Part shown: positions 1-64,000 of the stretch, one piece after another
Position numbering within the stretch: position 1 is the first letter of the stretch
Layout of the letters: every line of letters begins with the position of its first letter
Assembly (NCBI GenBank): GCA_965602015.1
Contig: OZ271918.1
Span: forward strand, 3,552,001-3,616,000
Source of the DNA: Salinispira sp.
GTDB lineage: Bacteria > Spirochaetota > Spirochaetia > DSM-27196 > Salinispiraceae
Reading direction: 5' to 3'
DNA: 64,000 nt
Notes under the pieces: model-generated
Told to the model about the DNA's origin: nothing
The model's input: the letters and a program-made list of their open reading frames with translations, nothing else
Databases searched by the model: none
Program-made: the position numbers and the translations under genes

Positions 1-230
1 GGGTAGAGGGTTTCGTTGGTCCAATCGAATTTCGAATCCGTTTTTTTTGCTTTTTCCGCCAGGATTTCACCGGTCCTGAGGTAATGGCTTATCCTGTCAT
101 GAATCGCGAACTTGCCGCCGCTGCTTGAAAGTCCGAGTTCCCGGGCAATATCTTGCAGTTCGCTGAGGTACCAGTAATAGGAGTCAAAAGTCTCGCCGTC
201 CAAGTCTTTTGTCAGTTGTGGCCGTGGCAT
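1..230 (-). CDS. SAP-like/DUF6434-type protein, N-terminal part (runs off window start)
   Basis: Manual translation from ATG at 230: MPRPQLTKDLDGETFDSYYWYLSELQDIARELGLSSSGGKFAIHDRISHYLRTG...SKFDW; open to base 1. Confidence 0.65.
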   Translation of the reverse strand, partial: MPRPQLTKDLDGETFDSYYWYLSELQDIARELGLSSSGGKFAIHDRISHYLRTGEILAEKAKKTDSKFDWTNETLY

Positions 231-287
231 ATCTCTTTATACCACGGAAGCTGGGCGACGCGCAGCAGGTCGTCACCCCTCCTTCCA

Positions 288-1628
288 TTACACCAGTATG
301 TCTTTTTTTGTTAGGACTCTCGCTGCCGCTATCTGACAGAGGGCTGTTAAAGCGCAAAACAACATGACCCTCCAGAGTTCCAGTCCAAAATCCCCTGTGC
401 CCGCATTTGTGTTCATCCAGGAAAACGGACTGAGGTATCCTATTCCTGTGGCCGCGGGTGAAATTGCCGCAGCCATCGACGAAAGGGATTTAATAAAGTA
501 GAAGAAAAAAATGAGGCCCAGTGACGGACCGAGGACTGACCGCCCGCGATTCATCAATAATGATATGAGAAGAACCAACGAGCCCATTGCGATTATCAAC
601 AGATAAACATAGACCGAAATCACAGCGAGATCGCGCACCCGGTACTGGATAAAAATCCTGGATTCGAAGTCTGGCGGCAGGTCAAGTATGGCTATGGCCG
701 TTTCCATAGAGCCCTGTGTTGAAGCAAACTGATTCAGAATAAGCGAAGGTTGTTCCTCCAGGAACAAGAGAAGCAGTTCCGGTGAGCGGTAGAAAGATTC
801 TCTCATCTCGCGAAATTCTTCTCGCTGCCCGCGAACATCTTTGAGAAAACCCTCCATCTCCGACGGGGCGACCCCCAGTACACTCATATATTCCTCGGGA
901 CTTTCAAGAACCCGTGAGAAAAACTCTTCAGGGCCCTGAGCCGCCTCCTCAATAAGCTCATTCATGGCTTCAAGGTCCAGATCCATCTCATCAAGTTCTG
1001 TGGTATTAGCCGTCAGTAAGCTCGAAGCATAGGAAAGGGAGATTGAGGAGAAACTTTCATCGTCAAGGTCAAATGCGTCGTAAATACGCCCCGGATGCCG
1101 ATGTATCTGTTCGGTCAGAATGGCCTGGTCGCTGGGGAGCAGTGAAAGCATGCGCGGGGCTTCATGTTTAACCGCCTCGAGAGCGGCGATGCTGGTTAGA
1201 AAGAACAGGATGGCCAGCAATCCGGTATAACTTATAAGAACCGCAGATTTGCTGATAAAAATGGAGCTCCTGCTTACTGGTTTTGTAAACAAGAACTCCG
1301 CAGTCTTGTCCGCTTCTTCTCTTGCCAGCAGATTCCCGGCCAGAACCGCTGCGAAAATACAGGCGAGAATAATGTTATATATAGAGTTATACGTCACGTA
1401 GAACCCTGAGAGACTGCTCATGCTGTAAATGTCAGCTCCGAAGGCCGCAAGAACCCCCTTCATCATCGGGTTTTCGAACAATGCCTCCATTTGAAGCAGC
1501 AGGCCGTCTGCGTTTATCGCCGGGTAAAACATCATGCCGAAAAACAATAATCCGCAGATGGCAGCGCTCCATATTGCGAAAGACCTGAAGTTTCGCCTCA
1601 TTTCCATTCTGTAAATTGTCAGGTTCAT
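288..1628 (-). CDS. ABC-2 type transporter permease with a large internal soluble insertion
   Basis: TM helices, AREEADKTAEFLFTKPVSR motif, C-terminal KKDILV; overlaps stop of ATPase gene. Confidence 0.85.
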   Translation of the reverse strand: MNLTIYRMEMRRNFRSFAIWSAAICGLLFFGMMFYPAINADGLLLQMEALFENPMMKGVLAAFGADIYSMSSLSGFYVTYNSIYNIILACIFAAVLAGNLLAREEADKTAEFLFTKPVSRSSIFISKSAVLISYTGLLAILFFLTSIAALEAVKHEAPRMLSLLPSDQAILTEQIHRHPGRIYDAFDLDDESFSSISLSYASSLLTANTTELDEMDLDLEAMNELIEEAAQGPEEFFSRVLESPEEYMSVLGVAPSEMEGFLKDVRGQREEFREMRESFYRSPELLLLFLEEQPSLILNQFASTQGSMETAIAILDLPPDFESRIFIQYRVRDLAVISVYVYLLIIAMGSLVLLISLLMNRGRSVLGPSLGLIFFFYFIKSLSSMAAAISPAATGIGYLSPFSWMNTNAGTGDFGLELWRVMLFCALTALCQIAAARVLTKKDILV

Positions 1629-2560
1629 GGGCTTGCCTCGTTCTCGTCGTAGTAGTGCATGAAAATATCTTCCAGTCCCGGATCTTCAATTACGGCGTCG
1701 CTTATGTCGATTTTTGACAGGCCTCTCATCAGTTCCCTCACGTCGCCGCCATACAGGCCCTCGGCTCCTCTGGTGCCCGCTCTAATATCGGAAGCCTGAG
1801 GGAAGAGGGATTCCAGTTCGCTCAACGTGTAGCCCGCATGGTGTTCAAAAACCAGTCTGAAGCGTTTCAGGTAGAGTTGTTTGAGTTGATCAATGCCGCT
1901 GACCGTCATCATTCTGCCCTCGCGGATAATTCCCACCCTGCTGCACAAGCGCTCAACCTCAGATAGGGTATGAGACGAGAAGAAGATGGTTGCGCCTCGG
2001 GACTGTTCCTCGCGGAGAATATCGTAAAATCTCGATTGGATGAGGGGATCCAGACCGCTGGTCGGCTCATCTAAAATGAGAAGTTCGGGCAGATGCACAA
2101 GAGCTTGGATGATTGCGACTTTTTTTCTGTTGCCCAACGACAAATCGGAAATGCGCCGCTTGAGGTCCAGTTTGAGCCGTTCGCTGTACTCGGCGATTAT
2201 CTGCTGCCCGTCGACCTCGAGCAAATCCGCAGCGTAGTTCAGAAGCTGGCCGGTTGTAACTCCGTCATAATAGTTCAATTCCGCCGGCACGAATCCGATT
2301 CTCCGCCTGACTGAAGCGCCGTGCTGTGCCGCATCTTCACCGAACAAACGAACGGTTCCGGAATCCGGAAAGAGCAGACCGAGGATTGTTCGAATCGCCG
2401 TGGACTTGCCGGCACCGTTGGGACCGATAAAGCCGAAAATCTCGCCGGATTGGACCGTAAGATCCACATCGATGATTCCCCGGCTTTTGCCGTAAAATTT
2501 GGTCAGCTTTGAAGTTTCCAGTACCGGTGCGCCTGAATTAACGTTCATTGATTCGCTCAC
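1625..2560 (-). CDS. ABC transporter ATP-binding protein
   Basis: Walker A GPNGAGKST, signature LSLGNRKK, Walker B LLILDEPT, SSH. Confidence 0.95.
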   Translation of the reverse strand: MSESMNVNSGAPVLETSKLTKFYGKSRGIIDVDLTVQSGEIFGFIGPNGAGKSTAIRTILGLLFPDSGTVRLFGEDAAQHGASVRRRIGFVPAELNYYDGVTTGQLLNYAADLLEVDGQQIIAEYSERLKLDLKRRISDLSLGNRKKVAIIQALVHLPELLILDEPTSGLDPLIQSRFYDILREEQSRGATIFFSSHTLSEVERLCSRVGIIREGRMMTVSGIDQLKQLYLKRFRLVFEHHAGYTLSELESLFPQASDIRAGTRGAEGLYGGDVRELMRGLSKIDISDAVIEDPGLEDIFMHYYDENEASP

Positions 2561-3159
2561 TCTCGGATAAGTCGTTCGACAGCGGAATCGAGATGCAGTT
2601 CGATGACGTCGTTGAAGATCTCTTTTCCGATATCCTCTTTGTGCAGGAAGAGAAAGAAAAGTGATCTGAACACGCCAGCGACCAGCCGAGGGTCATCAAT
2701 CAACAATTTGCCTTTCTGCCGCCAAATTTCGATCAGCTCGCGTGAGAAATCCACGTCGGCCTGCATTGCCTCCTCAAGCTGCTCGGGAGTGAATTTTTGC
2801 CGCAGATACTCGAACTCTGCCTTGCTCAGAAGACGGCGAAAAAACGGATCCGAGCCGACCTTCATCAGCACAGCAGACATGACGGTTTTCAGACGGGTGC
2901 GATCATTTACGCCTTCTTCGGCAAGAAGAGCGCTCATTTCCTGCTGCTGCCGGTTTTCATATTCCCTGATAATGGCGAAGTACAAGTCTTCCTTTGAGGC
3001 AAAGAATTGATAGAATGCCCCCTTGGAGATTCCCGCCGCTTGGGCCAAATCGTCCACGCTGGTTTTTTTTATTCCCACATTTCCAAAGGCCTTCCGGCCC
3101 CCGTCGATCAAGCTGCTCCTGATATTGAGTTTTTCTGTTTCACTGAAAGCCCTGGGCAC
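2557..3159 (-). CDS. TetR/AcrR family regulator
   Basis: HTH TSVDDLAQAAGISKGAFYQFFASKEDL; start moved to GTG 3159 with AGGAG RBS at 3166-3170. Confidence 0.9.
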   Translation of the reverse strand: MPRAFSETEKLNIRSSLIDGGRKAFGNVGIKKTSVDDLAQAAGISKGAFYQFFASKEDLYFAIIREYENRQQQEMSALLAEEGVNDRTRLKTVMSAVLMKVGSDPFFRRLLSKAEFEYLRQKFTPEQLEEAMQADVDFSRELIEIWRQKGKLLIDDPRLVAGVFRSLFFLFLHKEDIGKEIFNDVIELHLDSAVERLIRE

Positions 3160-3179
3160 AACAATCTCCTGAAACCATG

Positions 3180-3203
3180 TGACTATAAATATAAATATAG
3201 TCA
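3180..3203. promoter_or_regulatory. Palindromic operator TGACTATA-N8-TATAGTCA, probable TetR autoregulatory site
   Basis: Perfect 8-bp inverted repeat just upstream of the TetR RBS. Confidence 0.6.
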
Positions 3204-3388
3204 AATGGTAAGCTCATCGATATTTTTTGTCAAGGAGTTGAGCTGCCGCGTATGAGATTGAGGTTTGCTCGTAGAGATAGCCCGCCGATGTCCGCCTTTA
3301 AGCGGCCAATCATATGCTTGTCCTGTCCAGCGAGAGATGCCGGAAAAGCGTTTTGACTGACAATCGCGATCCATACTATGCTTTTTAT

Positions 3389-3847
3389 ATGATAGATTTG
3401 ATATTTGCGGGGATCGGGACTGCGGCTTCGGCCGTAAGGACGGCCAAATCACTGGCGACTTCCAGAAAAGGCGCCGAACGATCGTTCCTTCTATCGGTCC
3501 AGCAGAATATTCAGCTACTCGAGGAATTCCGAAAGAACGAGCTGTCAGCGGAAAAACTGATTCCTGAGCTCGAAACCCGGGCGTTCGCCGAGTTATACGG
3601 CACCTCTTACCGTTTTACCCGTTTGCAGCGGAATAAGGTATCTGCAAAGTCGACCAGCAATATCAGGTCATTAAAACGCTACGAAGGATGGGACACAGAA
3701 AAGCTTGTGGTCAACATCTTCACCAAAATAACTCATCTTCAGAAGATTATTAGAATCGGGTACCCTGAAGGGAAGTATGATATGCCCCGGCGACTACTAA
3801 ATCTGCTTGGCCTGTTTATTCTTTTGACCCGGCATATTCAGAAATAG
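3389..3847 (+). CDS. Hypothetical protein
   Basis: ORF; TTGACT-N18-TATGCT-N6-ATG supports a leaderless start at 3389. Confidence 0.6.
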   Translation: MIDLIFAGIGTAASAVRTAKSLATSRKGAERSFLLSVQQNIQLLEEFRKNELSAEKLIPELETRAFAELYGTSYRFTRLQRNKVSAKSTSNIRSLKRYEGWDTEKLVVNIFTKITHLQKIIRIGYPEGKYDMPRRLLNLLGLFILLTRHIQK

Positions 3848-3897
3848 TTCGCGAATTAGGGGGCGTCTCGCTTTTTTCACCGCACACAGGAGGGAGT

Positions 3898-4512
3898 ATG
3901 GATTTTGAAGTCTGGATGAACGCGTTTCTCGCCTTTTTTGCCATACTCAACCCGGTTGGAAATATTCCGATTTTTTCTGAGATGACCGACGGTCTCAATC
4001 CCGGAACCCGAGTGAAGGTTTTTAATGTGGCCATCCTTACCGGGGCGGCTACCTTAATGATCATGAGTCTCAGCGGAAGATGGATAATGGCGGCGGTTTT
4101 TCAGATTGATATTCTGGAGTTCAGAATTGCCGGGGGCATTCTGCTGCTGGTAATCGCTATCAAATATATCGTATTTCCAAGCAAGGAGACCGTACTTGAG
4201 TCCAGTCCCGAGGAGCGGGAAGCCAAGGCGATGGAAATGAGCGTTATTCCCATGGCGGTTCCCCTCATGGTGGGGCCTGGATCCATCGTCACCGGAATTA
4301 TCATCCTCGACCGCGACGGCGTGCTCATTACTGTCACTTCGATGATTGCGGTATTCCTTTTCAGTTGGGTCTTGTTCCAGCAGTCCCATCATATCAGTAG
4401 GCTGATGGGCCGGATAGGCCGTATGGTTATCGGGCGCATCCTCTGGATTTTTATCGCCGCCATCGGCGTTCATTTTCTCATCTCGGGAATCCGTGAAATC
4501 TTCGGAATTTAA
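3898..4512 (+). CDS. MarC family membrane protein
   Basis: FAILNPVGNIPIF, FRIAGGILL, PMAVPLMVGPGSI motifs. Confidence 0.92.
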   Translation: MDFEVWMNAFLAFFAILNPVGNIPIFSEMTDGLNPGTRVKVFNVAILTGAATLMIMSLSGRWIMAAVFQIDILEFRIAGGILLLVIAIKYIVFPSKETVLESSPEEREAKAMEMSVIPMAVPLMVGPGSIVTGIIILDRDGVLITVTSMIAVFLFSWVLFQQSHHISRLMGRIGRMVIGRILWIFIAAIGVHFLISGIREIFGI

Positions 4513-4576
4513 GGGCCTGGTAACCGGCCAGTGATTAACCACCCCCCCGGGAAGGTCTCCCGGGGGAACTTGGCGG

Positions 4577-5257
4577 CTACCGGACGATTTTTACTCCGAA
4601 CATGGGCGTCTGAAGAGCGCCGTACGCCCGTACCCAGAGGGGAAGGAACATCTCGGTGCCCCGGGCTTGGGTGATATCTCCCAGGTCGATTATGTCCTTC
4701 CATCCGAACCATTCCTGCAGATATGAGGCGGTTTGACTTTTTGCATCTTCATCGTTACCTGCCATGAATACGCTGTGGTCTCCCGAAATGGCGCCGGGGT
4801 TCACCATCAATGCGGCGGTGACGGTGTTCAGGGTTTTTACGACCCTTGCTCCCGGAAGAGCATTCTGAACCTGCTCGCCCAGGGAATCAGTGTTGGAAAT
4901 AAAGAGGCTCGGAGGCATGCCGTTGGAAAAATCCAGGGGATTCGCGATATCCCAAACGAGTTTCCCCTCGACGGATTCCTTTGGCAGGGCAGACATTACA
5001 GTCACCGTTGCCTTTCCCGACAGGGCGATGATTATCAGTTCCCCTGCCTCGGCTGCCTCGGCGAAGGTGGCAAGGCGGATGGACTGGTTGCCGCTGTACC
5101 ATTCGGCGAACGACGGGCTCCCCCAGGCGTCCTTTTCGTTGTTGTTTTTGGTTTTTTCCGGATCCCTGGTGCCCAGATATACATCATGACCGTGGTCCTG
5201 GAGAAAAGCGCTCATAACCCTGCCGACGGTGCCGGTGCCCAATACTGAAATTTTCAT
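4577..5257 (-). CDS. NADPH-dependent F420 reductase family oxidoreductase
   Basis: GTGTVG Rossmann motif, DIANP, VVKTLNT, DLGDI. Confidence 0.85.
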   Translation of the reverse strand: MKISVLGTGTVGRVMSAFLQDHGHDVYLGTRDPEKTKNNNEKDAWGSPSFAEWYSGNQSIRLATFAEAAEAGELIIIALSGKATVTVMSALPKESVEGKLVWDIANPLDFSNGMPPSLFISNTDSLGEQVQNALPGARVVKTLNTVTAALMVNPGAISGDHSVFMAGNDEDAKSQTASYLQEWFGWKDIIDLGDITQARGTEMFLPLWVRAYGALQTPMFGVKIVR

Positions 5258-5374
5258 ACTGCTCTCCTTCTGCGGGAATGCCCCGCCGATTTTCCTGTTT
5301 TGTTGCAGACCATAGACGACGGTCCGCGTTTCAACGCCTTGTACTATCCAAGCGTGCTACTCACATTATATTAG

Positions 5375-5390
5375 TTGTACACACAAATAT
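5375..5390. promoter_or_regulatory. Putative MarR box TTGTACAYACAAATAT (second copy at 5841-5856)
   Basis: Near-identical 16-mers upstream of the oxidoreductase and of marR itself. Confidence 0.6.
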
Positions 5391-5406
5391 ATCCGGGTAA
5401 AAAAAT

Positions 5407-5838
5407 CTATTCGGTCTCCAGCGCCTCGCTCACTTTATTAAGCTCTGCCGCAAGTTTATTCCCCTCTTCGGTACCGAGAATATCTGCATATCGGCGCCAC
5501 ACCCGTTTCCACCCTTCTGATAGTTCCTCATGTATTTCAAGACCCTTGTCGGTTGATTCCAGATAGGTCGTCCGGCCATCCTTTTTCCTGTGCATGAGTC
5601 CCTTGTTCTCAAGTTTATCGACGAAACGGGTGAGGGTAGAAGGCGCAAGGTTGAGAACTGAGGCCAGTTCGTTCTGGGTCATGCCCGGATGCTCATTGAC
5701 CACCATGACAGCAAAGCCCGCCGACGGGGCGAGACCGATTCTGGCAAATTCATCCTCGGCCCATCGGTTTAATACCCGCTGAAGTTTGGTGGCGGTGAAA
5801 TATAGACATTGTGTAAGTAAGTGTTCAGTCTTTGCCAT
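5407..5838 (-). CDS. MarR family regulator
   Basis: Winged HTH TQNELASVLNLAPSTLTRFVDKLENKG, DGR motif; start at ATG 5838. Confidence 0.9.
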   Translation of the reverse strand: MAKTEHLLTQCLYFTATKLQRVLNRWAEDEFARIGLAPSAGFAVMVVNEHPGMTQNELASVLNLAPSTLTRFVDKLENKGLMHRKKDGRTTYLESTDKGLEIHEELSEGWKRVWRRYADILGTEEGNKLAAELNKVSEALETE

Positions 5839-6119
5839 GCTTGTACATACAAATATCATACATAATTTTTATCGTCAAGGGGGGTCAGCCAATTTCGAAA
5901 TCACGGGAAAAAACTCCTGCTGAAAAGGAGTAGGTCGATTGCACATTGACATTAGATTTCCCGCGGTCTCCATTTTCTAGTTTTTATTGTGTAGATAGCT
6001 TTTACTTGATGCCAAAGTATATAAAAGATGGCAGACGCACAGCTTGGAAGCCTGGAATGCTGCGGATTTCGGGGGATTGACCATGTGCAATTGCCAATAG
6101 TGCCTGGTAGTATAAACCC

Positions 6120-7073
6120 ATGCTGTTTTTTTCCGACTGTACCCGTTTGTATACTCCATCCGGTCCGGTTTCACAGCTAAATGCAGTGTATCGTTGCGGA
6201 CTCGGCTTCCGCCTTTTTGATTTCGCCAATAACACCGATCAGATTCTGCTGTTATGCAATACCTTTGAAGGCGACCTCGAGTTTGACGACGGGGGCTACC
6301 TTGGAATTGGGGAGTTCAGCTTGCTGCACGGGCGGAGTAGGGTTCTCGCAGAAGATAAAGCCCCGCAGTTCAATGATGCGGTTTGGCACAGCGCGGCACA
6401 TGCTGAATCTATGAGCGGGAACAGCGCATTGTTGTTCGCCATGAGTTCAGCTTTTTTTAATGAAATGCTCTCGTTTCTCTCAATCGACATGGATTTCAGC
6501 GAACTTATGGAGTTTGAAGCTTTTCTCATGGATTCCGACATGCTCGAACTGGTGATGGGAGCATCGGCTCATATAGCAGTCTATCCCCGTGAAAGAACAA
6601 GAGACCGGTTGACGATAGACCGCTGGTATTCAAGTCTCGAAGATTATGCCATGGAGCTTTTCCATCATTACCTGCGATTCCTGCTCATAAAGCAGCGGGC
6701 CGTTGATGCGGGTATTGGCAAAAGGGACCAGACACGGCGCGATGTGATTCATGCGCTATTAAAGGCAAAGGGATATATTGAACGCAACTATATGGAAAAA
6801 ATCGACAGCCGCAGCATCTCGGCTTTTGCGGGAATTTCCCACTATCATTTTCACCGGCTTTTTAAACAGATTTTTGCCGCAACTCCCGGGCAATACCTCA
6901 CCCGCTACCGGCTGAATGAAGCCCGTAAGATGATTCGCTACCACGACGCCAGGGTCACAGACGCGGCTCTGGAAGTGGGGTACGATAGCCTGAGTTCGTT
7001 TATTCATGCGTTTGAACTGCAGTTCGGATATAGCCCGAAAAACAGTAATAAGCCCTTGCCGCCCAAAAGTTAG
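6120..7073 (+). CDS. AraC family regulator
   Basis: C-terminal double HTH: HFHRLFKQIF...VGYDSLSSFIHAFELQFGYSP. Confidence 0.9.
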   Translation: MLFFSDCTRLYTPSGPVSQLNAVYRCGLGFRLFDFANNTDQILLLCNTFEGDLEFDDGGYLGIGEFSLLHGRSRVLAEDKAPQFNDAVWHSAAHAESMSGNSALLFAMSSAFFNEMLSFLSIDMDFSELMEFEAFLMDSDMLELVMGASAHIAVYPRERTRDRLTIDRWYSSLEDYAMELFHHYLRFLLIKQRAVDAGIGKRDQTRRDVIHALLKAKGYIERNYMEKIDSRSISAFAGISHYHFHRLFKQIFAATPGQYLTRYRLNEARKMIRYHDARVTDAALEVGYDSLSSFIHAFELQFGYSPKNSNKPLPPKS

Positions 7074-7199
7074 CAATCTGCGACAATTAGCCGGGTAATA
7101 TTTCGGCTATATTGATATCAGCAGCTGCCGGAATGGTTCCATTCCTGATGGATTTCCGGTGGACATAGTCGAATCTGCAATTGTTCTGAGGAGGACAAC

Positions 7200-7517
7200 A
7201 TGCCGAGTATACGTGCTGAAAATGTAAATCATCCGGGATATTCCGAGCCGCTGAACGAGACCAAATACAAGTACATACGGGAGGCGATTCTGGCCTCCCT
7301 TGACCGATTTGCCGGCAGCAGCAATGAGGGAATGAGGTTCACCGATCTTGAACAGGCGGTCGACAGCTATATTGATGAGCAAGCCATACCCAGAAGCCTG
7401 TTCCCCAAACCCGGGTCAGTCCGCTGGTATACCAAATCTGTTCAGCTAGACCTTGAGGCCAAAGACCTGATTGAACGGGTACCGGAGAAACGCCCACTGC
7501 GGTTTCGGAGGAAGTAG
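7200..7517 (+). CDS. Conserved hypothetical protein (DUF6958-like)
   Basis: GSVRWYTKSVQLDLEAK motif; GAGGAGG RBS. Confidence 0.65.
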   Translation: MPSIRAENVNHPGYSEPLNETKYKYIREAILASLDRFAGSSNEGMRFTDLEQAVDSYIDEQAIPRSLFPKPGSVRWYTKSVQLDLEAKDLIERVPEKRPLRFRRK

Positions 7518-7679
7518 GCTGACAAAACGGCTGGGGCTGGGTAGACATTGCGCTGCCCAACCGTTCTATGTGGCATTAAATGTCATTGATTTAAGGAGCT
7601 TCGCCTGCAGGGTAAAAAAGAACAGGCTGCAATTTCCTGCATTGTAATCGTCTCGACTGTAGTTCTTCAGATTGGCTAT

Positions 7680-8381
7680 GTGCTGACTCTCGCGCGTTTC
7701 ATGTATTGGGTGAATATCGTGATGTTTACGGCATTTCTCGGGTTTGCCATACAGAAAAGACGTTTTGCTCTAATCAACCTGTTTCTTCTCTTCCTTGCCA
7801 TTCATGTATCAGGCCGGGTGCTGTTATTGCGGTACTGGAACCTGGTTTCCGGATTTATAATGTACTCGCTGATTTCCTTTGCGGTCCCGCAAATGAGAAA
7901 ACAGCAAAACTGGTTTCGTATGGGTACCATCGACAAAAAATCAGGGGTGTATCTTCTTGTAACGATTGTCCTGTCCAGTGCGGTTCTCATATTCTGGTAT
8001 TTCACCGCTAAGCCCGATTTAAGCGCTATGACTGAAGCGCTCATTTCCCACAGCGTAGCGGTTAAGATAGCGGCAGTAATTATCTTCGCTCTGATAAATG
8101 CAGTCACCGAAGAATGCATTTTCGACGGAGTGCTTTTCCATGCCTCTGAGAAAGCGTTCCGCAGCCCTGCGGTCGTCATCCTTATTTCGGCAGTTTCGTA
8201 CAGCATCGTTCACTACTATGGCATCCCTAACGGATTCAGCGGAGTGCTTCTTTCATTTATATACGGGGGTTTAATGCTCGGTGTATTGCGATATCTAACC
8301 GGCGGAATACTTATGCCTATCCTCGCCCATATTGCGGCGGATGTAACAATAGCTTTGCTGGCGTTCGGGTTTATTTCTTAA
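7680..8381 (+). CDS. CPBP/CAAX family intramembrane glutamic endopeptidase
   Basis: EE (VTEECIFDG), HY, and HIAAD motifs in a polytopic membrane protein. Confidence 0.85.
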   Translation: MLTLARFMYWVNIVMFTAFLGFAIQKRRFALINLFLLFLAIHVSGRVLLLRYWNLVSGFIMYSLISFAVPQMRKQQNWFRMGTIDKKSGVYLLVTIVLSSAVLIFWYFTAKPDLSAMTEALISHSVAVKIAAVIIFALINAVTEECIFDGVLFHASEKAFRSPAVVILISAVSYSIVHYYGIPNGFSGVLLSFIYGGLMLGVLRYLTGGILMPILAHIAADVTIALLAFGFIS

Positions 8382-8436
8382 AATCAATTGACTGGTACTT
8401 ATTCAATTATTCCATTTTCAACGTATACTTGAAAAT

Positions 8437-9129
8437 ATGTTTGCCGACGATATCCGGCGGTTTTGCCAGAGCCACGGGCCGGACAAGCCCAATGACAGTG
8501 AGCGGCATAGCGGGTCGCCAAAGAGGCACTACGGCCTGAGCAATCCGACAATGCGGAACTTCGTAAAAAGCTGGAAAGCCCGGCATTCCGGGCTTGGTTA
8601 CCGGGAGTGGGAGGAAACCTTGAGCCGACTGTATGCCGGTGATTCGATAGACGAGTGCTGCATCGCTGGTATGCTGCTTGGCCAGTTTCCCCGTTTCAGG
8701 CGAGAACTGCCCCTCCCTGTGCTCGATACCTGGATAGCCGGGCTACGCGGCTGGAGAGAAATCGATACCACCTGTCAGTCGAATTTTACCGCCGATGAGC
8801 TGCTCCTATCATGGAACGATTGGAATCGGTTTCTCGAGGTTTTTTCCCAAAAAGAAAGTATAAGCCATCGCCGGGCGAGCTTGGTGCTAATGGTAAAGCC
8901 TCTTCGCGATTCAGATGATTCCCGCTTGCTTGAACGGGCATTGAAGAATGTCGATGCGCTCAAATCTGAGAAGGATATTCTCATTTCGAAGGCAGTTTCC
9001 TGGGTTTTGCGCTCGGCGATAAAGAACCATACATCGGCGGCGCAAGGCTATGTGGCCAGCAATGCGGAGACGCTGCCGCCCATTGCTGTTCGGGAATTCC
9101 GCAGGAAACTGGAAACCGGCATAAAATGA
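8437..9129 (+). CDS. DNA alkylation repair protein (AlkD-like HEAT repeat)
   Basis: GLSNP, W..ID, RRASLV, KAVSWVLR motifs. Confidence 0.8.
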   Translation: MFADDIRRFCQSHGPDKPNDSERHSGSPKRHYGLSNPTMRNFVKSWKARHSGLGYREWEETLSRLYAGDSIDECCIAGMLLGQFPRFRRELPLPVLDTWIAGLRGWREIDTTCQSNFTADELLLSWNDWNRFLEVFSQKESISHRRASLVLMVKPLRDSDDSRLLERALKNVDALKSEKDILISKAVSWVLRSAIKNHTSAAQGYVASNAETLPPIAVREFRRKLETGIK

Positions 9130-9137
9130 GGCCCAAT

Positions 9138-10118
9138 CTACATCTCATCGAGCAACTCCATTGCCCCCCGCTCTTTCTCGGCGATGCCCGTCAGCAGAGC
9201 AGCGATTTCGCCTAAAAGTCCGGGGTCAGCCTCGGTTCCGCTCCGTTCGAACAGTTCGGCACAGGCGGTCCAGTCGCTGGCAGCGTCGGCGAACTCCTGT
9301 GCCGCCTGTTTTATCTGAGCTTTTCCGCTGCGTTCATATGCCTCGGTCAGGAAATCCCGGTAAAGATTTCGGAACAAAGCTCCTCCGGTGCCCGCCCGCT
9401 CCATGAGCATGCCGATCTGCGGAAGATCAGTTTGGGGATCATCACTGAGACCGTACCAGCTTTCGACCTGTTTTGCGAATTTCCTGATGCCTTTGAAGGT
9501 GAAATTCGTTATCGGCGGATTCAGGTACGCCGTCGCATTCTGTTTAATTGCACGGATAATTGCCGATTCTCCGGGCTCACGTATTTCGCCAGCGGAAATA
9601 GTATATGAACGGTTCCTGGCAGACATGGGGCCTTTCTCATTCCTGGCCGCCTGAACGCTTGCCAGGGAGCTGGTCACGTTTCCGCCCTGCTGCGCCGTAT
9701 CGATGAGGAATGCCGAGTCTGAATCATAGCCGTACATGGCTACGAAATGCCCGGCAAAATGTATCTTGTTGCTGAAGTACTCGAGATGATACGAGTCCAG
9801 CTGCAATCCGACGGGTCGCCCTTCGGAGAGGTCGGAGGATATTTGATCCCAGGCTTTTTTTGCTGAACTGGTTTCATGCTCGCGAAGCTCCAGCCCGAGG
9901 TTTCGACACAGGTTTTGCGTCAATTCGAAGGTTTTACAGCGTCCCCCAACGAAGGGCAGCTTCATCCCTTTGATGGGGAATAATAAGAATGACAGCCCCT
10001 CGCCGAGCCCGAAAATCATCGCTTCGCTTAATTCCAGACCGGCATGCTTAAGGAGATTGCCCGTGGCAGTGCTTTCGCAGTGAACTCCGTAGAAAGGACG
10101 GAATTTTTCAATTTTCAT
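9138..10118 (-). CDS. BtrH N-terminal/DUF4872 domain protein (papain-like fold)
   Basis: GVHCES, SEAMIFGLGEG, HFAGHFV, GTGGALFRNLY motifs; start at 10118. Confidence 0.8.
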   Translation of the reverse strand: MKIEKFRPFYGVHCESTATGNLLKHAGLELSEAMIFGLGEGLSFLLFPIKGMKLPFVGGRCKTFELTQNLCRNLGLELREHETSSAKKAWDQISSDLSEGRPVGLQLDSYHLEYFSNKIHFAGHFVAMYGYDSDSAFLIDTAQQGGNVTSSLASVQAARNEKGPMSARNRSYTISAGEIREPGESAIIRAIKQNATAYLNPPITNFTFKGIRKFAKQVESWYGLSDDPQTDLPQIGMLMERAGTGGALFRNLYRDFLTEAYERSGKAQIKQAAQEFADAASDWTACAELFERSGTEADPGLLGEIAALLTGIAEKERGAMELLDEM

Positions 10119-10656
10119 AGTAATTTTCCTCCATTTGATTGATGAGGTTTTTACTGAACTGAATGTCCGAGCGGATATGATGAAAACTGTACTCAAAAAG
10201 CATCCGGGCATGTTCGGGAATACCGCGAGTTTGCTTCGATTCTATCCGAGCAATCTCCCCTTGCAGGAAATCGATCCGGTTTCTTAACATTTCACATAGT
10301 TCTGCGTGTTCGAACAGAAAACTTGCGGCAAGTCCGAGAGCGAAGTGCCGTTCCCGCTCGCGGCCGTTAGCAAGTCCGAAACGGGCTTCTTTCTTGAGGG
10401 TGTTCAAACCCAACTCGCTTATGCGATATCTGGTCCCCGTCGGACCCTTGCCGGTTTTGTCAACATCGGTCTCTCCACTGACATATTGATCGCGCTCAAG
10501 TTTCCTGAGTCCCTTGTAAATTGACGTCATACCGATATCCGCCCACTGGCGAAATCCGCGCTCCTCAATTCGTTTGTTGATGTCGTATCCTGTTGCGGAA
10601 TCGCACTCAGCCAGCAGCATCAGTATGGAGTAGGCGGAATTTGTAATTGAATTCAT
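10108..10656 (-). CDS. PadR family regulator
   Basis: GYDINK..., SIYKGLRKLE, YRISELG. Confidence 0.88.
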   Translation of the reverse strand: MNSITNSAYSILMLLAECDSATGYDINKRIEERGFRQWADIGMTSIYKGLRKLERDQYVSGETDVDKTGKGPTGTRYRISELGLNTLKKEARFGLANGRERERHFALGLAASFLFEHAELCEMLRNRIDFLQGEIARIESKQTRGIPEHARMLFEYSFHHIRSDIQFSKNLINQMEENYYEN

Positions 10657-10744
10657 TGATCCTTCCCTAATACTACACCTATATAATATAACACTTTTGA
10701 AGTATTAGAAAGCGTTATCATCAACTAATAAAAAACTACGGAAT

Positions 10745-12095
10745 GATGGTGTCCAAATTAGTTCGCAATTTCATGTAGGAGCCAGCTTCCTCCAGCGGGT
10801 TAAGCGGCTATTTTCGGGATGAGATCTCGTTGCTCATCCAGTATTTCCTTTTTAATATAGGCCTTGCCGGCTGTCCAGTCTTCCGTGTATTCAATCAGGA
10901 AACAGGTCACCAATCTCAGGTAAGAATCCTGAGATGGGAAAATCCCGACGACTTTCGACCGCCGACGGATCTCCCGGTTCAGTCTTTCCAGCATGTTTGT
11001 CGAAGCGACCTTCCGATGATCGAGCTTTGGAAATTCATAGAACTGGAGTGAGTCTTCAAGTCCGTTATCCAGGATTTCCACCGCCTCAGGGAATTGCGAT
11101 TCCAGATCATCCATCACCTGTTTGGCATATTCCCGTGCGGTACCGGCATCCGGTTGAAGCCAGATATGTTTGATACGGGCGGCAACATGCTCTTTGTGTT
11201 TGGCTCTCACTTTTGCCAACACGTTCCGCATGAAATGTACTTTGCAGCGTTGCCAGCTGGAACCAAGGAATTCTTTCTGGATAGCATTCTTCAATCCCAG
11301 ATGCGCATCTGAGACCACAAGCCACACGGACCGAAGGCCACGCTCCTTCAACCTCTGGATCAGGAACCGGTAATTGTCTTCATTTTCAGCATCCATGGGC
11401 TCTATGGCCAGGATTTCCCGTTCTCCAGCCCTGTTGAGGCCGCACACGACCATAACCGCATGATTGTAGACTCTCCCGTCATCCCGGATCTTTTCATACA
11501 GGGCGTCTATCCAGATTACTGGGTACTCCGCTTCAAGGGGGCGATTGCGAAATGTATCAACCTGTTCATCAAGACCTTTGTTGATTTCTGAAACCTGGCT
11601 TGCGGAAATATTCTCGATTCCCAGCTGTTTTGCCAGACGATCAATCTTCCGGGTTGAAACGCCGTTAATGAATGCTTCCTGGACAACCTGAAGAAGCGCC
11701 TGCTCAGACCGGCGCTTCTCGGTGACAAAGAAGGGGATATACCCTCCCTTTCGGAGCTTTGGAACCACCAGATACATGGTACCTAATCGGGTATCAAAAC
11801 GGCGAACCCGTGTTCCGGAAAAGTGAGTAGCCCGGTTGTGGGAGTGCTGACCTTTGGGGGCACCGACCTTGGATTCGACTTCGATTTTCATAAGCTGCTC
11901 TGTTGTCCATTTGAGCATCTCAAACAAGGGATCGGATTCACCGGTGAATTGGGATAGCAGATTCTTGAAATCTGCGGTAGAGTTTTTTGGGGCCATGATT
12001 ACTTACTCCTTCTGGTTGTGTATCGCTACTTAACCTTCGGAGAGAATTGTGGCTCCTTTTACTTTTCTAAATTGCGAACATTATTGGACGTGATC
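10745..12095 (-). mobile_element. Complete IS256-family insertion sequence (1351 bp)
   Basis: Imperfect 27-bp terminal inverted repeats (GATGGTGTCCAAATTAGTTCGCAATTT / GATCACGTCCAATAATGTTCGCAATTT); 8-bp TSD TACGGAAT at 10737-10744 and 12096-12103. Confidence 0.95.
10800..11996 (-). CDS. IS256 family transposase
   Basis: GVSTRK, WIDA, SDAHLG, WQRCKVHFMRN, STNMLERLNREIRRR. Confidence 0.97.
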   Translation of the reverse strand: MAPKNSTADFKNLLSQFTGESDPLFEMLKWTTEQLMKIEVESKVGAPKGQHSHNRATHFSGTRVRRFDTRLGTMYLVVPKLRKGGYIPFFVTEKRRSEQALLQVVQEAFINGVSTRKIDRLAKQLGIENISASQVSEINKGLDEQVDTFRNRPLEAEYPVIWIDALYEKIRDDGRVYNHAVMVVCGLNRAGEREILAIEPMDAENEDNYRFLIQRLKERGLRSVWLVVSDAHLGLKNAIQKEFLGSSWQRCKVHFMRNVLAKVRAKHKEHVAARIKHIWLQPDAGTAREYAKQVMDDLESQFPEAVEILDNGLEDSLQFYEFPKLDHRKVASTNMLERLNREIRRRSKVVGIFPSQDSYLRLVTCFLIEYTEDWTAGKAYIKKEILDEQRDLIPKIAA

Positions 12096-12141
12096 TACGG
12101 AATAGCAGAAGCGAGTCGGCTGTGATACATTCCTCATTGCT

Positions 12142-13437
12142 ATGTCCGATAAAAAACATCACGGGAAATTTGGTGTTCGAAACGCCTTGATGATTGGTTC
12201 GTTAAGCCTCATGGTATTCGTGCTGTTTAACCTGGAAGATCTGCGCCACCGCTGGATGATTTCCCGTACCCGTCCGGTCACAGAGCTGTCAGCCAGCATC
12301 CCCTTCGAAATGCTCCGGGGTCTGATTCTTTTGGATGCCTCGGTTGAGGGCTCGAATTTCCGGATGATTGTGGATAGCGGGGCGTTTGAGACCCGTATCA
12401 GCGCAGACTCAGCTGCGAGGGCAGACATCGCCGCAGTAATTTCAGATGATGTGGGCGATACCTACGGAAGGTCTGCCGAAATGGGTATTGCCACCCTCGA
12501 ATCCTTCGCGATCGGGGATGCCCGCTGGACCAAGGCGACCGCCGGCCTACTTCAATGGGGGGACGATGCTCTGACCCCCTGCGTCGCCCCCGACGGCATC
12601 ATCGGCGGCACCCTGATGCGTCACGCATCCTGGGTCATCGATTACCGTTCAAATTTTATTCATATAGGAGATGCCGACAGAATGCCCGACGCGGCCTTCA
12701 CTGCATCAGATATCTCAGTATGGAGCAGCATTCCCATGAAGCTGGAAGCCCCGTCCCTGTCGCCGACGATTAGCGCACAGATCAACGGAAGGGAAGTCAA
12801 CGGCCTCCTTCTGGATACCGGCTCAAACGGCGCCCTTACCCTGCCGAGGGACCTTCTCGAAGCGCTCGTCGAACCGGGAACGCCGCTTTTGCATGTCAGC
12901 GACGAATCGACCGCCGGAATATTCGGAACCGCCAGCGTCTCAGCTGTAAAAGCGCCGGTGCAGTTCGCCATAGGGGATGGCGCAGTCCGGACCGTGTGGG
13001 CGAGCTTTACCGACGACAGCGCGGCAAAAATCGGAAATCAGCTTCTGCAAACCTACGGGGTTGGAATTGTGCCCGGTGAAAAGCGGCTGTATCTGCGCGA
13101 TGACTGGTCTCCAGACTTTCTTCTCCCAGGCGCCGGAACACCGGAAGGCGTTATTGACGCGCCGCTGCGCCACGGTTTTATTCCCGGCATAAAGGACGGC
13201 CAGTGGGAGGTGGTTTACCGTGAACGGATGGTCGATGCCCTCGGCGGGTTTGCAGACCAAAACGGCGAGGCAGACCCTCTGGCAGTGGGAACCAAAATCA
13301 TCACCATCAACGGCAACCTCCCGGCTGACCTGTTTGAAAACCGCTGCCAGTGGTTTCTGGGAATCCGAGAAGTAATCGATGCAGATACCCTTTTCCTCGA
13401 GATGCCAGACGGCTCAGTGGTGATTCTTGGGGAGTGA
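12142..13437 (+). CDS. Membrane-anchored aspartyl protease (two retropepsin-like domains, possible C-terminal PDZ-like region)
   Basis: IVDSGA and LLDTGS catalytic motifs, GIIG/KIGN. Confidence 0.8.
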   Translation: MSDKKHHGKFGVRNALMIGSLSLMVFVLFNLEDLRHRWMISRTRPVTELSASIPFEMLRGLILLDASVEGSNFRMIVDSGAFETRISADSAARADIAAVISDDVGDTYGRSAEMGIATLESFAIGDARWTKATAGLLQWGDDALTPCVAPDGIIGGTLMRHASWVIDYRSNFIHIGDADRMPDAAFTASDISVWSSIPMKLEAPSLSPTISAQINGREVNGLLLDTGSNGALTLPRDLLEALVEPGTPLLHVSDESTAGIFGTASVSAVKAPVQFAIGDGAVRTVWASFTDDSAAKIGNQLLQTYGVGIVPGEKRLYLRDDWSPDFLLPGAGTPEGVIDAPLRHGFIPGIKDGQWEVVYRERMVDALGGFADQNGEADPLAVGTKIITINGNLPADLFENRCQWFLGIREVIDADTLFLEMPDGSVVILGE

Positions 13438-13544
13438 TGTATCGTGGGTGTATAACTGAATCTCCATAAAATTTAAATAAAACATAAAAAAAATATTGTA
13501 AAACATAAATAATCGAACTATCCTTGCCCTAATAGGAGAGTTCT

Positions 13545-14177
13545 ATGTCAGCTCGTATACTTTATTGGATATTCAAGGCCTGTTTGCTATTGGCGTGCCT
13601 GGCTACTCTCGCGGCAATCAGTTTTGTAATAATCGCACCATTCATCGATCAAACACTTATCACTGGTTTTGCATTGGCCAATGAAAAGAATGAAATTGGC
13701 TCATTCGCCAGCTTGGAGTTCGATGTAGAAGTGGATTTTTCGATCAAGGAAGCTAGCATGACTATCGCCATTCCTGGATTTCTTGCGAGTCTTCTGCGAG
13801 TCATCGATGTACTGGTTACCGGTGGAATCTGGATTATATTTTTCTTTCTTATGCAGCAGTTCTTTGAAGCAATGACCGGAGATCGCCCGTTCTCTCGTCA
13901 AAGCACCAACGGGCTCATCCTGGGCGGAGCATTATTAATAGGATTTCCTTTTTGGCAGCTACTCCGCTCTATTGTATGGCAGGCACTGCTTTTTAACATG
14001 ATTGGAGCGAATCAGCCTGTGCTACCTATGTTCGTACCTTACCGCCCCGGTTATCAGTGGCGAATTGTGCCGGAAGTTGATCCGCTGATTGCAATTTCGG
14101 GTCTGGTCCTTCTGGTAATGGCAAAAGCTTTTTTGCTCGGTTCCGAGCTTCAGCAAGACAGTGATGAGATAGTGTAG
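13545..14177 (+). CDS. DUF2975 family membrane protein
   Basis: TM helices, PFS motif, C-terminal G.ELQQDSDEIV; typical pairing with downstream HTH. Confidence 0.8.
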   Translation: MSARILYWIFKACLLLACLATLAAISFVIIAPFIDQTLITGFALANEKNEIGSFASLEFDVEVDFSIKEASMTIAIPGFLASLLRVIDVLVTGGIWIIFFFLMQQFFEAMTGDRPFSRQSTNGLILGGALLIGFPFWQLLRSIVWQALLFNMIGANQPVLPMFVPYRPGYQWRIVPEVDPLIAISGLVLLVMAKAFLLGSELQQDSDEIV

Positions 14178-14395
14178 TGCCGATTATAGTTAGGCTCGAT
14201 GAGATAATGGCGAAAAGGAAAATGTCCCTCAATCAGCTTGCAGCTGAGATAGGAATCTCAATCACCAATCTTTCGCTCCTTAAAAACGGGCATGTCCGGG
14301 GAGTTCGATTCAATACTCTTAACGCGATTTGTCAAATTCTCGAATGTAAGCCCGGGGATATTCTCGATTATGAAGGTGAAGAGGAAGAAAAATGA
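14177..14395 (+). CDS. Cro/C1-type HTH regulator (YozG-like)
   Basis: LAAEIGISITNLSLLKNG...RFNTLNAIC...PGDIL. Confidence 0.9.
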   Translation: MPIIVRLDEIMAKRKMSLNQLAAEIGISITNLSLLKNGHVRGVRFNTLNAICQILECKPGDILDYEGEEEEK

Positions 14396-15750
14396 GGTTT
14401 ATTAAAATTATCGAAATTCTTATTGCATGTGGTGCTATGTTTTTCATAGGTTGCGTGACGGCGACGGGGGACGACATTTCACCGGATGTACAAGGTGCTA
14501 TTCGAGAAGCGGTGGATTCTGGAAATCGAACAGGTATCGTATTAGGACTATACGAAGACGGCAGTACCAGCATTTTCGGATACGGAAGCACAAGCGCCGG
14601 GAGAAATCAAGTTCCTGATGGGGACACAGTATTTGCATTGGGATCAGTCACCAAGGTGTTTACTGCTGAAGTCCTCTCTGCTTTGAGTGAGGGCAAAATC
14701 GTGTCGCCGGAAGCAACGCTTGGTGAAATATGGCCATCAGTTTTTGAAGGAAGTCAAATCACCCTCGGTCAACTCGCGACTCATACCGCCGGTCTACCCA
14801 GGGAAATTTCCAATGAAACATTGATCTCAAACAGTGAGGAATCCCTTTTCTCAGAGGGTACTTCAGCTATTGAGACTTCAGACGAAGACCACCACTCTAA
14901 AAGTCAGATTTCCTATTCAAATTTGGGGATGGCCCTGCTCGCTAGAGCTTTAGAAGAGGCAGGTAATGAAGAGCAACCTAATCTGCTAAACCGATACATT
15001 ACTACACCTCTTGGTATGAGCCGAACGAGCTACGCTGTGATTTCAGATCACAATGTGGCAAGCCCTCACCGAGGAGGAGTCCAGATCAATGATTCCAGGA
15101 ATCCTACGCCAAGCATCGCATTCGGTTCGGGTGGTTTGCATTCAAGCGCTCGTGATCTCTTGACCTATCTGATAGCTCATGTCGAAGCCGGTATGCGGCC
15201 GATAGACTCGGTTTTCGCGAGGACTCGGGAGGGTTTCCAGGGTATCCCTTATGGCTGGCAAGTGCATAACAAAGGGTCGGCAAGAATTTTTTACCACAGC
15301 GGTGATGGAAATGGGTATCAAGCATTTGTCGGATTTCGAACAGATACAAGACTTGCGGTAGTTTTACTTGCGAACTCCTCCGAAGAGGACGACTTGCAGC
15401 AGATTGCCCTCCACATGCTCGACAATACCGTGCCCCTTCCATCATTCCCGAACTCAAGGTCTGAACCGATTCCTGCACACCTTTTAGACTTATACTTGGG
15501 AAACTACAGACTCGAAACTGATGGAGCTGACGGAAATAGCATTGCTATCGTTAATCTGAATGACAGGCTTGCATATGTAGAATCAACTGCCGATGGTTCA
15601 ATAATACGGCAGCTGCCAATGAAGCTCATAGAGCCGCATGTGCTCCTTGTTGAAGGTCTTCCGCTATATCTGGTTTTTTCCGAATCCCCCGATGAAGGGA
15701 CCTATATGATATTCAACGGTGAAAAATACCCGTTGGTGCGAACTGAATAA
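14392..15750 (+). CDS. Serine hydrolase (class C beta-lactamase-like), probable lipoprotein
   Basis: SVTK (SxxK), YSN, HSG motifs; lipobox-like FIGC. Confidence 0.88.
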   Translation: MRFIKIIEILIACGAMFFIGCVTATGDDISPDVQGAIREAVDSGNRTGIVLGLYEDGSTSIFGYGSTSAGRNQVPDGDTVFALGSVTKVFTAEVLSALSEGKIVSPEATLGEIWPSVFEGSQITLGQLATHTAGLPREISNETLISNSEESLFSEGTSAIETSDEDHHSKSQISYSNLGMALLARALEEAGNEEQPNLLNRYITTPLGMSRTSYAVISDHNVASPHRGGVQINDSRNPTPSIAFGSGGLHSSARDLLTYLIAHVEAGMRPIDSVFARTREGFQGIPYGWQVHNKGSARIFYHSGDGNGYQAFVGFRTDTRLAVVLLANSSEEDDLQQIALHMLDNTVPLPSFPNSRSEPIPAHLLDLYLGNYRLETDGADGNSIAIVNLNDRLAYVESTADGSIIRQLPMKLIEPHVLLVEGLPLYLVFSESPDEGTYMIFNGEKYPLVRTE

Positions 15751-15773
15751 GACCGGCTCTCTCGCGATGAGAC

Positions 15774-16418
15774 CTATAAAATAAGCTCGTTGGTTTCCCC
15801 GATTGTGCCTCGGACATGAGGGTCAAAAGAGCAAACCGCCCATCGGTGGCGGGTTTCATCGTATTTTATGTGCATCAGCCCCGTATCACCAAAAACAAAA
15901 TAACAGCCCCCCTCGTGCACCGGATACCCGATTCCGAGCATGTTTCTGACAAGGGCATTGAGTAATCCCCCATGAGAAACAACGAGGATGCGCGAGGCTT
16001 CGCGCTCCATAATTTTGGACAATGCGTAGCCCGCACGTGAGTGAAGCGACACCTCATTTTCCCCGGAATTCTCTGGGGCGAAGCGAAAAGGCGACTGGAA
16101 ATCCGGAAGGGGGAAGCGGTTTGAACCGTCCTCTTTTGACTTTCCTGCCAGAAAACCGTTATCCCGTTCGATGAGCAAAGGTTCGCTGATGATCTCAGTC
16201 CTTTGGGATTCATTCACAATTTCTGCAGTTCTGCGGGCCCGCAACAAAGGAGATGAAATGATGCAATCAAAGCGAACAGCCTTCTGCTCAAAATAAGAAG
16301 AAACGCTGCGGGCCTGCTGCTCGCCGGTTCTCGTCAGGGGCGAATCGTATCTTCCCTCGAACCGGTTTTCATCATCCGCCAATGATCTGCCGTGGCGAAG
16401 CAGGTATAGGTCGTACAT
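15774..16418 (-). CDS. Histidine phosphatase (phosphoglycerate mutase family)
   Basis: LLRHG, SSPLLRA, VVSHGG. Confidence 0.9.
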   Translation of the reverse strand: MYDLYLLRHGRSLADDENRFEGRYDSPLTRTGEQQARSVSSYFEQKAVRFDCIISSPLLRARRTAEIVNESQRTEIISEPLLIERDNGFLAGKSKEDGSNRFPLPDFQSPFRFAPENSGENEVSLHSRAGYALSKIMEREASRILVVSHGGLLNALVRNMLGIGYPVHEGGCYFVFGDTGLMHIKYDETRHRWAVCSFDPHVRGTIGETNELIL

Positions 16419-16468
16419 TGCTACGCCTCCCTTGCATGTATTTTCTCTTGTGCTTGGGCCTACGCGCA

Positions 16469-17599
16469 CTAACTATATGCTTGGCTGAAGTGATCCCCGG
16501 TTTTATGTTTCTTTTTTCCTTTGCCAAGACGTGCAGTAATTTCCAGTTCTAACCATGCCTCCAGATAGCCGCTATAGGTCAAGACAGAATCATGTAGAGC
16601 AAAGCTGAATCCGTGGCAGCCTTTTTGACAAGGTTCGCCATATAACTTCTTGTCGCATCCGTAACCCCGGCGAATGACTCGCTGGATTTCAGGGGGGAAT
16701 TCGTGAATTTCTCCGGAATAGCACTCGGTGTTTTCCGCGTTAATAAGGATCCGGTGGCCTGTATTCCGGGATAATGAATAAGTCCATATCTCCTTTCCCG
16801 AGAGAGAGTATATGAATCTAATGTGCAGGTAGAAAACATTGATAGTACAGCTCAGGCCCAAATTTGCGCTTTGGCGATGTAAATTCAGCAGAAATGATTT
16901 CACAGCTGAGGGTAGCAGTGACCCGTACTCTTCGAGCTTTACCACCGGATCATGAGGTTCGTCCGATAAGGCTCTGAAATCGCAACGGAGAAAAATATCG
17001 TGATTAGCGGAAGAGTATTTTCTTCTTTGAGCGAAGGCTAAAGCCTTCATCCCGATAAAAAGATCGGGCTCGCGGGGGAACGACACAATCACCGGTGTGG
17101 CGGACGGTTCTTTACCATTAAGTTTCTCACCCGCACTATCGGTAAACATGAACCCGGTTGTCGTGAGCACGTCCAATGCCTTCCTGAGTTTTGTGGGAGA
17201 AATGGTACTTTTCATCCGGGAACCCTCGGCGCTGACAATATGCATCAGGCAGCCGAGACTTTCGATCATCACGTAATTGTGATCGGGAAGAACCTGTGAG
17301 AAAATCCCGATGTTAAAGAGAATGCTTTTTAGCGAGTTTAAAAATGGATAGGCGCTGGCGAAGCTGACATGTGAATCATTCTCTTCCTTTTTGCTCCCGT
17401 GGTCGACCTGCGCTGAGCGGTCCAATGATAGCCTATCGAAAATAGAAATAAGAATATGCCGGAAAGCTGATATGCCTTTGCGAACGCTCTTTTCATTCAC
17501 GCCATATATGAACTGATTTCCGATGGGAAAATCCTCCGGTATCGCCTGAGGAAGGATTGATTTCAGAAAAACTGCCATGTCGATCTGTGATTTTGTCAT
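16469..17599 (-). CDS. Hypothetical protein with C-terminal Cys motif (GYGC...PCQKGC)
   Basis: Long ORF in an apparent operon; no family recognised. Confidence 0.6.
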   Translation of the reverse strand: MTKSQIDMAVFLKSILPQAIPEDFPIGNQFIYGVNEKSVRKGISAFRHILISIFDRLSLDRSAQVDHGSKKEENDSHVSFASAYPFLNSLKSILFNIGIFSQVLPDHNYVMIESLGCLMHIVSAEGSRMKSTISPTKLRKALDVLTTTGFMFTDSAGEKLNGKEPSATPVIVSFPREPDLFIGMKALAFAQRRKYSSANHDIFLRCDFRALSDEPHDPVVKLEEYGSLLPSAVKSFLLNLHRQSANLGLSCTINVFYLHIRFIYSLSGKEIWTYSLSRNTGHRILINAENTECYSGEIHEFPPEIQRVIRRGYGCDKKLYGEPCQKGCHGFSFALHDSVLTYSGYLEAWLELEITARLGKGKKKHKTGDHFSQAYS

Positions 17600-17639
17600 C
17601 GGATGCTCCCAACCGGCTGCCACAGCGCGTATATTGCGC

Positions 17640-18257
17640 TCAAAGCGCCAGCCTTAGGGCGGGTCGTATTCCGCCGAAGTTCTTTCCGGTCTCAGGGTGT
17701 GTAAATTTACTTCGATAATTAAGCACACCATTTCCTTGGATCCCCAGGTGTCCGTCGCCATGAATGTAAGCCATACGCGTATTGTCCCTCCCCGGGGTTC
17801 GCAGCCACCACCACCAGCTTGAGCCTCTATACTGCGCTATCCTTTTGGGATTATTGGCGTCCTTTTTCTGGAACCAATAGCGTTGCTTCGGACTAGGATT
17901 CTTCAAATTAGCACTGCTATTTCCGAAGTATTTGCATACGGCTTCCTCTATACTCAGGAGAAATACGCTATCTCTGGTGTCCGGACCTGCATTGGTATCG
18001 TACCAGGGGTTGTCGGAATTTTGATTCTGTACCTGAATGATCCGGGCCAGGTCGCTTTTGGTGAATGATGAGAGAAACTCATCATTCAAAAACGTCCGCA
18101 TTGAGCTGTCCGACCAGAAAGTTTCGCGGTTTAGATCCGAAAACCCTCGTTGACCGATTATATCTGCTGTTATGATTAATGCCGACTTTTCAGTTTTTTC
18201 TAGAATAATCCAATCAATTCCTGCGAAGCGCAATGTCGAATTATCTCCGTTACACAT
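17640..18257 (-). CDS. DUF6273 domain protein
   Basis: W..SSMR.FLN, D.VFLLS, WWWLRTPG, GGIRPAL. Confidence 0.8.
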   Translation of the reverse strand: MCNGDNSTLRFAGIDWIILEKTEKSALIITADIIGQRGFSDLNRETFWSDSSMRTFLNDEFLSSFTKSDLARIIQVQNQNSDNPWYDTNAGPDTRDSVFLLSIEEAVCKYFGNSSANLKNPSPKQRYWFQKKDANNPKRIAQYRGSSWWWWLRTPGRDNTRMAYIHGDGHLGIQGNGVLNYRSKFTHPETGKNFGGIRPALRLAL

Positions 18258-19101
18258 TCCGAGCGAATCCCCGGTCTATCGCTGTGTGCTTGAAGCCTAT
18301 GCTCTCATACAGCGCCCGGGCGGCGGTATTTGCCTCATCGGTTTTTACATATGCCCGTGTCGCTCCCATGTCCGATGCCCGGTGAAGAGCGGTGAGAACT
18401 GCAATTTTCGCGAGCCCCCTGCGGCGGTGAGCACTGATGCAGCCAACCGGCTCGAGGAGCGCTTCCATCCCATCGATCCAGGCCAGGGCGCCGGCTACCA
18501 CCGTCCCGCTGCTGTCGGTAATCCGCACATGAAGGTCACGGGTATAGAAGGGAGCGCTCCGGAATTTATCGAAGGACTGTTTTTCATACTGATGGGAAGT
18601 TATCACCGGGGGATCAGAATCGTTCGCCAGGTAGCGGTAATTATCCGGCAGCCGAGGGATGCCCTCCAACTCATTCAGACTAAGCTCGTGGAAGAGGTAA
18701 TCTTCCGGAAGTCGTGTATACCCGGAGCGTTTCAGGGCCGCAAGCTTTTTCTCATCACGGTCCAAGCATCCGGTTTCAAGTACGGTAATTCCATTTTCCG
18801 CCGCCCGCTTGCTCGCCCACTCATCCATAAGGGCCAAGAGGGACTCATTTCCGGGGAGGAAGAAGTATTCCGGGTTGGCTTCGCAGATCAGGAAAAATAC
18901 CAATCCCTGTATTTTCCCATTCTCGTCGGTCCAGATACATATATCTCTTTCGATGTCTGTACGATTGCTCGGTAGAAATACACGGAAAATGAAATCGCCG
19001 ATGTGAAATGCCGCGCCCGGATGGACGGCCTCACGCACTGCTCTGAAAAAATCTGTTATAGCCGGCAGGTCTTTCTTTATGTTAATGGGGCGTCGCTGCA
19101 T
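18250..19101 (-). CDS. GNAT family N-acetyltransferase
   Basis: EPVGC..HRRRGLA, N.AARALYESIGF. Confidence 0.88.
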   Translation of the reverse strand: MQRRPINIKKDLPAITDFFRAVREAVHPGAAFHIGDFIFRVFLPSNRTDIERDICIWTDENGKIQGLVFFLICEANPEYFFLPGNESLLALMDEWASKRAAENGITVLETGCLDRDEKKLAALKRSGYTRLPEDYLFHELSLNELEGIPRLPDNYRYLANDSDPPVITSHQYEKQSFDKFRSAPFYTRDLHVRITDSSGTVVAGALAWIDGMEALLEPVGCISAHRRRGLAKIAVLTALHRASDMGATRAYVKTDEANTAARALYESIGFKHTAIDRGFARNV

Positions 19102-19146
19102 TGTGGTTCATCCTTCGAAGCGAGCATCGCCGGCTCTGGAAATTTC

Positions 19147-20994
19147 TCAGTCTTCAGTCCTGAAGTGATTCACCTCGCGGCTAATTTCTTCGCTGACCTC
19201 TCCAACCCTGTCGGACAACTGTTTTAATCCGGTTACCGCCTGGGCGACGTCGTTGAAGCCCACATTCACTTCACTAATGCCGTCTTTTACCATACCCGAT
19301 ACGTCCGAGACCTGGCTCATCAGCGACGTGACCGATTCCGCGCCGTGTCGCACAACATCTGATTTTTCCTGTACCTGATGTGATATTTCTCGCAGTTCAG
19401 TCATTGCCTCAAGAATTTGCTTGCCGCCGGTGTTCAGCTCGGTGGTGCTGTTCGAAATAGTGAGCAGGGTGTGAGATACCCCCTCTATGCTTCGGTGGAT
19501 TTGGGAGAAGGCTTCCCGGGTGCTCACCCCGGAGTCGGCGGCCCTTGCTATTCTGCCGGTGATTTCTTTGAGGTTCTTGGTTATATCCTTGGTGCTGTTG
19601 GAAGATGCTTCGGCAAGCTTTCGTATTTCATCGGCTACCACGGCGAAGCCCCTGCCCTGATCCCCTGCATGGGCGGCTTCGATAGCGGCGTTCATGGCCA
19701 GAAGGTTTGTCTGAGCTGAAATATTGCGGATGAGAGCGGCCATGCTGTTTATTTCGTTTACCGATGCGTTTATTTCCTCAATAATTTGCGTGGTCTCAGA
19801 AAGCCGGGAATCGCCGTTTACCGCCGTGTCGACCAGCTCCTGAATCGTCGCCCTGTTCTGATCGGTCAAACGGGCGACGTTCTCGATGGATGCGATCATC
19901 TGGGTTATTGAAGCGGTGGATTCTTCAACCATTACGGACTGGGATGAAATGTGATTGCTCAGTTCGCCGGTCGATCCGGAAATTTCGCCCACATCCCGGT
20001 CGGAATCGGAAATCTTTTCATCCAGGGTGATCATCTGGCTGCTGATCGAGGCGATATTAGCAGAGATCTGATTCGTTGCCGCCGACGTTTCCGTCGCCGT
20101 GGAAATCAGGTCTTCCTTGACATCAAGATTGACCCTCGATACCTCTTTCATCCTGGTCAATGAATCCTTCAAGTCTGATTGAAAGCTGTTCATTTCGTCA
20201 CTTAATGAACCGATTTCGTCCTTTGACGTGGCTTTGAAAACTTTGGTCAGGTCGCCGGATGCCATAACAGACAGGCTGTTGCCGATAACCCGGACTGATC
20301 TGGCTATTCTGCCGGAAATTATGGATGAGATTATAAAAGAAGCGATAATAATGAGCAGCACAATTCCGATGGCGACGAAGTAACCCATCCGCCGATATCC
20401 TTGAATGAACTGTTCGATAATTGAGTACTGCTCTTCGATTACCGTCTCCGTGCCTTCCAGAGCGCTCCTCAGCACTGCCATTACGGTGCGGGTTTCCTGC
20501 ACCGATTCGAGAAGCCGGGGATATCCATCCCGGGACCGGGCGCCCTCGCTGTTAATATCCTCAAATTTGAAAATTGGATCGTAGCCATACACGTCAATCG
20601 CGGTGTCCAAGAGACTGTTCACCGAGTTTATGAGCCTGTCTTCCGATGATACCTGGCGACCGGCGAGGACCTGAATCCGCTCAACCGCAGCGGCAATATC
20701 CGCATTGATGGTGGGCAGGAGGGATATTTCCCCAAGCTCGGACAGGGTCGCCTCTTTTTCGGCGATGCTGGTTTCAAACAGCGCGAGTTGCTCCCGAATC
20801 ACAATTTTGTCATAAAAGAATTTCGACAGTTCAATGTGCTCGTTCATGACCCTGTCTTTAAGTTCCAACAAGAGGGCCTTTTCGGTTTCTGCCTGCTGCA
20901 CCCGGAGCTGAAAGCCGAGAAAGACCGATACCGCCAAAACCATGGCGGCGATGAGCGATAGCACGAGAATAAACAGTTTGTTTTTAATTTTCAT
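19147..20994 (-). CDS. Methyl-accepting chemotaxis protein
   Basis: Two TMs, HAMP (DEIG), [33 protein letters not shown]. Confidence 0.97.
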
Positions 20995-21148
20995 TGCGAA
21001 TCCCCAAATTTACAGACGCTGTGATTTTCTCGCAGATTTTTGGTTTTGTCGATAGAATTTCCCTGTCCGAGGTGATCGTTTGGCTGAATCCCGGGCTGCT
21101 GATTGTTTGCCCATGGCGGTGCCCCGAAAACAGCTGATTTTGTAGCGC

Positions 21149-21382
21149 CTATTTCACTTTTCTCTCGAAGCCCCTTTTGTAATTGGCCCAGGCGCTGGGC
21201 ACCTTGTCTTCGTGAAAAATCGCGCTTACCGGACAAACGGTTTCGCAAATTCCACAGTCGACGCATATCGAGGGATCGATGACCAAATGATCCTCCTCTT
21301 CGAAAATTGCATCAACCGGACAGCGCATCCGGCATTCCGTATCCTTGGTGCCCACGCAGGGTTCGCAAATCACATATGACAT
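21149..21382 (-). CDS. 7Fe-type (3Fe-4S/4Fe-4S) ferredoxin, FdxA-like
   Basis: CVGTKDTECRMRCPVD and CVDCGICETVCP; start ATG 21382 after GGAGG. Confidence 0.9.
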   Translation of the reverse strand: MSYVICEPCVGTKDTECRMRCPVDAIFEEEDHLVIDPSICVDCGICETVCPVSAIFHEDKVPSAWANYKRGFERKVK

Positions 21383-21383
21383 C

Positions 21384-23885
21384 TTACCTCCCGACCGCTT
21401 TCTCTTCTGAAACCGCATGGATCATCGAATCTACCGAAGTGAATTTTGATGCAATCTTATGACTGGCCGACCCTTTGAGTCTTTCAGCGATGAGGATTTT
21501 CTCAAGCTGATGTTTGTCTACCGCGTCCGTAAAATCCAGCTTGCTGAGGCCAGGGCTCAGGTCCTTTTCTGTATATGCTCTGGAGTAATCCGCAAGCAAA
21601 GCGTCCACTACCTGCCGGGCATCGGTTTTATTTGTGCCGATTATTCCGCTTGGGCCCCGGCGGATCCATCCGGAACAGTATAGTCCCGGTTCCACCCGGC
21701 CATCGCTGCTCATCACCCTGCCCGAGGCGTTGTGAATTATTCCATGTTTGTCCTGCAGCGGAATTCCGTCTACTGCCTCGCTTCGGTAGCCAATGGAAGG
21801 AATCAGCAGGTTGCATTGAACATCGCTGAACAGTCGGGTGCCCGAAGGATGAGACCCTGAAGCTTCGTCATGGTTTTGAGTTTTTTCAAAGCGTACGGAT
21901 TTTACCCTGGAGTGTCCGTTAACCTGTCGCGGTGACTTATGGAAGTGAAATCTCAGTTCAATTGTTTTTATTGTTCTCCCGCGGTAATCCGCCTGGTACT
22001 TCCCCGAATCAATATCACGAAATATTTCTCGCAGAGCCTCTGAGTTGCCCTGTGTAGCTTCAGGCATTATGGATGAAGATTCAGACAGTTCTTCCTTCTC
22101 AAGGTACTCCCCATCGATAACCGGGTTCACGTTGGGAAGTTCAACCAGCTCTAGTAATTCTTTCGGGGTGAAGTTCGCATTGCCAGGTCCCCTTCGCCCG
22201 ATTATGTGAATTTCTTTACACCGGATTGACGATAATCTGCGAAGAGCTGATTCGCAGATATCGCTGCGCTCGAGCTGGGCGGCGTCCTTGGCAAGCATCC
22301 TGGCGCAATCCAGAGCCACATTTCCCATCCCGATAATAACAACTGAGCGGGCTTTTGCAGGTATAGCCGCATCCTGCTCTTCCGGGTGACCGTTGTACCA
22401 TCCAACAAAATCCGGCGCGCTAATACAGCCCGAAAGCTCTTCACCCGGTATGCCCAGGGATCGGCCATGTGATGCTCCGGTGCTGATAATAATTCCGTCG
22501 TACATCTTCCTCAGTCTGTCGAGTTCAACATCCCGCCCGAGCCGTACGTTCCCGAAAAAGTTCACTCGACGGTGTCTGAGAATGTCATGGAAATAAAATG
22601 CCTTTGACTTTACCTCCCGATGGTCAGGCGCCACCCCGTAGCGGACAAGACCGAACGGTACCGGGAGTGCCTCGATGATGTCGACTTTGGTTTGTCCGGT
22701 TTTCCTGAGGATGTCTTCAGCAGCGAACAGTCCCGCCGGTCCAGCGCCGATAATGGCTATCCGCCTGGGTTCCCGAGCATTCGACTGCACTACTGAAGCG
22801 GCGCTTTGCGGTTCAGACTCATTGAGTTGTTTTTGACGGGACTGCCACCGGTTTTTGATTTTTTTGTATTGCCCCGAGATAAATGGACATGCCCTGATAC
22901 ATTCGCTGCAGCCGAGGGTTTGACTAAAATAGGCGAAGCATTTTTCTTTGCTGATGGTTTCGGCCCTCGGCCGGTCCCCGAAAGCGCCATTTTTTACTAT
23001 TTTCGGCTCCGGATAAATTGCGCCGGTGGGGCATTCGCGCTCACAATTGCGACAGCTCATGCAAAAATCATCTATCCAGGCATGCGAGTCTGAGTCGGTA
23101 ACCTTGAACACCCGCCCCTGGACGTAAATCGGCGAAATACGCTCCCGCATTCCCCATTCCGGCGTAATGAGCAAGCCGTTGTGGCCGATCCGGCCGAGGC
23201 CGGCTTTTTCCGCCAGAGGGACATAGTCGGTCAACCCGCCGTAGGGGTGATTCGCCTGGCAGATGACTCCCTCTTCACGCAACCACCGGGCTATATCGTT
23301 GCTGGCCTGACCGAGGCTGTTGTACACCCGTACAACTTCCCGGCCGGCATTCACGATGGGTTTGGCGTCAAACGCCTCCTTTCGCATTTCCTGTATGCAC
23401 ACCAGGGCATAGCTGAACGGTACGGCCTTGCCTTTAAAAATCATGTCAGGGGTGATTTCCGTAAATCCGAGTGTTACGGCGTGATTCTCCCAGGCATAAC
23501 GTTCCAATCGTTCCCACAGACCTCTGTTCGGCCAGGAATCGAGCAAGGTCTCATTCTGAGCCGGAAAACTGCCGTACTGTTCGAGGTGCTGAACATAGGG
23601 TTCAACGTCTGTGTAATTGATTGCCTGATTGGCCATCAGCCCGCGGATATTCGCTCCCATGGCCTTCGCGGTTTTGGCGAACTCCCCAAATCCGAATTGG
23701 GCGAACATCTTGGCCATATTCCGTCCGCGATTTATCGCGTCGGGGCGGGCGTGGTATTCCGGGCTGTCGAAGTACTCAAACCCTTCGGTCACCGCATCCT
23801 TGGGCGGCAGAATTATGGATTCGGGAAATCGGGATACCCGCTGTAGGTATTCGACTTCTTTTTTTGGTTTATGCGGGCCGGCCAT
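21384..23885 (-). CDS. Fusion: reductive dehalogenase/QueG-like (cobalamin, 2x4Fe-4S) domain + FprA/adrenodoxin-reductase-type ferredoxin-NADP+ reductase
   Basis: N-half AGLGRIGHNGLLITPEWG.R, CMSCRNCERECP, C-x9-CSECIRACP; C-half GAGPAG, GLVRYGVAPDH, GMGNVALDCAR, GWIRRGPSGIIGTNK. Confidence 0.85.
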   Translation of the reverse strand: MAGPHKPKKEVEYLQRVSRFPESIILPPKDAVTEGFEYFDSPEYHARPDAINRGRNMAKMFAQFGFGEFAKTAKAMGANIRGLMANQAINYTDVEPYVQHLEQYGSFPAQNETLLDSWPNRGLWERLERYAWENHAVTLGFTEITPDMIFKGKAVPFSYALVCIQEMRKEAFDAKPIVNAGREVVRVYNSLGQASNDIARWLREEGVICQANHPYGGLTDYVPLAEKAGLGRIGHNGLLITPEWGMRERISPIYVQGRVFKVTDSDSHAWIDDFCMSCRNCERECPTGAIYPEPKIVKNGAFGDRPRAETISKEKCFAYFSQTLGCSECIRACPFISGQYKKIKNRWQSRQKQLNESEPQSAASVVQSNAREPRRIAIIGAGPAGLFAAEDILRKTGQTKVDIIEALPVPFGLVRYGVAPDHREVKSKAFYFHDILRHRRVNFFGNVRLGRDVELDRLRKMYDGIIISTGASHGRSLGIPGEELSGCISAPDFVGWYNGHPEEQDAAIPAKARSVVIIGMGNVALDCARMLAKDAAQLERSDICESALRRLSSIRCKEIHIIGRRGPGNANFTPKELLELVELPNVNPVIDGEYLEKEELSESSSIMPEATQGNSEALREIFRDIDSGKYQADYRGRTIKTIELRFHFHKSPRQVNGHSRVKSVRFEKTQNHDEASGSHPSGTRLFSDVQCNLLIPSIGYRSEAVDGIPLQDKHGIIHNASGRVMSSDGRVEPGLYCSGWIRRGPSGIIGTNKTDARQVVDALLADYSRAYTEKDLSPGLSKLDFTDAVDKHQLEKILIAERLKGSASHKIASKFTSVDSMIHAVSEEKAVGR

Positions 23886-23912
23886 TGCGCCCTCCTTTTT
23901 GCAGCTATGAAA

Positions 23913-23960
23913 AGTGACACGTGTCACTCTATGGGTAGAAGACTATCATGACACGTGTCA
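23913..23960. promoter_or_regulatory. Two perfect palindromes TGACACGTGTCA (23915-23926, 23949-23960), probable TetR operators
   Basis: Located between the tetR stop and the RBS of the fusion gene; the first extends to AGTGACACGTGTCACT. Confidence 0.75.
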
Positions 23961-23980
23961 CTTTTCAAGAAAAAAAATGA

Positions 23981-24592
23981 TTATTGCACAAAACTGCGCT
24001 TCAAAATGGCAAGCTTGGCTCGCAGCAGCCGGATTGCGTCTTCCTTTGCCATTTCACCTTCCAATACGGAAAATATCGCTTTTTTGCCGGTAGCGAACAG
24101 CAGCTCGAGGAGGGCCCGCAGTTCAAGTTCATCCTTGACTCCTAGCTTGGGATCTCTCATAAGACTCATAATGTATTCGTCCTGGGAATACACCGAATTG
24201 AGATACGAGTTAAACAGCGATGAACCGGTCTGGCTTTGTGAAATATTTTTCAGAAATGCGGCCTCGGGTTCGTTCTCCTCAAGAACGCTTATAAGATTGA
24301 TATCTTTAGATACCTGAAGACTGATAAGGTCGAAAATCGTTTCGGCATCCCGCCGCTCCAATCTATCGAATTTCCCGTCGAGAAAGCTTTTCACCCGCTG
24401 GAGAAGGTAAACACATAAATCTTCCTTTCCGTCGAAATACTGGTAGAAGCTCCCCCGGGGGATTCCCGCCTCCTCGACGATGTGCTTGACCGAGACCTGT
24501 TCCAATGGAACCCGGGCATATTCTTTCATCGCGGAGGCGATAACCCGCTCGCGCTTGTTTTCGGTCAAATTAAAAAAAGTCTCGCTAGGCAT
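23981..24592 (-). CDS. TetR/AcrR family regulator
   Basis: MPSETFFNL, AGIPRGSFYQYFDGKEDL. Confidence 0.92.
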   Translation of the reverse strand: MPSETFFNLTENKRERVIASAMKEYARVPLEQVSVKHIVEEAGIPRGSFYQYFDGKEDLCVYLLQRVKSFLDGKFDRLERRDAETIFDLISLQVSKDINLISVLEENEPEAAFLKNISQSQTGSSLFNSYLNSVYSQDEYIMSLMRDPKLGVKDELELRALLELLFATGKKAIFSVLEGEMAKEDAIRLLRAKLAILKRSFVQ

Positions 24593-24696
24593 AGTGCCCC
24601 GTATTGTACATCAGGGATGGGAAAACAAACAGTCAGCGCGCATACATACTCGGCTTCCGGGTGAAGCAGGACGCATTCACCCTGCGCAGTTTTCGG

Positions 24697-25497
24697 TCAG
24701 CCGGAGGTTCGCTCTACGAAGTCCTCGATGTCGCTAATCACCTCTTCGCGGTTGAGTTCGTTCACCAGTTCATGCCGCGCTTCGGGGTATACTTTGATTG
24801 TTTTTTCCCGTGAAGGCATGGCCCAGGCGGCCTGCAGGCTGGTCTCAACCGGTACGAAGGGGTCCGCATCTCCGTGGAGAAAGAGAATTGGCATGGTGAG
24901 CCGGTCTATTTCCCGGTTGAAGCGGTCCAACGCGGCCATCTCCGCTTCGAGTAGCGCCCGTTTGTACCCCCCATGGTAAACCAGAGGATCCTCCGCATAG
25001 GCCCGCACCGTCTCGGGGTCCCGCGACATGCCGGCGGGGTCGCTGGACTCCCGGGGAAGTTCGGGCAGGGCCAGCACCTCCCTTGCCCAGTTCCAGTCGC
25101 CGATGACTGCGCCGAGGAAGCCGGCGCCTGCCAAGGTTTCGGGGTAGCGCTCGGCGTAGCGAGCGGTCAACAGTCCGCCCATGGAGTGGCCTATCATGAT
25201 CGGAGGTATGGGCCCGAAACGCTGCTGAGCGAGCTCCAACAGGGAGCGGAGGTCATCCACCACATGCTCAAAATCAGAAATCAGCGCCCGTTCCCCCGAG
25301 CTCCTGCCGTGCCCGATATGATCCGGAGCGTACACCGCTGCTCCCGAGCCGCAGAGCCTCTCGGCGACATGGGCGTAACGTCCGCCGTGCTCCGCATAGC
25401 CGTGAACCAAAATTACGATCCGTTCGGCCCTGCCGTCGGGCTCCCACAGGTGATAAAATACTGATCCCTCGCTTCCTTCGAAACTTCCGGTTCTCAT
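24697..25497 (-). CDS. Alpha/beta hydrolase (lysophospholipase-like)
   Basis: HGYAEH, GHGRS, GHSMGG, HEL. Confidence 0.9.
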   Translation of the reverse strand: MRTGSFEGSEGSVFYHLWEPDGRAERIVILVHGYAEHGGRYAHVAERLCGSGAAVYAPDHIGHGRSSGERALISDFEHVVDDLRSLLELAQQRFGPIPPIMIGHSMGGLLTARYAERYPETLAGAGFLGAVIGDWNWAREVLALPELPRESSDPAGMSRDPETVRAYAEDPLVYHGGYKRALLEAEMAALDRFNREIDRLTMPILFLHGDADPFVPVETSLQAAWAMPSREKTIKVYPEARHELVNELNREEVISDIEDFVERTSG

Positions 25498-25574
25498 GGT
25501 TTGTCCTTCAATTCTTATTATTAATAGCATCGGAGACTGTCCATCTCATTCGCTCACCCTTTCTATGGACATTT

Positions 25575-26366
25575 TTAATCCGAAATTTTTATTGACTTGA
25601 GAAAAGAGTAATACGCCCGGTTAAAATCTTCCGGGTTATCAATATTTGCATTGTGGTTTGCATAGGGAATACTATAAATTTGGTGGCCGCCGGTACTGGC
25701 GAAGCGGTTTGAGTAGGTCTGAACTTTTCCCGCCCTGTCTTTTTCTCCGTAGCTGATGAATATCGGCATAGATAACTCAATCGGTTTGACATTGTATTCT
25801 TTCACTGCTTTATAGACCTCTGCCATTATTTCCATGATTTTGCGCTTTCCCAGACCGGATAGTGATGTGTGCATGTGCCTCCGGCCTTCTTCAGTTTCTG
25901 AAACGTTGCGTGCTATCGAATTTATTAAGATCTTTTCCGGATACAATTTCAGAATAGCTGGCGTAACAGATAACCAGAACATATCAGAACTACTATATTG
26001 TCCTTGGCCGATGGGTGTTGATCCAATTAATGCAATACTGGCCACCATATCGGGATATGAGTCGGCGAACATTTGGCAAATGTATCCGCCCATTGACTGT
26101 CCGGCAAAATGTGCTGACGAAATGTTTTCTCGATCCATTATCTGTTTGAGAAGAAGTACGGCACGATTCATAGAAATATCAGTCATACCCGCAGACGCGC
26201 CATGTCCGGGGACATCCCATGTCAACACCGAATAGTAATTGGAAAAAAAACGGACCTGATGCCTGAACAGATCTGAGTCAGCGGTCGCCCCATGGGTAAA
26301 TATTATCCAGTCTTTTCCCGAACCGTTGAGCTGATATGAAACACTCTGAAACGTTTTGGTGATCAT
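25575..26366 (-). CDS. Alpha/beta hydrolase
   Basis: HG, D.PGHG, GQSMGG, GEKD, HNAN. Confidence 0.9.
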   Translation of the reverse strand: MITKTFQSVSYQLNGSGKDWIIFTHGATADSDLFRHQVRFFSNYYSVLTWDVPGHGASAGMTDISMNRAVLLLKQIMDRENISSAHFAGQSMGGYICQMFADSYPDMVASIALIGSTPIGQGQYSSSDMFWLSVTPAILKLYPEKILINSIARNVSETEEGRRHMHTSLSGLGKRKIMEIMAEVYKAVKEYNVKPIELSMPIFISYGEKDRAGKVQTYSNRFASTGGHQIYSIPYANHNANIDNPEDFNRAYYSFLKSIKISD

Positions 26367-26458
26367 GATTTTCTCCTGTTGCTCCCATCAATCAGAATTA
26401 TAGTATGAATTTCCGGCCGGATTTGCTGAACTTTGCCGCATTCCGTATATTTCCCCCT

Positions 26459-27319
26459 ATGAACAGTGATGAACCCCTCCGGAGATTGGAGTGCTTCTCA
26501 TCCGCGGCGGATATCTGCATCCGCGATTTGCGGAGTGATTATTGGGGTCCCAATGGCCTCCAAACCCCGGTGCGCAATGATTATTACGCGGTGTTGTGGC
26601 CACAATCCGATAGCGATTTGAACATGCAGATTGATTTCGTCAGCCATGAAGTCAGCCGGGATTCGCTGTTTTTTATCCTACCCCGGCAGGTTCATCGCAT
26701 GGAGGGAGATACAGCCCTGCTGGGCAAGGCTATTTGTTTCACTGAAGACTTCCTGTCGAAGAGTGAAATATCCCCTTCGTTTATCGCGGGACTAAAAATT
26801 TTCAGCAACCAGCTGCAGAACGAGGCTCTCAGGGTGGATTCTTCCCGGGTGGAGAAGCTGTCGTTTTACCTGGAGGAGATGAGCTCGGCCCTGGAAGATC
26901 GGGGGGATTTCTCCGTTCTGAGTCTTGGGGCGCTGCTCAAGCTCTTCCTCATCGAGTGCACCGGCATGTGCGATGCTGATGTCGATTTGGGAGCTTCGGG
27001 ACCGCTTCTGCTGCTTAAGCGCTTCAAGGATTGCGTCGAGAGAAGTTTCCAGCAGGAGCACAGTGTGTCGCACTACGCAGAAGCATTGGCGGTGTCCCCC
27101 GGGTATCTCAATGAAGTGGTAAAGAAGCACAGCGGGTACACTCCAAAACAGTATATTCAAAAGCGTATTGTTCTCGAAGCAAAGAGAATGCTGCGTTTCA
27201 GCGATATCCGGGTTAACGAATTGGCGTCCGCTCTCGGATTTGATGATCCTCAGTATTTCAGCAGGTGCTTCAAACAGGAAACCGGCCTGACGGTAACCCA
27301 GTTTTCCCGGCAAAGCTGA
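26459..27319 (+). CDS. AraC family regulator
   Basis: LGFDDPQYFSRCFKQETG; start inferred at 26459. Confidence 0.9.
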   Translation: MNSDEPLRRLECFSSAADICIRDLRSDYWGPNGLQTPVRNDYYAVLWPQSDSDLNMQIDFVSHEVSRDSLFFILPRQVHRMEGDTALLGKAICFTEDFLSKSEISPSFIAGLKIFSNQLQNEALRVDSSRVEKLSFYLEEMSSALEDRGDFSVLSLGALLKLFLIECTGMCDADVDLGASGPLLLLKRFKDCVERSFQQEHSVSHYAEALAVSPGYLNEVVKKHSGYTPKQYIQKRIVLEAKRMLRFSDIRVNELASALGFDDPQYFSRCFKQETGLTVTQFSRQS

Positions 27320-27432
27320 GATTCTTCCATATTTTCCCGGGTTTTCTCCAATGACGACGGCATGGACTATTCCTATATTTGCCGTATCCACCGCCGATAC
27401 GCCGGCGGGAAATGCAATAAAGGAGAAACACT

Positions 27433-28395
27433 ATGGAAAACTCAATTAACGGATTGCACCACATAACCGCATTAGCGGCCCATCCCCAGGACAACTTCGA
27501 TTTCTATACCGGAGTTCTCGGTCTCAGGCTGGTTAAAAAAACGGTGAATTTCGACGCTCCGGATGTTTATCATCTGTATTTTGCTGACGAGTTCGGCACG
27601 CCGGGAACCGTCCTCACCTTTTTTCCCTTTCCACATGCCCGGCCCGGTACGCGGGGAGCCGGAGAAGCCAATGCGGTGATGTTCTCCGTTCCCTCGGGGA
27701 GTCTTGCGTTCTGGAAACAGCGCCTTGAAACCCTTGATGTGGGCATAGCAGAAGAGGGTCGTCGATTCGACCGCGATTTCATCGGGTTTGATGATCCCGA
27801 AGGGATGCGTATCGAGATTACCGAAGACGAGGTTGCACACCTTCCCGGATGGGAAACCGGCAGCGTACCCCGGCAGCACTCTCTGCGGAAGTTTTTCGGA
27901 ACCAGGGTTTTGCTCCGCGACGCCGAGGCCACAAAGACCCTGCTTCTCGAACACATGGGCTTACGTTTCTTTGAGCGGGATGGACAGATTGAGCGCTTTG
28001 CCTCGGGTGAAGGAGATACCCGGGCGTACTTCGACATAGAGACCAATGCTCAAGCACCGATGGCCCGCCAGTCCGCCGGTTCCATTCATCATATCGCCTG
28101 GAGAACCGCAAACGATGAAAATCAGCTTTCATGGATGAATCTTCTGAATCAGAAGGGTTATTCGGTAACGCCGGTGATCGACCGCAACTATTTTCATTCC
28201 ATTTATTACCGCGAGCCCGGCGGCGTGCTGTTCGAAATTGCCACCGACAATCCGGGTTTCGCCGTGGATGAAGAACTGCACGAGCTGGGATTACATCTCA
28301 AACTGCCCGGGCAATACGAATCGCAGCGGGCGGAAATCGAGCGGCTGCTTATACCCCTGAATCAGCAGAGCGGGGCGAAGGAGGCTGCGCGGTGA
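27433..28395 (+). CDS. Ring-cleaving dioxygenase (VOC/glyoxalase, MhqO-like)
   Basis: GLHHIT, KKTVNFD, YHLYF, HHIAWR, DRNYFHSIYYREPGGVLFEIATD. Confidence 0.9.
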   Translation: MENSINGLHHITALAAHPQDNFDFYTGVLGLRLVKKTVNFDAPDVYHLYFADEFGTPGTVLTFFPFPHARPGTRGAGEANAVMFSVPSGSLAFWKQRLETLDVGIAEEGRRFDRDFIGFDDPEGMRIEITEDEVAHLPGWETGSVPRQHSLRKFFGTRVLLRDAEATKTLLLEHMGLRFFERDGQIERFASGEGDTRAYFDIETNAQAPMARQSAGSIHHIAWRTANDENQLSWMNLLNQKGYSVTPVIDRNYFHSIYYREPGGVLFEIATDNPGFAVDEELHELGLHLKLPGQYESQRAEIERLLIPLNQQSGAKEAAR

Positions 28396-28772
28396 TAATC
28401 ACTCGAGTGTACACCGATTCTGCGGGGGATTCCCGGTTCCAGGAGCTGGACATCCCCTTACAAAGCGCCGGCGAAATCGGCCGGCTCAGCGAGCGCTTAC
28501 CCGCGGTCTCCCTGATTTTTAGGGAGACCGGCGGGGACTATGACTATGACTTCCACAACGCTCCCCAGCGGCAGGTCATCGCACTGCTCGACGGGGTAAT
28601 TGAAATCGAGACGAGCGCCGGCGAGTCCCGCCGGTTCTCCGCTGGCGACCTGCTTCTCGTCGAGGATACCCGGGGAAAGGGTCATAAAACCAAAAGCGTG
28701 GACGGCAATCTTCGCCGGTCGCTGTTTATTACTTTGGAGGAAGGTTATGACATATCGAAAATCCTACAATGA
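28392..28772 (+). CDS. Cupin domain protein
   Basis: HNAPQRQ, EDTRGKGH. Confidence 0.75.
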   Translation: MIITRVYTDSAGDSRFQELDIPLQSAGEIGRLSERLPAVSLIFRETGGDYDYDFHNAPQRQVIALLDGVIEIETSAGESRRFSAGDLLLVEDTRGKGHKTKSVDGNLRRSLFITLEEGYDISKILQ

Positions 28773-29475
28773 CATTGATGGAAGAGCCGAGTTAGCCGTC
28801 GAGCCGTTTACCGGCCCCCATAGCCGGGAGGGCATGCTTCTTTACGGCTCTTCTGCAGACGATGCGGATAAAGCAGTCATTCTCATCCACGGCAGGGGCG
28901 CAAGCCCCGAGTCAATGATACCCCTCATCGATGAACTGCACCCCGATGCTGCTGATGCAAATATTCTCTACGTACTTCCCGCTGCCAGCGGTTCCCAGTG
29001 GTACCCCCAGCGCTTTATTGCACCGAGAAGCGCCAACGAGCCCGGGCTTTCAAGCGCTTTGGACCTCATCGGCGCGACCGTAAAGGCCCTGGAAGCTCTT
29101 GGGCTGGGCAAGGAGCGCATGTATATTGGCGGGTTTTCCCAGGGCGCGTGCCTCTCGTTGGACTACGCCGCGAGAAATCCAGAGCGCTACGGTGGGGTTT
29201 TTGCGTTGAGCGGAGGACTCATCGGCGACAGCCTAAACACCTTGGATTATGGAATAGGAGAGTCTGCCGCCGCGGGGAACCACATGGAGAATACGCCGGT
29301 TTTCCTCGGCTGTTCAGATGTGGATTTTCATATACCCCTCAGCAGGGTAAAGGAAAGCTCCGCGGTCTTTGAAAAACTCGGCGCAGAGGTAGACGAACGC
29401 ATCTACCCTGGGATGGGGCACACGGTAAACGGCGATGAAATTGCAGCCCTGCAGGCCATGATCCTCGGAGAGTAG
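28747..29475 (+). CDS. Phospholipase/carboxylesterase (MhqD-like)
   Basis: IHGRG, GFSQGA, D.HIP, GH; start ATG 28747 after GGAGG. Confidence 0.85.
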   Translation: MTYRKSYNDIDGRAELAVEPFTGPHSREGMLLYGSSADDADKAVILIHGRGASPESMIPLIDELHPDAADANILYVLPAASGSQWYPQRFIAPRSANEPGLSSALDLIGATVKALEALGLGKERMYIGGFSQGACLSLDYAARNPERYGGVFALSGGLIGDSLNTLDYGIGESAAAGNHMENTPVFLGCSDVDFHIPLSRVKESSAVFEKLGAEVDERIYPGMGHTVNGDEIAALQAMILGE

Positions 29476-29491
29476 ATGAAGAAGCCTGCGC

Positions 29492-31117
29492 TTAGGAAGC
29501 CACCATCAGATAGGCCCCCAGGGACGTAAAAAAGACCGTCACCCCTATCATGACTGTGGAGAATGACGGTCGGCTTTTGATGAGCTTTACGCGAAATCCA
29601 TCCAATGGGCTTATAATCCTGGTTATAATGGCAGCCACAGCAAGGGTTGCGAGGTATATGATGAGTTTTTCGATAGTAAATGCCCCGGAAACCGAGATGT
29701 CGGAATTAAGCAGGAAGGAAATTATGGGTTCGGCAAGTATTCCGAATACGAAGCTTGCGATTCCCAGAATCATGATAACCGTGGTGGTGAACAGGTCGGG
29801 TTGGCGCACAGTCCTCGACTCGGAGCTTTTCTCGGGTTGCTCCGGTGCGCCAAATAAAATTCTTCCGAATCTGAAGAAGGTGACTGTGGTTCCCACATTG
29901 ACCAGTGCCATGGCCAGATAGAAGGGGCTCAATGAGAGCGAACCCTGAATCAGGTACTTGCTGATGCTGCCGTTGAAGACCGGGGTTCCGATTATCCCCA
30001 GAATACCCATCAACATCGACAGTCCCAACAACGGATATCGCCGGAGCACGCCCCGAATGCGGGCGATTTCCTTGGTTCCGTAGATGTGTATTACCATGCC
30101 CGCCGACAGGAACAACAGCGCTTTTACTATCGCGTGGTTGACGATGTGCAGGATGCTTCCATAAAACTGGGTTTCGCTTCCCAGCGACGCGCCTATAATA
30201 ATGAGGCCGACCTGGGAGATCGTGGAATACGCCAGTACGAGCTTGAGGGTTCTTTGGTTCAACGCCAGGAATACGCCGATTATCGCCGTGGCGAAACCGA
30301 ATACCACGAAATAATCGCCTACAGGCAATGCGCCGGAAAAGAGCGTCATCCAGCGAATCAGAAGGTATACCCCGGCCTTAACCTGCACTCCCGAGAGGGC
30401 GGCGGAAACCATGGAAGGTGCACTCGGCGCGCCGTGGGCCGACGGCAGCCAGGTAAAAAGCAAAAACAGCGCCGCCTTCATCGCGATACCGGTGACGATC
30501 AGGGAGAACGGCAAAATGAGCGCCCGCGGCTGGGCGACGCTTGCCAGAGCCTGGGAAAGCTGTTGGAAATCAAGGGTCCCGAAGGTCCGGTAAACAAATC
30601 CGATTCCCAGCAGCATGAAGCTCATGCTCGCCAGGTTCATCATCAGATATATCATTCCGTCATAAAGGGTCTGCTTATCGTGCTTGAACATAATCAATAT
30701 GCTCACAACCAAGGTGGACAGTTCCAGAAGCACATAGATATTAAACAGATCTCTGGACAGAAACAGGCCAATCATCAGACCTTGAAGGGTCATGAATAGA
30801 AATAAGAAAATCCTGTCCATGTAGAGCTTTCGCCGGTTGTACACAATAAGCAGAAAGAACAGCCAGCCGACCACCGCGGTCATGAGGGAGGACACGATGT
30901 CCGCCGACAAGCCGATTCCCACTCCTGCGGGGAGGGGGCCAAAAATATGTTCGACAGGTCCCAGATTACGCACCCTGACCAGGAGCATAGTGACCAGCAC
31001 AACCTGCCCGGTCTGAATGATGTATAACAAGGAAGCAAAGACCCGTTTTCGGAAAAAATATCCCGCCGCGGCGGCAAAAATGGGGAGAATTACCGGAAGC
31101 CAGAGAAGGGAATTCAT
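29492..31117 (-). CDS. mrpD: Mrp/Mnh Na+/H+ antiporter subunit D
   Basis: DLFNIYVLLELST, WLPSAH, AYSTISQVG, NHAIVK, SISK. Confidence 0.85.
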   Translation of the reverse strand: MNSLLWLPVILPIFAAAAGYFFRKRVFASLLYIIQTGQVVLVTMLLVRVRNLGPVEHIFGPLPAGVGIGLSADIVSSLMTAVVGWLFFLLIVYNRRKLYMDRIFLFLFMTLQGLMIGLFLSRDLFNIYVLLELSTLVVSILIMFKHDKQTLYDGMIYLMMNLASMSFMLLGIGFVYRTFGTLDFQQLSQALASVAQPRALILPFSLIVTGIAMKAALFLLFTWLPSAHGAPSAPSMVSAALSGVQVKAGVYLLIRWMTLFSGALPVGDYFVVFGFATAIIGVFLALNQRTLKLVLAYSTISQVGLIIIGASLGSETQFYGSILHIVNHAIVKALLFLSAGMVIHIYGTKEIARIRGVLRRYPLLGLSMLMGILGIIGTPVFNGSISKYLIQGSLSLSPFYLAMALVNVGTTVTFFRFGRILFGAPEQPEKSSESRTVRQPDLFTTTVIMILGIASFVFGILAEPIISFLLNSDISVSGAFTIEKLIIYLATLAVAAIITRIISPLDGFRVKLIKSRPSFSTVMIGVTVFFTSLGAYLMVAS

Positions 31118-31467
31118 TCGTGGGCCCGCTTGAGCACGGTTTCCCAATCGGCGCTGCCGTATCTGCGGAACAGGGTGATAAACATCGCCAGGCTCACTGC
31201 CGAGACGGCGATGCCGATTACAATTGCGGTTATCATCAGGGCCTGGGGCAGGGGATCGGCCACCGGTGAGCCGTCAAGGGGAAGCACCGGGGGAATCGAA
31301 TCGGGTACATAGTTTACGGTTATGAGAAACAGTATGGCTCCGACATCCATCACGTTGACCGCAATTATGGTCCGGACGATGTTTTTCTGGGTGAGTAATC
31401 CGAGAAGACCGACGAAAAACAGCACGATGCTCACATTTTGAGCGGATATAATCAGGGACAAATCCAT
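31114..31467 (-). CDS. mrpC: Mrp/Mnh subunit C
   Basis: DPLPQALMITAIVIG. Confidence 0.92.
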   Translation of the reverse strand: MDLSLIISAQNVSIVLFFVGLLGLLTQKNIVRTIIAVNVMDVGAILFLITVNYVPDSIPPVLPLDGSPVADPLPQALMITAIVIGIAVSAVSLAMFITLFRRYGSADWETVLKRAHE

Positions 31468-32193
31468 TTAAAGAATCTCCTCGTCGAAGCCAAAACGGAA
31501 CACCACGATGGTCAGGCCCAGACACACCTTGATGCCGATCAAAAGGTTCATGAGAATCAGGAAGGCTTCGTTGAGCTGGGGAAATCTGGTATTGAGCTGA
31601 TAGAAAAGAAACGCGACGGCGAAAATAACGATCATAACGAACAGACTCTGCTCGACATCGTGAAGCAGTTCGGCATTGATGTCGTTTACCGGGTCCACGA
31701 TGAAGCGTCCGATAAACAAGGTTGCCAAAATTGCCCCGCCCTGGAACCCGCCGCCGGGAGTATTGTGTCCGTTGAGGATGATATAGAGGCCGAAAAGAAT
31801 AATGACCGGATACAGAAATCCGGTTATTTGAGTGACTATGGCGTTTTCATGGGTTTCGACCGATGATTTCGCCGCTTTTTTCCTGAGCACCCGGGCACCC
31901 CGGCCCATTTCCTCATTGCGGATGCCGATGCGGAAAAAATGAATTATTCCCACTATGGCGATGAGCAGCAGCAACGCTTCGAACAGGGTATCGTAGACCC
32001 GGTAGTTAAGGTATATGGCCGCCACAGCGTTGCGGGCGCCGGTATCCGCTTCGAAATTCTGCATTATGTAGCCCGGCACATCGAAGTTCCCGACGGATTC
32101 GGGAATGGCCGCATCGGGGTACTCATTTGAAAGGTACAGCACTCCGGCCAGTACCGCCACGACGAAAATGGAAACGAGTATGCTTCGAATCAT
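31468..32193 (-). CDS. mrpB: Mrp/Mnh subunit B (MbhE/F-like)
   Basis: NAVAAIYLNYRVYDTLFE and GHNTPGGGFQGG. Confidence 0.88.
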   Translation of the reverse strand: MIRSILVSIFVVAVLAGVLYLSNEYPDAAIPESVGNFDVPGYIMQNFEADTGARNAVAAIYLNYRVYDTLFEALLLLIAIVGIIHFFRIGIRNEEMGRGARVLRKKAAKSSVETHENAIVTQITGFLYPVIILFGLYIILNGHNTPGGGFQGGAILATLFIGRFIVDPVNDINAELLHDVEQSLFVMIVIFAVAFLFYQLNTRFPQLNEAFLILMNLLIGIKVCLGLTIVVFRFGFDEEIL

Positions 32194-32756
32194 GACTCCG
32201 CTCCTATTCGGACGAATTCGACGGTAATATCCGAGCTATGGAGTATGAGCAGAAGTTCAAGCTCGTCGACCAGGAAATTGTCCTCGAGTCCGTAAACCGT
32301 GAAGTTCTGCCCTTCGGTTTCCACCACAAGGTCAAAGCGGCCTTCGGCGATAATGGTCTCCCGGGTCTCCCTGGAGTACACGATTTCCGGATCCAGTTCC
32401 CGGGAAAGGCAGAAGGATTCTATTTCCGTCAGTAGTTTCCCCTGACCTGAGTTCGCCAGCTCGGCAATCTTTGAGTCCTGGAGCCTCTCATCCTGATCGA
32501 CAGCCACGATTATGCTGTATGTCCGGTAGCGCTTGATGGCCGTCAGATACAACAGCATTACCAGACCGCTGCCGATAACCGCTTCGGCAATGGCCACATC
32601 CGGCGCTCCGTAATACAAATAGAGGAAGGAGCAAATAAAGGAAAAAATACCGAGGAAAATAACCGCGTGCCTCAAAATACGGGTCCACACAGCGACGATG
32701 GCAATCATTACGGCCATCAACAAGAGAATGGAGTCCAAGCCGATTCCGAGTGTCAT
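32190..32756 (-). CDS. DUF4040/MbhD-like antiporter subunit with C-terminal soluble extension
   Basis: APDVAIAEAVIG motif. Confidence 0.8.
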   Translation of the reverse strand: MTLGIGLDSILLLMAVMIAIVAVWTRILRHAVIFLGIFSFICSFLYLYYGAPDVAIAEAVIGSGLVMLLYLTAIKRYRTYSIIVAVDQDERLQDSKIAELANSGQGKLLTEIESFCLSRELDPEIVYSRETRETIIAEGRFDLVVETEGQNFTVYGLEDNFLVDELELLLILHSSDITVEFVRIGAES

Positions 32757-33064
32757 TCCGTTGCGCTCCCCTGTCCCCGTTCGACCCGGTAGCCGGCGGT
32801 ATAGGCCGATCTGGCGATGGCATGGGTTGAAACCGGTGAGGTCAGCATCTCAAAAACAACGATAATCAACAGCTTCGCCGAGGTGAAGGTGAACCCTTCG
32901 ATTAACACCAGACCCAGCATTATGGTAATGAACCCTACCGTGTCGACCTTGGCGGTTATGACTACCCGGGAATAAAACTCTTTGTAGACCAGAACGCTGT
33001 ACACGCCGGTGGCGACGAATAACAACCCTAAAATCACGAGTCCCTGTCCGATCAGCGCTATCAT
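32753..33064 (-). CDS. mrpG: Mrp/Mnh subunit G
   Basis: FYSR...K.DT.G, SPVSTHAIARSAY. Confidence 0.9.
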   Translation of the reverse strand: MIALIGQGLVILGLLFVATGVYSVLVYKEFYSRVVITAKVDTVGFITIMLGLVLIEGFTFTSAKLLIIVVFEMLTSPVSTHAIARSAYTAGYRVERGQGSATE

Positions 33065-33321
33065 GCATCCCCCTTCCGCTCGATGAACCGGGCAATCAGC
33101 ACGCTTGAGAGGAAGCCGAGGAGACTGTAGATGATGGCCACGTCCATGATAAACGAGCGGTCCAGCATAATCGCCACAATGGCGATGGCGACGATGATTT
33201 TGCTGCTAATCAGTGTCATACCCAAAAGGCGGTCCCAGACGGTGGGTCCAAGCAGAATGCGCGCCACGGCGCCGAAGGACAGTCCGGCTAAAATGAACAG
33301 GCTGATTTCCAGAAAGCTCAT
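33061..33321 (-). CDS. mrpF: Mrp/Mnh subunit F
   Basis: RILLGPTVWDR, DVAIIYSLLGF. Confidence 0.9.
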   Translation of the reverse strand: MSFLEISLFILAGLSFGAVARILLGPTVWDRLLGMTLISSKIIVAIAIVAIMLDRSFIMDVAIIYSLLGFLSSVLIARFIERKGDA

Positions 33322-33812
33322 CGTTGTGCCTTCCTGATCAGCTTCTCGAAGGGACCCTTTATGTCCGACGCGATTTCTTCCGCAGTGCCCGGTTGGGGAT
33401 CGAGCCATATGATCTTTAAATTCTGATCTTTCTGTTCCAGGGTTACGGTGCCGGGTGTGAGGGTTATGGAATTGGCCAGGAGGGAGACTGCAAACGGATC
33501 TTTGAGATCGGTGGTTATATCCACAATGCCCACATTGATCCGGCCGGTGAGCATGCGGACCACCGCTCTGAACCCCGCGACGTAAATCGCAATGAGAAGC
33601 CTAAACGCGTAGATCATCATGGGAAGAAAATGAAAATGATATAGCGAGGAATAGCTCTTTTTCAGAATCAGTTTATCCGTAGCCAGGAGGGCCATTATGG
33701 AGGCGATTGCTCCGGTTACTACAGTCTGTACATCGATTTTTTCGCTGTACACAATCCACACGCCGGTCATTATGATCGTCAGTTTCGCATAACTGAGAAG
33801 CTTTTGATTCAT
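33318..33812 (-). CDS. mrpE: Mrp/Mnh subunit E
   Basis: LANSITLTPGT motif. Confidence 0.92.
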   Translation of the reverse strand: MNQKLLSYAKLTIIMTGVWIVYSEKIDVQTVVTGAIASIMALLATDKLILKKSYSSLYHFHFLPMMIYAFRLLIAIYVAGFRAVVRMLTGRINVGIVDITTDLKDPFAVSLLANSITLTPGTVTLEQKDQNLKIIWLDPQPGTAEEIASDIKGPFEKLIRKAQR

Positions 33813-33960
33813 AATACCAGTATAACCAAAGAACCGGGCTCTATATGAAAAAATAATCGGATAATGGAGAATTTTTACCCGGAATGCTTTCAGAAGATTT
33901 CGCCCCGGGCCGGCGCCGGATTTCGTTGACGGGATTAATCGCCTGCACTATAGTTTTTCT

Positions 33961-34404
33961 ATGCTAAAAGATGTTTTGACCCCCGACCTGGTAACCGTCG
34001 ACCTTCAGGGTACTTCCAAGCGCGCGGTTATCGAATCACTGATATCAATACTTGAGAAAAACGGCGCAATAGACGACCCCAAACAGGCTCTTGAAGATGT
34101 GCTTGACCATGAAGGTCTGACCAGCACGGGAATGGAAAACGGCATTGCCATTCCCCATGCAAAGACCAGTGCTGTAAAAGGCTTGGTTGCCTGCGTTGGG
34201 GTAACCAAAACCCCGGTGGAATTTGAGTGCCTGGACCGAAAACCCGCAAGGATTTTTGTCATGACCCTGAGCCCGAAAGAAGGCACCGGACCCCATGTTC
34301 GGTTTTTGGCGGAGATTGCCAGGCTGTTGAAGGAAAAGTCCGTCAGGAAGAAAGTTTTGGCCGCCGACACTGACCAGAAGCTCTACGAAGTTTTTGTCGG
34401 ATAG
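33961..34404 (+). CDS. PTS EIIA (Ntr/Fru-type) domain protein
   Basis: STGMENGIAIPHAK with the phospho-His; TTGACG-N17-TATAGT-N6-ATG promoter. Confidence 0.9.
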   Translation: MLKDVLTPDLVTVDLQGTSKRAVIESLISILEKNGAIDDPKQALEDVLDHEGLTSTGMENGIAIPHAKTSAVKGLVACVGVTKTPVEFECLDRKPARIFVMTLSPKEGTGPHVRFLAEIARLLKEKSVRKKVLAADTDQKLYEVFVG

Positions 34405-34416
34405 GTACGGGCAATA

Positions 34417-36057
34417 ATGGTTTTTCCCCTTTGGCTTCCGGTAATCGGACCGATTGCCGTAGCTTCGCTGGGGTACTTCCTCAATCGAAAGGTATTCTTT
34501 TCACTTCAGCTGCTCTATCAGCTTTTCCACGTTTTTGTTGTGACATCGCTTCTGGTTGCCGTTAGTCGTTCGGGACCTGTAGAGTCAGTGTTGGGCTCAC
34601 TGCCCCAAGGGGTCGGGGTGCTTCTGCGAGCTGATGAGATCGGCGCTCCCATGGTTGCCCTTGTCGGGTGGTTTTTCCTGCTGATTCTGAGCTTTAACAC
34701 CCAAAAACGCTACATGAGCAGACTTTTTCTCTTTCTTCTGGGGACCTTGCAGGGGCTGTTGACGGCTATTGTCCTGGCCGGCGACCTCTTTAATATGTAC
34801 GTGCTGCTTGAACTCTCCACCCTGGTAATCGCCATACTCATTATGTTCAAACGGGACAAGCAGGCCCTGTACAACGGCATGATTTACATGACGCTCAACC
34901 TCGCGGGAATGAGCTTCATGCTGTTGGGCATCGGCTTTGTGTACCGCACATTCGGTACCCTGGATATCGAGCAAATCACCATGTTGGCCGCAGGGGCCGG
35001 CAATCCGAGGGCGCTGATACTACCCTTTGCCCTTGTCATTACGGGCCTCGGAGTAAAGTCAGCGCTATTCCTGGTTTTCGGCTGGCTTCCCCCGGCACAC
35101 GGCGCACCAAGCGCGCCATCGGTGGTATCGGCGGTGCTCTCGGGGCTGCAGATTAAGGCGGGGATTTTCCTTCTCATACGGGTTCAACAGGCGTTTATGG
35201 TTCCCCTGCCCACGGAAAACCTTTTCCTGATTCTGGGAGTGCTGACGAGCGTCACCGGATTTGTCCTGGCCATTGCCCAATCCGACGCGAAGCTGATTCT
35301 CGCCTATCATACGGTTTCCCAACTCGGATTAATAATAATCGGACTCAATACCGGCAGCGAGACCGCGTGGTGGGGTTCCGTGTATCATATTTTTAACCAT
35401 GCCTTTTTTAAGGGCCTGCTATTCCTCACCGCGGGGATCGCCATCAATGTGTACGGCACCCGGGATGTGTACAAAATCCGGGGTATCCTCCAGCGAATGC
35501 CGATTGTGGGAATTGCGATGTTTGCGGGAATTCTCGGCATTACCGGTACCCCTTATTTCAACGGCAGCGTGAGCAAGTATCTCATCCAGTCGGGTTGGGA
35601 TTTTACTCCCGGTGAGTGGGCCCTACACCTGATAAACCTGGGGACGGCGGTTTCATTTGTGAAATTCTCCCTGATGCTTTTTGGAAAATCCACGGCACCT
35701 CCGGTTTCCGAAAGCTCGGAAAAACCCGGGAGTCATTCACGGCAGCCTGATCCGTTCACTGCAGGCGTCGCCCTGCTGATGGGGGCGGCGTGTTTTGCCG
35801 GGGGTATCGGTGCGGGAAGCGTCATTCCCCTGATATTCCCGGTTTCGCCGTCGGTATCCGGAGCCTATTCAGCGGAGAAATTCACCAGTTTCGCCATAAC
35901 CCTCGCGGTGGCTGTGGCGCTGTATTTTTTCGTAATCAAACGAGTTTCGCTTTTCCATAAAATCCGAAGTTTCAAAATTCGTCTGGTAGACCTGTCCGTA
36001 GGGGTGTTCGCCCTCTTCGTCACCGTTGCGGGCTACCTGATGCTCACAGTATCCTGA
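34417..36057 (+). CDS. Second MrpD-like proton-conducting antiporter subunit
   Basis: Clear paralogue of 29492-31117 (DLFNMYVLLELST, WLPPAHGAPSAPS, NHAFFK, SVSK). Confidence 0.85.
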   Translation: MVFPLWLPVIGPIAVASLGYFLNRKVFFSLQLLYQLFHVFVVTSLLVAVSRSGPVESVLGSLPQGVGVLLRADEIGAPMVALVGWFFLLILSFNTQKRYMSRLFLFLLGTLQGLLTAIVLAGDLFNMYVLLELSTLVIAILIMFKRDKQALYNGMIYMTLNLAGMSFMLLGIGFVYRTFGTLDIEQITMLAAGAGNPRALILPFALVITGLGVKSALFLVFGWLPPAHGAPSAPSVVSAVLSGLQIKAGIFLLIRVQQAFMVPLPTENLFLILGVLTSVTGFVLAIAQSDAKLILAYHTVSQLGLIIIGLNTGSETAWWGSVYHIFNHAFFKGLLFLTAGIAINVYGTRDVYKIRGILQRMPIVGIAMFAGILGITGTPYFNGSVSKYLIQSGWDFTPGEWALHLINLGTAVSFVKFSLMLFGKSTAPPVSESSEKPGSHSRQPDPFTAGVALLMGAACFAGGIGAGSVIPLIFPVSPSVSGAYSAEKFTSFAITLAVAVALYFFVIKRVSLFHKIRSFKIRLVDLSVGVFALFVTVAGYLMLTVS

Positions 36058-36184
36058 ATACGCGCATAATCTGCCTTCTGCGCAGGTATCGGGGACAACG
36101 AGCAGAACTCACTACATGGGAGCTGCTGTTCAAAACTGACTTCTTCACTTGCCAGGAGCCGATACCCGGTAGTATCATGATTAA

Positions 36185-37108
36185 ATGAGTGAACAATCTG
36201 TTGGAGTAATAGGCGTAGGCCGTCTTGGTTCGGATGTTGCATTCGCGCTTGCCGAACAGGATCTTGGAGACCTGGTTCTGTTCGATAAAGACCATACCCG
36301 GGCGCAGTATCTGGCAACCGACCTCTCGGATACCAGCTTTGGCCGGGCGTACAACCGGAAAATACATTCGGTGGATAATATGAGGGATCTGGCAGATTGC
36401 GATGTAATTCTCGTCGCTGCCGGCGCTCCTATCGACGCATCCGAAGCGGTAGAAAAGGTTTTTGCGGCGAACAAATCCATTGCCGAGGAAGTTGCCCAGG
36501 CATTTGCAGGAAGTTCCAGCGTATTCGTCGTCGCGAGTGAGCCCGCGGACCTTATGACCGCGTATTTACAGCAGAAAATGGACATTCCAACCTCCCGCGT
36601 GCTTGGAATCGGCGGAATCGTCGACGCCTTTGTTGCGCGGAACGCCATCGGCGATGTCCTGGATGTCAGTCCCGAATATGTCCGCACTCACGTCGTCGGC
36701 CCTCATGGCAGCGGCGCTCAACTTGTGTGGAACTATACGAGTCTTAACGGAATATCCGTCGATCAAATCGCCGATGATTCCCAAATCAAGGCTATAGAAC
36801 AACACGCGAAAAAAGAACTGGAAGAGCGGAAGAGCAGACTCGACCACAGCAACGCCCGTTTTGCTCCGGCCATGGCCTGCGTCGAGTTGATACGCTGCAT
36901 TGTGAGAAATGACCGTCGGGTACTGTCGGTTACCGTCGTCGTCGACGAAGCCTATGGAGCCAAGGGTGTGGCAATGAGCATGCCCTGCGTAATCGGCCGT
37001 TTCGGCGCAGATCGTCGCTACACTCCTGAAATCGGATCCGCAGCAGCGGAAAAAATCAAAGAAGCGACCAGTTCGTTCAAGTCGGTCCTCGCCGGAGGTG
37101 CAGCATGA
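36185..37108 (+). CDS. Malate/lactate dehydrogenase-like protein, atypical active site
   Basis: GVGRLG, D.VILVAAG, GPHG; substrate-binding arginines absent. Confidence 0.75.
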   Translation: MSEQSVGVIGVGRLGSDVAFALAEQDLGDLVLFDKDHTRAQYLATDLSDTSFGRAYNRKIHSVDNMRDLADCDVILVAAGAPIDASEAVEKVFAANKSIAEEVAQAFAGSSSVFVVASEPADLMTAYLQQKMDIPTSRVLGIGGIVDAFVARNAIGDVLDVSPEYVRTHVVGPHGSGAQLVWNYTSLNGISVDQIADDSQIKAIEQHAKKELEERKSRLDHSNARFAPAMACVELIRCIVRNDRRVLSVTVVVDEAYGAKGVAMSMPCVIGRFGADRRYTPEIGSAAAEKIKEATSSFKSVLAGGAA

Positions 37109-37992
37109 GAAAGGTAACGATATTCGGCGCAGGAAAAATGGGATCCAGAATCGCCTTCTTTTTATCAAGGAGCCGAGACATCGCACGAATCCGGGTCGTG
37201 GACGTCGACCGTGACCGAGCACGGGCCACCACCATGGACTTTCTCGAGTCCAGCATAGCATTAAAATCAAAAATCGAAGTTGTTGACTATGAGGAGCCGA
37301 AAGAAATAGAACTCAGCGACGTGGTTATCATCGCTGCAGGCGTAAAACAGCACACAGACGACAGGATTGAATATCCCACCGACGCTGATATCGCCCGGAT
37401 GGAAGAGATTGGCGGTCACATCGGGCACTTCGCCTCTCAGACCACCGTTGCTGTTTTTTCCCAGCCGGCTGAAATATTCTGTCCCATCATCGCACGGGCG
37501 GGGGATCTTAAGAAGGAGCAGGTTTTTGGCTTCCCGTTGCTCATCTACCGTGAGTGGTACCGGGCCGGAATTGCCAAACTCGTGGGCCTGAGCAATCACG
37601 ATGTGCGGATAACAACTGTGCGGACCTTGTCCGGTGAAGAACTGGTGCCTGAGCAATGTACTGTCGGAGGCATTCCCCTGCTTGATCTTGTTGACGAATC
37701 CCAACTTCCCGCGCCCCCTTCCAGGAAGATAATGGAGGAGCGTTTGGCGCAGATCCACTACGGTCCCGCCGCCGTGGTATCCCAGGTTGCCAGCGAGATT
37801 GTCGGCAAGAGGCGTCAGGTTGCTACGACAATTTGTCCCGATCCGGAAACCGGACTCTACACCGAGGCGAAGTCGATTATCGGACCGGGAGGTTTTGAAA
37901 AACGAATACCGATGAAGCTGTCCAAGGAGCAAAACGCCCGTCACCAGGAATATGTTGATGCGGTGAAAGCCCTTACGCAGAAGATGGGATGA
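37105..37992 (+). CDS. Malate/lactate dehydrogenase-like protein, degenerate
   Basis: GAGKMG, SDVVIIAAG; no GxHG motif; ATGA overlap with the previous gene. Confidence 0.7.
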   Translation: MRKVTIFGAGKMGSRIAFFLSRSRDIARIRVVDVDRDRARATTMDFLESSIALKSKIEVVDYEEPKEIELSDVVIIAAGVKQHTDDRIEYPTDADIARMEEIGGHIGHFASQTTVAVFSQPAEIFCPIIARAGDLKKEQVFGFPLLIYREWYRAGIAKLVGLSNHDVRITTVRTLSGEELVPEQCTVGGIPLLDLVDESQLPAPPSRKIMEERLAQIHYGPAAVVSQVASEIVGKRRQVATTICPDPETGLYTEAKSIIGPGGFEKRIPMKLSKEQNARHQEYVDAVKALTQKMG

Positions 37993-38003
37993 GTAAAACG
38001 GTC

Positions 38004-38039
38004 AAAAAAAGCGGCGGAAGTAACTCCGTCGCTTTTTTT
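38004..38039. terminator. Bidirectional intrinsic terminator
   Basis: AAAAAAAGCGGCGGA-agtaac-TCCGTCGCTTTTTTT between convergent genes. Confidence 0.8.
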
Positions 38040-38067
38040 ATGCCTTGTGAGTCTGTTTACCCCCGGT

Positions 38068-38286
38068 TCACATAAACAGCCCGACCACGCTCACCATGGC
38101 GACCATGTAGACAAATGCACCGATTACCGCAGTTTTTTTGGCGCTTTGTATCAACTGAGCCTTTGCCTTGCCGTCGGCGTCCTCCCGGGATCGCAATCCG
38201 GACAGGCCAATGGCGTAACGGATCAGCCCAACAATCAGCATCACCAGCAAGACGGAAATTATTCGTACAATTGAATTATCAAACAT
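38068..38286 (-). CDS. Small 2-TM hypothetical protein
   Basis: Hydrophobic ORF with GAGGTG RBS, downstream of the RnfD-like gene. Confidence 0.55.
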   Translation of the reverse strand: MFDNSIVRIISVLLVMLIVGLIRYAIGLSGLRSREDADGKAKAQLIQSAKKTAVIGAFVYMVAMVSVVGLFM

Positions 38287-38322
38287 ATGGAAACACCTCT
38301 CTTTGAATCTGCCATTCCCAGC

Positions 38323-39222
38323 CTATGCTGGGGCAGGGCTGAGTTTTTTCTTCGGTTTGGGCTTGAAGCGCTTGGTGTTGAAGAAGGGAACGAAGAGATT
38401 CATCGTCAGCACAGCGAAGGTCGTCCCCTCGGTGAACACGTAGGCACCCGGCGTCTGCCACCCCCACCAGCGCATGCTGATGATGATTGCGCCGACTCCC
38501 GCCCCGAAAAGAAGCTGACCCTTGGGAAACTTCGGCGAAGACATCGGGTCGGTCGCCATAAAGCATCCGCCGAGCATCAGGCTTCCGGCGAAGAAATGGT
38601 ATAGCGGATTCTGCCCGGCTACGAGAGACGCGACGAGCACCACGGAGAATGCCGCCAGTGGGATGCGCCATCTGACAAAGCGCCGGTATACCAGGTAAGA
38701 AAACCCAATGAGCAGAGCTATAGTGGATATTTCCCCGATGGCCCCGGGGTTCCGTCCGAGAAACATGTCGAGAAGCGGCACTCCGCCGGTTTGGCCGGTC
38801 TCCCTCAGTACCTCCAGGGGCGTAGCTGACGAAACCGCATTGAATGGCGGGCGCCAGGGCAAAATTGAATCGGGGAACGCAAAAAGATAAAAAATCCGGC
38901 CGAACATAGCGGGATTAAACAGGTTCTTTCCGAAGCCTCCCAATAGCTGTTTGCCAAAAATAATACCGAAGGCAACGGAGGTCATCAGGGCATAGACAGG
39001 AGTCGAGGTCGATACCGCCATGGACAGCAATAACCCGGTAACCGCCGCACTGCCGTCCTTAATGGTTATTTTCTGCTTGGTGAGCTTCTGATACAAGGCT
39101 TCGGCAATCAGCGCTGTGCTGACGCCGGCCACAATGCGAATCAACGCATCAGTGCCAAACGCAAAGACTGAAAAAACCGCGGCCGGAGCAAGGGCCGTGA
39201 GCATCCCGTACATTATTTTCAT
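38323..39222 (-). CDS. RnfD/NqrB family membrane protein (stand-alone)
   Basis: DGSAAVTGLL, GKQLLGGFGKNLFNPA, SSATPL (FMN-Thr), GAIGEIS, FMATDP; TATAAT-N6-ATG start. Confidence 0.88.
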   Translation of the reverse strand: MKIMYGMLTALAPAAVFSVFAFGTDALIRIVAGVSTALIAEALYQKLTKQKITIKDGSAAVTGLLLSMAVSTSTPVYALMTSVAFGIIFGKQLLGGFGKNLFNPAMFGRIFYLFAFPDSILPWRPPFNAVSSATPLEVLRETGQTGGVPLLDMFLGRNPGAIGEISTIALLIGFSYLVYRRFVRWRIPLAAFSVVLVASLVAGQNPLYHFFAGSLMLGGCFMATDPMSSPKFPKGQLLFGAGVGAIIISMRWWGWQTPGAYVFTEGTTFAVLTMNLFVPFFNTKRFKPKPKKKLSPAPA

Positions 39223-39346
39223 GGATATATTATACGCGGTTTGCTTACTTTTGAAAAATAAAATAATAAGAGTTCGTTTAATGTGAAAAAGTCGCAAAAA
39301 CACCGGGCATGTGCCCGATGTTTTTGCTTATTTGGGTCAATGGCGC

Positions 39347-41494
39347 CTAATCAAAGTCAAAGCTGGCCAATACCGGATCGTGATCCGAGAACCGCGTTGC
39401 ATATTCAAATTCCGAGTAGCGATGGACTATGTCTATCTGGGGATTTTTCGCGCTCAATCCGTCCGAAATGAGAATGTGGTCCAGGACTTGAGCATTCCCG
39501 TCAAAGTGATAGCTGTAGCGTTCAGATACGGGGAGTTTTTCGATGAGATTTACCAGCACATCGCCTTTTAACACTGCTAAGGGTTCTTCGAAATCGAACT
39601 CATTCAAGTCACCCAGGACAATTACATTCGCCCCGCTGTCTACCGACAGAATATCATCGACGAAGCTATTGATCACTTCAGCCACTGCGATTCTTTGCTC
39701 CTCCTTCCCGTTATAAATCGGCTGGCTCATACCAAACAAATCATCGCTGCCGCTTTTCGACGGGAAGTGATTGTTGATGACGTACACCCTCTCGCCGCTA
39801 AAGGAAAACTGGGCGACCAGAGATCTCCTTGAAGGGGGAATAGAATCCCCTTCCCGGGAGCCCCCGAGATAACTCAGTCCCTCCCCGGTAAAAGCCGGGT
39901 TTCCCGGATCGATTCTGCCGGGATTCAACGTGAGGTTGCCGTCTGCTGTGACTGAGGTGGCATCGGACGGACCAGCTTCACCCGAATCGATGAATTCAAC
40001 CCGATCGCTCCTAAATAAAAATCCGACCCGAATGTTCGCCTCGGGCCAGCCGCCTTCGTTGCCTTCATCGGCAGGACCGTTAGGATCTATCTGCCGGAAA
40101 TCATAGTTCAGGTTTGGATCGATGGATGTTATCGCATCGATCAGCAGGGCATAGTTTTGATCCGCACCGATGACGCCCTCTCCGACGCCGTCGGGATCGT
40201 CGGTTGCACCGTTGTCATCGCCCATTTCCTGGAGGCCGATGATATCAGGGGCATTCAGGGCATGTACGATGGTTTCTGCGAGATCCATGGTTTTGGCCTC
40301 GAAATCTTCGAACCCGTCGTCCTGAGCAGGGTAATTCAAAATGTTAAACGAGGCGACGGTGAGGGTGTTTTCGTCACCCATCAACTCAGATTCCTCCCGG
40401 GCAAGATCGACGGATGTCAACTCAGGCATACTGGTCGCCGCAATCACATAGTTGCCGAAGGTGTAGTGCAAGGGTCCAACCACCGGACCATTGAGGATAT
40501 CACCGGTTTTTGCGATTCGGATCGGTTCAAGTCCGGCTCCATCGGTATCGATATACATCCGTTCCGGATTGAAATCGCCGGGGCTTAACAGAAGGCTTCC
40601 CCGATCATTTAATCCACTGGCGTGTTTCCCCCGGTCTGCGACCACGGCAAGCTCGAAGCGGGTAAAGCCAGAAATAATCATTGGGTTATTTATGTGGACC
40701 AGCATGCCTTCCAGGCTTTCGTAGAAGTCCAGACCCTCATTCTCAACATCGAAGCTGCCGTCGATGGGGCCGTCTGATATCACTTCATGAGGGATCCGTC
40801 GGCCGCCATCACCCAGCAGAGTAGGCTTGATCTGCAGATCTCCGGAATAAATCGGTTCGATGGCGTCAAAATAGGCGAGCTGGGAGTTGCCAAAGCGCTC
40901 TTCAGCATTTGCGCTGGGAAGTACGACCCAGTCACCCACCGAGGGAGCGGTGTTATCGTTTCCGATAAATACATAGATGCCTTCCGAGCTATTTATGTCT
41001 CCGTCCTGTTCGGGGCTCTGCATCCAGAATGCATTCCCTCGGCCGGCGACAGCGGTCACAACTCCGATTACATTTGCAAAGCGCTCGCCGGTAACCGAGT
41101 ATCTATCTCCCTGGATTTCATGGATGAAGGTGAACTCCGGATAGGCTGACGTTTCTATAGCCAGGAAGTCAACCTCAGCGCCCTCGCTGTTTAAAACAAC
41201 ATCCCTGAAGCCCGTGACGGGGAAGACATGGTAATCTTCTGCCGATGTGGAAAAGAAATAGGTTCCGGCTGCCAGGGGGCCGACTTTTGCCGATCCGCTT
41301 TGATCCGTCGTATAGGTCCGGTCTCCGACGGTTATTCTGACCTCCGGAATCGGTTCTCCAGCCAGGTCGAGCACTCTGACCATCGCGGTGGAATCCGCGA
41401 CCGGGATTTCCGATTGGGGGGTTGCGCATGCAGTGGCAAAAAGCGCGGTGAGAAACAGCACCAACGCCGCGCAGGACAATGCGAAGTTCTTCAT
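39347..41494 (-). CDS. Extracellular endonuclease/exonuclease/phosphatase (ExeM-like) lipoprotein
   Basis: Lipobox ATAC, ESLEGM.V, ASFN, LQE, NHF.SK, GDLN, LDH, SDHDP. Confidence 0.9.
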   Translation of the reverse strand: MKNFALSCAALVLFLTALFATACATPQSEIPVADSTAMVRVLDLAGEPIPEVRITVGDRTYTTDQSGSAKVGPLAAGTYFFSTSAEDYHVFPVTGFRDVVLNSEGAEVDFLAIETSAYPEFTFIHEIQGDRYSVTGERFANVIGVVTAVAGRGNAFWMQSPEQDGDINSSEGIYVFIGNDNTAPSVGDWVVLPSANAEERFGNSQLAYFDAIEPIYSGDLQIKPTLLGDGGRRIPHEVISDGPIDGSFDVENEGLDFYESLEGMLVHINNPMIISGFTRFELAVVADRGKHASGLNDRGSLLLSPGDFNPERMYIDTDGAGLEPIRIAKTGDILNGPVVGPLHYTFGNYVIAATSMPELTSVDLAREESELMGDENTLTVASFNILNYPAQDDGFEDFEAKTMDLAETIVHALNAPDIIGLQEMGDDNGATDDPDGVGEGVIGADQNYALLIDAITSIDPNLNYDFRQIDPNGPADEGNEGGWPEANIRVGFLFRSDRVEFIDSGEAGPSDATSVTADGNLTLNPGRIDPGNPAFTGEGLSYLGGSREGDSIPPSRRSLVAQFSFSGERVYVINNHFPSKSGSDDLFGMSQPIYNGKEEQRIAVAEVINSFVDDILSVDSGANVIVLGDLNEFDFEEPLAVLKGDVLVNLIEKLPVSERYSYHFDGNAQVLDHILISDGLSAKNPQIDIVHRYSEFEYATRFSDHDPVLASFDFD

Positions 41495-41557
41495 TTCTTC
41501 CTCCTTTTTGGCCAGCCTATCGGCCTTATTCCGTTATACCGCCGATTCGGCGGCGTG

Positions 41558-41851
41558 TTAACGGGAAAAGCTGACAGAATTAATGGTCACCGGCGTGCCC
41601 CACTGCTGGATGGTTGCGATATCTTCTTCAACGGAGTAGGTAAAATAGATGAGCATTCCGTTTACTTGATGTTCCTCGCTGAGATTAAGAGGCAACAAGC
41701 TTTCCCCGTCGTCAGTAATGATTCCGTAAAAACCGCCTTCCATCTCGAGGTAAACTACGGTGCCTCGAATAAATCTTCCTGAAAATGAAACACAGGACAT
41801 TATCGATGTAAGCGTCAGCAAAACTGCGAGTAAAACAATGTACTTTTTCAT
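41558..41851 (-). CDS. Small lipoprotein, hypothetical
   Basis: Signal peptide with MSC lipobox; EGGFYGI and QWG motifs. Confidence 0.7.
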   Translation of the reverse strand: MKKYIVLLAVLLTLTSIMSCVSFSGRFIRGTVVYLEMEGGFYGIITDDGESLLPLNLSEEHQVNGMLIYFTYSVEEDIATIQQWGTPVTINSVSFSR

Positions 41852-41976
41852 TAGACAATGGTGCCCTTATTCCGGGCGGCGGTCAATGCTTTGCCTGGAC
41901 AACGTCGCATTGGCATGGCGACCCTATGGAGGGGTAGCGTTTACCTCATAAAAAACGTTTTTTGGATCGGTTCTTC

Positions 41977-43977
41977 TTATTGGGTCTGTTCAGGACAGGC
42001 ATCGAGGGGCCATCTGACCTCAAACATGCTGCCCTCTCCCGGCCTGCTGTGAACGCGAATTTCGCCGCCAAGACTCTGCTCCACCAGATTCTTTACAATG
42101 CTTAATCCCAGTCCGGTTCCCCCGTCGGTCGGCCGGGTTGTGAAAAACGTTTCGAAGGCCCGGTCCCGTACCTCTTCGCTCATACCGGCCCCGTCGTCGG
42201 TAATTCGCAGCACAACTGATTCGTCGTCAAGCTCGGCGCTAATGCTGACATTGCCTTCTTCCCCGTCGGGGTATGCGTGGGCAAGGGTGTTGAGCAGCAG
42301 GTTAGAAATAATCTGCCATACTGCGCCGGGCAATAACCGGGTGGCCGGAATGTGGCTGAGGTGCATATCAAGGCTGACGGCGCTGCGCGTGAAGCGCGGA
42401 GCCAAACTTTCCACAACCCGGGGAATGTACTCTTCAAGGCTCACACAGCGTTTTTCCTCGACCATTTGGTCCCGTGCGCTGTTGCGGAAGTTATCTAGGA
42501 GCCGGTCCGCCCTGGCCAGACTTTCGGTCACCCCGGCGAGTCCGTTCTCGCTTTTATCCAGATAGTCCTTCATCGATGATAGCGTCAGGGCGCGTTGACC
42601 GAGTTCCCCTTGTATTCTCCGGGATTCCTCCTGGAGAAAGCTTGCTGCCAGCATGGCGTTGCCGATGGGAGTGCGCACCTCATGGTGCACCCCGGCCACC
42701 AAACTTCCGATGAGGGCCAGGCGTTCGTTTGCCAACAGTTGCTTTTCGCTGAGTTCAAGGGTCCGGATGTTCTGCTCAAGCACAGCAGTCTGGGCTGCGA
42801 TGGTCCGGCGGGCTTTGACGAAATTTGCGGCATATGCCAGGAAAATGATGACGATAAATACAGTGAGGCCCATGAGGTTTGTGTAAACCACCGGAGTGAT
42901 CCCCCGCGAAGCGAGAATAACATCCCGGCCGGCGCTAATGACGATTATCATGATGCCGGCCATCAGCGCCCACCGGGCATCGAGTCCTCGGCGAATCCCG
43001 ACCACGCCCAGGGCAATGGAATACACGAGCATCGGTGCGGTAAGTCCAAGGTATACAACTGTGTCGTTAAGAAATACTGCCTGGGCGATAGTTCCTGCAC
43101 TGCCAATCAGTATCAGGGCTGCAACTGTTCCGCCGATGAAGAGGTTGCGAACCCAGGACCTTTGGTGGATTTCGACGAATTCCTGCACAAACAACACCAT
43201 CCCCAATACCCCGATGTGGAGCCCAAAAACCTGAATTTTGAACATTGTCAGATAGGAAAAAGGACTGCGAAGCACAAAGAGGATGGTGGCATTGACCGCA
43301 AAGCCCAGGGAGGCAAATGCCATAAAGGCTCTGCCGCTTTTATCAGGCTCCATGATAAAAATCACCATAAAATACAGGAATGTCAGCACCCCGATAGCGC
43401 TGACCGCGAGACCCTGTCCGCGATTGACCAGGCTTTCAAGGCGGGCCCGGGGCGCCACATGCTTCCACTCTCCCACCGTCATTGTCCCGTAGGTGATGAT
43501 GTTTTTCCTGCTGTAGGTTCTGATTGTGAGATTAAGGGATTCCCCGCCTGCAATCAGATCATCGGGAATCAGAATGGCGTGGGAGAAGAACATATTGCTA
43601 TAATACTTGTCCGGCGGGCCGCTGCCGCTTATCAGGATCAGGCGACCGTTTATAAACACCCGGGAGTAATCCGGCAGGCGGCCAATATATATGCCCGGTT
43701 GAGATAATCCTGAAAATGCGTGTGCCGGGATTTCTCTTTGAAGCCATATGGTATGTGCCCCACCGGGAGGAAGCAAAAACCGCGGTGCAGGAAGCTGGAC
43801 ACACTCCGGAATTTCGTCAACGGGAAAGCGATCGGAGATCGGGTCGGCGGTAATGGCAAGCAGCCAGCTGCCATCGAGGTCATACTCCCCTTCAACTGAT
43901 TCCCTCGTACCGGCGGCAAACAATGGACCGCTGAGCAGTAGCAACAGTAAATAAAGCCATACGACGGTCCGACTCAC
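41977..43977 (-). CDS. Membrane sensor histidine kinase (7TM-type, extracellular sugar-binding-like domain)
   Basis: H-box HHEVRTP, N-box NLLLN..HA, DDGAG, FFTT, GGTGLGL. Confidence 0.92.
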   Translation of the reverse strand: MSRTVVWLYLLLLLLSGPLFAAGTRESVEGEYDLDGSWLLAITADPISDRFPVDEIPECVQLPAPRFLLPPGGAHTIWLQREIPAHAFSGLSQPGIYIGRLPDYSRVFINGRLILISGSGPPDKYYSNMFFSHAILIPDDLIAGGESLNLTIRTYSRKNIITYGTMTVGEWKHVAPRARLESLVNRGQGLAVSAIGVLTFLYFMVIFIMEPDKSGRAFMAFASLGFAVNATILFVLRSPFSYLTMFKIQVFGLHIGVLGMVLFVQEFVEIHQRSWVRNLFIGGTVAALILIGSAGTIAQAVFLNDTVVYLGLTAPMLVYSIALGVVGIRRGLDARWALMAGIMIIVISAGRDVILASRGITPVVYTNLMGLTVFIVIIFLAYAANFVKARRTIAAQTAVLEQNIRTLELSEKQLLANERLALIGSLVAGVHHEVRTPIGNAMLAASFLQEESRRIQGELGQRALTLSSMKDYLDKSENGLAGVTESLARADRLLDNFRNSARDQMVEEKRCVSLEEYIPRVVESLAPRFTRSAVSLDMHLSHIPATRLLPGAVWQIISNLLLNTLAHAYPDGEEGNVSISAELDDESVVLRITDDGAGMSEEVRDRAFETFFTTRPTDGGTGLGLSIVKNLVEQSLGGEIRVHSRPGEGSMFEVRWPLDACPEQTQ

Positions 43978-44048
43978 ATCATTTCCTCGCTATTTTATAT
44001 GTAGAAAAATAGCATAAGTGAACAGACAGCGCAGCATACAGTCGATAA

Positions 44049-44082
44049 AACCGCACCTCTATTAGCAATAAAAGGTGCGGTT
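44049..44082. terminator. Hairpin downstream of ferritin (AACCGCACCT...AGGTGCGGTT), probable terminator
   Basis: 10-bp inverted repeat followed by T-run on minus strand. Confidence 0.6.
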
Positions 44083-44105
44083 GTCTGCTCTCAGTATTTC
44101 GAAGG

Positions 44106-44615
44106 CTACTCCGCTGGAGCTGCCGGTGTAGATCCGGCGAGTTCGGCATCGAGGACCATCAATCCAACAGGGGAGTACTCGGTGAGCTTCATCCTTTTCA
44201 GAAGAGTTCCCACGACCATTTCCTCCTCTTTTTGCTCTTCTACAAACCAGTCCAGGAGAATAATTGAGGTCTTATCGTTTTCCTCGCTCGCAAGGTCGTG
44301 AATTTCATGGATTTTGGAGGTAAGCCACTGCTCGTGAGCCATCGCGGCTTCGACGGCTTCCTTCACACCGTCCCAGCTTTTATCGGTCATATCAACCTTG
44401 CTGAGACTGACCTTCGCGTCCTTATCTTTCAGATACTCGATAATCTTCTCAGCGTGGCCATATTCTTCCCGGGCGTGCTGGTCCATCCAGGCAGAGAACC
44501 CAAGGTAGCCCTTGTCATACAGGTCCAGGGCAATGGCCCGGTACAGGAAATGGGCGGTAAACTCCCGGCCAATTTGCTGGTTGAGTGCTTTATGTAGTTT
44601 TTCGCTGAGCTTCAT
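44106..44615 (-). CDS. ftn: Ferritin
   Basis: LNQQIGRE, EEYGHA, HE, WFVEEQKEEE ferroxidase motifs. Confidence 0.92.
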   Translation of the reverse strand: MKLSEKLHKALNQQIGREFTAHFLYRAIALDLYDKGYLGFSAWMDQHAREEYGHAEKIIEYLKDKDAKVSLSKVDMTDKSWDGVKEAVEAAMAHEQWLTSKIHEIHDLASEENDKTSIILLDWFVEEQKEEEMVVGTLLKRMKLTEYSPVGLMVLDAELAGSTPAAPAE

Positions 44616-45392
44616 ATATGTCTCCTTGTTGTGTGCGCGTATTAATTAAAAGATAGGTGCTGACCATGGTTGAGTCAAGAATTCAATCTGCCCAGGCGGA
44701 GCAGATATACCTTGGTCCGGGGCTAAGCCAGGAGCGATGCGTTCAATGCCCGGGGTAACTATCATGAAAGACCTGAATAAAAGCCCGGATGCCGGGTGTG
44801 TCGGTTTTTACTTGTTCACCCGATCTATCAGGTTGATATTTGCCTATTTTTGCTCTGCTTTGGTATTTTTCATCCATGGACAGCATCAGCAGCATTCCGA
44901 CAGTTTCAGCCCGCGTGGTGTACCGCAATTCCATTTCGCTGGGATCATATGCAATCAGGCCGACAAATTTTTATCCGCGATATGGTGAGGCGAATGACCA
45001 AGTCGACCCTGTCTCTCCCGTTGTTCCGGCTGCCTTTCAGGAGGTAGTTCCCCGGTACCGCACCTCGACCAGCGAAACCAGGGATTTGGGTACCGGTCCC
45101 CTCTATGAAGGTCAGCTGATAAATATTCTTGTGTGAAAAGTGGTTTTACCATGGCTAACTCTAATGTGAACTCTTCAGTGATGGGTCTGCTGCACCATAT
45201 ACTTCCATCAGAGCGAAAATAGGAAGTAATCAAGGAACCGTCGGATTTTTTGTATTCAATGCGAAAAACCTGGCCGGGTTCAATGATCATGGGATAGTTG
45301 CCGTAAGGAAGCTTGGCAAGACTATAAAATCATATCTCTCATACTGAAGATCTCTTTGTGATAGATTTTGCTATGAAGGTGAAATTGTATTC

Positions 45393-46127
45393 ATGATCAA
45401 CAATGGTATTGGCATTTATTTCGATCGCAGTGTGGTCAGAAGTATTGTGAAGGTAATCTGGATATCTTTGCTTATGCTCATTGTGTTTGTCCAGACATCG
45501 TGTAATGGTAGATTACGAGACCCGGTTGAGTTAACAGAAGAAGAGTTCGATATTTTTTTATCTGTTATACTTGAAACAGAATTTGGTGATTATCTGGATG
45601 AAAAGGTAACCAAATGGTCTGAAGATATGCATATCTACGTGTTGGGTAACCCTGAGCAATACCTCAATCGTGAACTGAAAAAAGTGATATCCGAGCTCAA
45701 TGTATTGGTAAAACCTCTGATGTTAAAATTGGTGAATACCGTATCGGCTGCTAATTTTTTTGTTGTATTTGGCTCAGTCGAGAATTACATAAAAATAGAC
45801 CCATCATCAATTGGCCTTATAGAGGATAGTAATGGATTAGCTAGTATTGCAATCAACGATCATGATGAAATAGAACGTGGTGCTATGTATGTAGCTACGG
45901 TTTCGACCACGGTAACAGAACAGAAACATGCAATCAGAGAGGAGTTGACTCAATCACTTGGTCTTACAAATGATATATATGACTTCCCGGAGTCCATTTT
46001 TTATGAACCGTGGAGTACGGTTACTGAGTTCACTGAGTTAGATCGCAAGTTTATCAGATTATTATATAGCCCAGAGATAAATAGCGGAGATGATGCGGAT
46101 ACAATCAGATCAAGGATTATGAACTAA
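45393..46127 (+). CDS. DUF2927 family lipoprotein
   Basis: KW, IREELTQSLGL.ND, SIF, ELD...LY; lipobox QTSC. Confidence 0.75.
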   Translation: MINNGIGIYFDRSVVRSIVKVIWISLLMLIVFVQTSCNGRLRDPVELTEEEFDIFLSVILETEFGDYLDEKVTKWSEDMHIYVLGNPEQYLNRELKKVISELNVLVKPLMLKLVNTVSAANFFVVFGSVENYIKIDPSSIGLIEDSNGLASIAINDHDEIERGAMYVATVSTTVTEQKHAIREELTQSLGLTNDIYDFPESIFYEPWSTVTEFTELDRKFIRLLYSPEINSGDDADTIRSRIMN

Positions 46128-46257
46128 AATTTCTTGTACAGTCAGATTTTTCAAAAGTGGTCATAAGCAGTGAGACTTGGCGTTTGTTCATATGCGGATT
46201 TAATCACAGGCCCCCATCCCGGAATCGATTTCGTTCCGGGAATAGTGGGCAGCCAGA

Positions 46258-47565
46258 CTAGGGCGTTAGCCTCTTCCCGTCCCGGGGAAAAAGACTGGCC
46301 ATTCTGATATTCGGCAATTCTAAAAGCGACTGAATCCAGCGCTCAAGACCGATGGCAAAACCGCCGTGGGGCGGCATACCGGCATCGAATGCTTCGAGGT
46401 AGGATGCAAAGCCCGAAGGATCCATTCCCCGGGATTCCATCGCCCGCAGATATTGGTCCTTCCGATGCAGCCTCTGACCGCCGGTTATCAGCTCCTGACC
46501 GCGGAATAGCACGTCAAAGCTGCGGCTGCGGTCTGGGTTATCGAGGTCGGGATGGGTATAAAACGGACGCTTACTCATGGGATAGTACTCCACGAACAGA
46601 AAGTCGCTGTGGTGCTTCTCAAGCGACCACTGACCTAGGGCTGCCTCCGCTGCCGGCGAAAGGTCCGCAACCCTGGTCTCTGCCCCGAGTTCTCCGGCAA
46701 GCGCCAGGGCTTCGCTGAAGTCCAGCCTGGGAATTCGATCCGGCACTTGGGGCCAGGCAACGGGAAAGCGCTCGTCCCAGTCCAGCACCAGTTCGTACAA
46801 CCGTTTGGCCATGAATGCAATAAGGCGGTTCGCCAGTTCCATCACATCACCATGATCCCGGATAAAACCAATTTCCACGTCCAGGGAAGTATATTCATTC
46901 AGATGCCGGGAGCTAGCATGGGGTTCGGCCCGAAACACCGGTCCGGTTTCGTATACCTTCTCGAAGACCCCGACCATTATCTGTTTGTGCACCTGGGGGC
47001 TCTGAGCAAGAAATGCCGGAGTACCGAAGTAATTCAGGGCAAACACATCACTCCCTCCTTCCATGGTTCCGGCGTTGAGTTTCGGCGTATGTATCTCGGT
47101 GAATCCTTCGGCATCTAAAAAGCTGCGGAAAATCCCAACACTGACCGATGCAAGCCGGTGGCGAAAACGCAGCTGGGGCCTGCGCAGCACCAAGGCGGCG
47201 TGGTCCAAAATACCGTTCTGATGCAGGGCCAATTCCTTTTTAGAGATATCGATGGATATTTCATTCGAGCCTGAGCCCTCATAGCGAATGGCCTCGGCAA
47301 TGAACTCGCAGCCCGAATCGGTCTGTTCGCTGGCGACCACGGTTCCCAGCAGCTCTACGGCACTCCCCCGGGGAATTTGATCCAGACGCGCTCTCACCCG
47401 CTGATCAATAAACACCGCCTGAGCGACGGATTTACCGTCCCTCATGGTGGCGAAACTTATGGTTTTCTGTTTCCTGACCCGGTACAGCCAAGCGCAAAGA
47501 ATGGCCTTCTGTCCGATACGATATTCCATGCCGGTTATTTCTATTCGTTTCATCCTGTTCTCCAA
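46258..47565 (-). CDS. aspS: Non-discriminating aspartate--tRNA(Asp/Asn) ligase (short, archaeal-type)
   Basis: EGGS, LAQSPQ, FRAE, RHLNEYTSLD, GGQR, GMPPHGGFAIGLER, FPRD. Confidence 0.93.
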   Translation of the reverse strand: MENRMKRIEITGMEYRIGQKAILCAWLYRVRKQKTISFATMRDGKSVAQAVFIDQRVRARLDQIPRGSAVELLGTVVASEQTDSGCEFIAEAIRYEGSGSNEISIDISKKELALHQNGILDHAALVLRRPQLRFRHRLASVSVGIFRSFLDAEGFTEIHTPKLNAGTMEGGSDVFALNYFGTPAFLAQSPQVHKQIMVGVFEKVYETGPVFRAEPHASSRHLNEYTSLDVEIGFIRDHGDVMELANRLIAFMAKRLYELVLDWDERFPVAWPQVPDRIPRLDFSEALALAGELGAETRVADLSPAAEAALGQWSLEKHHSDFLFVEYYPMSKRPFYTHPDLDNPDRSRSFDVLFRGQELITGGQRLHRKDQYLRAMESRGMDPSGFASYLEAFDAGMPPHGGFAIGLERWIQSLLELPNIRMASLFPRDGKRLTP

Positions 47566-47602
47566 TATGGTGTTTTTGTCGGCATCGGCCCGCCCCCAGT
47601 GA

Positions 47603-47914
47603 CTATCGGGAGAAGGCCTGAATATCGTCTACAAGTCCATATTCCCAGGCTTCAAGAATCGGAAGCCGTTCCTCCCGGCGCCTGAAGTAATGTACCGCGT
47701 AATTCCGCTGCATGCCGGTTCCGTGAAACAGGTAGTGGGAAATCCGTTCCTGACCGGTTTCAGCTTCCACGAAACCGAGAGCCATATCGGCGGCTTTGAT
47801 TGCAGTGAGCCCCGTATCTGGATTCAGGAGCTCCATGATCCGATCCACGTCCCCAGCCGTTCCCCGCCGAGCCAGGTCAACGAGGACATTTGATTTGCTT
47901 CGTCCAGACATCAT
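47603..47914 (-). CDS. Hypothetical protein, co-oriented with aspS
   Basis: GAGGAGG RBS, 103-aa ORF. Confidence 0.65.
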   Translation of the reverse strand: MMSGRSKSNVLVDLARRGTAGDVDRIMELLNPDTGLTAIKAADMALGFVEAETGQERISHYLFHGTGMQRNYAVHYFRRREERLPILEAWEYGLVDDIQAFSR

Positions 47915-47959
47915 GTTCCTCCTCTTGAAAGAATATTGCCGGATTTGTCATCCGGACAT

Positions 47960-47990
47960 AAAAAAAGGACGCGATCGATATCGCGTCCTT
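47960..47990 (-). terminator. Intrinsic terminator/attenuator upstream of the aspS operon
   Basis: Minus strand AAGGACGCGAT-atcg-ATCGCGTCCTT followed by T-run. Confidence 0.85.
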
Positions 47991-48010
47991 CAAGGGTTCG
48001 GAATGCAGGG

Positions 48011-48109
48011 TCAACGTTCACCCGGAATCACCGCCCGACGCGAAAGAAAGAGAAAATCGGAATCATAGTCCATGGAAATGTCGACGCGGGTGTTCACGGG
48101 AAATATCAT
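48011..48109 (-). CDS. Putative leader peptide (32 aa, MIFPVNTRVDISMDYDSDFLFLSRRAVIPGER)
   Basis: Four Asp codons in nine; ATG 7 nt after TTGACC-N17-GATACT; ends 20 nt before the terminator. Confidence 0.55.
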   Translation of the reverse strand: MIFPVNTRVDISMDYDSDFLFLSRRAVIPGER

Positions 48110-48246
48110 AAACGCCAGTATCCTCCTGAACGCGGCGATGGTCAAGATCTGCATCGGCCGGCTTCGGCCCTTAAATCGCCATCCATGGCGATTTGCCCTC
48201 CAAGTATTCGGGCCAGGACTGCGCTTCAAGACCTTCGTTTAGACAC

Positions 48247-48280
48247 AAAAAAAGCAGATCGGTCTGTGGCCAATCTGCTT
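48247..48280 (-). terminator. Terminator downstream of tRNA-Leu 3' fragment A
   Basis: AAGCAGATTGG...CCGATCTGCTTTTTTT on minus strand. Confidence 0.7.
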
Positions 48281-48286
48281 CTTTGA

Positions 48287-48714
48287 TGCCCAGAAGAGGA
48301 CTTGGCCCTATGGTCGCTGACATCCTGTCAGCTCCCGCCGGGCCGCCTCCGTCGCTAAATTGGCATCCCTGCTATTTTGCGCTCGCAGCGCTCGCGCCGG
48401 AGACTGCGCGCAATGTCCGATGGACATGGCCCTCCACGGGGTTGGCCCTGGAAGCATGCTCGAGCAGGAAGCGAAGCTTCCGACCAGGGCCCACTATAAC
48501 CTGAAATATGTGCCTGTCCTTATGTTGTCCATATACAGCTATATACAGCTGCATACTGGGAGCTTATGTCGTCAGCTATCCATATATTGCTTATACGCTC
48601 ATATAAGCGAAAGCTCTTCGAGCTTTCGTACTCTGCGCTCACTCGGCAATGCCCAAGCAGGCATGGTCACTGCGCTCGTATCGCTTGAGTATAAAGGCGT
48701 CGATACTGGCGTCA
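48287..48714 (-). repeat. att-like junction A: tRNA-Leu(CAG) 3' half (with two palindromic insertions) + conserved arm
   Basis: Colinear with 50737-51056 and 59751-59926. Confidence 0.85.
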
Positions 48715-48718
48715 AAAA

Positions 48719-49033
48719 TCACGATGCCTTTGGGTGAATCTTTTTGTACTCATCCTGATGTTTTTCCTTCGCAATATCCAGATCATAGAGCGACTGTAGA
48801 TTGATCCAGTATTCTGCTGAAGTTCCGAAAAACCTGGAAAACCGAATTGCAGTATCAGCGGTAATCTTGCGCGTGCCATTGATAATTCTGGAAATTCTCA
48901 TTGGATCAACATCGATTCCTTTTGCCAATTCGTATGCAGTCACACCCATGGCATCAAGGAAATCTTCCTTTAGTACTTCTCCGGGAGTAGTCAGTTCAAT
49001 CAGCTCATCGCTGTACTCATTTTTTTCACCCAT
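48719..49033 (-). CDS. higA: HigA family antitoxin
   Basis: TPGEVLKEDFL, ITADTAIRFSRFFGTSAEYWINLQ..YDL. Confidence 0.92.
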   Translation of the reverse strand: MGEKNEYSDELIELTTPGEVLKEDFLDAMGVTAYELAKGIDVDPMRISRIINGTRKITADTAIRFSRFFGTSAEYWINLQSLYDLDIAKEKHQDEYKKIHPKAS

Positions 49034-49044
49034 ATCACAACACC

Positions 49045-49123
49045 TCAATGATAATCGCAAAATTCCACATCATATGCATGTCCATTTTCCCAGCGGAAGC
49101 ATATGCGCCATTGATCATTACGC
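49045..49123 (-). pseudogene. higB: HigB toxin C-terminal remnant
   Basis: Translates as RNDQWRICFRWENGHAYDVEFCDYH*; N-terminal two-thirds missing. Confidence 0.8.
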
Positions 49124-49236
49124 ATTATAGCTTCTCAGGCTAATAGCGTGAAGAGCTATTGTTGTCAATCATAGAGGAAAACTTACTGCATGTGTGTCTA
49201 GTCAAATTAGAAAAAATTCTGATATATTCCCCATCC

Positions 49237-50526
49237 ATGTCAAAAAACAGTTCCTACTCCCGCTACTCAACAAGCTTCAAACTCGCAGTAAATCTCGGTA
49301 TTGCCGATCAAGTGGAAATTACATCGCTTCCATCTTCAACCAGGCACAATTTCAGGAATGCCAATTTCACTGATATTGTCGGCAAAGAATATGAAGGGCT
49401 CACTATACGTCTTGAGGAAATTGAAGACATCCTCGATTATAGAACGGCAACAGCAGTAGCGTATTCTATTGCCAGGGTTGCATTCTTCATAAAACAGCTT
49501 GGTAAGAATGCTCACCGGCTGAAAAAGATAAAATCACCTCAAATCCGCGATACCTTCATTGATCTGATAGAACGCACAAAGGTATTCAAACCGGAGAAAC
49601 AGATTCTCAAGTTCTTTGATGTGACACCTCGGCGTTTCAGCCTCTGGAAGGCCAACCCTATCGGGTGCACCAGAGCACCCCGCTTTGAGTGTGTTGCATC
49701 TTATCCGACCCAGCTGACCAATAATGAAATTGCCAAAATCGTAAAAGTATTCCGGGATCCGATCAAATCTGCATGGTCTGCATTTGCAATAGCCGCAACT
49801 CTGGTTCGGGAGCGGATTGTCATCTCCAGCATCCCGACTATTTTGAGGTATGCCCGTGATCTGGGGCTGCATAAACGGAAAGTTAAAAAGAAGAAGCAGA
49901 GGCGCGGCAGCATTGAAGCTGAGGATGTGGATGAAGTATGGCACATGGATTTTACGCAGGTAAAATCCAAAGAGGGGATAGTTCATTATCTGCATATTCT
50001 GATTTATAATTAGCCACGCAAAATTCTGACCTGGCATCTGTACACCAAACTCAGAGCCCGGACTTCTCGCGTTGTCACGAAAAAGGCAATAGACCAGATG
50101 GCTGACAGAAAAAAGTCGGCTATGCCGGTTACCGACGGCGGAAGTGAATTCGATAATTTAATGATGCGGGCGAAATTGGCTGGAACAGGTTTGGAACTTA
50201 TAATTACCGGGAAGGATGTTGAGTTTTCCAGTTCAATGGTTGAGGCTGTATGCAAATCTCTGAAGTACCGGCATATCTTCCCTCGGGAAGTTTCGACGGC
50301 AAATCGGCTATGGGAAACATTGAATCATTATAGTGAGGAGTACACTTGTCGGCCCCATACAAAACTAAAAGGCCCAACTCCCATTGATTTTTATGCCGGA
50401 TATGAACTTGATGAAGAGCTGTACAAGCTTCTCATGTCGGATTCCCGAGAGAAACGGATTGCTGTTAATAAGAAATCTTGTCCACCGTGCCAGGTTGTTG
50501 TCAACACCGGTGTATCCATTCGATGA
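49237..50526 (+). pseudogene. DDE (rve) transposase pseudogene with in-frame TAG at 50011-50013
   Basis: WHMDFT, TDGGSEF, SMVEA in the same frame either side of the stop; short IRs TGTTGTCAA (49160) / TTGTCAACA (50498-50506). Confidence 0.8.
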
Positions 50527-50736
50527 GCCCGTAGTCGAGATCCAGGTATATAGAGGACAGGAAATTGATAATACCTGTAAAGCAGGTACGTGCAGTAAGG
50601 TGAAATCCGGAGGAGATTGTAGTTCATGCTCGGATTAAGATGGGTAGTTGGAAATTTACCTAATTTTTATACTGCAGGTATGGAGACGGAGAGTGTTCTA
50701 AAATTGGGACGAAAGGGAGATTATCGTTATGAATGT

Positions 50737-51056
50737 TGCCCGGCTGACATCCTGTCAACTCCCGTTGAGCCGCCTCCGTCGCTAAAATGGCATCCCTGCC
50801 ATTTTGCGCTCGCAGCGCTCGCGCCTGAGGCTGCGCGCAATGTCCGTTGGATATTGCCCTCCACGGGGTTGGCCATGGCAGCATGCCCGAGCAGGAAGCG
50901 AAGCTTCCGACCAGGGCCCACTAGAACCTGAATTATGTGCGTGTCCTTATGTGGTTCATATACAGCTGTATAGAGCCGCATAACAGGAGCTTGTGCCGTC
51001 GGCCATCTATATAGAGCTTTTGGGCTTATATAACAAAGGCGTCAATACTGGCGTCA
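50737..51056 (-). repeat. att-like junction B: tRNA-Leu 3' half (same insertions as A, acceptor/T-arm partly deleted) + arm
   Basis: High identity to junctions A and C. Confidence 0.85.
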
Positions 51057-51057
51057 T

Positions 51058-51309
51058 TTATTTGGCATAATGCTCAGTGTAATTATCGAGCACTTTTCTG
51101 ATGAGCTGTTGATATGGGATGTCATTTTTTTCAGCTGCATCCTTAAAAAAATCTACACTGCGCTTTGATAGTAGAATAGTGATTTTGCGAGTTTCTTCCT
51201 TAGCAATCAGCTGCTCCGGAGGAGGCAAAAAATCCTCAACTACCTCACCTTGCAGGATTGCATCCTGAATTTCCTCAGGGGCATCAGTGTAATGTATTTT
51301 GCTCTTCAT
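51058..51309 (-). CDS. BrnA/CopG-like antitoxin
   Basis: DFLPPPEQL, KITILLS..SVDFFK, PYQQLIR; coupled to BrnT. Confidence 0.8.
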   Translation of the reverse strand: MKSKIHYTDAPEEIQDAILQGEVVEDFLPPPEQLIAKEETRKITILLSKRSVDFFKDAAEKNDIPYQQLIRKVLDNYTEHYAK

Positions 51310-51565
51310 ATTTCTCTCTCCCTTGTCTCCAGAAACCAGCGCCGAAGATTCGGATATTTTGATTCCTCATGGTAAATCGTACTGTTACGATCCCGCCATT
51401 ATCCAATTGCCCTATACAGAAGAAGCGTTCCTCAGTTTGACTATGCTTATCATCCCGGACGATGATTCGATTCTGGTCAAAGAAAGCATATTGGGCATCG
51501 TTGAATGAGATGTTGTGCTTCTGCTGATTCTCAATATTCTTGTTTTCATCCCACTCAAATGTCAT
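51284..51565 (-). CDS. brnT: BrnT family toxin
   Basis: FEWDENKN..NQQKH.ISF, HSQTEERF, RFT.R, IRI. Confidence 0.9.
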   Translation of the reverse strand: MTFEWDENKNIENQQKHNISFNDAQYAFFDQNRIIVRDDKHSQTEERFFCIGQLDNGGIVTVRFTMRNQNIRIFGAGFWRQGREKYEEQNTLH

Positions 51566-51684
51566 ATTTCAAATATACCATATTTTTAGCCATATACCAA
51601 TATGGTTTGTATTGAAGGCTAATGCGATAGCATAAGGTAAGTCAGTAATTCGGAAAAAATTCTGAATTGGATTAATCTATAGGT

Positions 51685-52710
51685 ATGCTCGCCCTTCAAT
51701 TTAAAATTCTCATTACACTGTCTGAGGTTCTCTGCAAATCCAGGAAGGACCTCATTTTTACATTGCTTGTTTTACGAAAAGAAAATGCGAATCTCCGACG
51801 ACAAATCAGAGAGCGGAAAATCCGGGCCAACAGCAGAGACCGGAGGTTTCTATCTTTGATTGGATCAATATCAAAACGTGCCTTGTCACAGCTATCAATT
51901 GTGTCTCCTGCAACGCTTCTTGCCTGGCAGAAAATGATAATAGCAAAGCGCTGGAAATATAAGCAGCAAAAACCGGGCAGGAAATCGACCCCAAAAGATT
52001 TGAAGAAGCTTATTCTGGAGATGAAACAAGACAATCAGTTATGGGGATGCCAGAGGATCGCAGATGAGCTGAAGAAACTGGATATTGCCATTCATCATAC
52101 TACAGTAAATCGCATCATTCAAACATATAGAAAAGAGTGCAGAATTAAAGCCTCCGGAGCCTGGAGAAAATTCCTGAAGGCACATTAGAATTCGCTCTTC
52201 GCAATGGACTTCATGAGTTTAGATACTATTCTCGGGAAGAGATCGTACCTGTTTTTAATTCTGGAGCTGAAATCCAGGAGAATATGCCAATGGACTGTTA
52301 CCGAACATCCAACGATCGAATTCGTTAAGCAACAAATGATTTATTTCGAAGAATATTGACCTCCAGATGCTGTTCTCATTCACGATAACACCCCGCAATT
52401 TACCCTGGTCGATTTTTCTCTTTATGGCGTTATGTCAAAGAATATAGCTTTGGCAGCGCCGAATATGAATGCATATGTCGAACGAACATTCGGTTCAATC
52501 CGACGAGAATCACTGGATAACTTTCTAATATTCTCGGAAAAGCAGGTTCGAAAAATTCTGTCTGAGTACATTGAATACTATAATCACTTGCGGCCTCATC
52601 AGGGTATAGGTCGTATTCCTGATGGGGGAAGGGAAAAATGTTCTGGTGAGATCAAGAAAGTGCCTGTATTGTCTGGTTTGCACCATCATTATTATCGAAG
52701 CAGCTCATAA
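51685..52710 (+). pseudogene. Integrase-core transposase pseudogene (paralogue of 53572-54597) with internal stops at ~52186 and ~52357
   Basis: Colinear similarity (WGC.RIADEL, FAMDF, APNMNA..ER, RPHQGI, HHHYYRSS). Confidence 0.85.
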
Positions 52711-52818
52711 TATTTAAAAAGCTACGGCACAGGCGTCAAATCTCGTTCAAATATAGCGACTATAAATTACTCCGATCATCCTAAAACTAGCATAATCCAG
52801 CATCGGTATCAAGTGTAT

Positions 52819-53091
52819 TTATTGAACTGCTAAGTCTCTGAAATCCATGTTCAATGCCGCCATTGCTTTAAGATATGTATCGATATTGCAATTTTCACCA
52901 TTCTCAATTTTGCTGATCTGCTGTTGTGTGAGGTGCGCAATGCGAGCGGTTCCAGATTGGGATAACCCTTCATTTTCCCGCTTTCTCGCGATAGCAACGG
53001 CGAGATCGACTCTGAGTTTTTCCGCTTTTACCCTGCTATCAAGTTCCGGGTCGGATTGACGCAGACTCTCTTTAAAATCACTGAATTTCAT
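52819..53091 (-). CDS. XRE-type HTH antitoxin
   Basis: LSQ...A...TQQQISKIENG; overlaps the toxin stop. Confidence 0.85.
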   Translation of the reverse strand: MKFSDFKESLRQSDPELDSRVKAEKLRVDLAVAIARKRENEGLSQSGTARIAHLTQQQISKIENGENCNIDTYLKAMAALNMDFRDLAVQ

Positions 53092-53443
53092 TCTTCAACC
53101 TCTCTATATACTCAGACCTGATATTTTGGGCCCTCTTGATTTCTTTTTCAGGCACCTTTGAGGTATTCTTGATGAAGCGGTGGGTGAGCACAATGCGATT
53201 TTCAAGGATGAAGAAGTATAGAATACGTACCTGATTGTGAGCGACTTTGACTCGCAGTTCATGTATCCCATCCTTGAGAATGTCAGCATATGGTCGAGGC
53301 AGTAATGGACCTTCTTCCTGGAGCTTATCAATCCATGCCAAGACCTTATCACGATGCGACGGCTTGAGTTTTGTTAACCAATCTGCAAGCTCGCAGGAAC
53401 CATTCGTATCAGAATACAGCTCGATATCCCATCGTTTGTCCAC
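53078..53443 (-). CDS. RelE/ParE superfamily toxin (Gp49/DUF891-like)
   Basis: GPLLPRPYAD.L.DGIHELR, RILYFF, H.FIK.T.KVP..EI. Confidence 0.88.
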   Translation of the reverse strand: MDKRWDIELYSDTNGSCELADWLTKLKPSHRDKVLAWIDKLQEEGPLLPRPYADILKDGIHELRVKVAHNQVRILYFFILENRIVLTHRFIKNTSKVPEKEIKRAQNIRSEYIERLKNEIQ

Positions 53444-53495
53444 AAGTTAATTTACATCATAAAAGATGTGATTTCAATCGCTGAAAATCATAAAC

Positions 53496-54620
53496 GCGTG
53501 CTATAGTTTTTTTGACTGCAGACCTGTAATGCAGAAAATTTTCCTCATTCCGAATCTGCGATACTGAAAGTATGTTTCACTTCCTGATAAATCTCCTACG
53601 GGGAGTTCTGTTTCTATCTACTACAAAAAGAAAAGATTTGCTCTTTACTCTTTTGTTACTCCGGAAGGAGAATGAAATCTATCGACGTCATCTGAACCTT
53701 CGGAATGAAAGACTGCAAATGCGACGATCAGACCGGTTATCTCTCTCATTACTGTTGGGATTATCCAAGCGCGTAATTTCGCATCTGACAATTGTAAAAC
53801 CTCGGACACTGCTTGATTGGCAGCGTCAGTTCATCAAGAATTTCTGGACATATAAGCACAAGAAGTCCGGGAGAAAACCTGTTTCAGCAGAGATTAAAAA
53901 TCTGATCCTCGAAATGAAGCTGAATAACCAGATCTGGGGATGTCATCGAATCGCAGATGAACTCAATAAGCTTGAGATTAGACTACATCCGACAACCGTG
54001 AACAGAATCCTTCAAACTCATCGAAAGAACGGAAAGATTCAGTCGGTTGGAAGTTGGAGTAAGTTTCTGAAGATGCACTGGGATTCATTATTTGCCATGG
54101 ATTTCATGACTATTGATACGCTTTTCGGGAAACGACTCTACCTTTTCCTTGTCCTGCAGCTCAAAACCCGGAAGATTGCACACTGGAGTTTGACTGAGTA
54201 CCCGACCAGAGAATATGTGAAGCAGCAGTTGATTGATTTTTCTGAAAGGTATTCCCGTGCTTTGCTGATTCATGATAACGCACCACAGTTTTCAATCGAT
54301 TTTTCACTGTACGGTTTGAAGGGTAAAAACATAGCCATTGCCGCTCCGAATATGAATGCATTTGTCGAACGGGTTTTCGGCTCTGTTCGCAGAGAAGCGC
54401 TGGATCATTTTTTGATTATTTCAACGAAGCAGGTGCTGAATATTCTGAGAGAATACATTGAGTACTACAACTATCAACGCCCGCATCAGGGAATTGATCG
54501 GATTCCAGGTGCCGATAATGAAGTCGGGGACGGTGTAATCAGGAAAAATTCTGTATTATCCGGATTACACCATCATTATTATCGGAGTAGTGCTTAGCAG
54601 TTGAAAAAGCTATAGCACGC
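53496..54620 (+). mobile_element. Insertion sequence with 24-bp terminal IRs encoding an integrase-core (rve) transposase
   Basis: GCGTGCTATAGTTTTTTTGACTGC vs reverse complement of right end GCGTGCTATAGCTTTTTCAACTGC (21/24); no TSD seen. Confidence 0.75.
53572..54597 (+). CDS. Integrase core domain transposase
   Basis: DF...HDN...ER DDE triad, YN.QRPHQGI. Confidence 0.88.
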   Translation: MFHFLINLLRGVLFLSTTKRKDLLFTLLLLRKENEIYRRHLNLRNERLQMRRSDRLSLSLLLGLSKRVISHLTIVKPRTLLDWQRQFIKNFWTYKHKKSGRKPVSAEIKNLILEMKLNNQIWGCHRIADELNKLEIRLHPTTVNRILQTHRKNGKIQSVGSWSKFLKMHWDSLFAMDFMTIDTLFGKRLYLFLVLQLKTRKIAHWSLTEYPTREYVKQQLIDFSERYSRALLIHDNAPQFSIDFSLYGLKGKNIAIAAPNMNAFVERVFGSVRREALDHFLIISTKQVLNILREYIEYYNYQRPHQGIDRIPGADNEVGDGVIRKNSVLSGLHHHYYRSSA

Positions 54621-55990
54621 CAATAAACCAGCTCAATCATAGTCGCATTGTGTTGCATATCAATATTGCTTAATAAAGCTTGAATCTGATCATAGTCAAT
54701 TTGTGTAATCCTTTCTTCAGTCAGTGCTTCATCAGCATCTGAAGCAACAAGCTGGATATCTTCTCTTAAGTCAATTATTTCAACAAATTGGTTGTTCAAT
54801 CGCTCTCTATCAGCTTCCATTGTTTGAGCAAAAATCTCAGCATCTCGATGAATCTGTGAGATTGCATTTGTACTAATAGACTGCAGATTGAATATAATTT
54901 CATTGGATAGACGTTTCTCCTGCCTATCCTGAGGGCGTATTACAAGTGATAGGTTTAACACTGGATAAATATTACCCAATCCAGAATCTCGAATAAGCTC
55001 TGGAAATGTGTTGGCTAAACCAGGGGAGTTGCTGAGTAGCAAATCAGTAGAAAATGAAAGCGATGAGGTATTACCTGTATTTCCCTGGTATCTGGAATCG
55101 ATTAAGTATGTGATCTCCACCGATTGAATCCTGAGGTCATAAATGTTCTGCACCCCTGATCTGACAAGAGCCGTAGAAATATCAGAGGGAGTCCAGTCAC
55201 TTAACAGACCTAATACCACAGCGGTTACCTGATAGCTGGCATAAAACGTGACTGAAAGCTCGCGTAGAGTGTTTTCCTTTTCGAAAAGTTGGTTTTTTGA
55301 TTCTAGTAACTGCAGTCGGGTATTGATGAGATCTATTTCATTGATCTGACCTAACTCTGAGAGTCGATGGTTGTCGCTCAATCTACGCTCTGGTTGTTGA
55401 ACAGAGTTGCGGAGGGACTCAACCTCTACTGTTGCGAGTGAAAGATTCTTCCAGTCCGTAAGAAAATCAGTAAAGAAATTTGTTATCGCAATCTTTCTTT
55501 TCACCTCTGCCCGTTGAGCAAGGAGTTCAGAAAGTGGGAGATTGCTGCGTTCAACTGTAAATATTGGGGTAGAAATGCCAATGCCGACGCCGATCTGTTG
55601 AGATAGGCCTGGCTCAGATTGATTCAAGGCATCTGTGGCAGAAAGTTCATGGGATACCTGTGCTGTTATATTTCCACCATTGGGAGTGGGGCGTGAGAGC
55701 TGGTGTTGGTATGCCAGAGATAGTGGCAATTCCGTTGACCTGTCATTAAAGGCATTGGGTACCGACATATTTAGTATTGAGGGGGCTGAAAAAGCATACT
55801 GAAGTGTCTCCTTTCCTTTTTGGATTTCAGCCTCAGAAAGTGCAATATTGTATTCAAGTTCAATCGTCCGAATCTCCGGTGCATTTTGAAGAACAATGGT
55901 TAAAAGTTCTTCGATTGACCGATGGCTATCCTGCGCAAAACTAAAACTCGATATCAGGATTAAGAGAACAAGCGAAACGTTTTTGATCAT
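54539..55990 (-). CDS. TolC family outer membrane efflux protein (C-terminus supplied by IS sequence)
   Basis: Signal peptide, helical repeats (ELGQINEIDL), operon with HlyD and ABC; last ~24 codons lie inside the IS. Confidence 0.7.
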   Translation of the reverse strand: MIKNVSLVLLILISSFSFAQDSHRSIEELLTIVLQNAPEIRTIELEYNIALSEAEIQKGKETLQYAFSAPSILNMSVPNAFNDRSTELPLSLAYQHQLSRPTPNGGNITAQVSHELSATDALNQSEPGLSQQIGVGIGISTPIFTVERSNLPLSELLAQRAEVKRKIAITNFFTDFLTDWKNLSLATVEVESLRNSVQQPERRLSDNHRLSELGQINEIDLINTRLQLLESKNQLFEKENTLRELSVTFYASYQVTAVVLGLLSDWTPSDISTALVRSGVQNIYDLRIQSVEITYLIDSRYQGNTGNTSSLSFSTDLLLSNSPGLANTFPELIRDSGLGNIYPVLNLSLVIRPQDRQEKRLSNEIIFNLQSISTNAISQIHRDAEIFAQTMEADRERLNNQFVEIIDLREDIQLVASDADEALTEERITQIDYDQIQALLSNIDMQHNATMIELVYWRAIAFSTAKHYSDNNDGVIRIIQNFS

Positions 55991-57153
55991 GTGAGAAAAT
56001 CCAGCTTCTTCAATATTAGACGCAAAATTGTTGTTCGATCGGTTACAATCCTTGCTTCTGCTGCCATTCCAGCCCGCAGAGGAAATACCGTTCCTTCTCT
56101 GTTACTTACTTCATGAGCTGACAGATCAATTTGTGCTCGAAAAACTCTGTCGCCGTTGATATTCAGATCTGACTCGTTCGGAATGTAGGATAGGGTACCC
56201 TTTAACGATTGAAACTCAGAAACAGGAAAGCTCTCGAAACGGAGCACAACCTGCTGGCCAGTTTTAACAACACCGATGTCCTTTTGCTGGATAATAAGCT
56301 CTGCAGTAAAAGAGTCCAAATTTTCTGGAGTGATACGAATTAGCTCTTCATTAGAACCCACAATCTCACCAGGTGAGAATTCTTTAAGAAACTCCACGTT
56401 TCCAGTAATCGGTGCTGTGACTACAGACGCCTCCACATTTTCCAAAGTAGCTGTTTGTTCTTCCTGAAGTCTTGCTAATTGGGTTGAAAGATTCCGAATT
56501 TCAGATATCAGAAGAGCTTCATGTTTTGGGATGTACGCTTGTTTTTGGCTCTCCAGAGCTAAGTATGTGTATCGAAGTTGCTCAACTTCTGATGTGCTGC
56601 GCATTGCAGCCGGTAGCTGGTCGGCTTGAATCCATGCTAGACGCCCATTCTCGGTTTGAGCGGATAATTGGTTGAAAGAATAAAAAATTTCCTGGCTGCG
56701 AGCAAACGCGTAGGTGGATTGATGTGCCAGGTCAGGATTTCCTGCCTGTATCGCTGATAGAATTATTTGATTATCCGCGATGGTTTCCTCAATAGTTTGT
56801 ATCTCTTGGTTTATTCGCTGTAAGGAGGCGAGCAAAGATGTTGCTTCGATTGACCAAAGTAAATCGCCTTTTTGTACATAATCACCATTGTGGACGGCAC
56901 GTTCATTTATTCTTCCCTCCACTTCATTTTTAACCGTGATAATTTCTACTGTTGGACGAAGGATGGCCCTTGCTGGTACCCACTCATCAATCTCTCCGAA
57001 TAATGCCCAAATGAGTCCGATTGAGAAAATGGCGAGGATTGTGTACAGAAAAATAGTGCTGCCTGATTTGACATTCGTGGAGAAAAAGATGCTTGAATGT
57101 TTTAGCTTTTCTAATGGCAGTGTGTTGAATTTCAATTGAGGTACGCCTCCCAC
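55987..57153 (-). CDS. HlyD family secretion membrane fusion protein
   Basis: N-terminal TM, V.KGD.L, APITG.V, LRAGM.AEA.I. Confidence 0.9.
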   Translation of the reverse strand: MGGVPQLKFNTLPLEKLKHSSIFFSTNVKSGSTIFLYTILAIFSIGLIWALFGEIDEWVPARAILRPTVEIITVKNEVEGRINERAVHNGDYVQKGDLLWSIEATSLLASLQRINQEIQTIEETIADNQIILSAIQAGNPDLAHQSTYAFARSQEIFYSFNQLSAQTENGRLAWIQADQLPAAMRSTSEVEQLRYTYLALESQKQAYIPKHEALLISEIRNLSTQLARLQEEQTATLENVEASVVTAPITGNVEFLKEFSPGEIVGSNEELIRITPENLDSFTAELIIQQKDIGVVKTGQQVVLRFESFPVSEFQSLKGTLSYIPNESDLNINGDRVFRAQIDLSAHEVSNREGTVFPLRAGMAAEARIVTDRTTILRLILKKLDFLT

Positions 57154-59281
57154 AGTCGAGAGTATGTTTTACCTGCATTGATTAGTTCTTCATGAGTTCC
57201 AGACTCTTGAACTTCTCCATCTGCCAGGAGGATTATCTGGTCGCATTTATTGATTGAACTCAGTCGGTGGGCCACCATGATAATAGTCATCCCGGTGCGC
57301 TTTAATTCAGAAATCGTCTGATGCAGCTCAAATTCTGAGAATGCATCGAGATTACTGGTTGCCTCATCAAAAATGAGGATATCGGGCTTAGTAACCAATG
57401 CACGTGCAATGGCTATACGCTGCTTTTCCCCTCCAGATAATCCTCCACCTTGTTCTGATAGCTCGGTGTCGTAACGCTGAGGCAGCTCGGAAATAAAGGT
57501 ATGAGCACCACTTCGTTTTGCTGCCTCGATGATCTCCTCCGCGTCAGCTCCCGGGTTCCCAAATGCGATGTTCTCTCGGATCGTTCCACTAAACAGAAAA
57601 ATATCTTGATTGACATAGCCAATCTTCTGTCTGAGGTGTACGGGATCAATATCCTCGATATCAACCTCGTTTATGGAAATTTTTCCACTTTCAGCTTTGT
57701 AAAGCTTCATAATGAGTTTGATTAGAGAAGATTTTCCACTGCCACTTGAGCCGGCGATGCCTACCGTCGAACCACCATTAATTTTGAATGCAATCTTCTT
57801 GAGCACCGTTTTTTTGAGCCGTATCGAAAATCTACATCCCGAAAAACGATATCACCGGATAATTCTTTGGGTTTAATCAACCTTCGGGATTCATCAATTT
57901 CGGTTTCAATATCGAGTATTTCACCGACACGACGAGCGGCTACAAAAGCTTCTTGTAGATTGGGCTGAAGATGGATAAGGTTTTGAAGTGGTCCAAGAAA
58001 ATATCCAATGAGGGCATTGAAGCTTATAAGCTGACCGAGAGAAATTTGATTTCCAAGGATCAAGGTGCTGCCAATCCAAAACAGAAGGTTGCGCCCCCAA
58101 CCATCAATGAGCCCAACAAGAGATTTTTGAATTATACCCATTTTGCTAGCATGATAAACCGGCCATGTTCGCTTCATGATTTTACTTTCAGCCTTATGAT
58201 AACTCTCTACCTCAGCGACCTGAGCTTTTACTGTCGCCATACCAGAAACGGTTTCTACAAGATTTGCCTGACTTTCCGCGTGTCCACCAAGGATTTGTTG
58301 ATATTTTCTTTTGAATGGGCCAGCAAACCCCCATACTATACCTGCGGAGAATGGTACAAACAGCAGTGCTATAAAAAACAGTGTTAGATTTTGTACAGCC
58401 AGGACAATGCCGATGCCGACCACCATGATGGTATCAAAAAACACCGAGAAGGTGGCCGAGGAGAGTGCTTCACGTATTCTCACGGTGTCACTTAGGCGCG
58501 AGAGAATTTCTCCGACCTTCCGTGAATCAAAAAATGAAAGTGGAAGCTTAAATAAATGGCTCAGATATCCTAGACTGATTGATAAATCAACTTTCATGCT
58601 GAATCCCACAAGTAAGCGGGATCGCACGGCTTCAAGCAATACTTGAAGAAGGGTTACCAGCAAAACTCCGATGGAAACCACATTCAGAGTAAGTTGTGAT
58701 TCAGAGAATAAAATATCATCAACCAGTATTCTGAAGTACATGGCACCGGCTATCCCCATGACAGTGATGAGAAGGCTGGCAATTACGGTGTGAAGGATGG
58801 TTTTTTTATGTGGCTGCAGTAATGGAAGAAAACGCTGGAAGAGCCCGAGACTTTCAGAACCCCGCTTAAAATCTGCACTTGGCGAAATGAAGACAACATA
58901 TCCTGTCCAGAGCTTAAGGAAATCTTCGATAGGCGTTTTGATATTTCCATCTGCGGGGTCCGCATAAGTTACTGTTTTTTGTGTTATTTTAGTGACGACG
59001 ACAAAATGAAATAAGCCTTCTTTGCTCAGATGAGCGATAAACGGCGTTTCAAGATCAGGTGTGAGAGCCTCGGCATCACCTTTCAGGGCTTGTGCATCGA
59101 AACCAATCCGTTCAGCAGACTCGATTAACCCTTTTAAATTTGTACTGTTCTTATCCGTACCAGCCCATTCCCGTGCTTGGGTAAGCGAAATGCGCTTCCC
59201 GTGATAGTTGGCAATCATGGTAATGCAGGCTGGACCGCAATCTGAGGAATCAAACTGTTTAATAAGCTTTACTCGGGACAT
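57132..59281 (-). CDS. Peptidase C39-containing ABC transporter (PCAT), split by a frameshift at the T7 run 57809-57815
   Basis: QFDSSDCGPAC, HFVV, DP catalytic residues + TMD in ORF 57761-59281; NBD (GSSGSGKS, LSGGEKQR, DEATS) in ORF 57132-57806. Confidence 0.88.
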
Positions 59282-59559
59282 TATTGAGTCAAAACCTTTG
59301 AAATATGAGTTGCGAATTGTTGTTGATCTTCCCTGCTGGGGTTTAATCCATAGGCTTTTTTTATGGCTGATTCTAAACTGACAATTGCAGCAATGCTCCA
59401 GCCATATCTTTTTGCCTGGGCGTATGCTTCTACCGGCTTTATATACATTCCATTGTTTATTAGTACAGAGAGTGCAGTTTCGACTTTTTTTGAACTCCAG
59501 TTAGAATCTGGTGCGATCTTGTTTGGTACAGCAGAGTTCAAATATTCAATTAAGTCCAT
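59281..59559 (-). CDS. Hypothetical 92-aa protein translationally coupled (TAATG) to the PCAT
   Basis: Stop/start overlap; TATCAT-N5-ATG. Confidence 0.65.
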   Translation of the reverse strand: MDLIEYLNSAVPNKIAPDSNWSSKKVETALSVLINNGMYIKPVEAYAQAKRYGWSIAAIVSLESAIKKAYGLNPSREDQQQFATHISKVLTQ

Positions 59560-59652
59560 ATCTGATGATACATTGGAATTTCGTATTGGGTCAATGAATT
59601 GGTTTTATCCGGAAAAATTTCCACATTCCAGAAGCATATTTATAATTGAAAA

Positions 59653-59723
59653 GGCGTCAATACTGGCGTCAGTAGCCAATTGACGCCAATAAAAAAGGAG
59701 TTTGGCCAAATGACCAAACTCCT
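59653..59723. repeat. Distal arm of junction C: GGCGTCAATACTGGCGTCA, inverted TGACGCCA, and terminator hairpin AGGAGTTTGG/CCAAACTCCT
   Basis: Motif shared with 48696, 51038, 59908 and 62828. Confidence 0.75.
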
Positions 59724-59750
59724 AATCTCTTCCCCCGAAAGGGATTATGT

Positions 59751-59803
59751 TGCCCAGAAGAGGACTTGAACCTCCACGGGGTTGCCCCCACTAGAACCTG
59801 AAT
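59751..59803 (-). pseudogene. tRNA-Leu(CAG) 3' half (anticodon loop to discriminator), att core of junction C
   Basis: Minus strand ATTCAGGTTCTAGTGGGGGCAACCCCGTGGAGGTTCAAGTCCTCTTCTGGGCA: CAG loop, long variable arm, GTTCAA T-loop; 5' half absent. Confidence 0.9.
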
Positions 59804-60012
59804 TATGTGCATGTCCTTATGTTGTCCATATACAGCTGTATATAGCCGCATAACAGGAACTTATGTCGTCCCCCGTCCATATGAAGCTTCTGGGCTTATA
59901 TAATAATGGCATCAATACTGGCATCAGTGTTGTGCTTTTTGAAGTAAGCTTCAGTTCGTGCTAGCATATAATTAACTATATTTCGGGTCGCTTTATTTGA
60001 ACGAGGATATTA

Positions 60013-61962
60013 ATGGATTTTCGAGAAATAATGCAAAAACATGGACTAGCTAAGAGTTGGACCTACGAACCAGAACCAGATATTGATTTTGGGTACAAGG
60101 AGGGCCTGACCTGCTTAGACGCTGGATACACTGAGGCAAATGCTAAAGCCGTTGCGATGGCTATTATAGGTACCGCATTATTACGGCCAATGTGTGAGTA
60201 TGAAATCATTGAGCAAGAAGTTACATCCTTTGATCCATCGACTGGAAAATATTACACGGAAGTCAGTCGAAGTGACGAAAGCTCAGTGGGAAAAGCGACT
60301 GGAACCCTTGAGCAGATAATCATCCTCTGCTCGATTAGCTTTATAAAATGGCCTTTGAGAATGATGGACATTCCTTTCGCAGGTAGTATTAGTATCGGAT
60401 TATTTGCCAGGAGCGAATTAGCTGAAGTTGATGGTTTCTTTACGATTAAGTCAGGTAGAGTACTACCCTCTAAAAAGTGTAATCATCTTATAGGCGACCT
60501 TTCCGCCTGGCTTGGACAAGATAAAATCCAAAAATTTATGACCACCGTGCTTCCTGAGTATGCCGATGCCCCACCATTCTTTGACCTGAAGATCGTCTCA
60601 TATTCAATTGAGCCTCCTTTCTACATTATTGAGAACTCGAGAATGGATGATAATAATCTGTCTATTGAACAGAAGAGGATATATCAGTATTTCACCCAAT
60701 TATATAGCTGTGTTATCGGAAATTTCGAACAAGGGAGAGCTAATTTTCGAGAGCTTGAAGCTGAAGCGAAAACTCGACATCACACAAGGATTACCGCTTG
60801 GGAGTCGATGACTGATGCGCTCGATGGGATTGATCAAACTGAAGAATGGAAAGCATGGCGTGAGAATGGCCCTATTGAAAGCGAAACAAAAAGTACCTGG
60901 AAACGAACCAATGCTAAAGTCTTCCGGGGCCAGGTAACAAAGGGAGACATTGAACCAGATGATTGGTTTTGGTACGAGTATGAGTTTTCATACCAGGGTG
61001 AAAACGGACAAGTAGTCAAAGGTCGCTGGAAGCGACGAATCTTTCAGTTGATTGGTCCGGATAACGATTACCTCAAAGAACTCACGACTATAGACCACCA
61101 ATTTGAAATCTTGTATCGAATCGGGGAAATAAAACATTTCGCCATAGACTTTGAAACCAACTTCCGACATTTCCTGGAACAGCAGTATCTGGCAGGATCT
61201 GAACAATTCACATCGACCGGACTTCCTTCTCGCTTGGGTAATTTGATGCTTGAGTATGATCATAATGATGACAGGATAACGGTACGTTTTATTCAAGGTG
61301 AAGGGAAGAAAAATGATTTGATCAACTTCACCTGGACAATGATTGCATCCGGCTACAAAAATATATGCTTCTCATTTTCTGAAGACGCAAAGGTGGCGGG
61401 ATGGGGTCGTATGCATCCAATTGGATCATCGCTTGGGTTCGCTGCACTGAAGAAGTACCTTGAGTTGATCGGTGGAAGCTTTTCTGAAGAGTCAGAACTT
61501 TTTGATTTTGACTCAGTGTTGAATAAAGTAATTGAAGATACTCGTGCCGGCAGGTTCATTCGACCAGAAATCAATTGGGAAAATCCTGATGACTATATTC
61601 CAATGGGCCCTCGACCAGAACACTCTGTATCTGAAATACTCAAGCAGATTTATTTTGATTATGGGAAACTGGGCCAATTTATGTATTGGACGCTTTTTTT
61701 AAAACCAGAACCGGGTAGTGAAATATCAGGTTTTGTGGAGCTGCCAGCGTGTATAAATGATGAAGAAAAATTTTGGTATTCGATGTGTTATCTAAAACAC
61801 GGAGAAAACAAGCACCCTGACTTGGTTAAAGTATTGATAAGGGTTGTTCAAGATAACATAGATATAAATCCTTCAGAGGTGGCAAAAACAGTATTATCGG
61901 CAGATTATCCTGATCTGGAAAAAGCACGGGAAGAAATACGAAAACTAATCCAAGAAGACTAA
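60013..61962 (+). CDS. Hypothetical protein (649 aa)
   Basis: Long ORF with GAGG RBS; no family confidently recognised. Confidence 0.7.
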   Translation: MDFREIMQKHGLAKSWTYEPEPDIDFGYKEGLTCLDAGYTEANAKAVAMAIIGTALLRPMCEYEIIEQEVTSFDPSTGKYYTEVSRSDESSVGKATGTLEQIIILCSISFIKWPLRMMDIPFAGSISIGLFARSELAEVDGFFTIKSGRVLPSKKCNHLIGDLSAWLGQDKIQKFMTTVLPEYADAPPFFDLKIVSYSIEPPFYIIENSRMDDNNLSIEQKRIYQYFTQLYSCVIGNFEQGRANFRELEAEAKTRHHTRITAWESMTDALDGIDQTEEWKAWRENGPIESETKSTWKRTNAKVFRGQVTKGDIEPDDWFWYEYEFSYQGENGQVVKGRWKRRIFQLIGPDNDYLKELTTIDHQFEILYRIGEIKHFAIDFETNFRHFLEQQYLAGSEQFTSTGLPSRLGNLMLEYDHNDDRITVRFIQGEGKKNDLINFTWTMIASGYKNICFSFSEDAKVAGWGRMHPIGSSLGFAALKKYLELIGGSFSEESELFDFDSVLNKVIEDTRAGRFIRPEINWENPDDYIPMGPRPEHSVSEILKQIYFDYGKLGQFMYWTLFLKPEPGSEISGFVELPACINDEEKFWYSMCYLKHGENKHPDLVKVLIRVVQDNIDINPSEVAKTVLSADYPDLEKAREEIRKLIQED

Positions 61963-62077
61963 ACCACTATCCTCGTACTTTGGGTGACTTTTTTATCTTC
62001 GTCTGTTTACATTTTCTAAGTGGGGGGGCATTACCCGCCATAAAAGAGTAAGACCAATTCGACAAGTAGAATTAAAA

Positions 62078-62758
62078 TCAGTTTGATAAATAATCGATAT
62101 AATCATCAATGTCTTTGGTGATCATATACGTGAAATAGTATGATGGATCAGCAATGGGATTTTCAATTCTTATAATGATTGGAAATTCTAACAACGTATC
62201 GAAAGGTACTGTTACCATCCTTCCCCAGGGTAGATCTGACTCATCAATTTCATCTGAGTCTATTTCATTTTGTTCAGCCCTTTGAGCGTATATCCAGGCT
62301 TCATCAGCGTTCAACTTCAAAATATCTTGATATTGAACCACTTCATTTGCATCAAATATTGTAACGAGAAAATTCTGTGGATCAATGTACTCAAATGCTG
62401 TGGCCATGAGATCAAATGTTAGCTGTCCACCGAGAGGAAGCCAATCGAATTCTTCGATACCTGGTTTCGAGGCGCTTCCAATCAATTCATAGCCATCGAA
62501 TAAATTTTGCTGACTAGAAAATACAACATACGCATACCAGGGGCCGGTTTGAATGTCCTCACCAATTAAATAGGTGAAGAACACATCAGTGTCCGAGCTA
62601 AAGGATATTGCCAGCTGAAACTCATCAAGCCATGAATTGTAAATTGATTCAGAGGTTGTGCAGCTACTTAGTACAAATGCAACGATCATCATTATTATGA
62701 TCGAGCTTATATACCTGTGTGCTCGGAAAAAATCAATATGTGGCCGATGGCTTTTCAT
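62078..62758 (-). CDS. Hypothetical lipoprotein
   Basis: Hydrophobic signal + LSSC lipobox; AAGGA RBS. Confidence 0.7.
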   Translation of the reverse strand: MKSHRPHIDFFRAHRYISSIIIMMIVAFVLSSCTTSESIYNSWLDEFQLAISFSSDTDVFFTYLIGEDIQTGPWYAYVVFSSQQNLFDGYELIGSASKPGIEEFDWLPLGGQLTFDLMATAFEYIDPQNFLVTIFDANEVVQYQDILKLNADEAWIYAQRAEQNEIDSDEIDESDLPWGRMVTVPFDTLLEFPIIIRIENPIADPSYYFTYMITKDIDDYIDYLSN

Positions 62759-62827
62759 AACATTCCTTTGGGAAATATGTCGCGTTATTTAAGTATAAAT
62801 TGATTTTTGAACTCACGTGCAGATCAA

Positions 62828-62917
62828 GGCCTCAATGCTGGCGTAAGTCGAAAAATTATGCGACTAAAAAGGAGCCGGGCCATCTGACCAAACTATTATT
62901 CTCAGAGTAGTGCTTAG
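62828..62917. repeat. Degenerate distal arm D (motif + terminator remnant) abutting a 3' remnant of the rve IS
   Basis: GGCCTCAATGCTGGCGTAA...AAAAAGGAG...TGACCAAACT resembles 59653-59723; GAGTAGTGCTTAG matches the transposase end at 54585-54597. Confidence 0.6.
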
Positions 62918-63237
62918 TGAGTAAAAACCATAAGATGAGGCGCTGTCGCCCGATGCTGAAATCCTTTTTAGGCATCAGATTATGCACCTAACTATGCTTG
63001 TAGGGAGCTGGGAATGCGGAAATGTTTCTGCAATCGTTGTAGCCTCTCAAATTAAATTGATCAAACCAGCATAGAAAATCTCACAAACAGTTAAACAATC
63101 TCTCATTCCACTTAGACCGGAAATTTTATCTGCCGACAAAAAAAGAGCAATGGTGTTGAAGTTTGCCGACTCCCCATTGCTCTTAAAACCTCACCCCCAA
63201 AGGGGGCAAATAAACGTTACTTATTTGTCGGATAGTT

Positions 63238-63735
63238 TTGGAAAAACTTCAAGCGCTTGGGAAACAGTTCCACTGGAAAAAACCTGAATGTTGTCCCGAG
63301 TGTGGAAGCATACGGCTATGGGGGCACGGCTTCGTTCTTCGGCAGTTTGTCGGGTTTGCCCAAGGACTGTGGATGAAGCGGTATCGATGTCCGGACTGCC
63401 ATGGGGTTCATACCTGTAGGCCACAGCAGTTCTTGCCGGGGATGCAATATCCTGTTCAAACTCAAATCTCCAGCCTGGAAGCAAAGCTTGCAGGAAAGCC
63501 GTTCCTTCAAACTGTGTCGAGGCAGATCCAGCAGCATTGGTGGAAGACATTTCTCAACCACTGCCGCCGTAGCGGCAACTGGACTGCCCCACATTCGGTT
63601 TTCCTCCGCAGGCAGAGCGATGATCAAATACCAGTAACAACCAGGCGAATATACCGTGAGATCTGGTCAGAAGCCTGCGTACCCTACCTGCCTTTTGCGC
63701 TGACAGTGAAACCGCGTCCATTTAGCCTTGAGTGA
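63238..63735 (+). CDS. Zn-ribbon protein (DUF6431-like) preceding a transposase; start uncertain
   Basis: CPECG...HG..LR...RYRCPDC..HT..P..FLP..QY. Confidence 0.7.
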   Translation: MEKLQALGKQFHWKKPECCPECGSIRLWGHGFVLRQFVGFAQGLWMKRYRCPDCHGVHTCRPQQFLPGMQYPVQTQISSLEAKLAGKPFLQTVSRQIQQHWWKTFLNHCRRSGNWTAPHSVFLRRQSDDQIPVTTRRIYREIWSEACVPYLPFALTVKPRPFSLE

Positions 63736-63764
63736 GAAAACGTATCACTCTCAAGGAGGAGAAA

Positions 63765-64000
63765 ATGGACAGAGAAAAGAAAGAAAAGATCGCAGTATTC
63801 CGCTTCGGGGTCATCTTTCCGCTTGTGGAGAAAGACCTACACCAGTATTGGGGAGAGAAAGAGCGAATCCTGCGGGAGCTGGTCAGCAAGGAATGGGAGA
63901 TTCCCTTTTCAAACCGAAACTACATCAGCAAGGCCACCATCCTGACCTGGGTAAAGCGCTACGAAGATGGCGGGCGGAAGATTGAAGCCTTGTTTCCTGA
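63765..64000 (+). CDS. DDE integrase/Mu-like transposase, N-terminal part (runs off window end)
   Basis: AAGGAGG RBS; MDREKKEKIAVFRFGVIFPL...SKATILTWVKRYEDGG HTH. Confidence 0.75.
   Translation, partial: MDREKKEKIAVFRFGVIFPLVEKDLHQYWGEKERILRELVSKEWEIPFSNRNYISKATILTWVKRYEDGGRKIEALFP

Follow-up and report, generated by a model that had tools for sequence, protein, structure and literature searches.

A 51-kb tyrosine-integrase tandem array at a spirochaete tRNA-Leu(CAG) gene, with integrase-less segments that are most likely decayed remnants

The array and its segments

The window analysed here, a stretch of 64,000 nucleotides from Salinispira sp., contains at positions 48287..62917 the far end of a 51-kb array located at a single tRNA-Leu(CAG) gene. 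The array is marked by a 19-bp motif, GGCGTCAATACTGGCGTCA, which is found on the plus strand of the window (up to three mismatches allowed) at 48696 (one mismatch), 51038 (none), 59653 (none), 59908 (two), and 62828 (three); in 100 shuffles the expected chance count was zero. The genome scan proposed in the initial annotation was done as a regex search for the paired motif, and the whole 3.87-Mb genome was found to hold six copies, in one orientation and all within the array, the sixth at window-equivalent position 99131. Profiles of the arms that end in this motif gave no match in the genome outside the array. ARAGORN calls no tRNA within the window, and the three tRNA-Leu(CAG) copies present there, named A, B, and C, are therefore fragments. 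The intact gene had been expected beyond position 64000, and it is indeed present at window-equivalent 99230-99313 on the minus strand, 35 kb to the right of the window.

Arms flank segments 2 (51057-59652) and 3 (59927-62827) on either side, and neither segment contains a recombinase. In segment 1 the right-hand arm has been lost to an insertion sequence (IS). The segments carry from two to about 10 genes, on both strands and with IS copies included, and none was identified as a conjugation or mobilisation gene. Segment 1 encodes on the minus strand the antitoxin HigA (48719-49060; NCBIfam TIGR02607, 99.5 bits; Pfam HTH_3) and the last 24 codons of HigB (49048-49119), to which the HigB of the same-genus genome G002 matches at residues 69-92 only (tblastn). 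An IS copy on the plus strand follows (49159..50740). Its transposase is broken into ORFs of 284 and 142 aa, compared with 465 aa for the intact protein in G002, and on the right it runs up against the truncated copy B; both copy B and HigB have been truncated by IS elements.

Segment 2 begins with genes for a BrnA-like antitoxin and a BrnT toxin (51058..51565, minus strand; Pfam PF12441 and PF04365) that abut the motif. As first described, higA stops (48719) 4 bp from its motif copy and the BrnA-like gene (51058) 1 bp from its own. Next comes an IS remnant (51685..52738, plus strand) with transposase fragments at 51685-52188 and 52432-52710, after which the single GGCGTCA reported earlier as a half-motif is present at 52732. 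This site is probably a destroyed junction, and segment 2 is thus likely to be composite. A metagenome contig from a relative joins 48717 to 52742, a weak indication with a side of 28 nt. The remainder of the segment encodes an HTH antitoxin and a Gp49/HigB-like toxin (52819..53443, minus strand; Pfam PF01381 and PF05973), an IS3/IS481-like transposase of 341 aa with an rve_3 domain (53572..54597, plus strand), and an exporter assigned by Pfam (54539..59281, minus strand), consisting of an outer-membrane factor, an HlyD-type adaptor, and a C39-peptidase ABC exporter whose gene is split, with one ORF at 57132-57806 and another at 57761-59281. Segment 3 is 2.9 kb long, without IS or visible scar, and its cargo (60013..62758) is an ORF of 649 aa on the plus strand and one of 226 aa on the minus strand, neither of which matches a family in Pfam, NCBIfam, or PADLOC. 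Further to the right an IS starts on the plus strand (63238..64000) and continues to window-equivalent 65854; it encodes a DUF6431 protein, a DDE transposase, and an AAA ATPase (Pfam, NCBIfam).

Junctions, tRNA fragments and integrase genes

The segment boundaries are junctions of about 270 nt in which a P' arm, a tRNA core, and a P arm follow each other. One junction is complete (59653-59926) and two are partial (62828-62901 and 50743-51056). The P' arm of the complete junction (59653..59750, plus strand) contains the motif (59653-59671), an inverted heptamer (59681-59687), and a terminator in the tRNA sense (59696-59723), which lies on the minus strand, has a 12-bp stem, and is the top-scoring terminator match in the region. 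The core is copy C (59751-59803, minus strand), identical at 53 of 53 nt to nucleotides 32-84 of the intact tRNA-Leu(CAG), and P arm C (59804..59926, plus strand) ends in the motif at 59908-59926 (two mismatches). The P' arm beside the intact tRNA is 89% identical to the stretch 59649-59803. P arm B (50934..51056, plus strand) ends in a perfect motif (51038-51056), and P arm A (48506..48714, plus strand) in one with a single mismatch (48696-48714). Arms B and C, of 105 nt each, are 87% identical, and the three P arms differ by 12-19%. The claim of a shared arm ending in the motif thus holds for all three copies, with about 85 extra nucleotides in arm A. A motif followed by a terminator had also been said to close segments at two places; this is so at 59653, while the truncated P' arm at 62828..62901 (plus strand) retains a degenerate motif with three mismatches and a terminator remnant, with neither core nor P arm following on the right. 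The P'-core-P hybrids between the segments support the proposed tandem integration at tRNA-Leu(CAG) leaving attP-like junctions.

Copy A (48287..48505) is the outermost attR core, that is, the displaced 3' part of tRNA-Leu(CAG), which starts at the anticodon loop and includes the 3' end. It is interrupted by a repeat unit (48284-48423) and by a palindromic insert of about 44 nt (about 48445-48488). Copy B (50743..50933) is interrupted in the same way and is 88-91% identical to copy A, its 3' end missing where the IS end abuts. In both, a structured repeat unit of about 125 nt lies in the T-arm region and the palindromic insert in the variable arm. Of the three tRNA 3' halves initially described, all are fragments that meet the arm at the anticodon loop; A and B are however not plain halves. 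All three fragments are on the minus strand. That A and B have the same interrupted core and yet are only 88-91% identical is not explained by simple serial integration.

A remnant of a native tRNA-linked repeat unit is also present in the flanking chromosome, downstream of where the displaced tRNA ends (48126..48238, minus strand), matched by covariance model R1 (G000:C1:3600126-3600238) and by nhmmer, and it is homologous to units behind tRNA-Leu(CAG) in G002. Such tRNA-linked repeats resemble those known as RtT in E. coli, where tyrT has repeats of 178 bp: the units contain no genes, lie behind tRNA genes, are often in tandem, and each closes with a repeat of the tRNA 3' end. The spirochaete unit differs in that it has no match in Rfam, RF00391 (RtT) included, at E<=1 (region 47500-64000 and 10 unit loci), and folds into a conserved structure of its own with 30 pairs. 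It is present in 55 of 99 genomes of the host's order.

A search for a cognate integrase to the right of the window had been proposed, and an intact tyrosine integrase of 391 aa is encoded in the tRNA-proximal part of the array at window-equivalent 96191-97366, 1.9 kb from the intact tRNA (Pfam PF00589, E 7.5e-21). At E<=0.001 the genome encodes no other protein of its family. The full-length proteins of this family are of about 380 aa, and 163 representatives were found at E<=1e-30, the best with 64% identity. When metagenome loci were fetched through similarity to the integrase protein alone, the motif was present in four of seven. A second integrase gene has been deleted except for a remnant at 62910..63035 (minus strand), which is fused to the truncated P' arm and comprises the upstream region with promoter and about 12 codons, the start codon being changed (tblastn against the integrase, E 0.015). 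It is homologous to the 5' region of the intact gene over about 110 nt with about 85% identity as read by eye, the alignment tool giving 73% over the whole 214 columns. The statement that the segments have no recombinase is accordingly right for the ORFs of 48287-62917, in which Pfam detects none, and has to be qualified by this remnant. Within segments 1, 2, and 3 no integrase remnant was found, since a tblastn search at E<=20 returned the remnant at 62.9 kb and noise alone.

Related arrays and known systems

The arms and the motif recur in conserved form from genus to genus among the spirochaetes, at tRNA-Leu(CAG), tRNA-Leu(GAG), and tRNA-Met. The motif is near-invariant. The tRNA-derived core varies with the target, its length being 53 nt at Leu(CAG) and 21 nt at Met. 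Six of the 24 spirochaete loci fetched with the motif have arrays with two to four copies, and complete junctions recur. No Phage_integrase domain was detected among 140 ORFs (of at least 70 aa) in eight loci, and the cargo there includes AbiH, Shedu SduA, an OLD-type ATPase, PLD, MNT, HicB, and BrnA. In several integrase-less array segments an antitoxin gene adjoins the arm motif; at locus L111 the HTH antitoxin and Gp49/HigB-like toxin pair known here from 52819..53443 adjoins a P arm. G002 has one HigBA/GNAT segment of 3.2 kb with both arms and no integrase within the 28 kb annotated around it, and no close full-length integrase was found in five other array-bearing genomes. Integrase fragments beside the junctions of other arrays end at residues about 40, 57, 76, 98, 119, 145, and 151. 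The metagenome locus L131, one of the four with the motif among those fetched by integrase similarity, has an 8.6-kb element in the order tRNA-Leu(CAG), P' motif, full-length integrase (67% identity), BrnTA, and motif. The BrnTA and motif side of segment 2 is colinear with the end of this element, with a tblastx match of 69% across 101 aa counted from the motif. IS copies are frequent in and beside the arrays here and in L045. Salt-marsh metagenome contigs, 90-95% alike, give weak indications of other segment orders (sides of 24-43 nt). The public data of the isolate are assembled contigs, which break at the repeated arms. They contain no joints and no excision products, which data of this kind could not reveal.

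In integrons and chromosomal superintegrons, small segments that often carry toxin-antitoxin or defence genes are arrayed with a repeated recombination site between them, and the spirochaete array shares these traits. It differs from them in having neither IntI, attI, attC, nor Pc, and in having multi-gene segments of 2-9 kb and tRNA-derived attP-like junctions. The boundaries are P'-core-P stretches of about 270 nt rather than the short imperfect inverted repeats of attC, and the genes are on both strands with IS included, not promoterless cassettes in one orientation behind Pc. Integron-integrase models gave no match to the 391-aa integrase, and a 302-aa recombinase at window-equivalent 79674-80582 reached 88 bits with TIGR02249 (cut-off 265) and 32 with NF011946 (cut-off 435). 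The intact tRNA at one end, the direct 3' repeats at the boundaries, the linked integrase, and the hybrid junctions are instead those of an accretion array.

CIMEs and tandem accretion are reportedly treated by Pavlovic 2004 and Bellanger 2011 for ICESt1/CIME of Streptococcus thermophilus. In a review, elements at gene 3' ends are described as decaying and losing their integration genes while keeping attL and attR. A newcomer that enters the att site produces a tandem whose att sites are hybrids, and capture of genes as well as mobilisation in cis are considered possible (PMC5704250). In sequence, segments 2 and 3 resemble these in retaining att sites on both sides without a recombinase and in the tandem hybrid att sites; they differ in the spirochaete host, the private 19-bp direct-repeat arm motif, and in that no conjugation or mobilisation genes were identified. 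Several Dehalococcoides islands are found in tandem downstream of the small-RNA gene ssrA, split by direct repeats of its 3' end; some have an integration module and others do not, the latter being suggested by the authors to be mobilisable in cis (PMC3146451). The Dehalococcoides recombinase is of the serine type and the repeat 20 bp long, whereas the spirochaete array has a tyrosine integrase, a 53-nt core, and long arms. In the Prochlorococcus tycheposon islands, newcomers push older elements inward, and broken integrases and additional partial tRNAs are dispersed over the island (10.1101/2020.12.28.424599); compared by island layout, the tandem build-up, fragmented integrases, and partial tRNAs are similar.

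Probable tandem accretion with decay, and its alternatives

The tRNA-Leu(CAG) fragments and arms are most likely the junctions of a tyrosine-integrase tandem array, in which the integrase-less segments would be decayed CIME-like remnants. This reading is based on the integrase remnant, the IS cuts, the split ABC exporter gene, the L131 element, and the integrase fragments in relatives. Its mechanism follows established tyrosine-integrase biology. The attP of an incoming element would consist of a P arm (about 105 nt) with GGCGTCA-N5-GGCGTCA at its end, a core that duplicates the 3' part of the tRNA starting at the anticodon loop, and a P' arm with the terminator and the same motif. Integration would rebuild the tRNA from the element's copy and displace older elements from the gene, so that serial integration would leave P'-core-P hybrids between the elements and a terminal attR, copy A. 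The N-terminal domain of the integrase probably binds the GGCGTCA repeats, other integrases were probably removed by deletions and IS activity, and the toxin-antitoxin pairs against the P-arm motif might help those ends persist. The remnants could be movable in cis or trans by the surviving integrase.

The initial annotation named decayed islands with deleted integrases as the outcome that would count against its own proposal, and this is in part what was found: the remnant at 62910-63035, the IS truncations, the colinear L131 end, and the integrase fragments elsewhere. For segments 1, 2, and 3 taken together, and not segment by segment, decay is suggested by the IS scars and the homology at one end. 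Against it stand the lack of IS or scar in segment 3 and of any integrase remnant inside segments 1-3. Integrase-less segments with both arms are also common elsewhere, and a near-perfect motif across genera would fit sites still in use.

In the integron-like capture platform first proposed, one integrase would insert, excise, and reshuffle non-autonomous cassettes in cis or trans through the conserved P'-core-P junctions, and the array would serve as a reservoir, in active use, of toxin-antitoxin and defence genes. The recurring multi-copy arrays and complete junctions, the absence of integrase domains from the 140 ORFs, the abundance of toxin-antitoxin and defence genes, the near-invariant motif, P arms as far apart as separate acquisitions would give, and, weakly, the salt-marsh segment orders would all agree with it. 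We nevertheless regard it as unlikely. The integrase remnant here and the fragments in other arrays point to integrase-less segments arising by deletion, IS scars are found at several boundaries, and in the five array genomes without a close full-length integrase the trans-acting enzyme is missing. The ordinary attP-like hybrids, the genes on both strands, and the absence of an IntI-type integrase, attC sites, and co-oriented promoterless cassettes also speak against the original description of purpose-built cassettes stacked in trans. Junctions might alternatively have spread by homologous recombination, segmental duplication, or IS rearrangement, the arms being kept for signals useful to the host such as the terminator and promoter-like boxes. 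The private insertions shared by copies A and B do look as if an existing junction had been copied, the P' arm has a strong terminator, and IS copies are many. This is nonetheless highly improbable, as every junction has the exact parts of attP x attB products, the core varies with the target tRNA, the arms are linked to one integrase family, and a 9-12% divergence between A and B argues against recent duplication. A broader proposal, that spirochaete tRNA-Leu and tRNA-Met genes anchor working arrays in which one integrase family, in cis or in trans, reshuffles toxin-antitoxin-anchored, integrase-less segments through the conserved ~270-nt junction, with additional 3'-end copies in the repeat units serving as safe landing sites that protect the essential tRNA, is doubtful.

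Integrase loss from tandem islands, as in the accretion and decay preferred here, is a known route by which toxin-antitoxin and defence genes accumulate in genomes. What is new is the element family, with its arms and motif across spirochaete genera at three tRNA targets and its recurring integrase-less arrays. The locus provides a well-resolved case, in a little-studied phylum, of a tRNA hotspot turned into a 51-kb island through serial integration and decay. A widespread and uncatalogued structured repeat behind spirochaete tRNA genes emerged as a by-product, and it may interact with integration. The integrative-element family is defined by an unusually well-conserved arm motif at three different tRNA targets, and this conservation makes arm-site recognition, and the mobilisation of integrase-less remnants in cis and in trans, easily testable.

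Junctions and layout of the array

The source genome is a single contig of 3.87 Mb. In the window the motif GGCGTCAATACTGGCGTCA is found at 48696, 51038, 59653, 59908 and 62828 (1, 0, 0, 2 and 3 mismatches, respectively), always on the plus strand, while no copy is expected by chance. Genome-wide, the paired motif occurs only in the array, including one further copy at 99131 when the window numbering is continued beyond 64000. The motif closes the P arm of about 105 nt and, together with a terminator, makes up the P' arm; profiles of both arms match nothing in the genome outside the array and reveal no additional junctions between 62.9 and 99.1 kb. ARAGORN and Rfam call nothing in the window, as the pieces of the tRNA are either too short or too heavily interrupted. 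As the initial annotation had predicted, an intact tRNA-Leu(CAG) lies further to the right, and ARAGORN places it at 3651230-3651313 of the genome (window-equivalent 99230-99313, complement strand). A second ARAGORN 'tRNA-Leu(cag)' of 89 nt, at 3184690-3184778 of the genome, has no similarity to the real gene and looks spurious; if it is, the array sits at the genome's sole tRNA-Leu(CAG) gene.

The association of the motif with tRNA junctions noted from the sequence was confirmed. Copy C (59751-59803) is identical in 53 of 53 positions to nucleotides 32-84 of the intact tRNA, from the anticodon loop to the 3' end, and the 100 nt 3' of the intact tRNA, comprising terminator and motif, are 89% identical to 59649-59750. 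Copies A (48287-48505) and B (50743-50933) also have their junctions at the anticodon loop, but they are not the plain 3' halves they had been taken for. Their lengths of 219 and 191 nt are due to two interruptions in each: a GC-rich unit of about 125 nt in the T-arm region and a palindromic insert of about 44 nt in the variable arm. The latter is REP-like (about 48445-48488 in copy A and 50872-50915 in copy B) and has relatives in a tandem array with a 43-bp period at 1800538-1800879 and 1805741-1805782 of the genome. Copy B lacks its 3' end, where it meets the end of an IS; an intact relative of this IS, in a genome of the same genus (G002), encodes a 465-aa transposase. P arm A carries about 85 nt extra, and the motif copy at 62828 belongs to a degenerate half junction.

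Read in the sense of the tRNA, from right to left, the intact gene is followed by a P' arm with the motif at 99131 and by a 36-kb block containing an intact tyrosine integrase, DNA-modification genes, a Xer-like recombinase and IS copies. Then come a truncated P' arm (62901-62828), segment 3 with two unknown genes, and a junction of P arm, core C and P' arm (59926-59653), core denoting the tRNA-derived part. Segment 2 encodes a C39-ABC/HlyD/OEP exporter, an IS, a Gp49/HTH toxin-antitoxin pair, an IS remnant and BrnT/BrnA. It is followed by a P arm with core B (51056-50743), a broken IS, a HigB stub and HigA, a P arm with core A (48714-48287), and finally the native terminator and chromosomal flank. 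Homologous sequence follows the tRNA in G002, so this flank, which lies to the left of copy A, is native downstream DNA.

This is the layout that a tyrosine integrase would produce by serial attP x attB integration, namely an attL at the tRNA, attP-like hybrids between the elements and a single terminal attR. Serial integration into the tRNA is not enough to explain the core of copy B, which is interrupted as in copy A, yet only 88-91% identical to it. It could stem from a junction imported from a related strain or from arrays recombining with one another.

Some further features were noted in and beside the array. A three-gene IS (DUF6431 protein, DDE transposase, AAA_22 ATPase) extends from 63238 through 64000 to window-equivalent 65854, and an IS of the same composition also flanks an att array in an unrelated spirochaete MAG (L045, 301-3036). 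An inverted repeat of 26 nt with 85% complementarity is located immediately within two segment boundaries, at 52742-52767 after a half motif at 52732 and at 59980-60005 after P arm C. The C39-peptidase ABC exporter gene (57132-59281) is broken up into two ORFs, of 506 and 224 aa, that overlap; a frameshift is the probable cause, and this bacteriocin-type exporter may thus be dead.

The integrase and related loci

The integrase search to the right of the window that the initial annotation had suggested identified the intact 391-aa enzyme at window-equivalent 96191-97366 (PF00589). A neighbouring ORF of 63 aa (window-equivalent 97354-97545) is a candidate directionality factor. At E<=0.001 the genome encodes no other member of the integrase's family, which is made up of ordinary enzymes of about 380 aa, with 163 representatives at E<=1e-30, the best of them at 64% identity. 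No close relative is found among 60 related genomes, where the best match is 31% identical, and a search of genome contigs for related loci with the integrase as sole query gave no relative. Metagenomes were scanned with alignments of the integrase; an alignment built from nine sequences was too diverse, and one built from three worked. Four of the seven metagenome loci fetched by integrase similarity alone contain the motif. One of them, L131, holds an 8.6-kb element composed of tRNA-Leu(CAG), terminator, repeat unit, P' motif, a full-length integrase (67% identity), BrnT/BrnA and the motif. By this association the integrase family is linked to these att sites, and its N-terminal domain may bind the GGCGTCA heptamers. 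A 'suicidal' integrase of the SSV type, split by its own att site, was rejected because the integrated copies are full length both here and in L131.

With one genome per species, the exact motif is found at 80 loci, 25 of which (24 distinct) are in spirochaete records. It adjoins a minus-strand tRNA in 16 of these 24, namely Leu(CAG) in eight, Leu(GAG) in three and Met in five, and six of the 24 have two to four copies. At the remaining loci, about 55, all non-spirochaete, the match covers only the approximately 20-30 nt of the motif itself, and they were set aside as chance or unrelated. Used as a DNA query against 99 genomes of the order, the P arm matches the source genome and G002 only. 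The literature searches yielded no account of the spirochaete arrays.

A repeat unit linked to tRNA genes

The GC-rich insert in copies A and B belongs to a family of 15 copies in the source genome (loci L137-L147). Every copy directly follows the terminator of a gene for a tRNA or tmRNA, or of what is left of a tRNA-Leu(CAG), and has the same orientation as that gene or remnant. Three copies belong to the Leu-CAG array (48284-48423, 50702-50850 and 48126-48238), three to Leu-TAA and two to Leu-GAG, while Arg-TCT, Pro-CGG, Gly-CCC, Val-TAC, tmRNA and each of two Met loci have one. The unit is about 135 nt long and has its own terminator; it starts with the reverse complement of the T arm of the tRNA, and its end repeats roughly the last 18 nt of that tRNA. 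Tandems are frequent, with a period of about 185 bp. The fold derived from 18 sequences has 30 pairs and is 89% paired, and 19 of the pairs show compensatory changes; none of 500 shuffles reached it, and the values for slid controls were 28-44%. According to a covariance model, 55 of the 99 genomes examined for the order contain the unit, as do 22 of 26 genera, and a genome can have up to 27 copies. The unit has no match in Rfam, and no description of it was found in the literature. Roles as a CsrA-sponge RNA or a guide-RNA-like molecule were considered and set aside; some loop variants lack GGA.

In G002 (L028) and in L131 (4426-4565) the P' arm begins right after the tRNA-like 3' end of the unit and not after the tRNA, and in five other loci (L050, L073, L076, L080 and L099) the tRNA and the P' motif are separated by a unit. 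These arrangements suggest that the unit may serve as an alternative landing site, that is, a second attachment site.

Probable decay of the elements and possible mobility of the segments

The initial annotation had interpreted the array as an integron-like platform of integrase-less cassettes. Several findings point to decay. The minus strand at 62910-63035 aligns with the upstream region and the first 12 or so codons of the intact integrase gene over roughly 110 nt, at about 85% identity as read from the alignment; its start codon is changed and it runs straight into the truncated P' arm, indicating that a deletion took the remainder of a second integrase gene, along with its P arm and core. 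Of HigB only the last 24 codons are left, adjoining the broken IS copy that the truncated copy B abuts. After an IS remnant in segment 2 comes a lone GGCGTCA at 52732, and in a metagenome contig an arm motif is joined directly to 52742, although this joint is weak; segment 2 is thus probably two segments whose junction has been destroyed. BrnA/BrnT abut the motif alike here and in L131 (69% over 101 aa), where an integrase-bearing element ends with them. Integrase fragments in other arrays break off near junctions, at about residues 40, 57, 76, 98, 119, 145 and 151, and one genome has an integrase copy with internal stops. An array on contig C2 of genome G099, with four junctions at 631.9-653.4 kb, has three N-terminal integrase-family fragments (L127-L129; 647233-647673, 651979-652416 and 672375-672869). 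Two of them break at the same residue, about 145, so part of that array has probably been duplicated.

Other observations favour segments that are still mobile. No integrase remnant was found inside segments 1-3, and no scar is visible in segment 3. Complete P'-core-P junctions recur, and the core follows the target, with 53 nt at Leu(CAG) and, at Met, the 21 nt that extend from T loop to 3' end. None of 140 ORFs of at least 70 aa in eight spirochaete motif loci has an integrase domain; their cargo includes defence genes (AbiH, Shedu SduA, OLD-type ATPase, PLD, RHS) and parts of toxin-antitoxin systems (MNT, HicB, BrnA, Gp49/HTH). G002 has a single 3.2-kb HigBA/GNAT segment with both arms, 80-85% identical to those of the source genome, and no integrase in the region. 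The P-arm motif is in several cases adjoined by an antitoxin gene: HigA and BrnA in the window, as well as an HTH gene after the half motif, and elsewhere HigA (G002), BrnA (L131) and HTH/Gp49 (L111); in L109, by our own coordinate conversion, HicB and an HTH gene adjoin motifs. Such ends may be addiction modules guarding that end from deletion, which would explain why ends made up of arm and antitoxin have outlived the integrase. Taken together, these observations lend some weight to a reading in which the remnants can still be mobilised, in cis or in trans; we judge it unlikely.

Salt-marsh metagenome contigs, 90-95% alike, join 48717 to 52742, 51605 to 49239 and 50659 to 59649, with short sides of 24-43 nt. 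They hint weakly that relatives have the segments in other orders (the HTH/Gp49 pair after an arm; BrnTA, IS, then P' arm). The public runs of the isolate consist of contigs only, which break at the repeated arms and contain no such joints.

An integron has an IntI-type enzyme and attC sites; here there are neither, model scores for the former being far below the cut-offs, and the segments carry several genes on both strands. The mechanism is most likely the known one of tandem accretion and decay and not a new integron-like platform. What is new, and of moderate interest, lies in the details: the element family, its arm motif, which is conserved at three tRNA targets, and a possible interplay between the elements and the tRNA-linked units.
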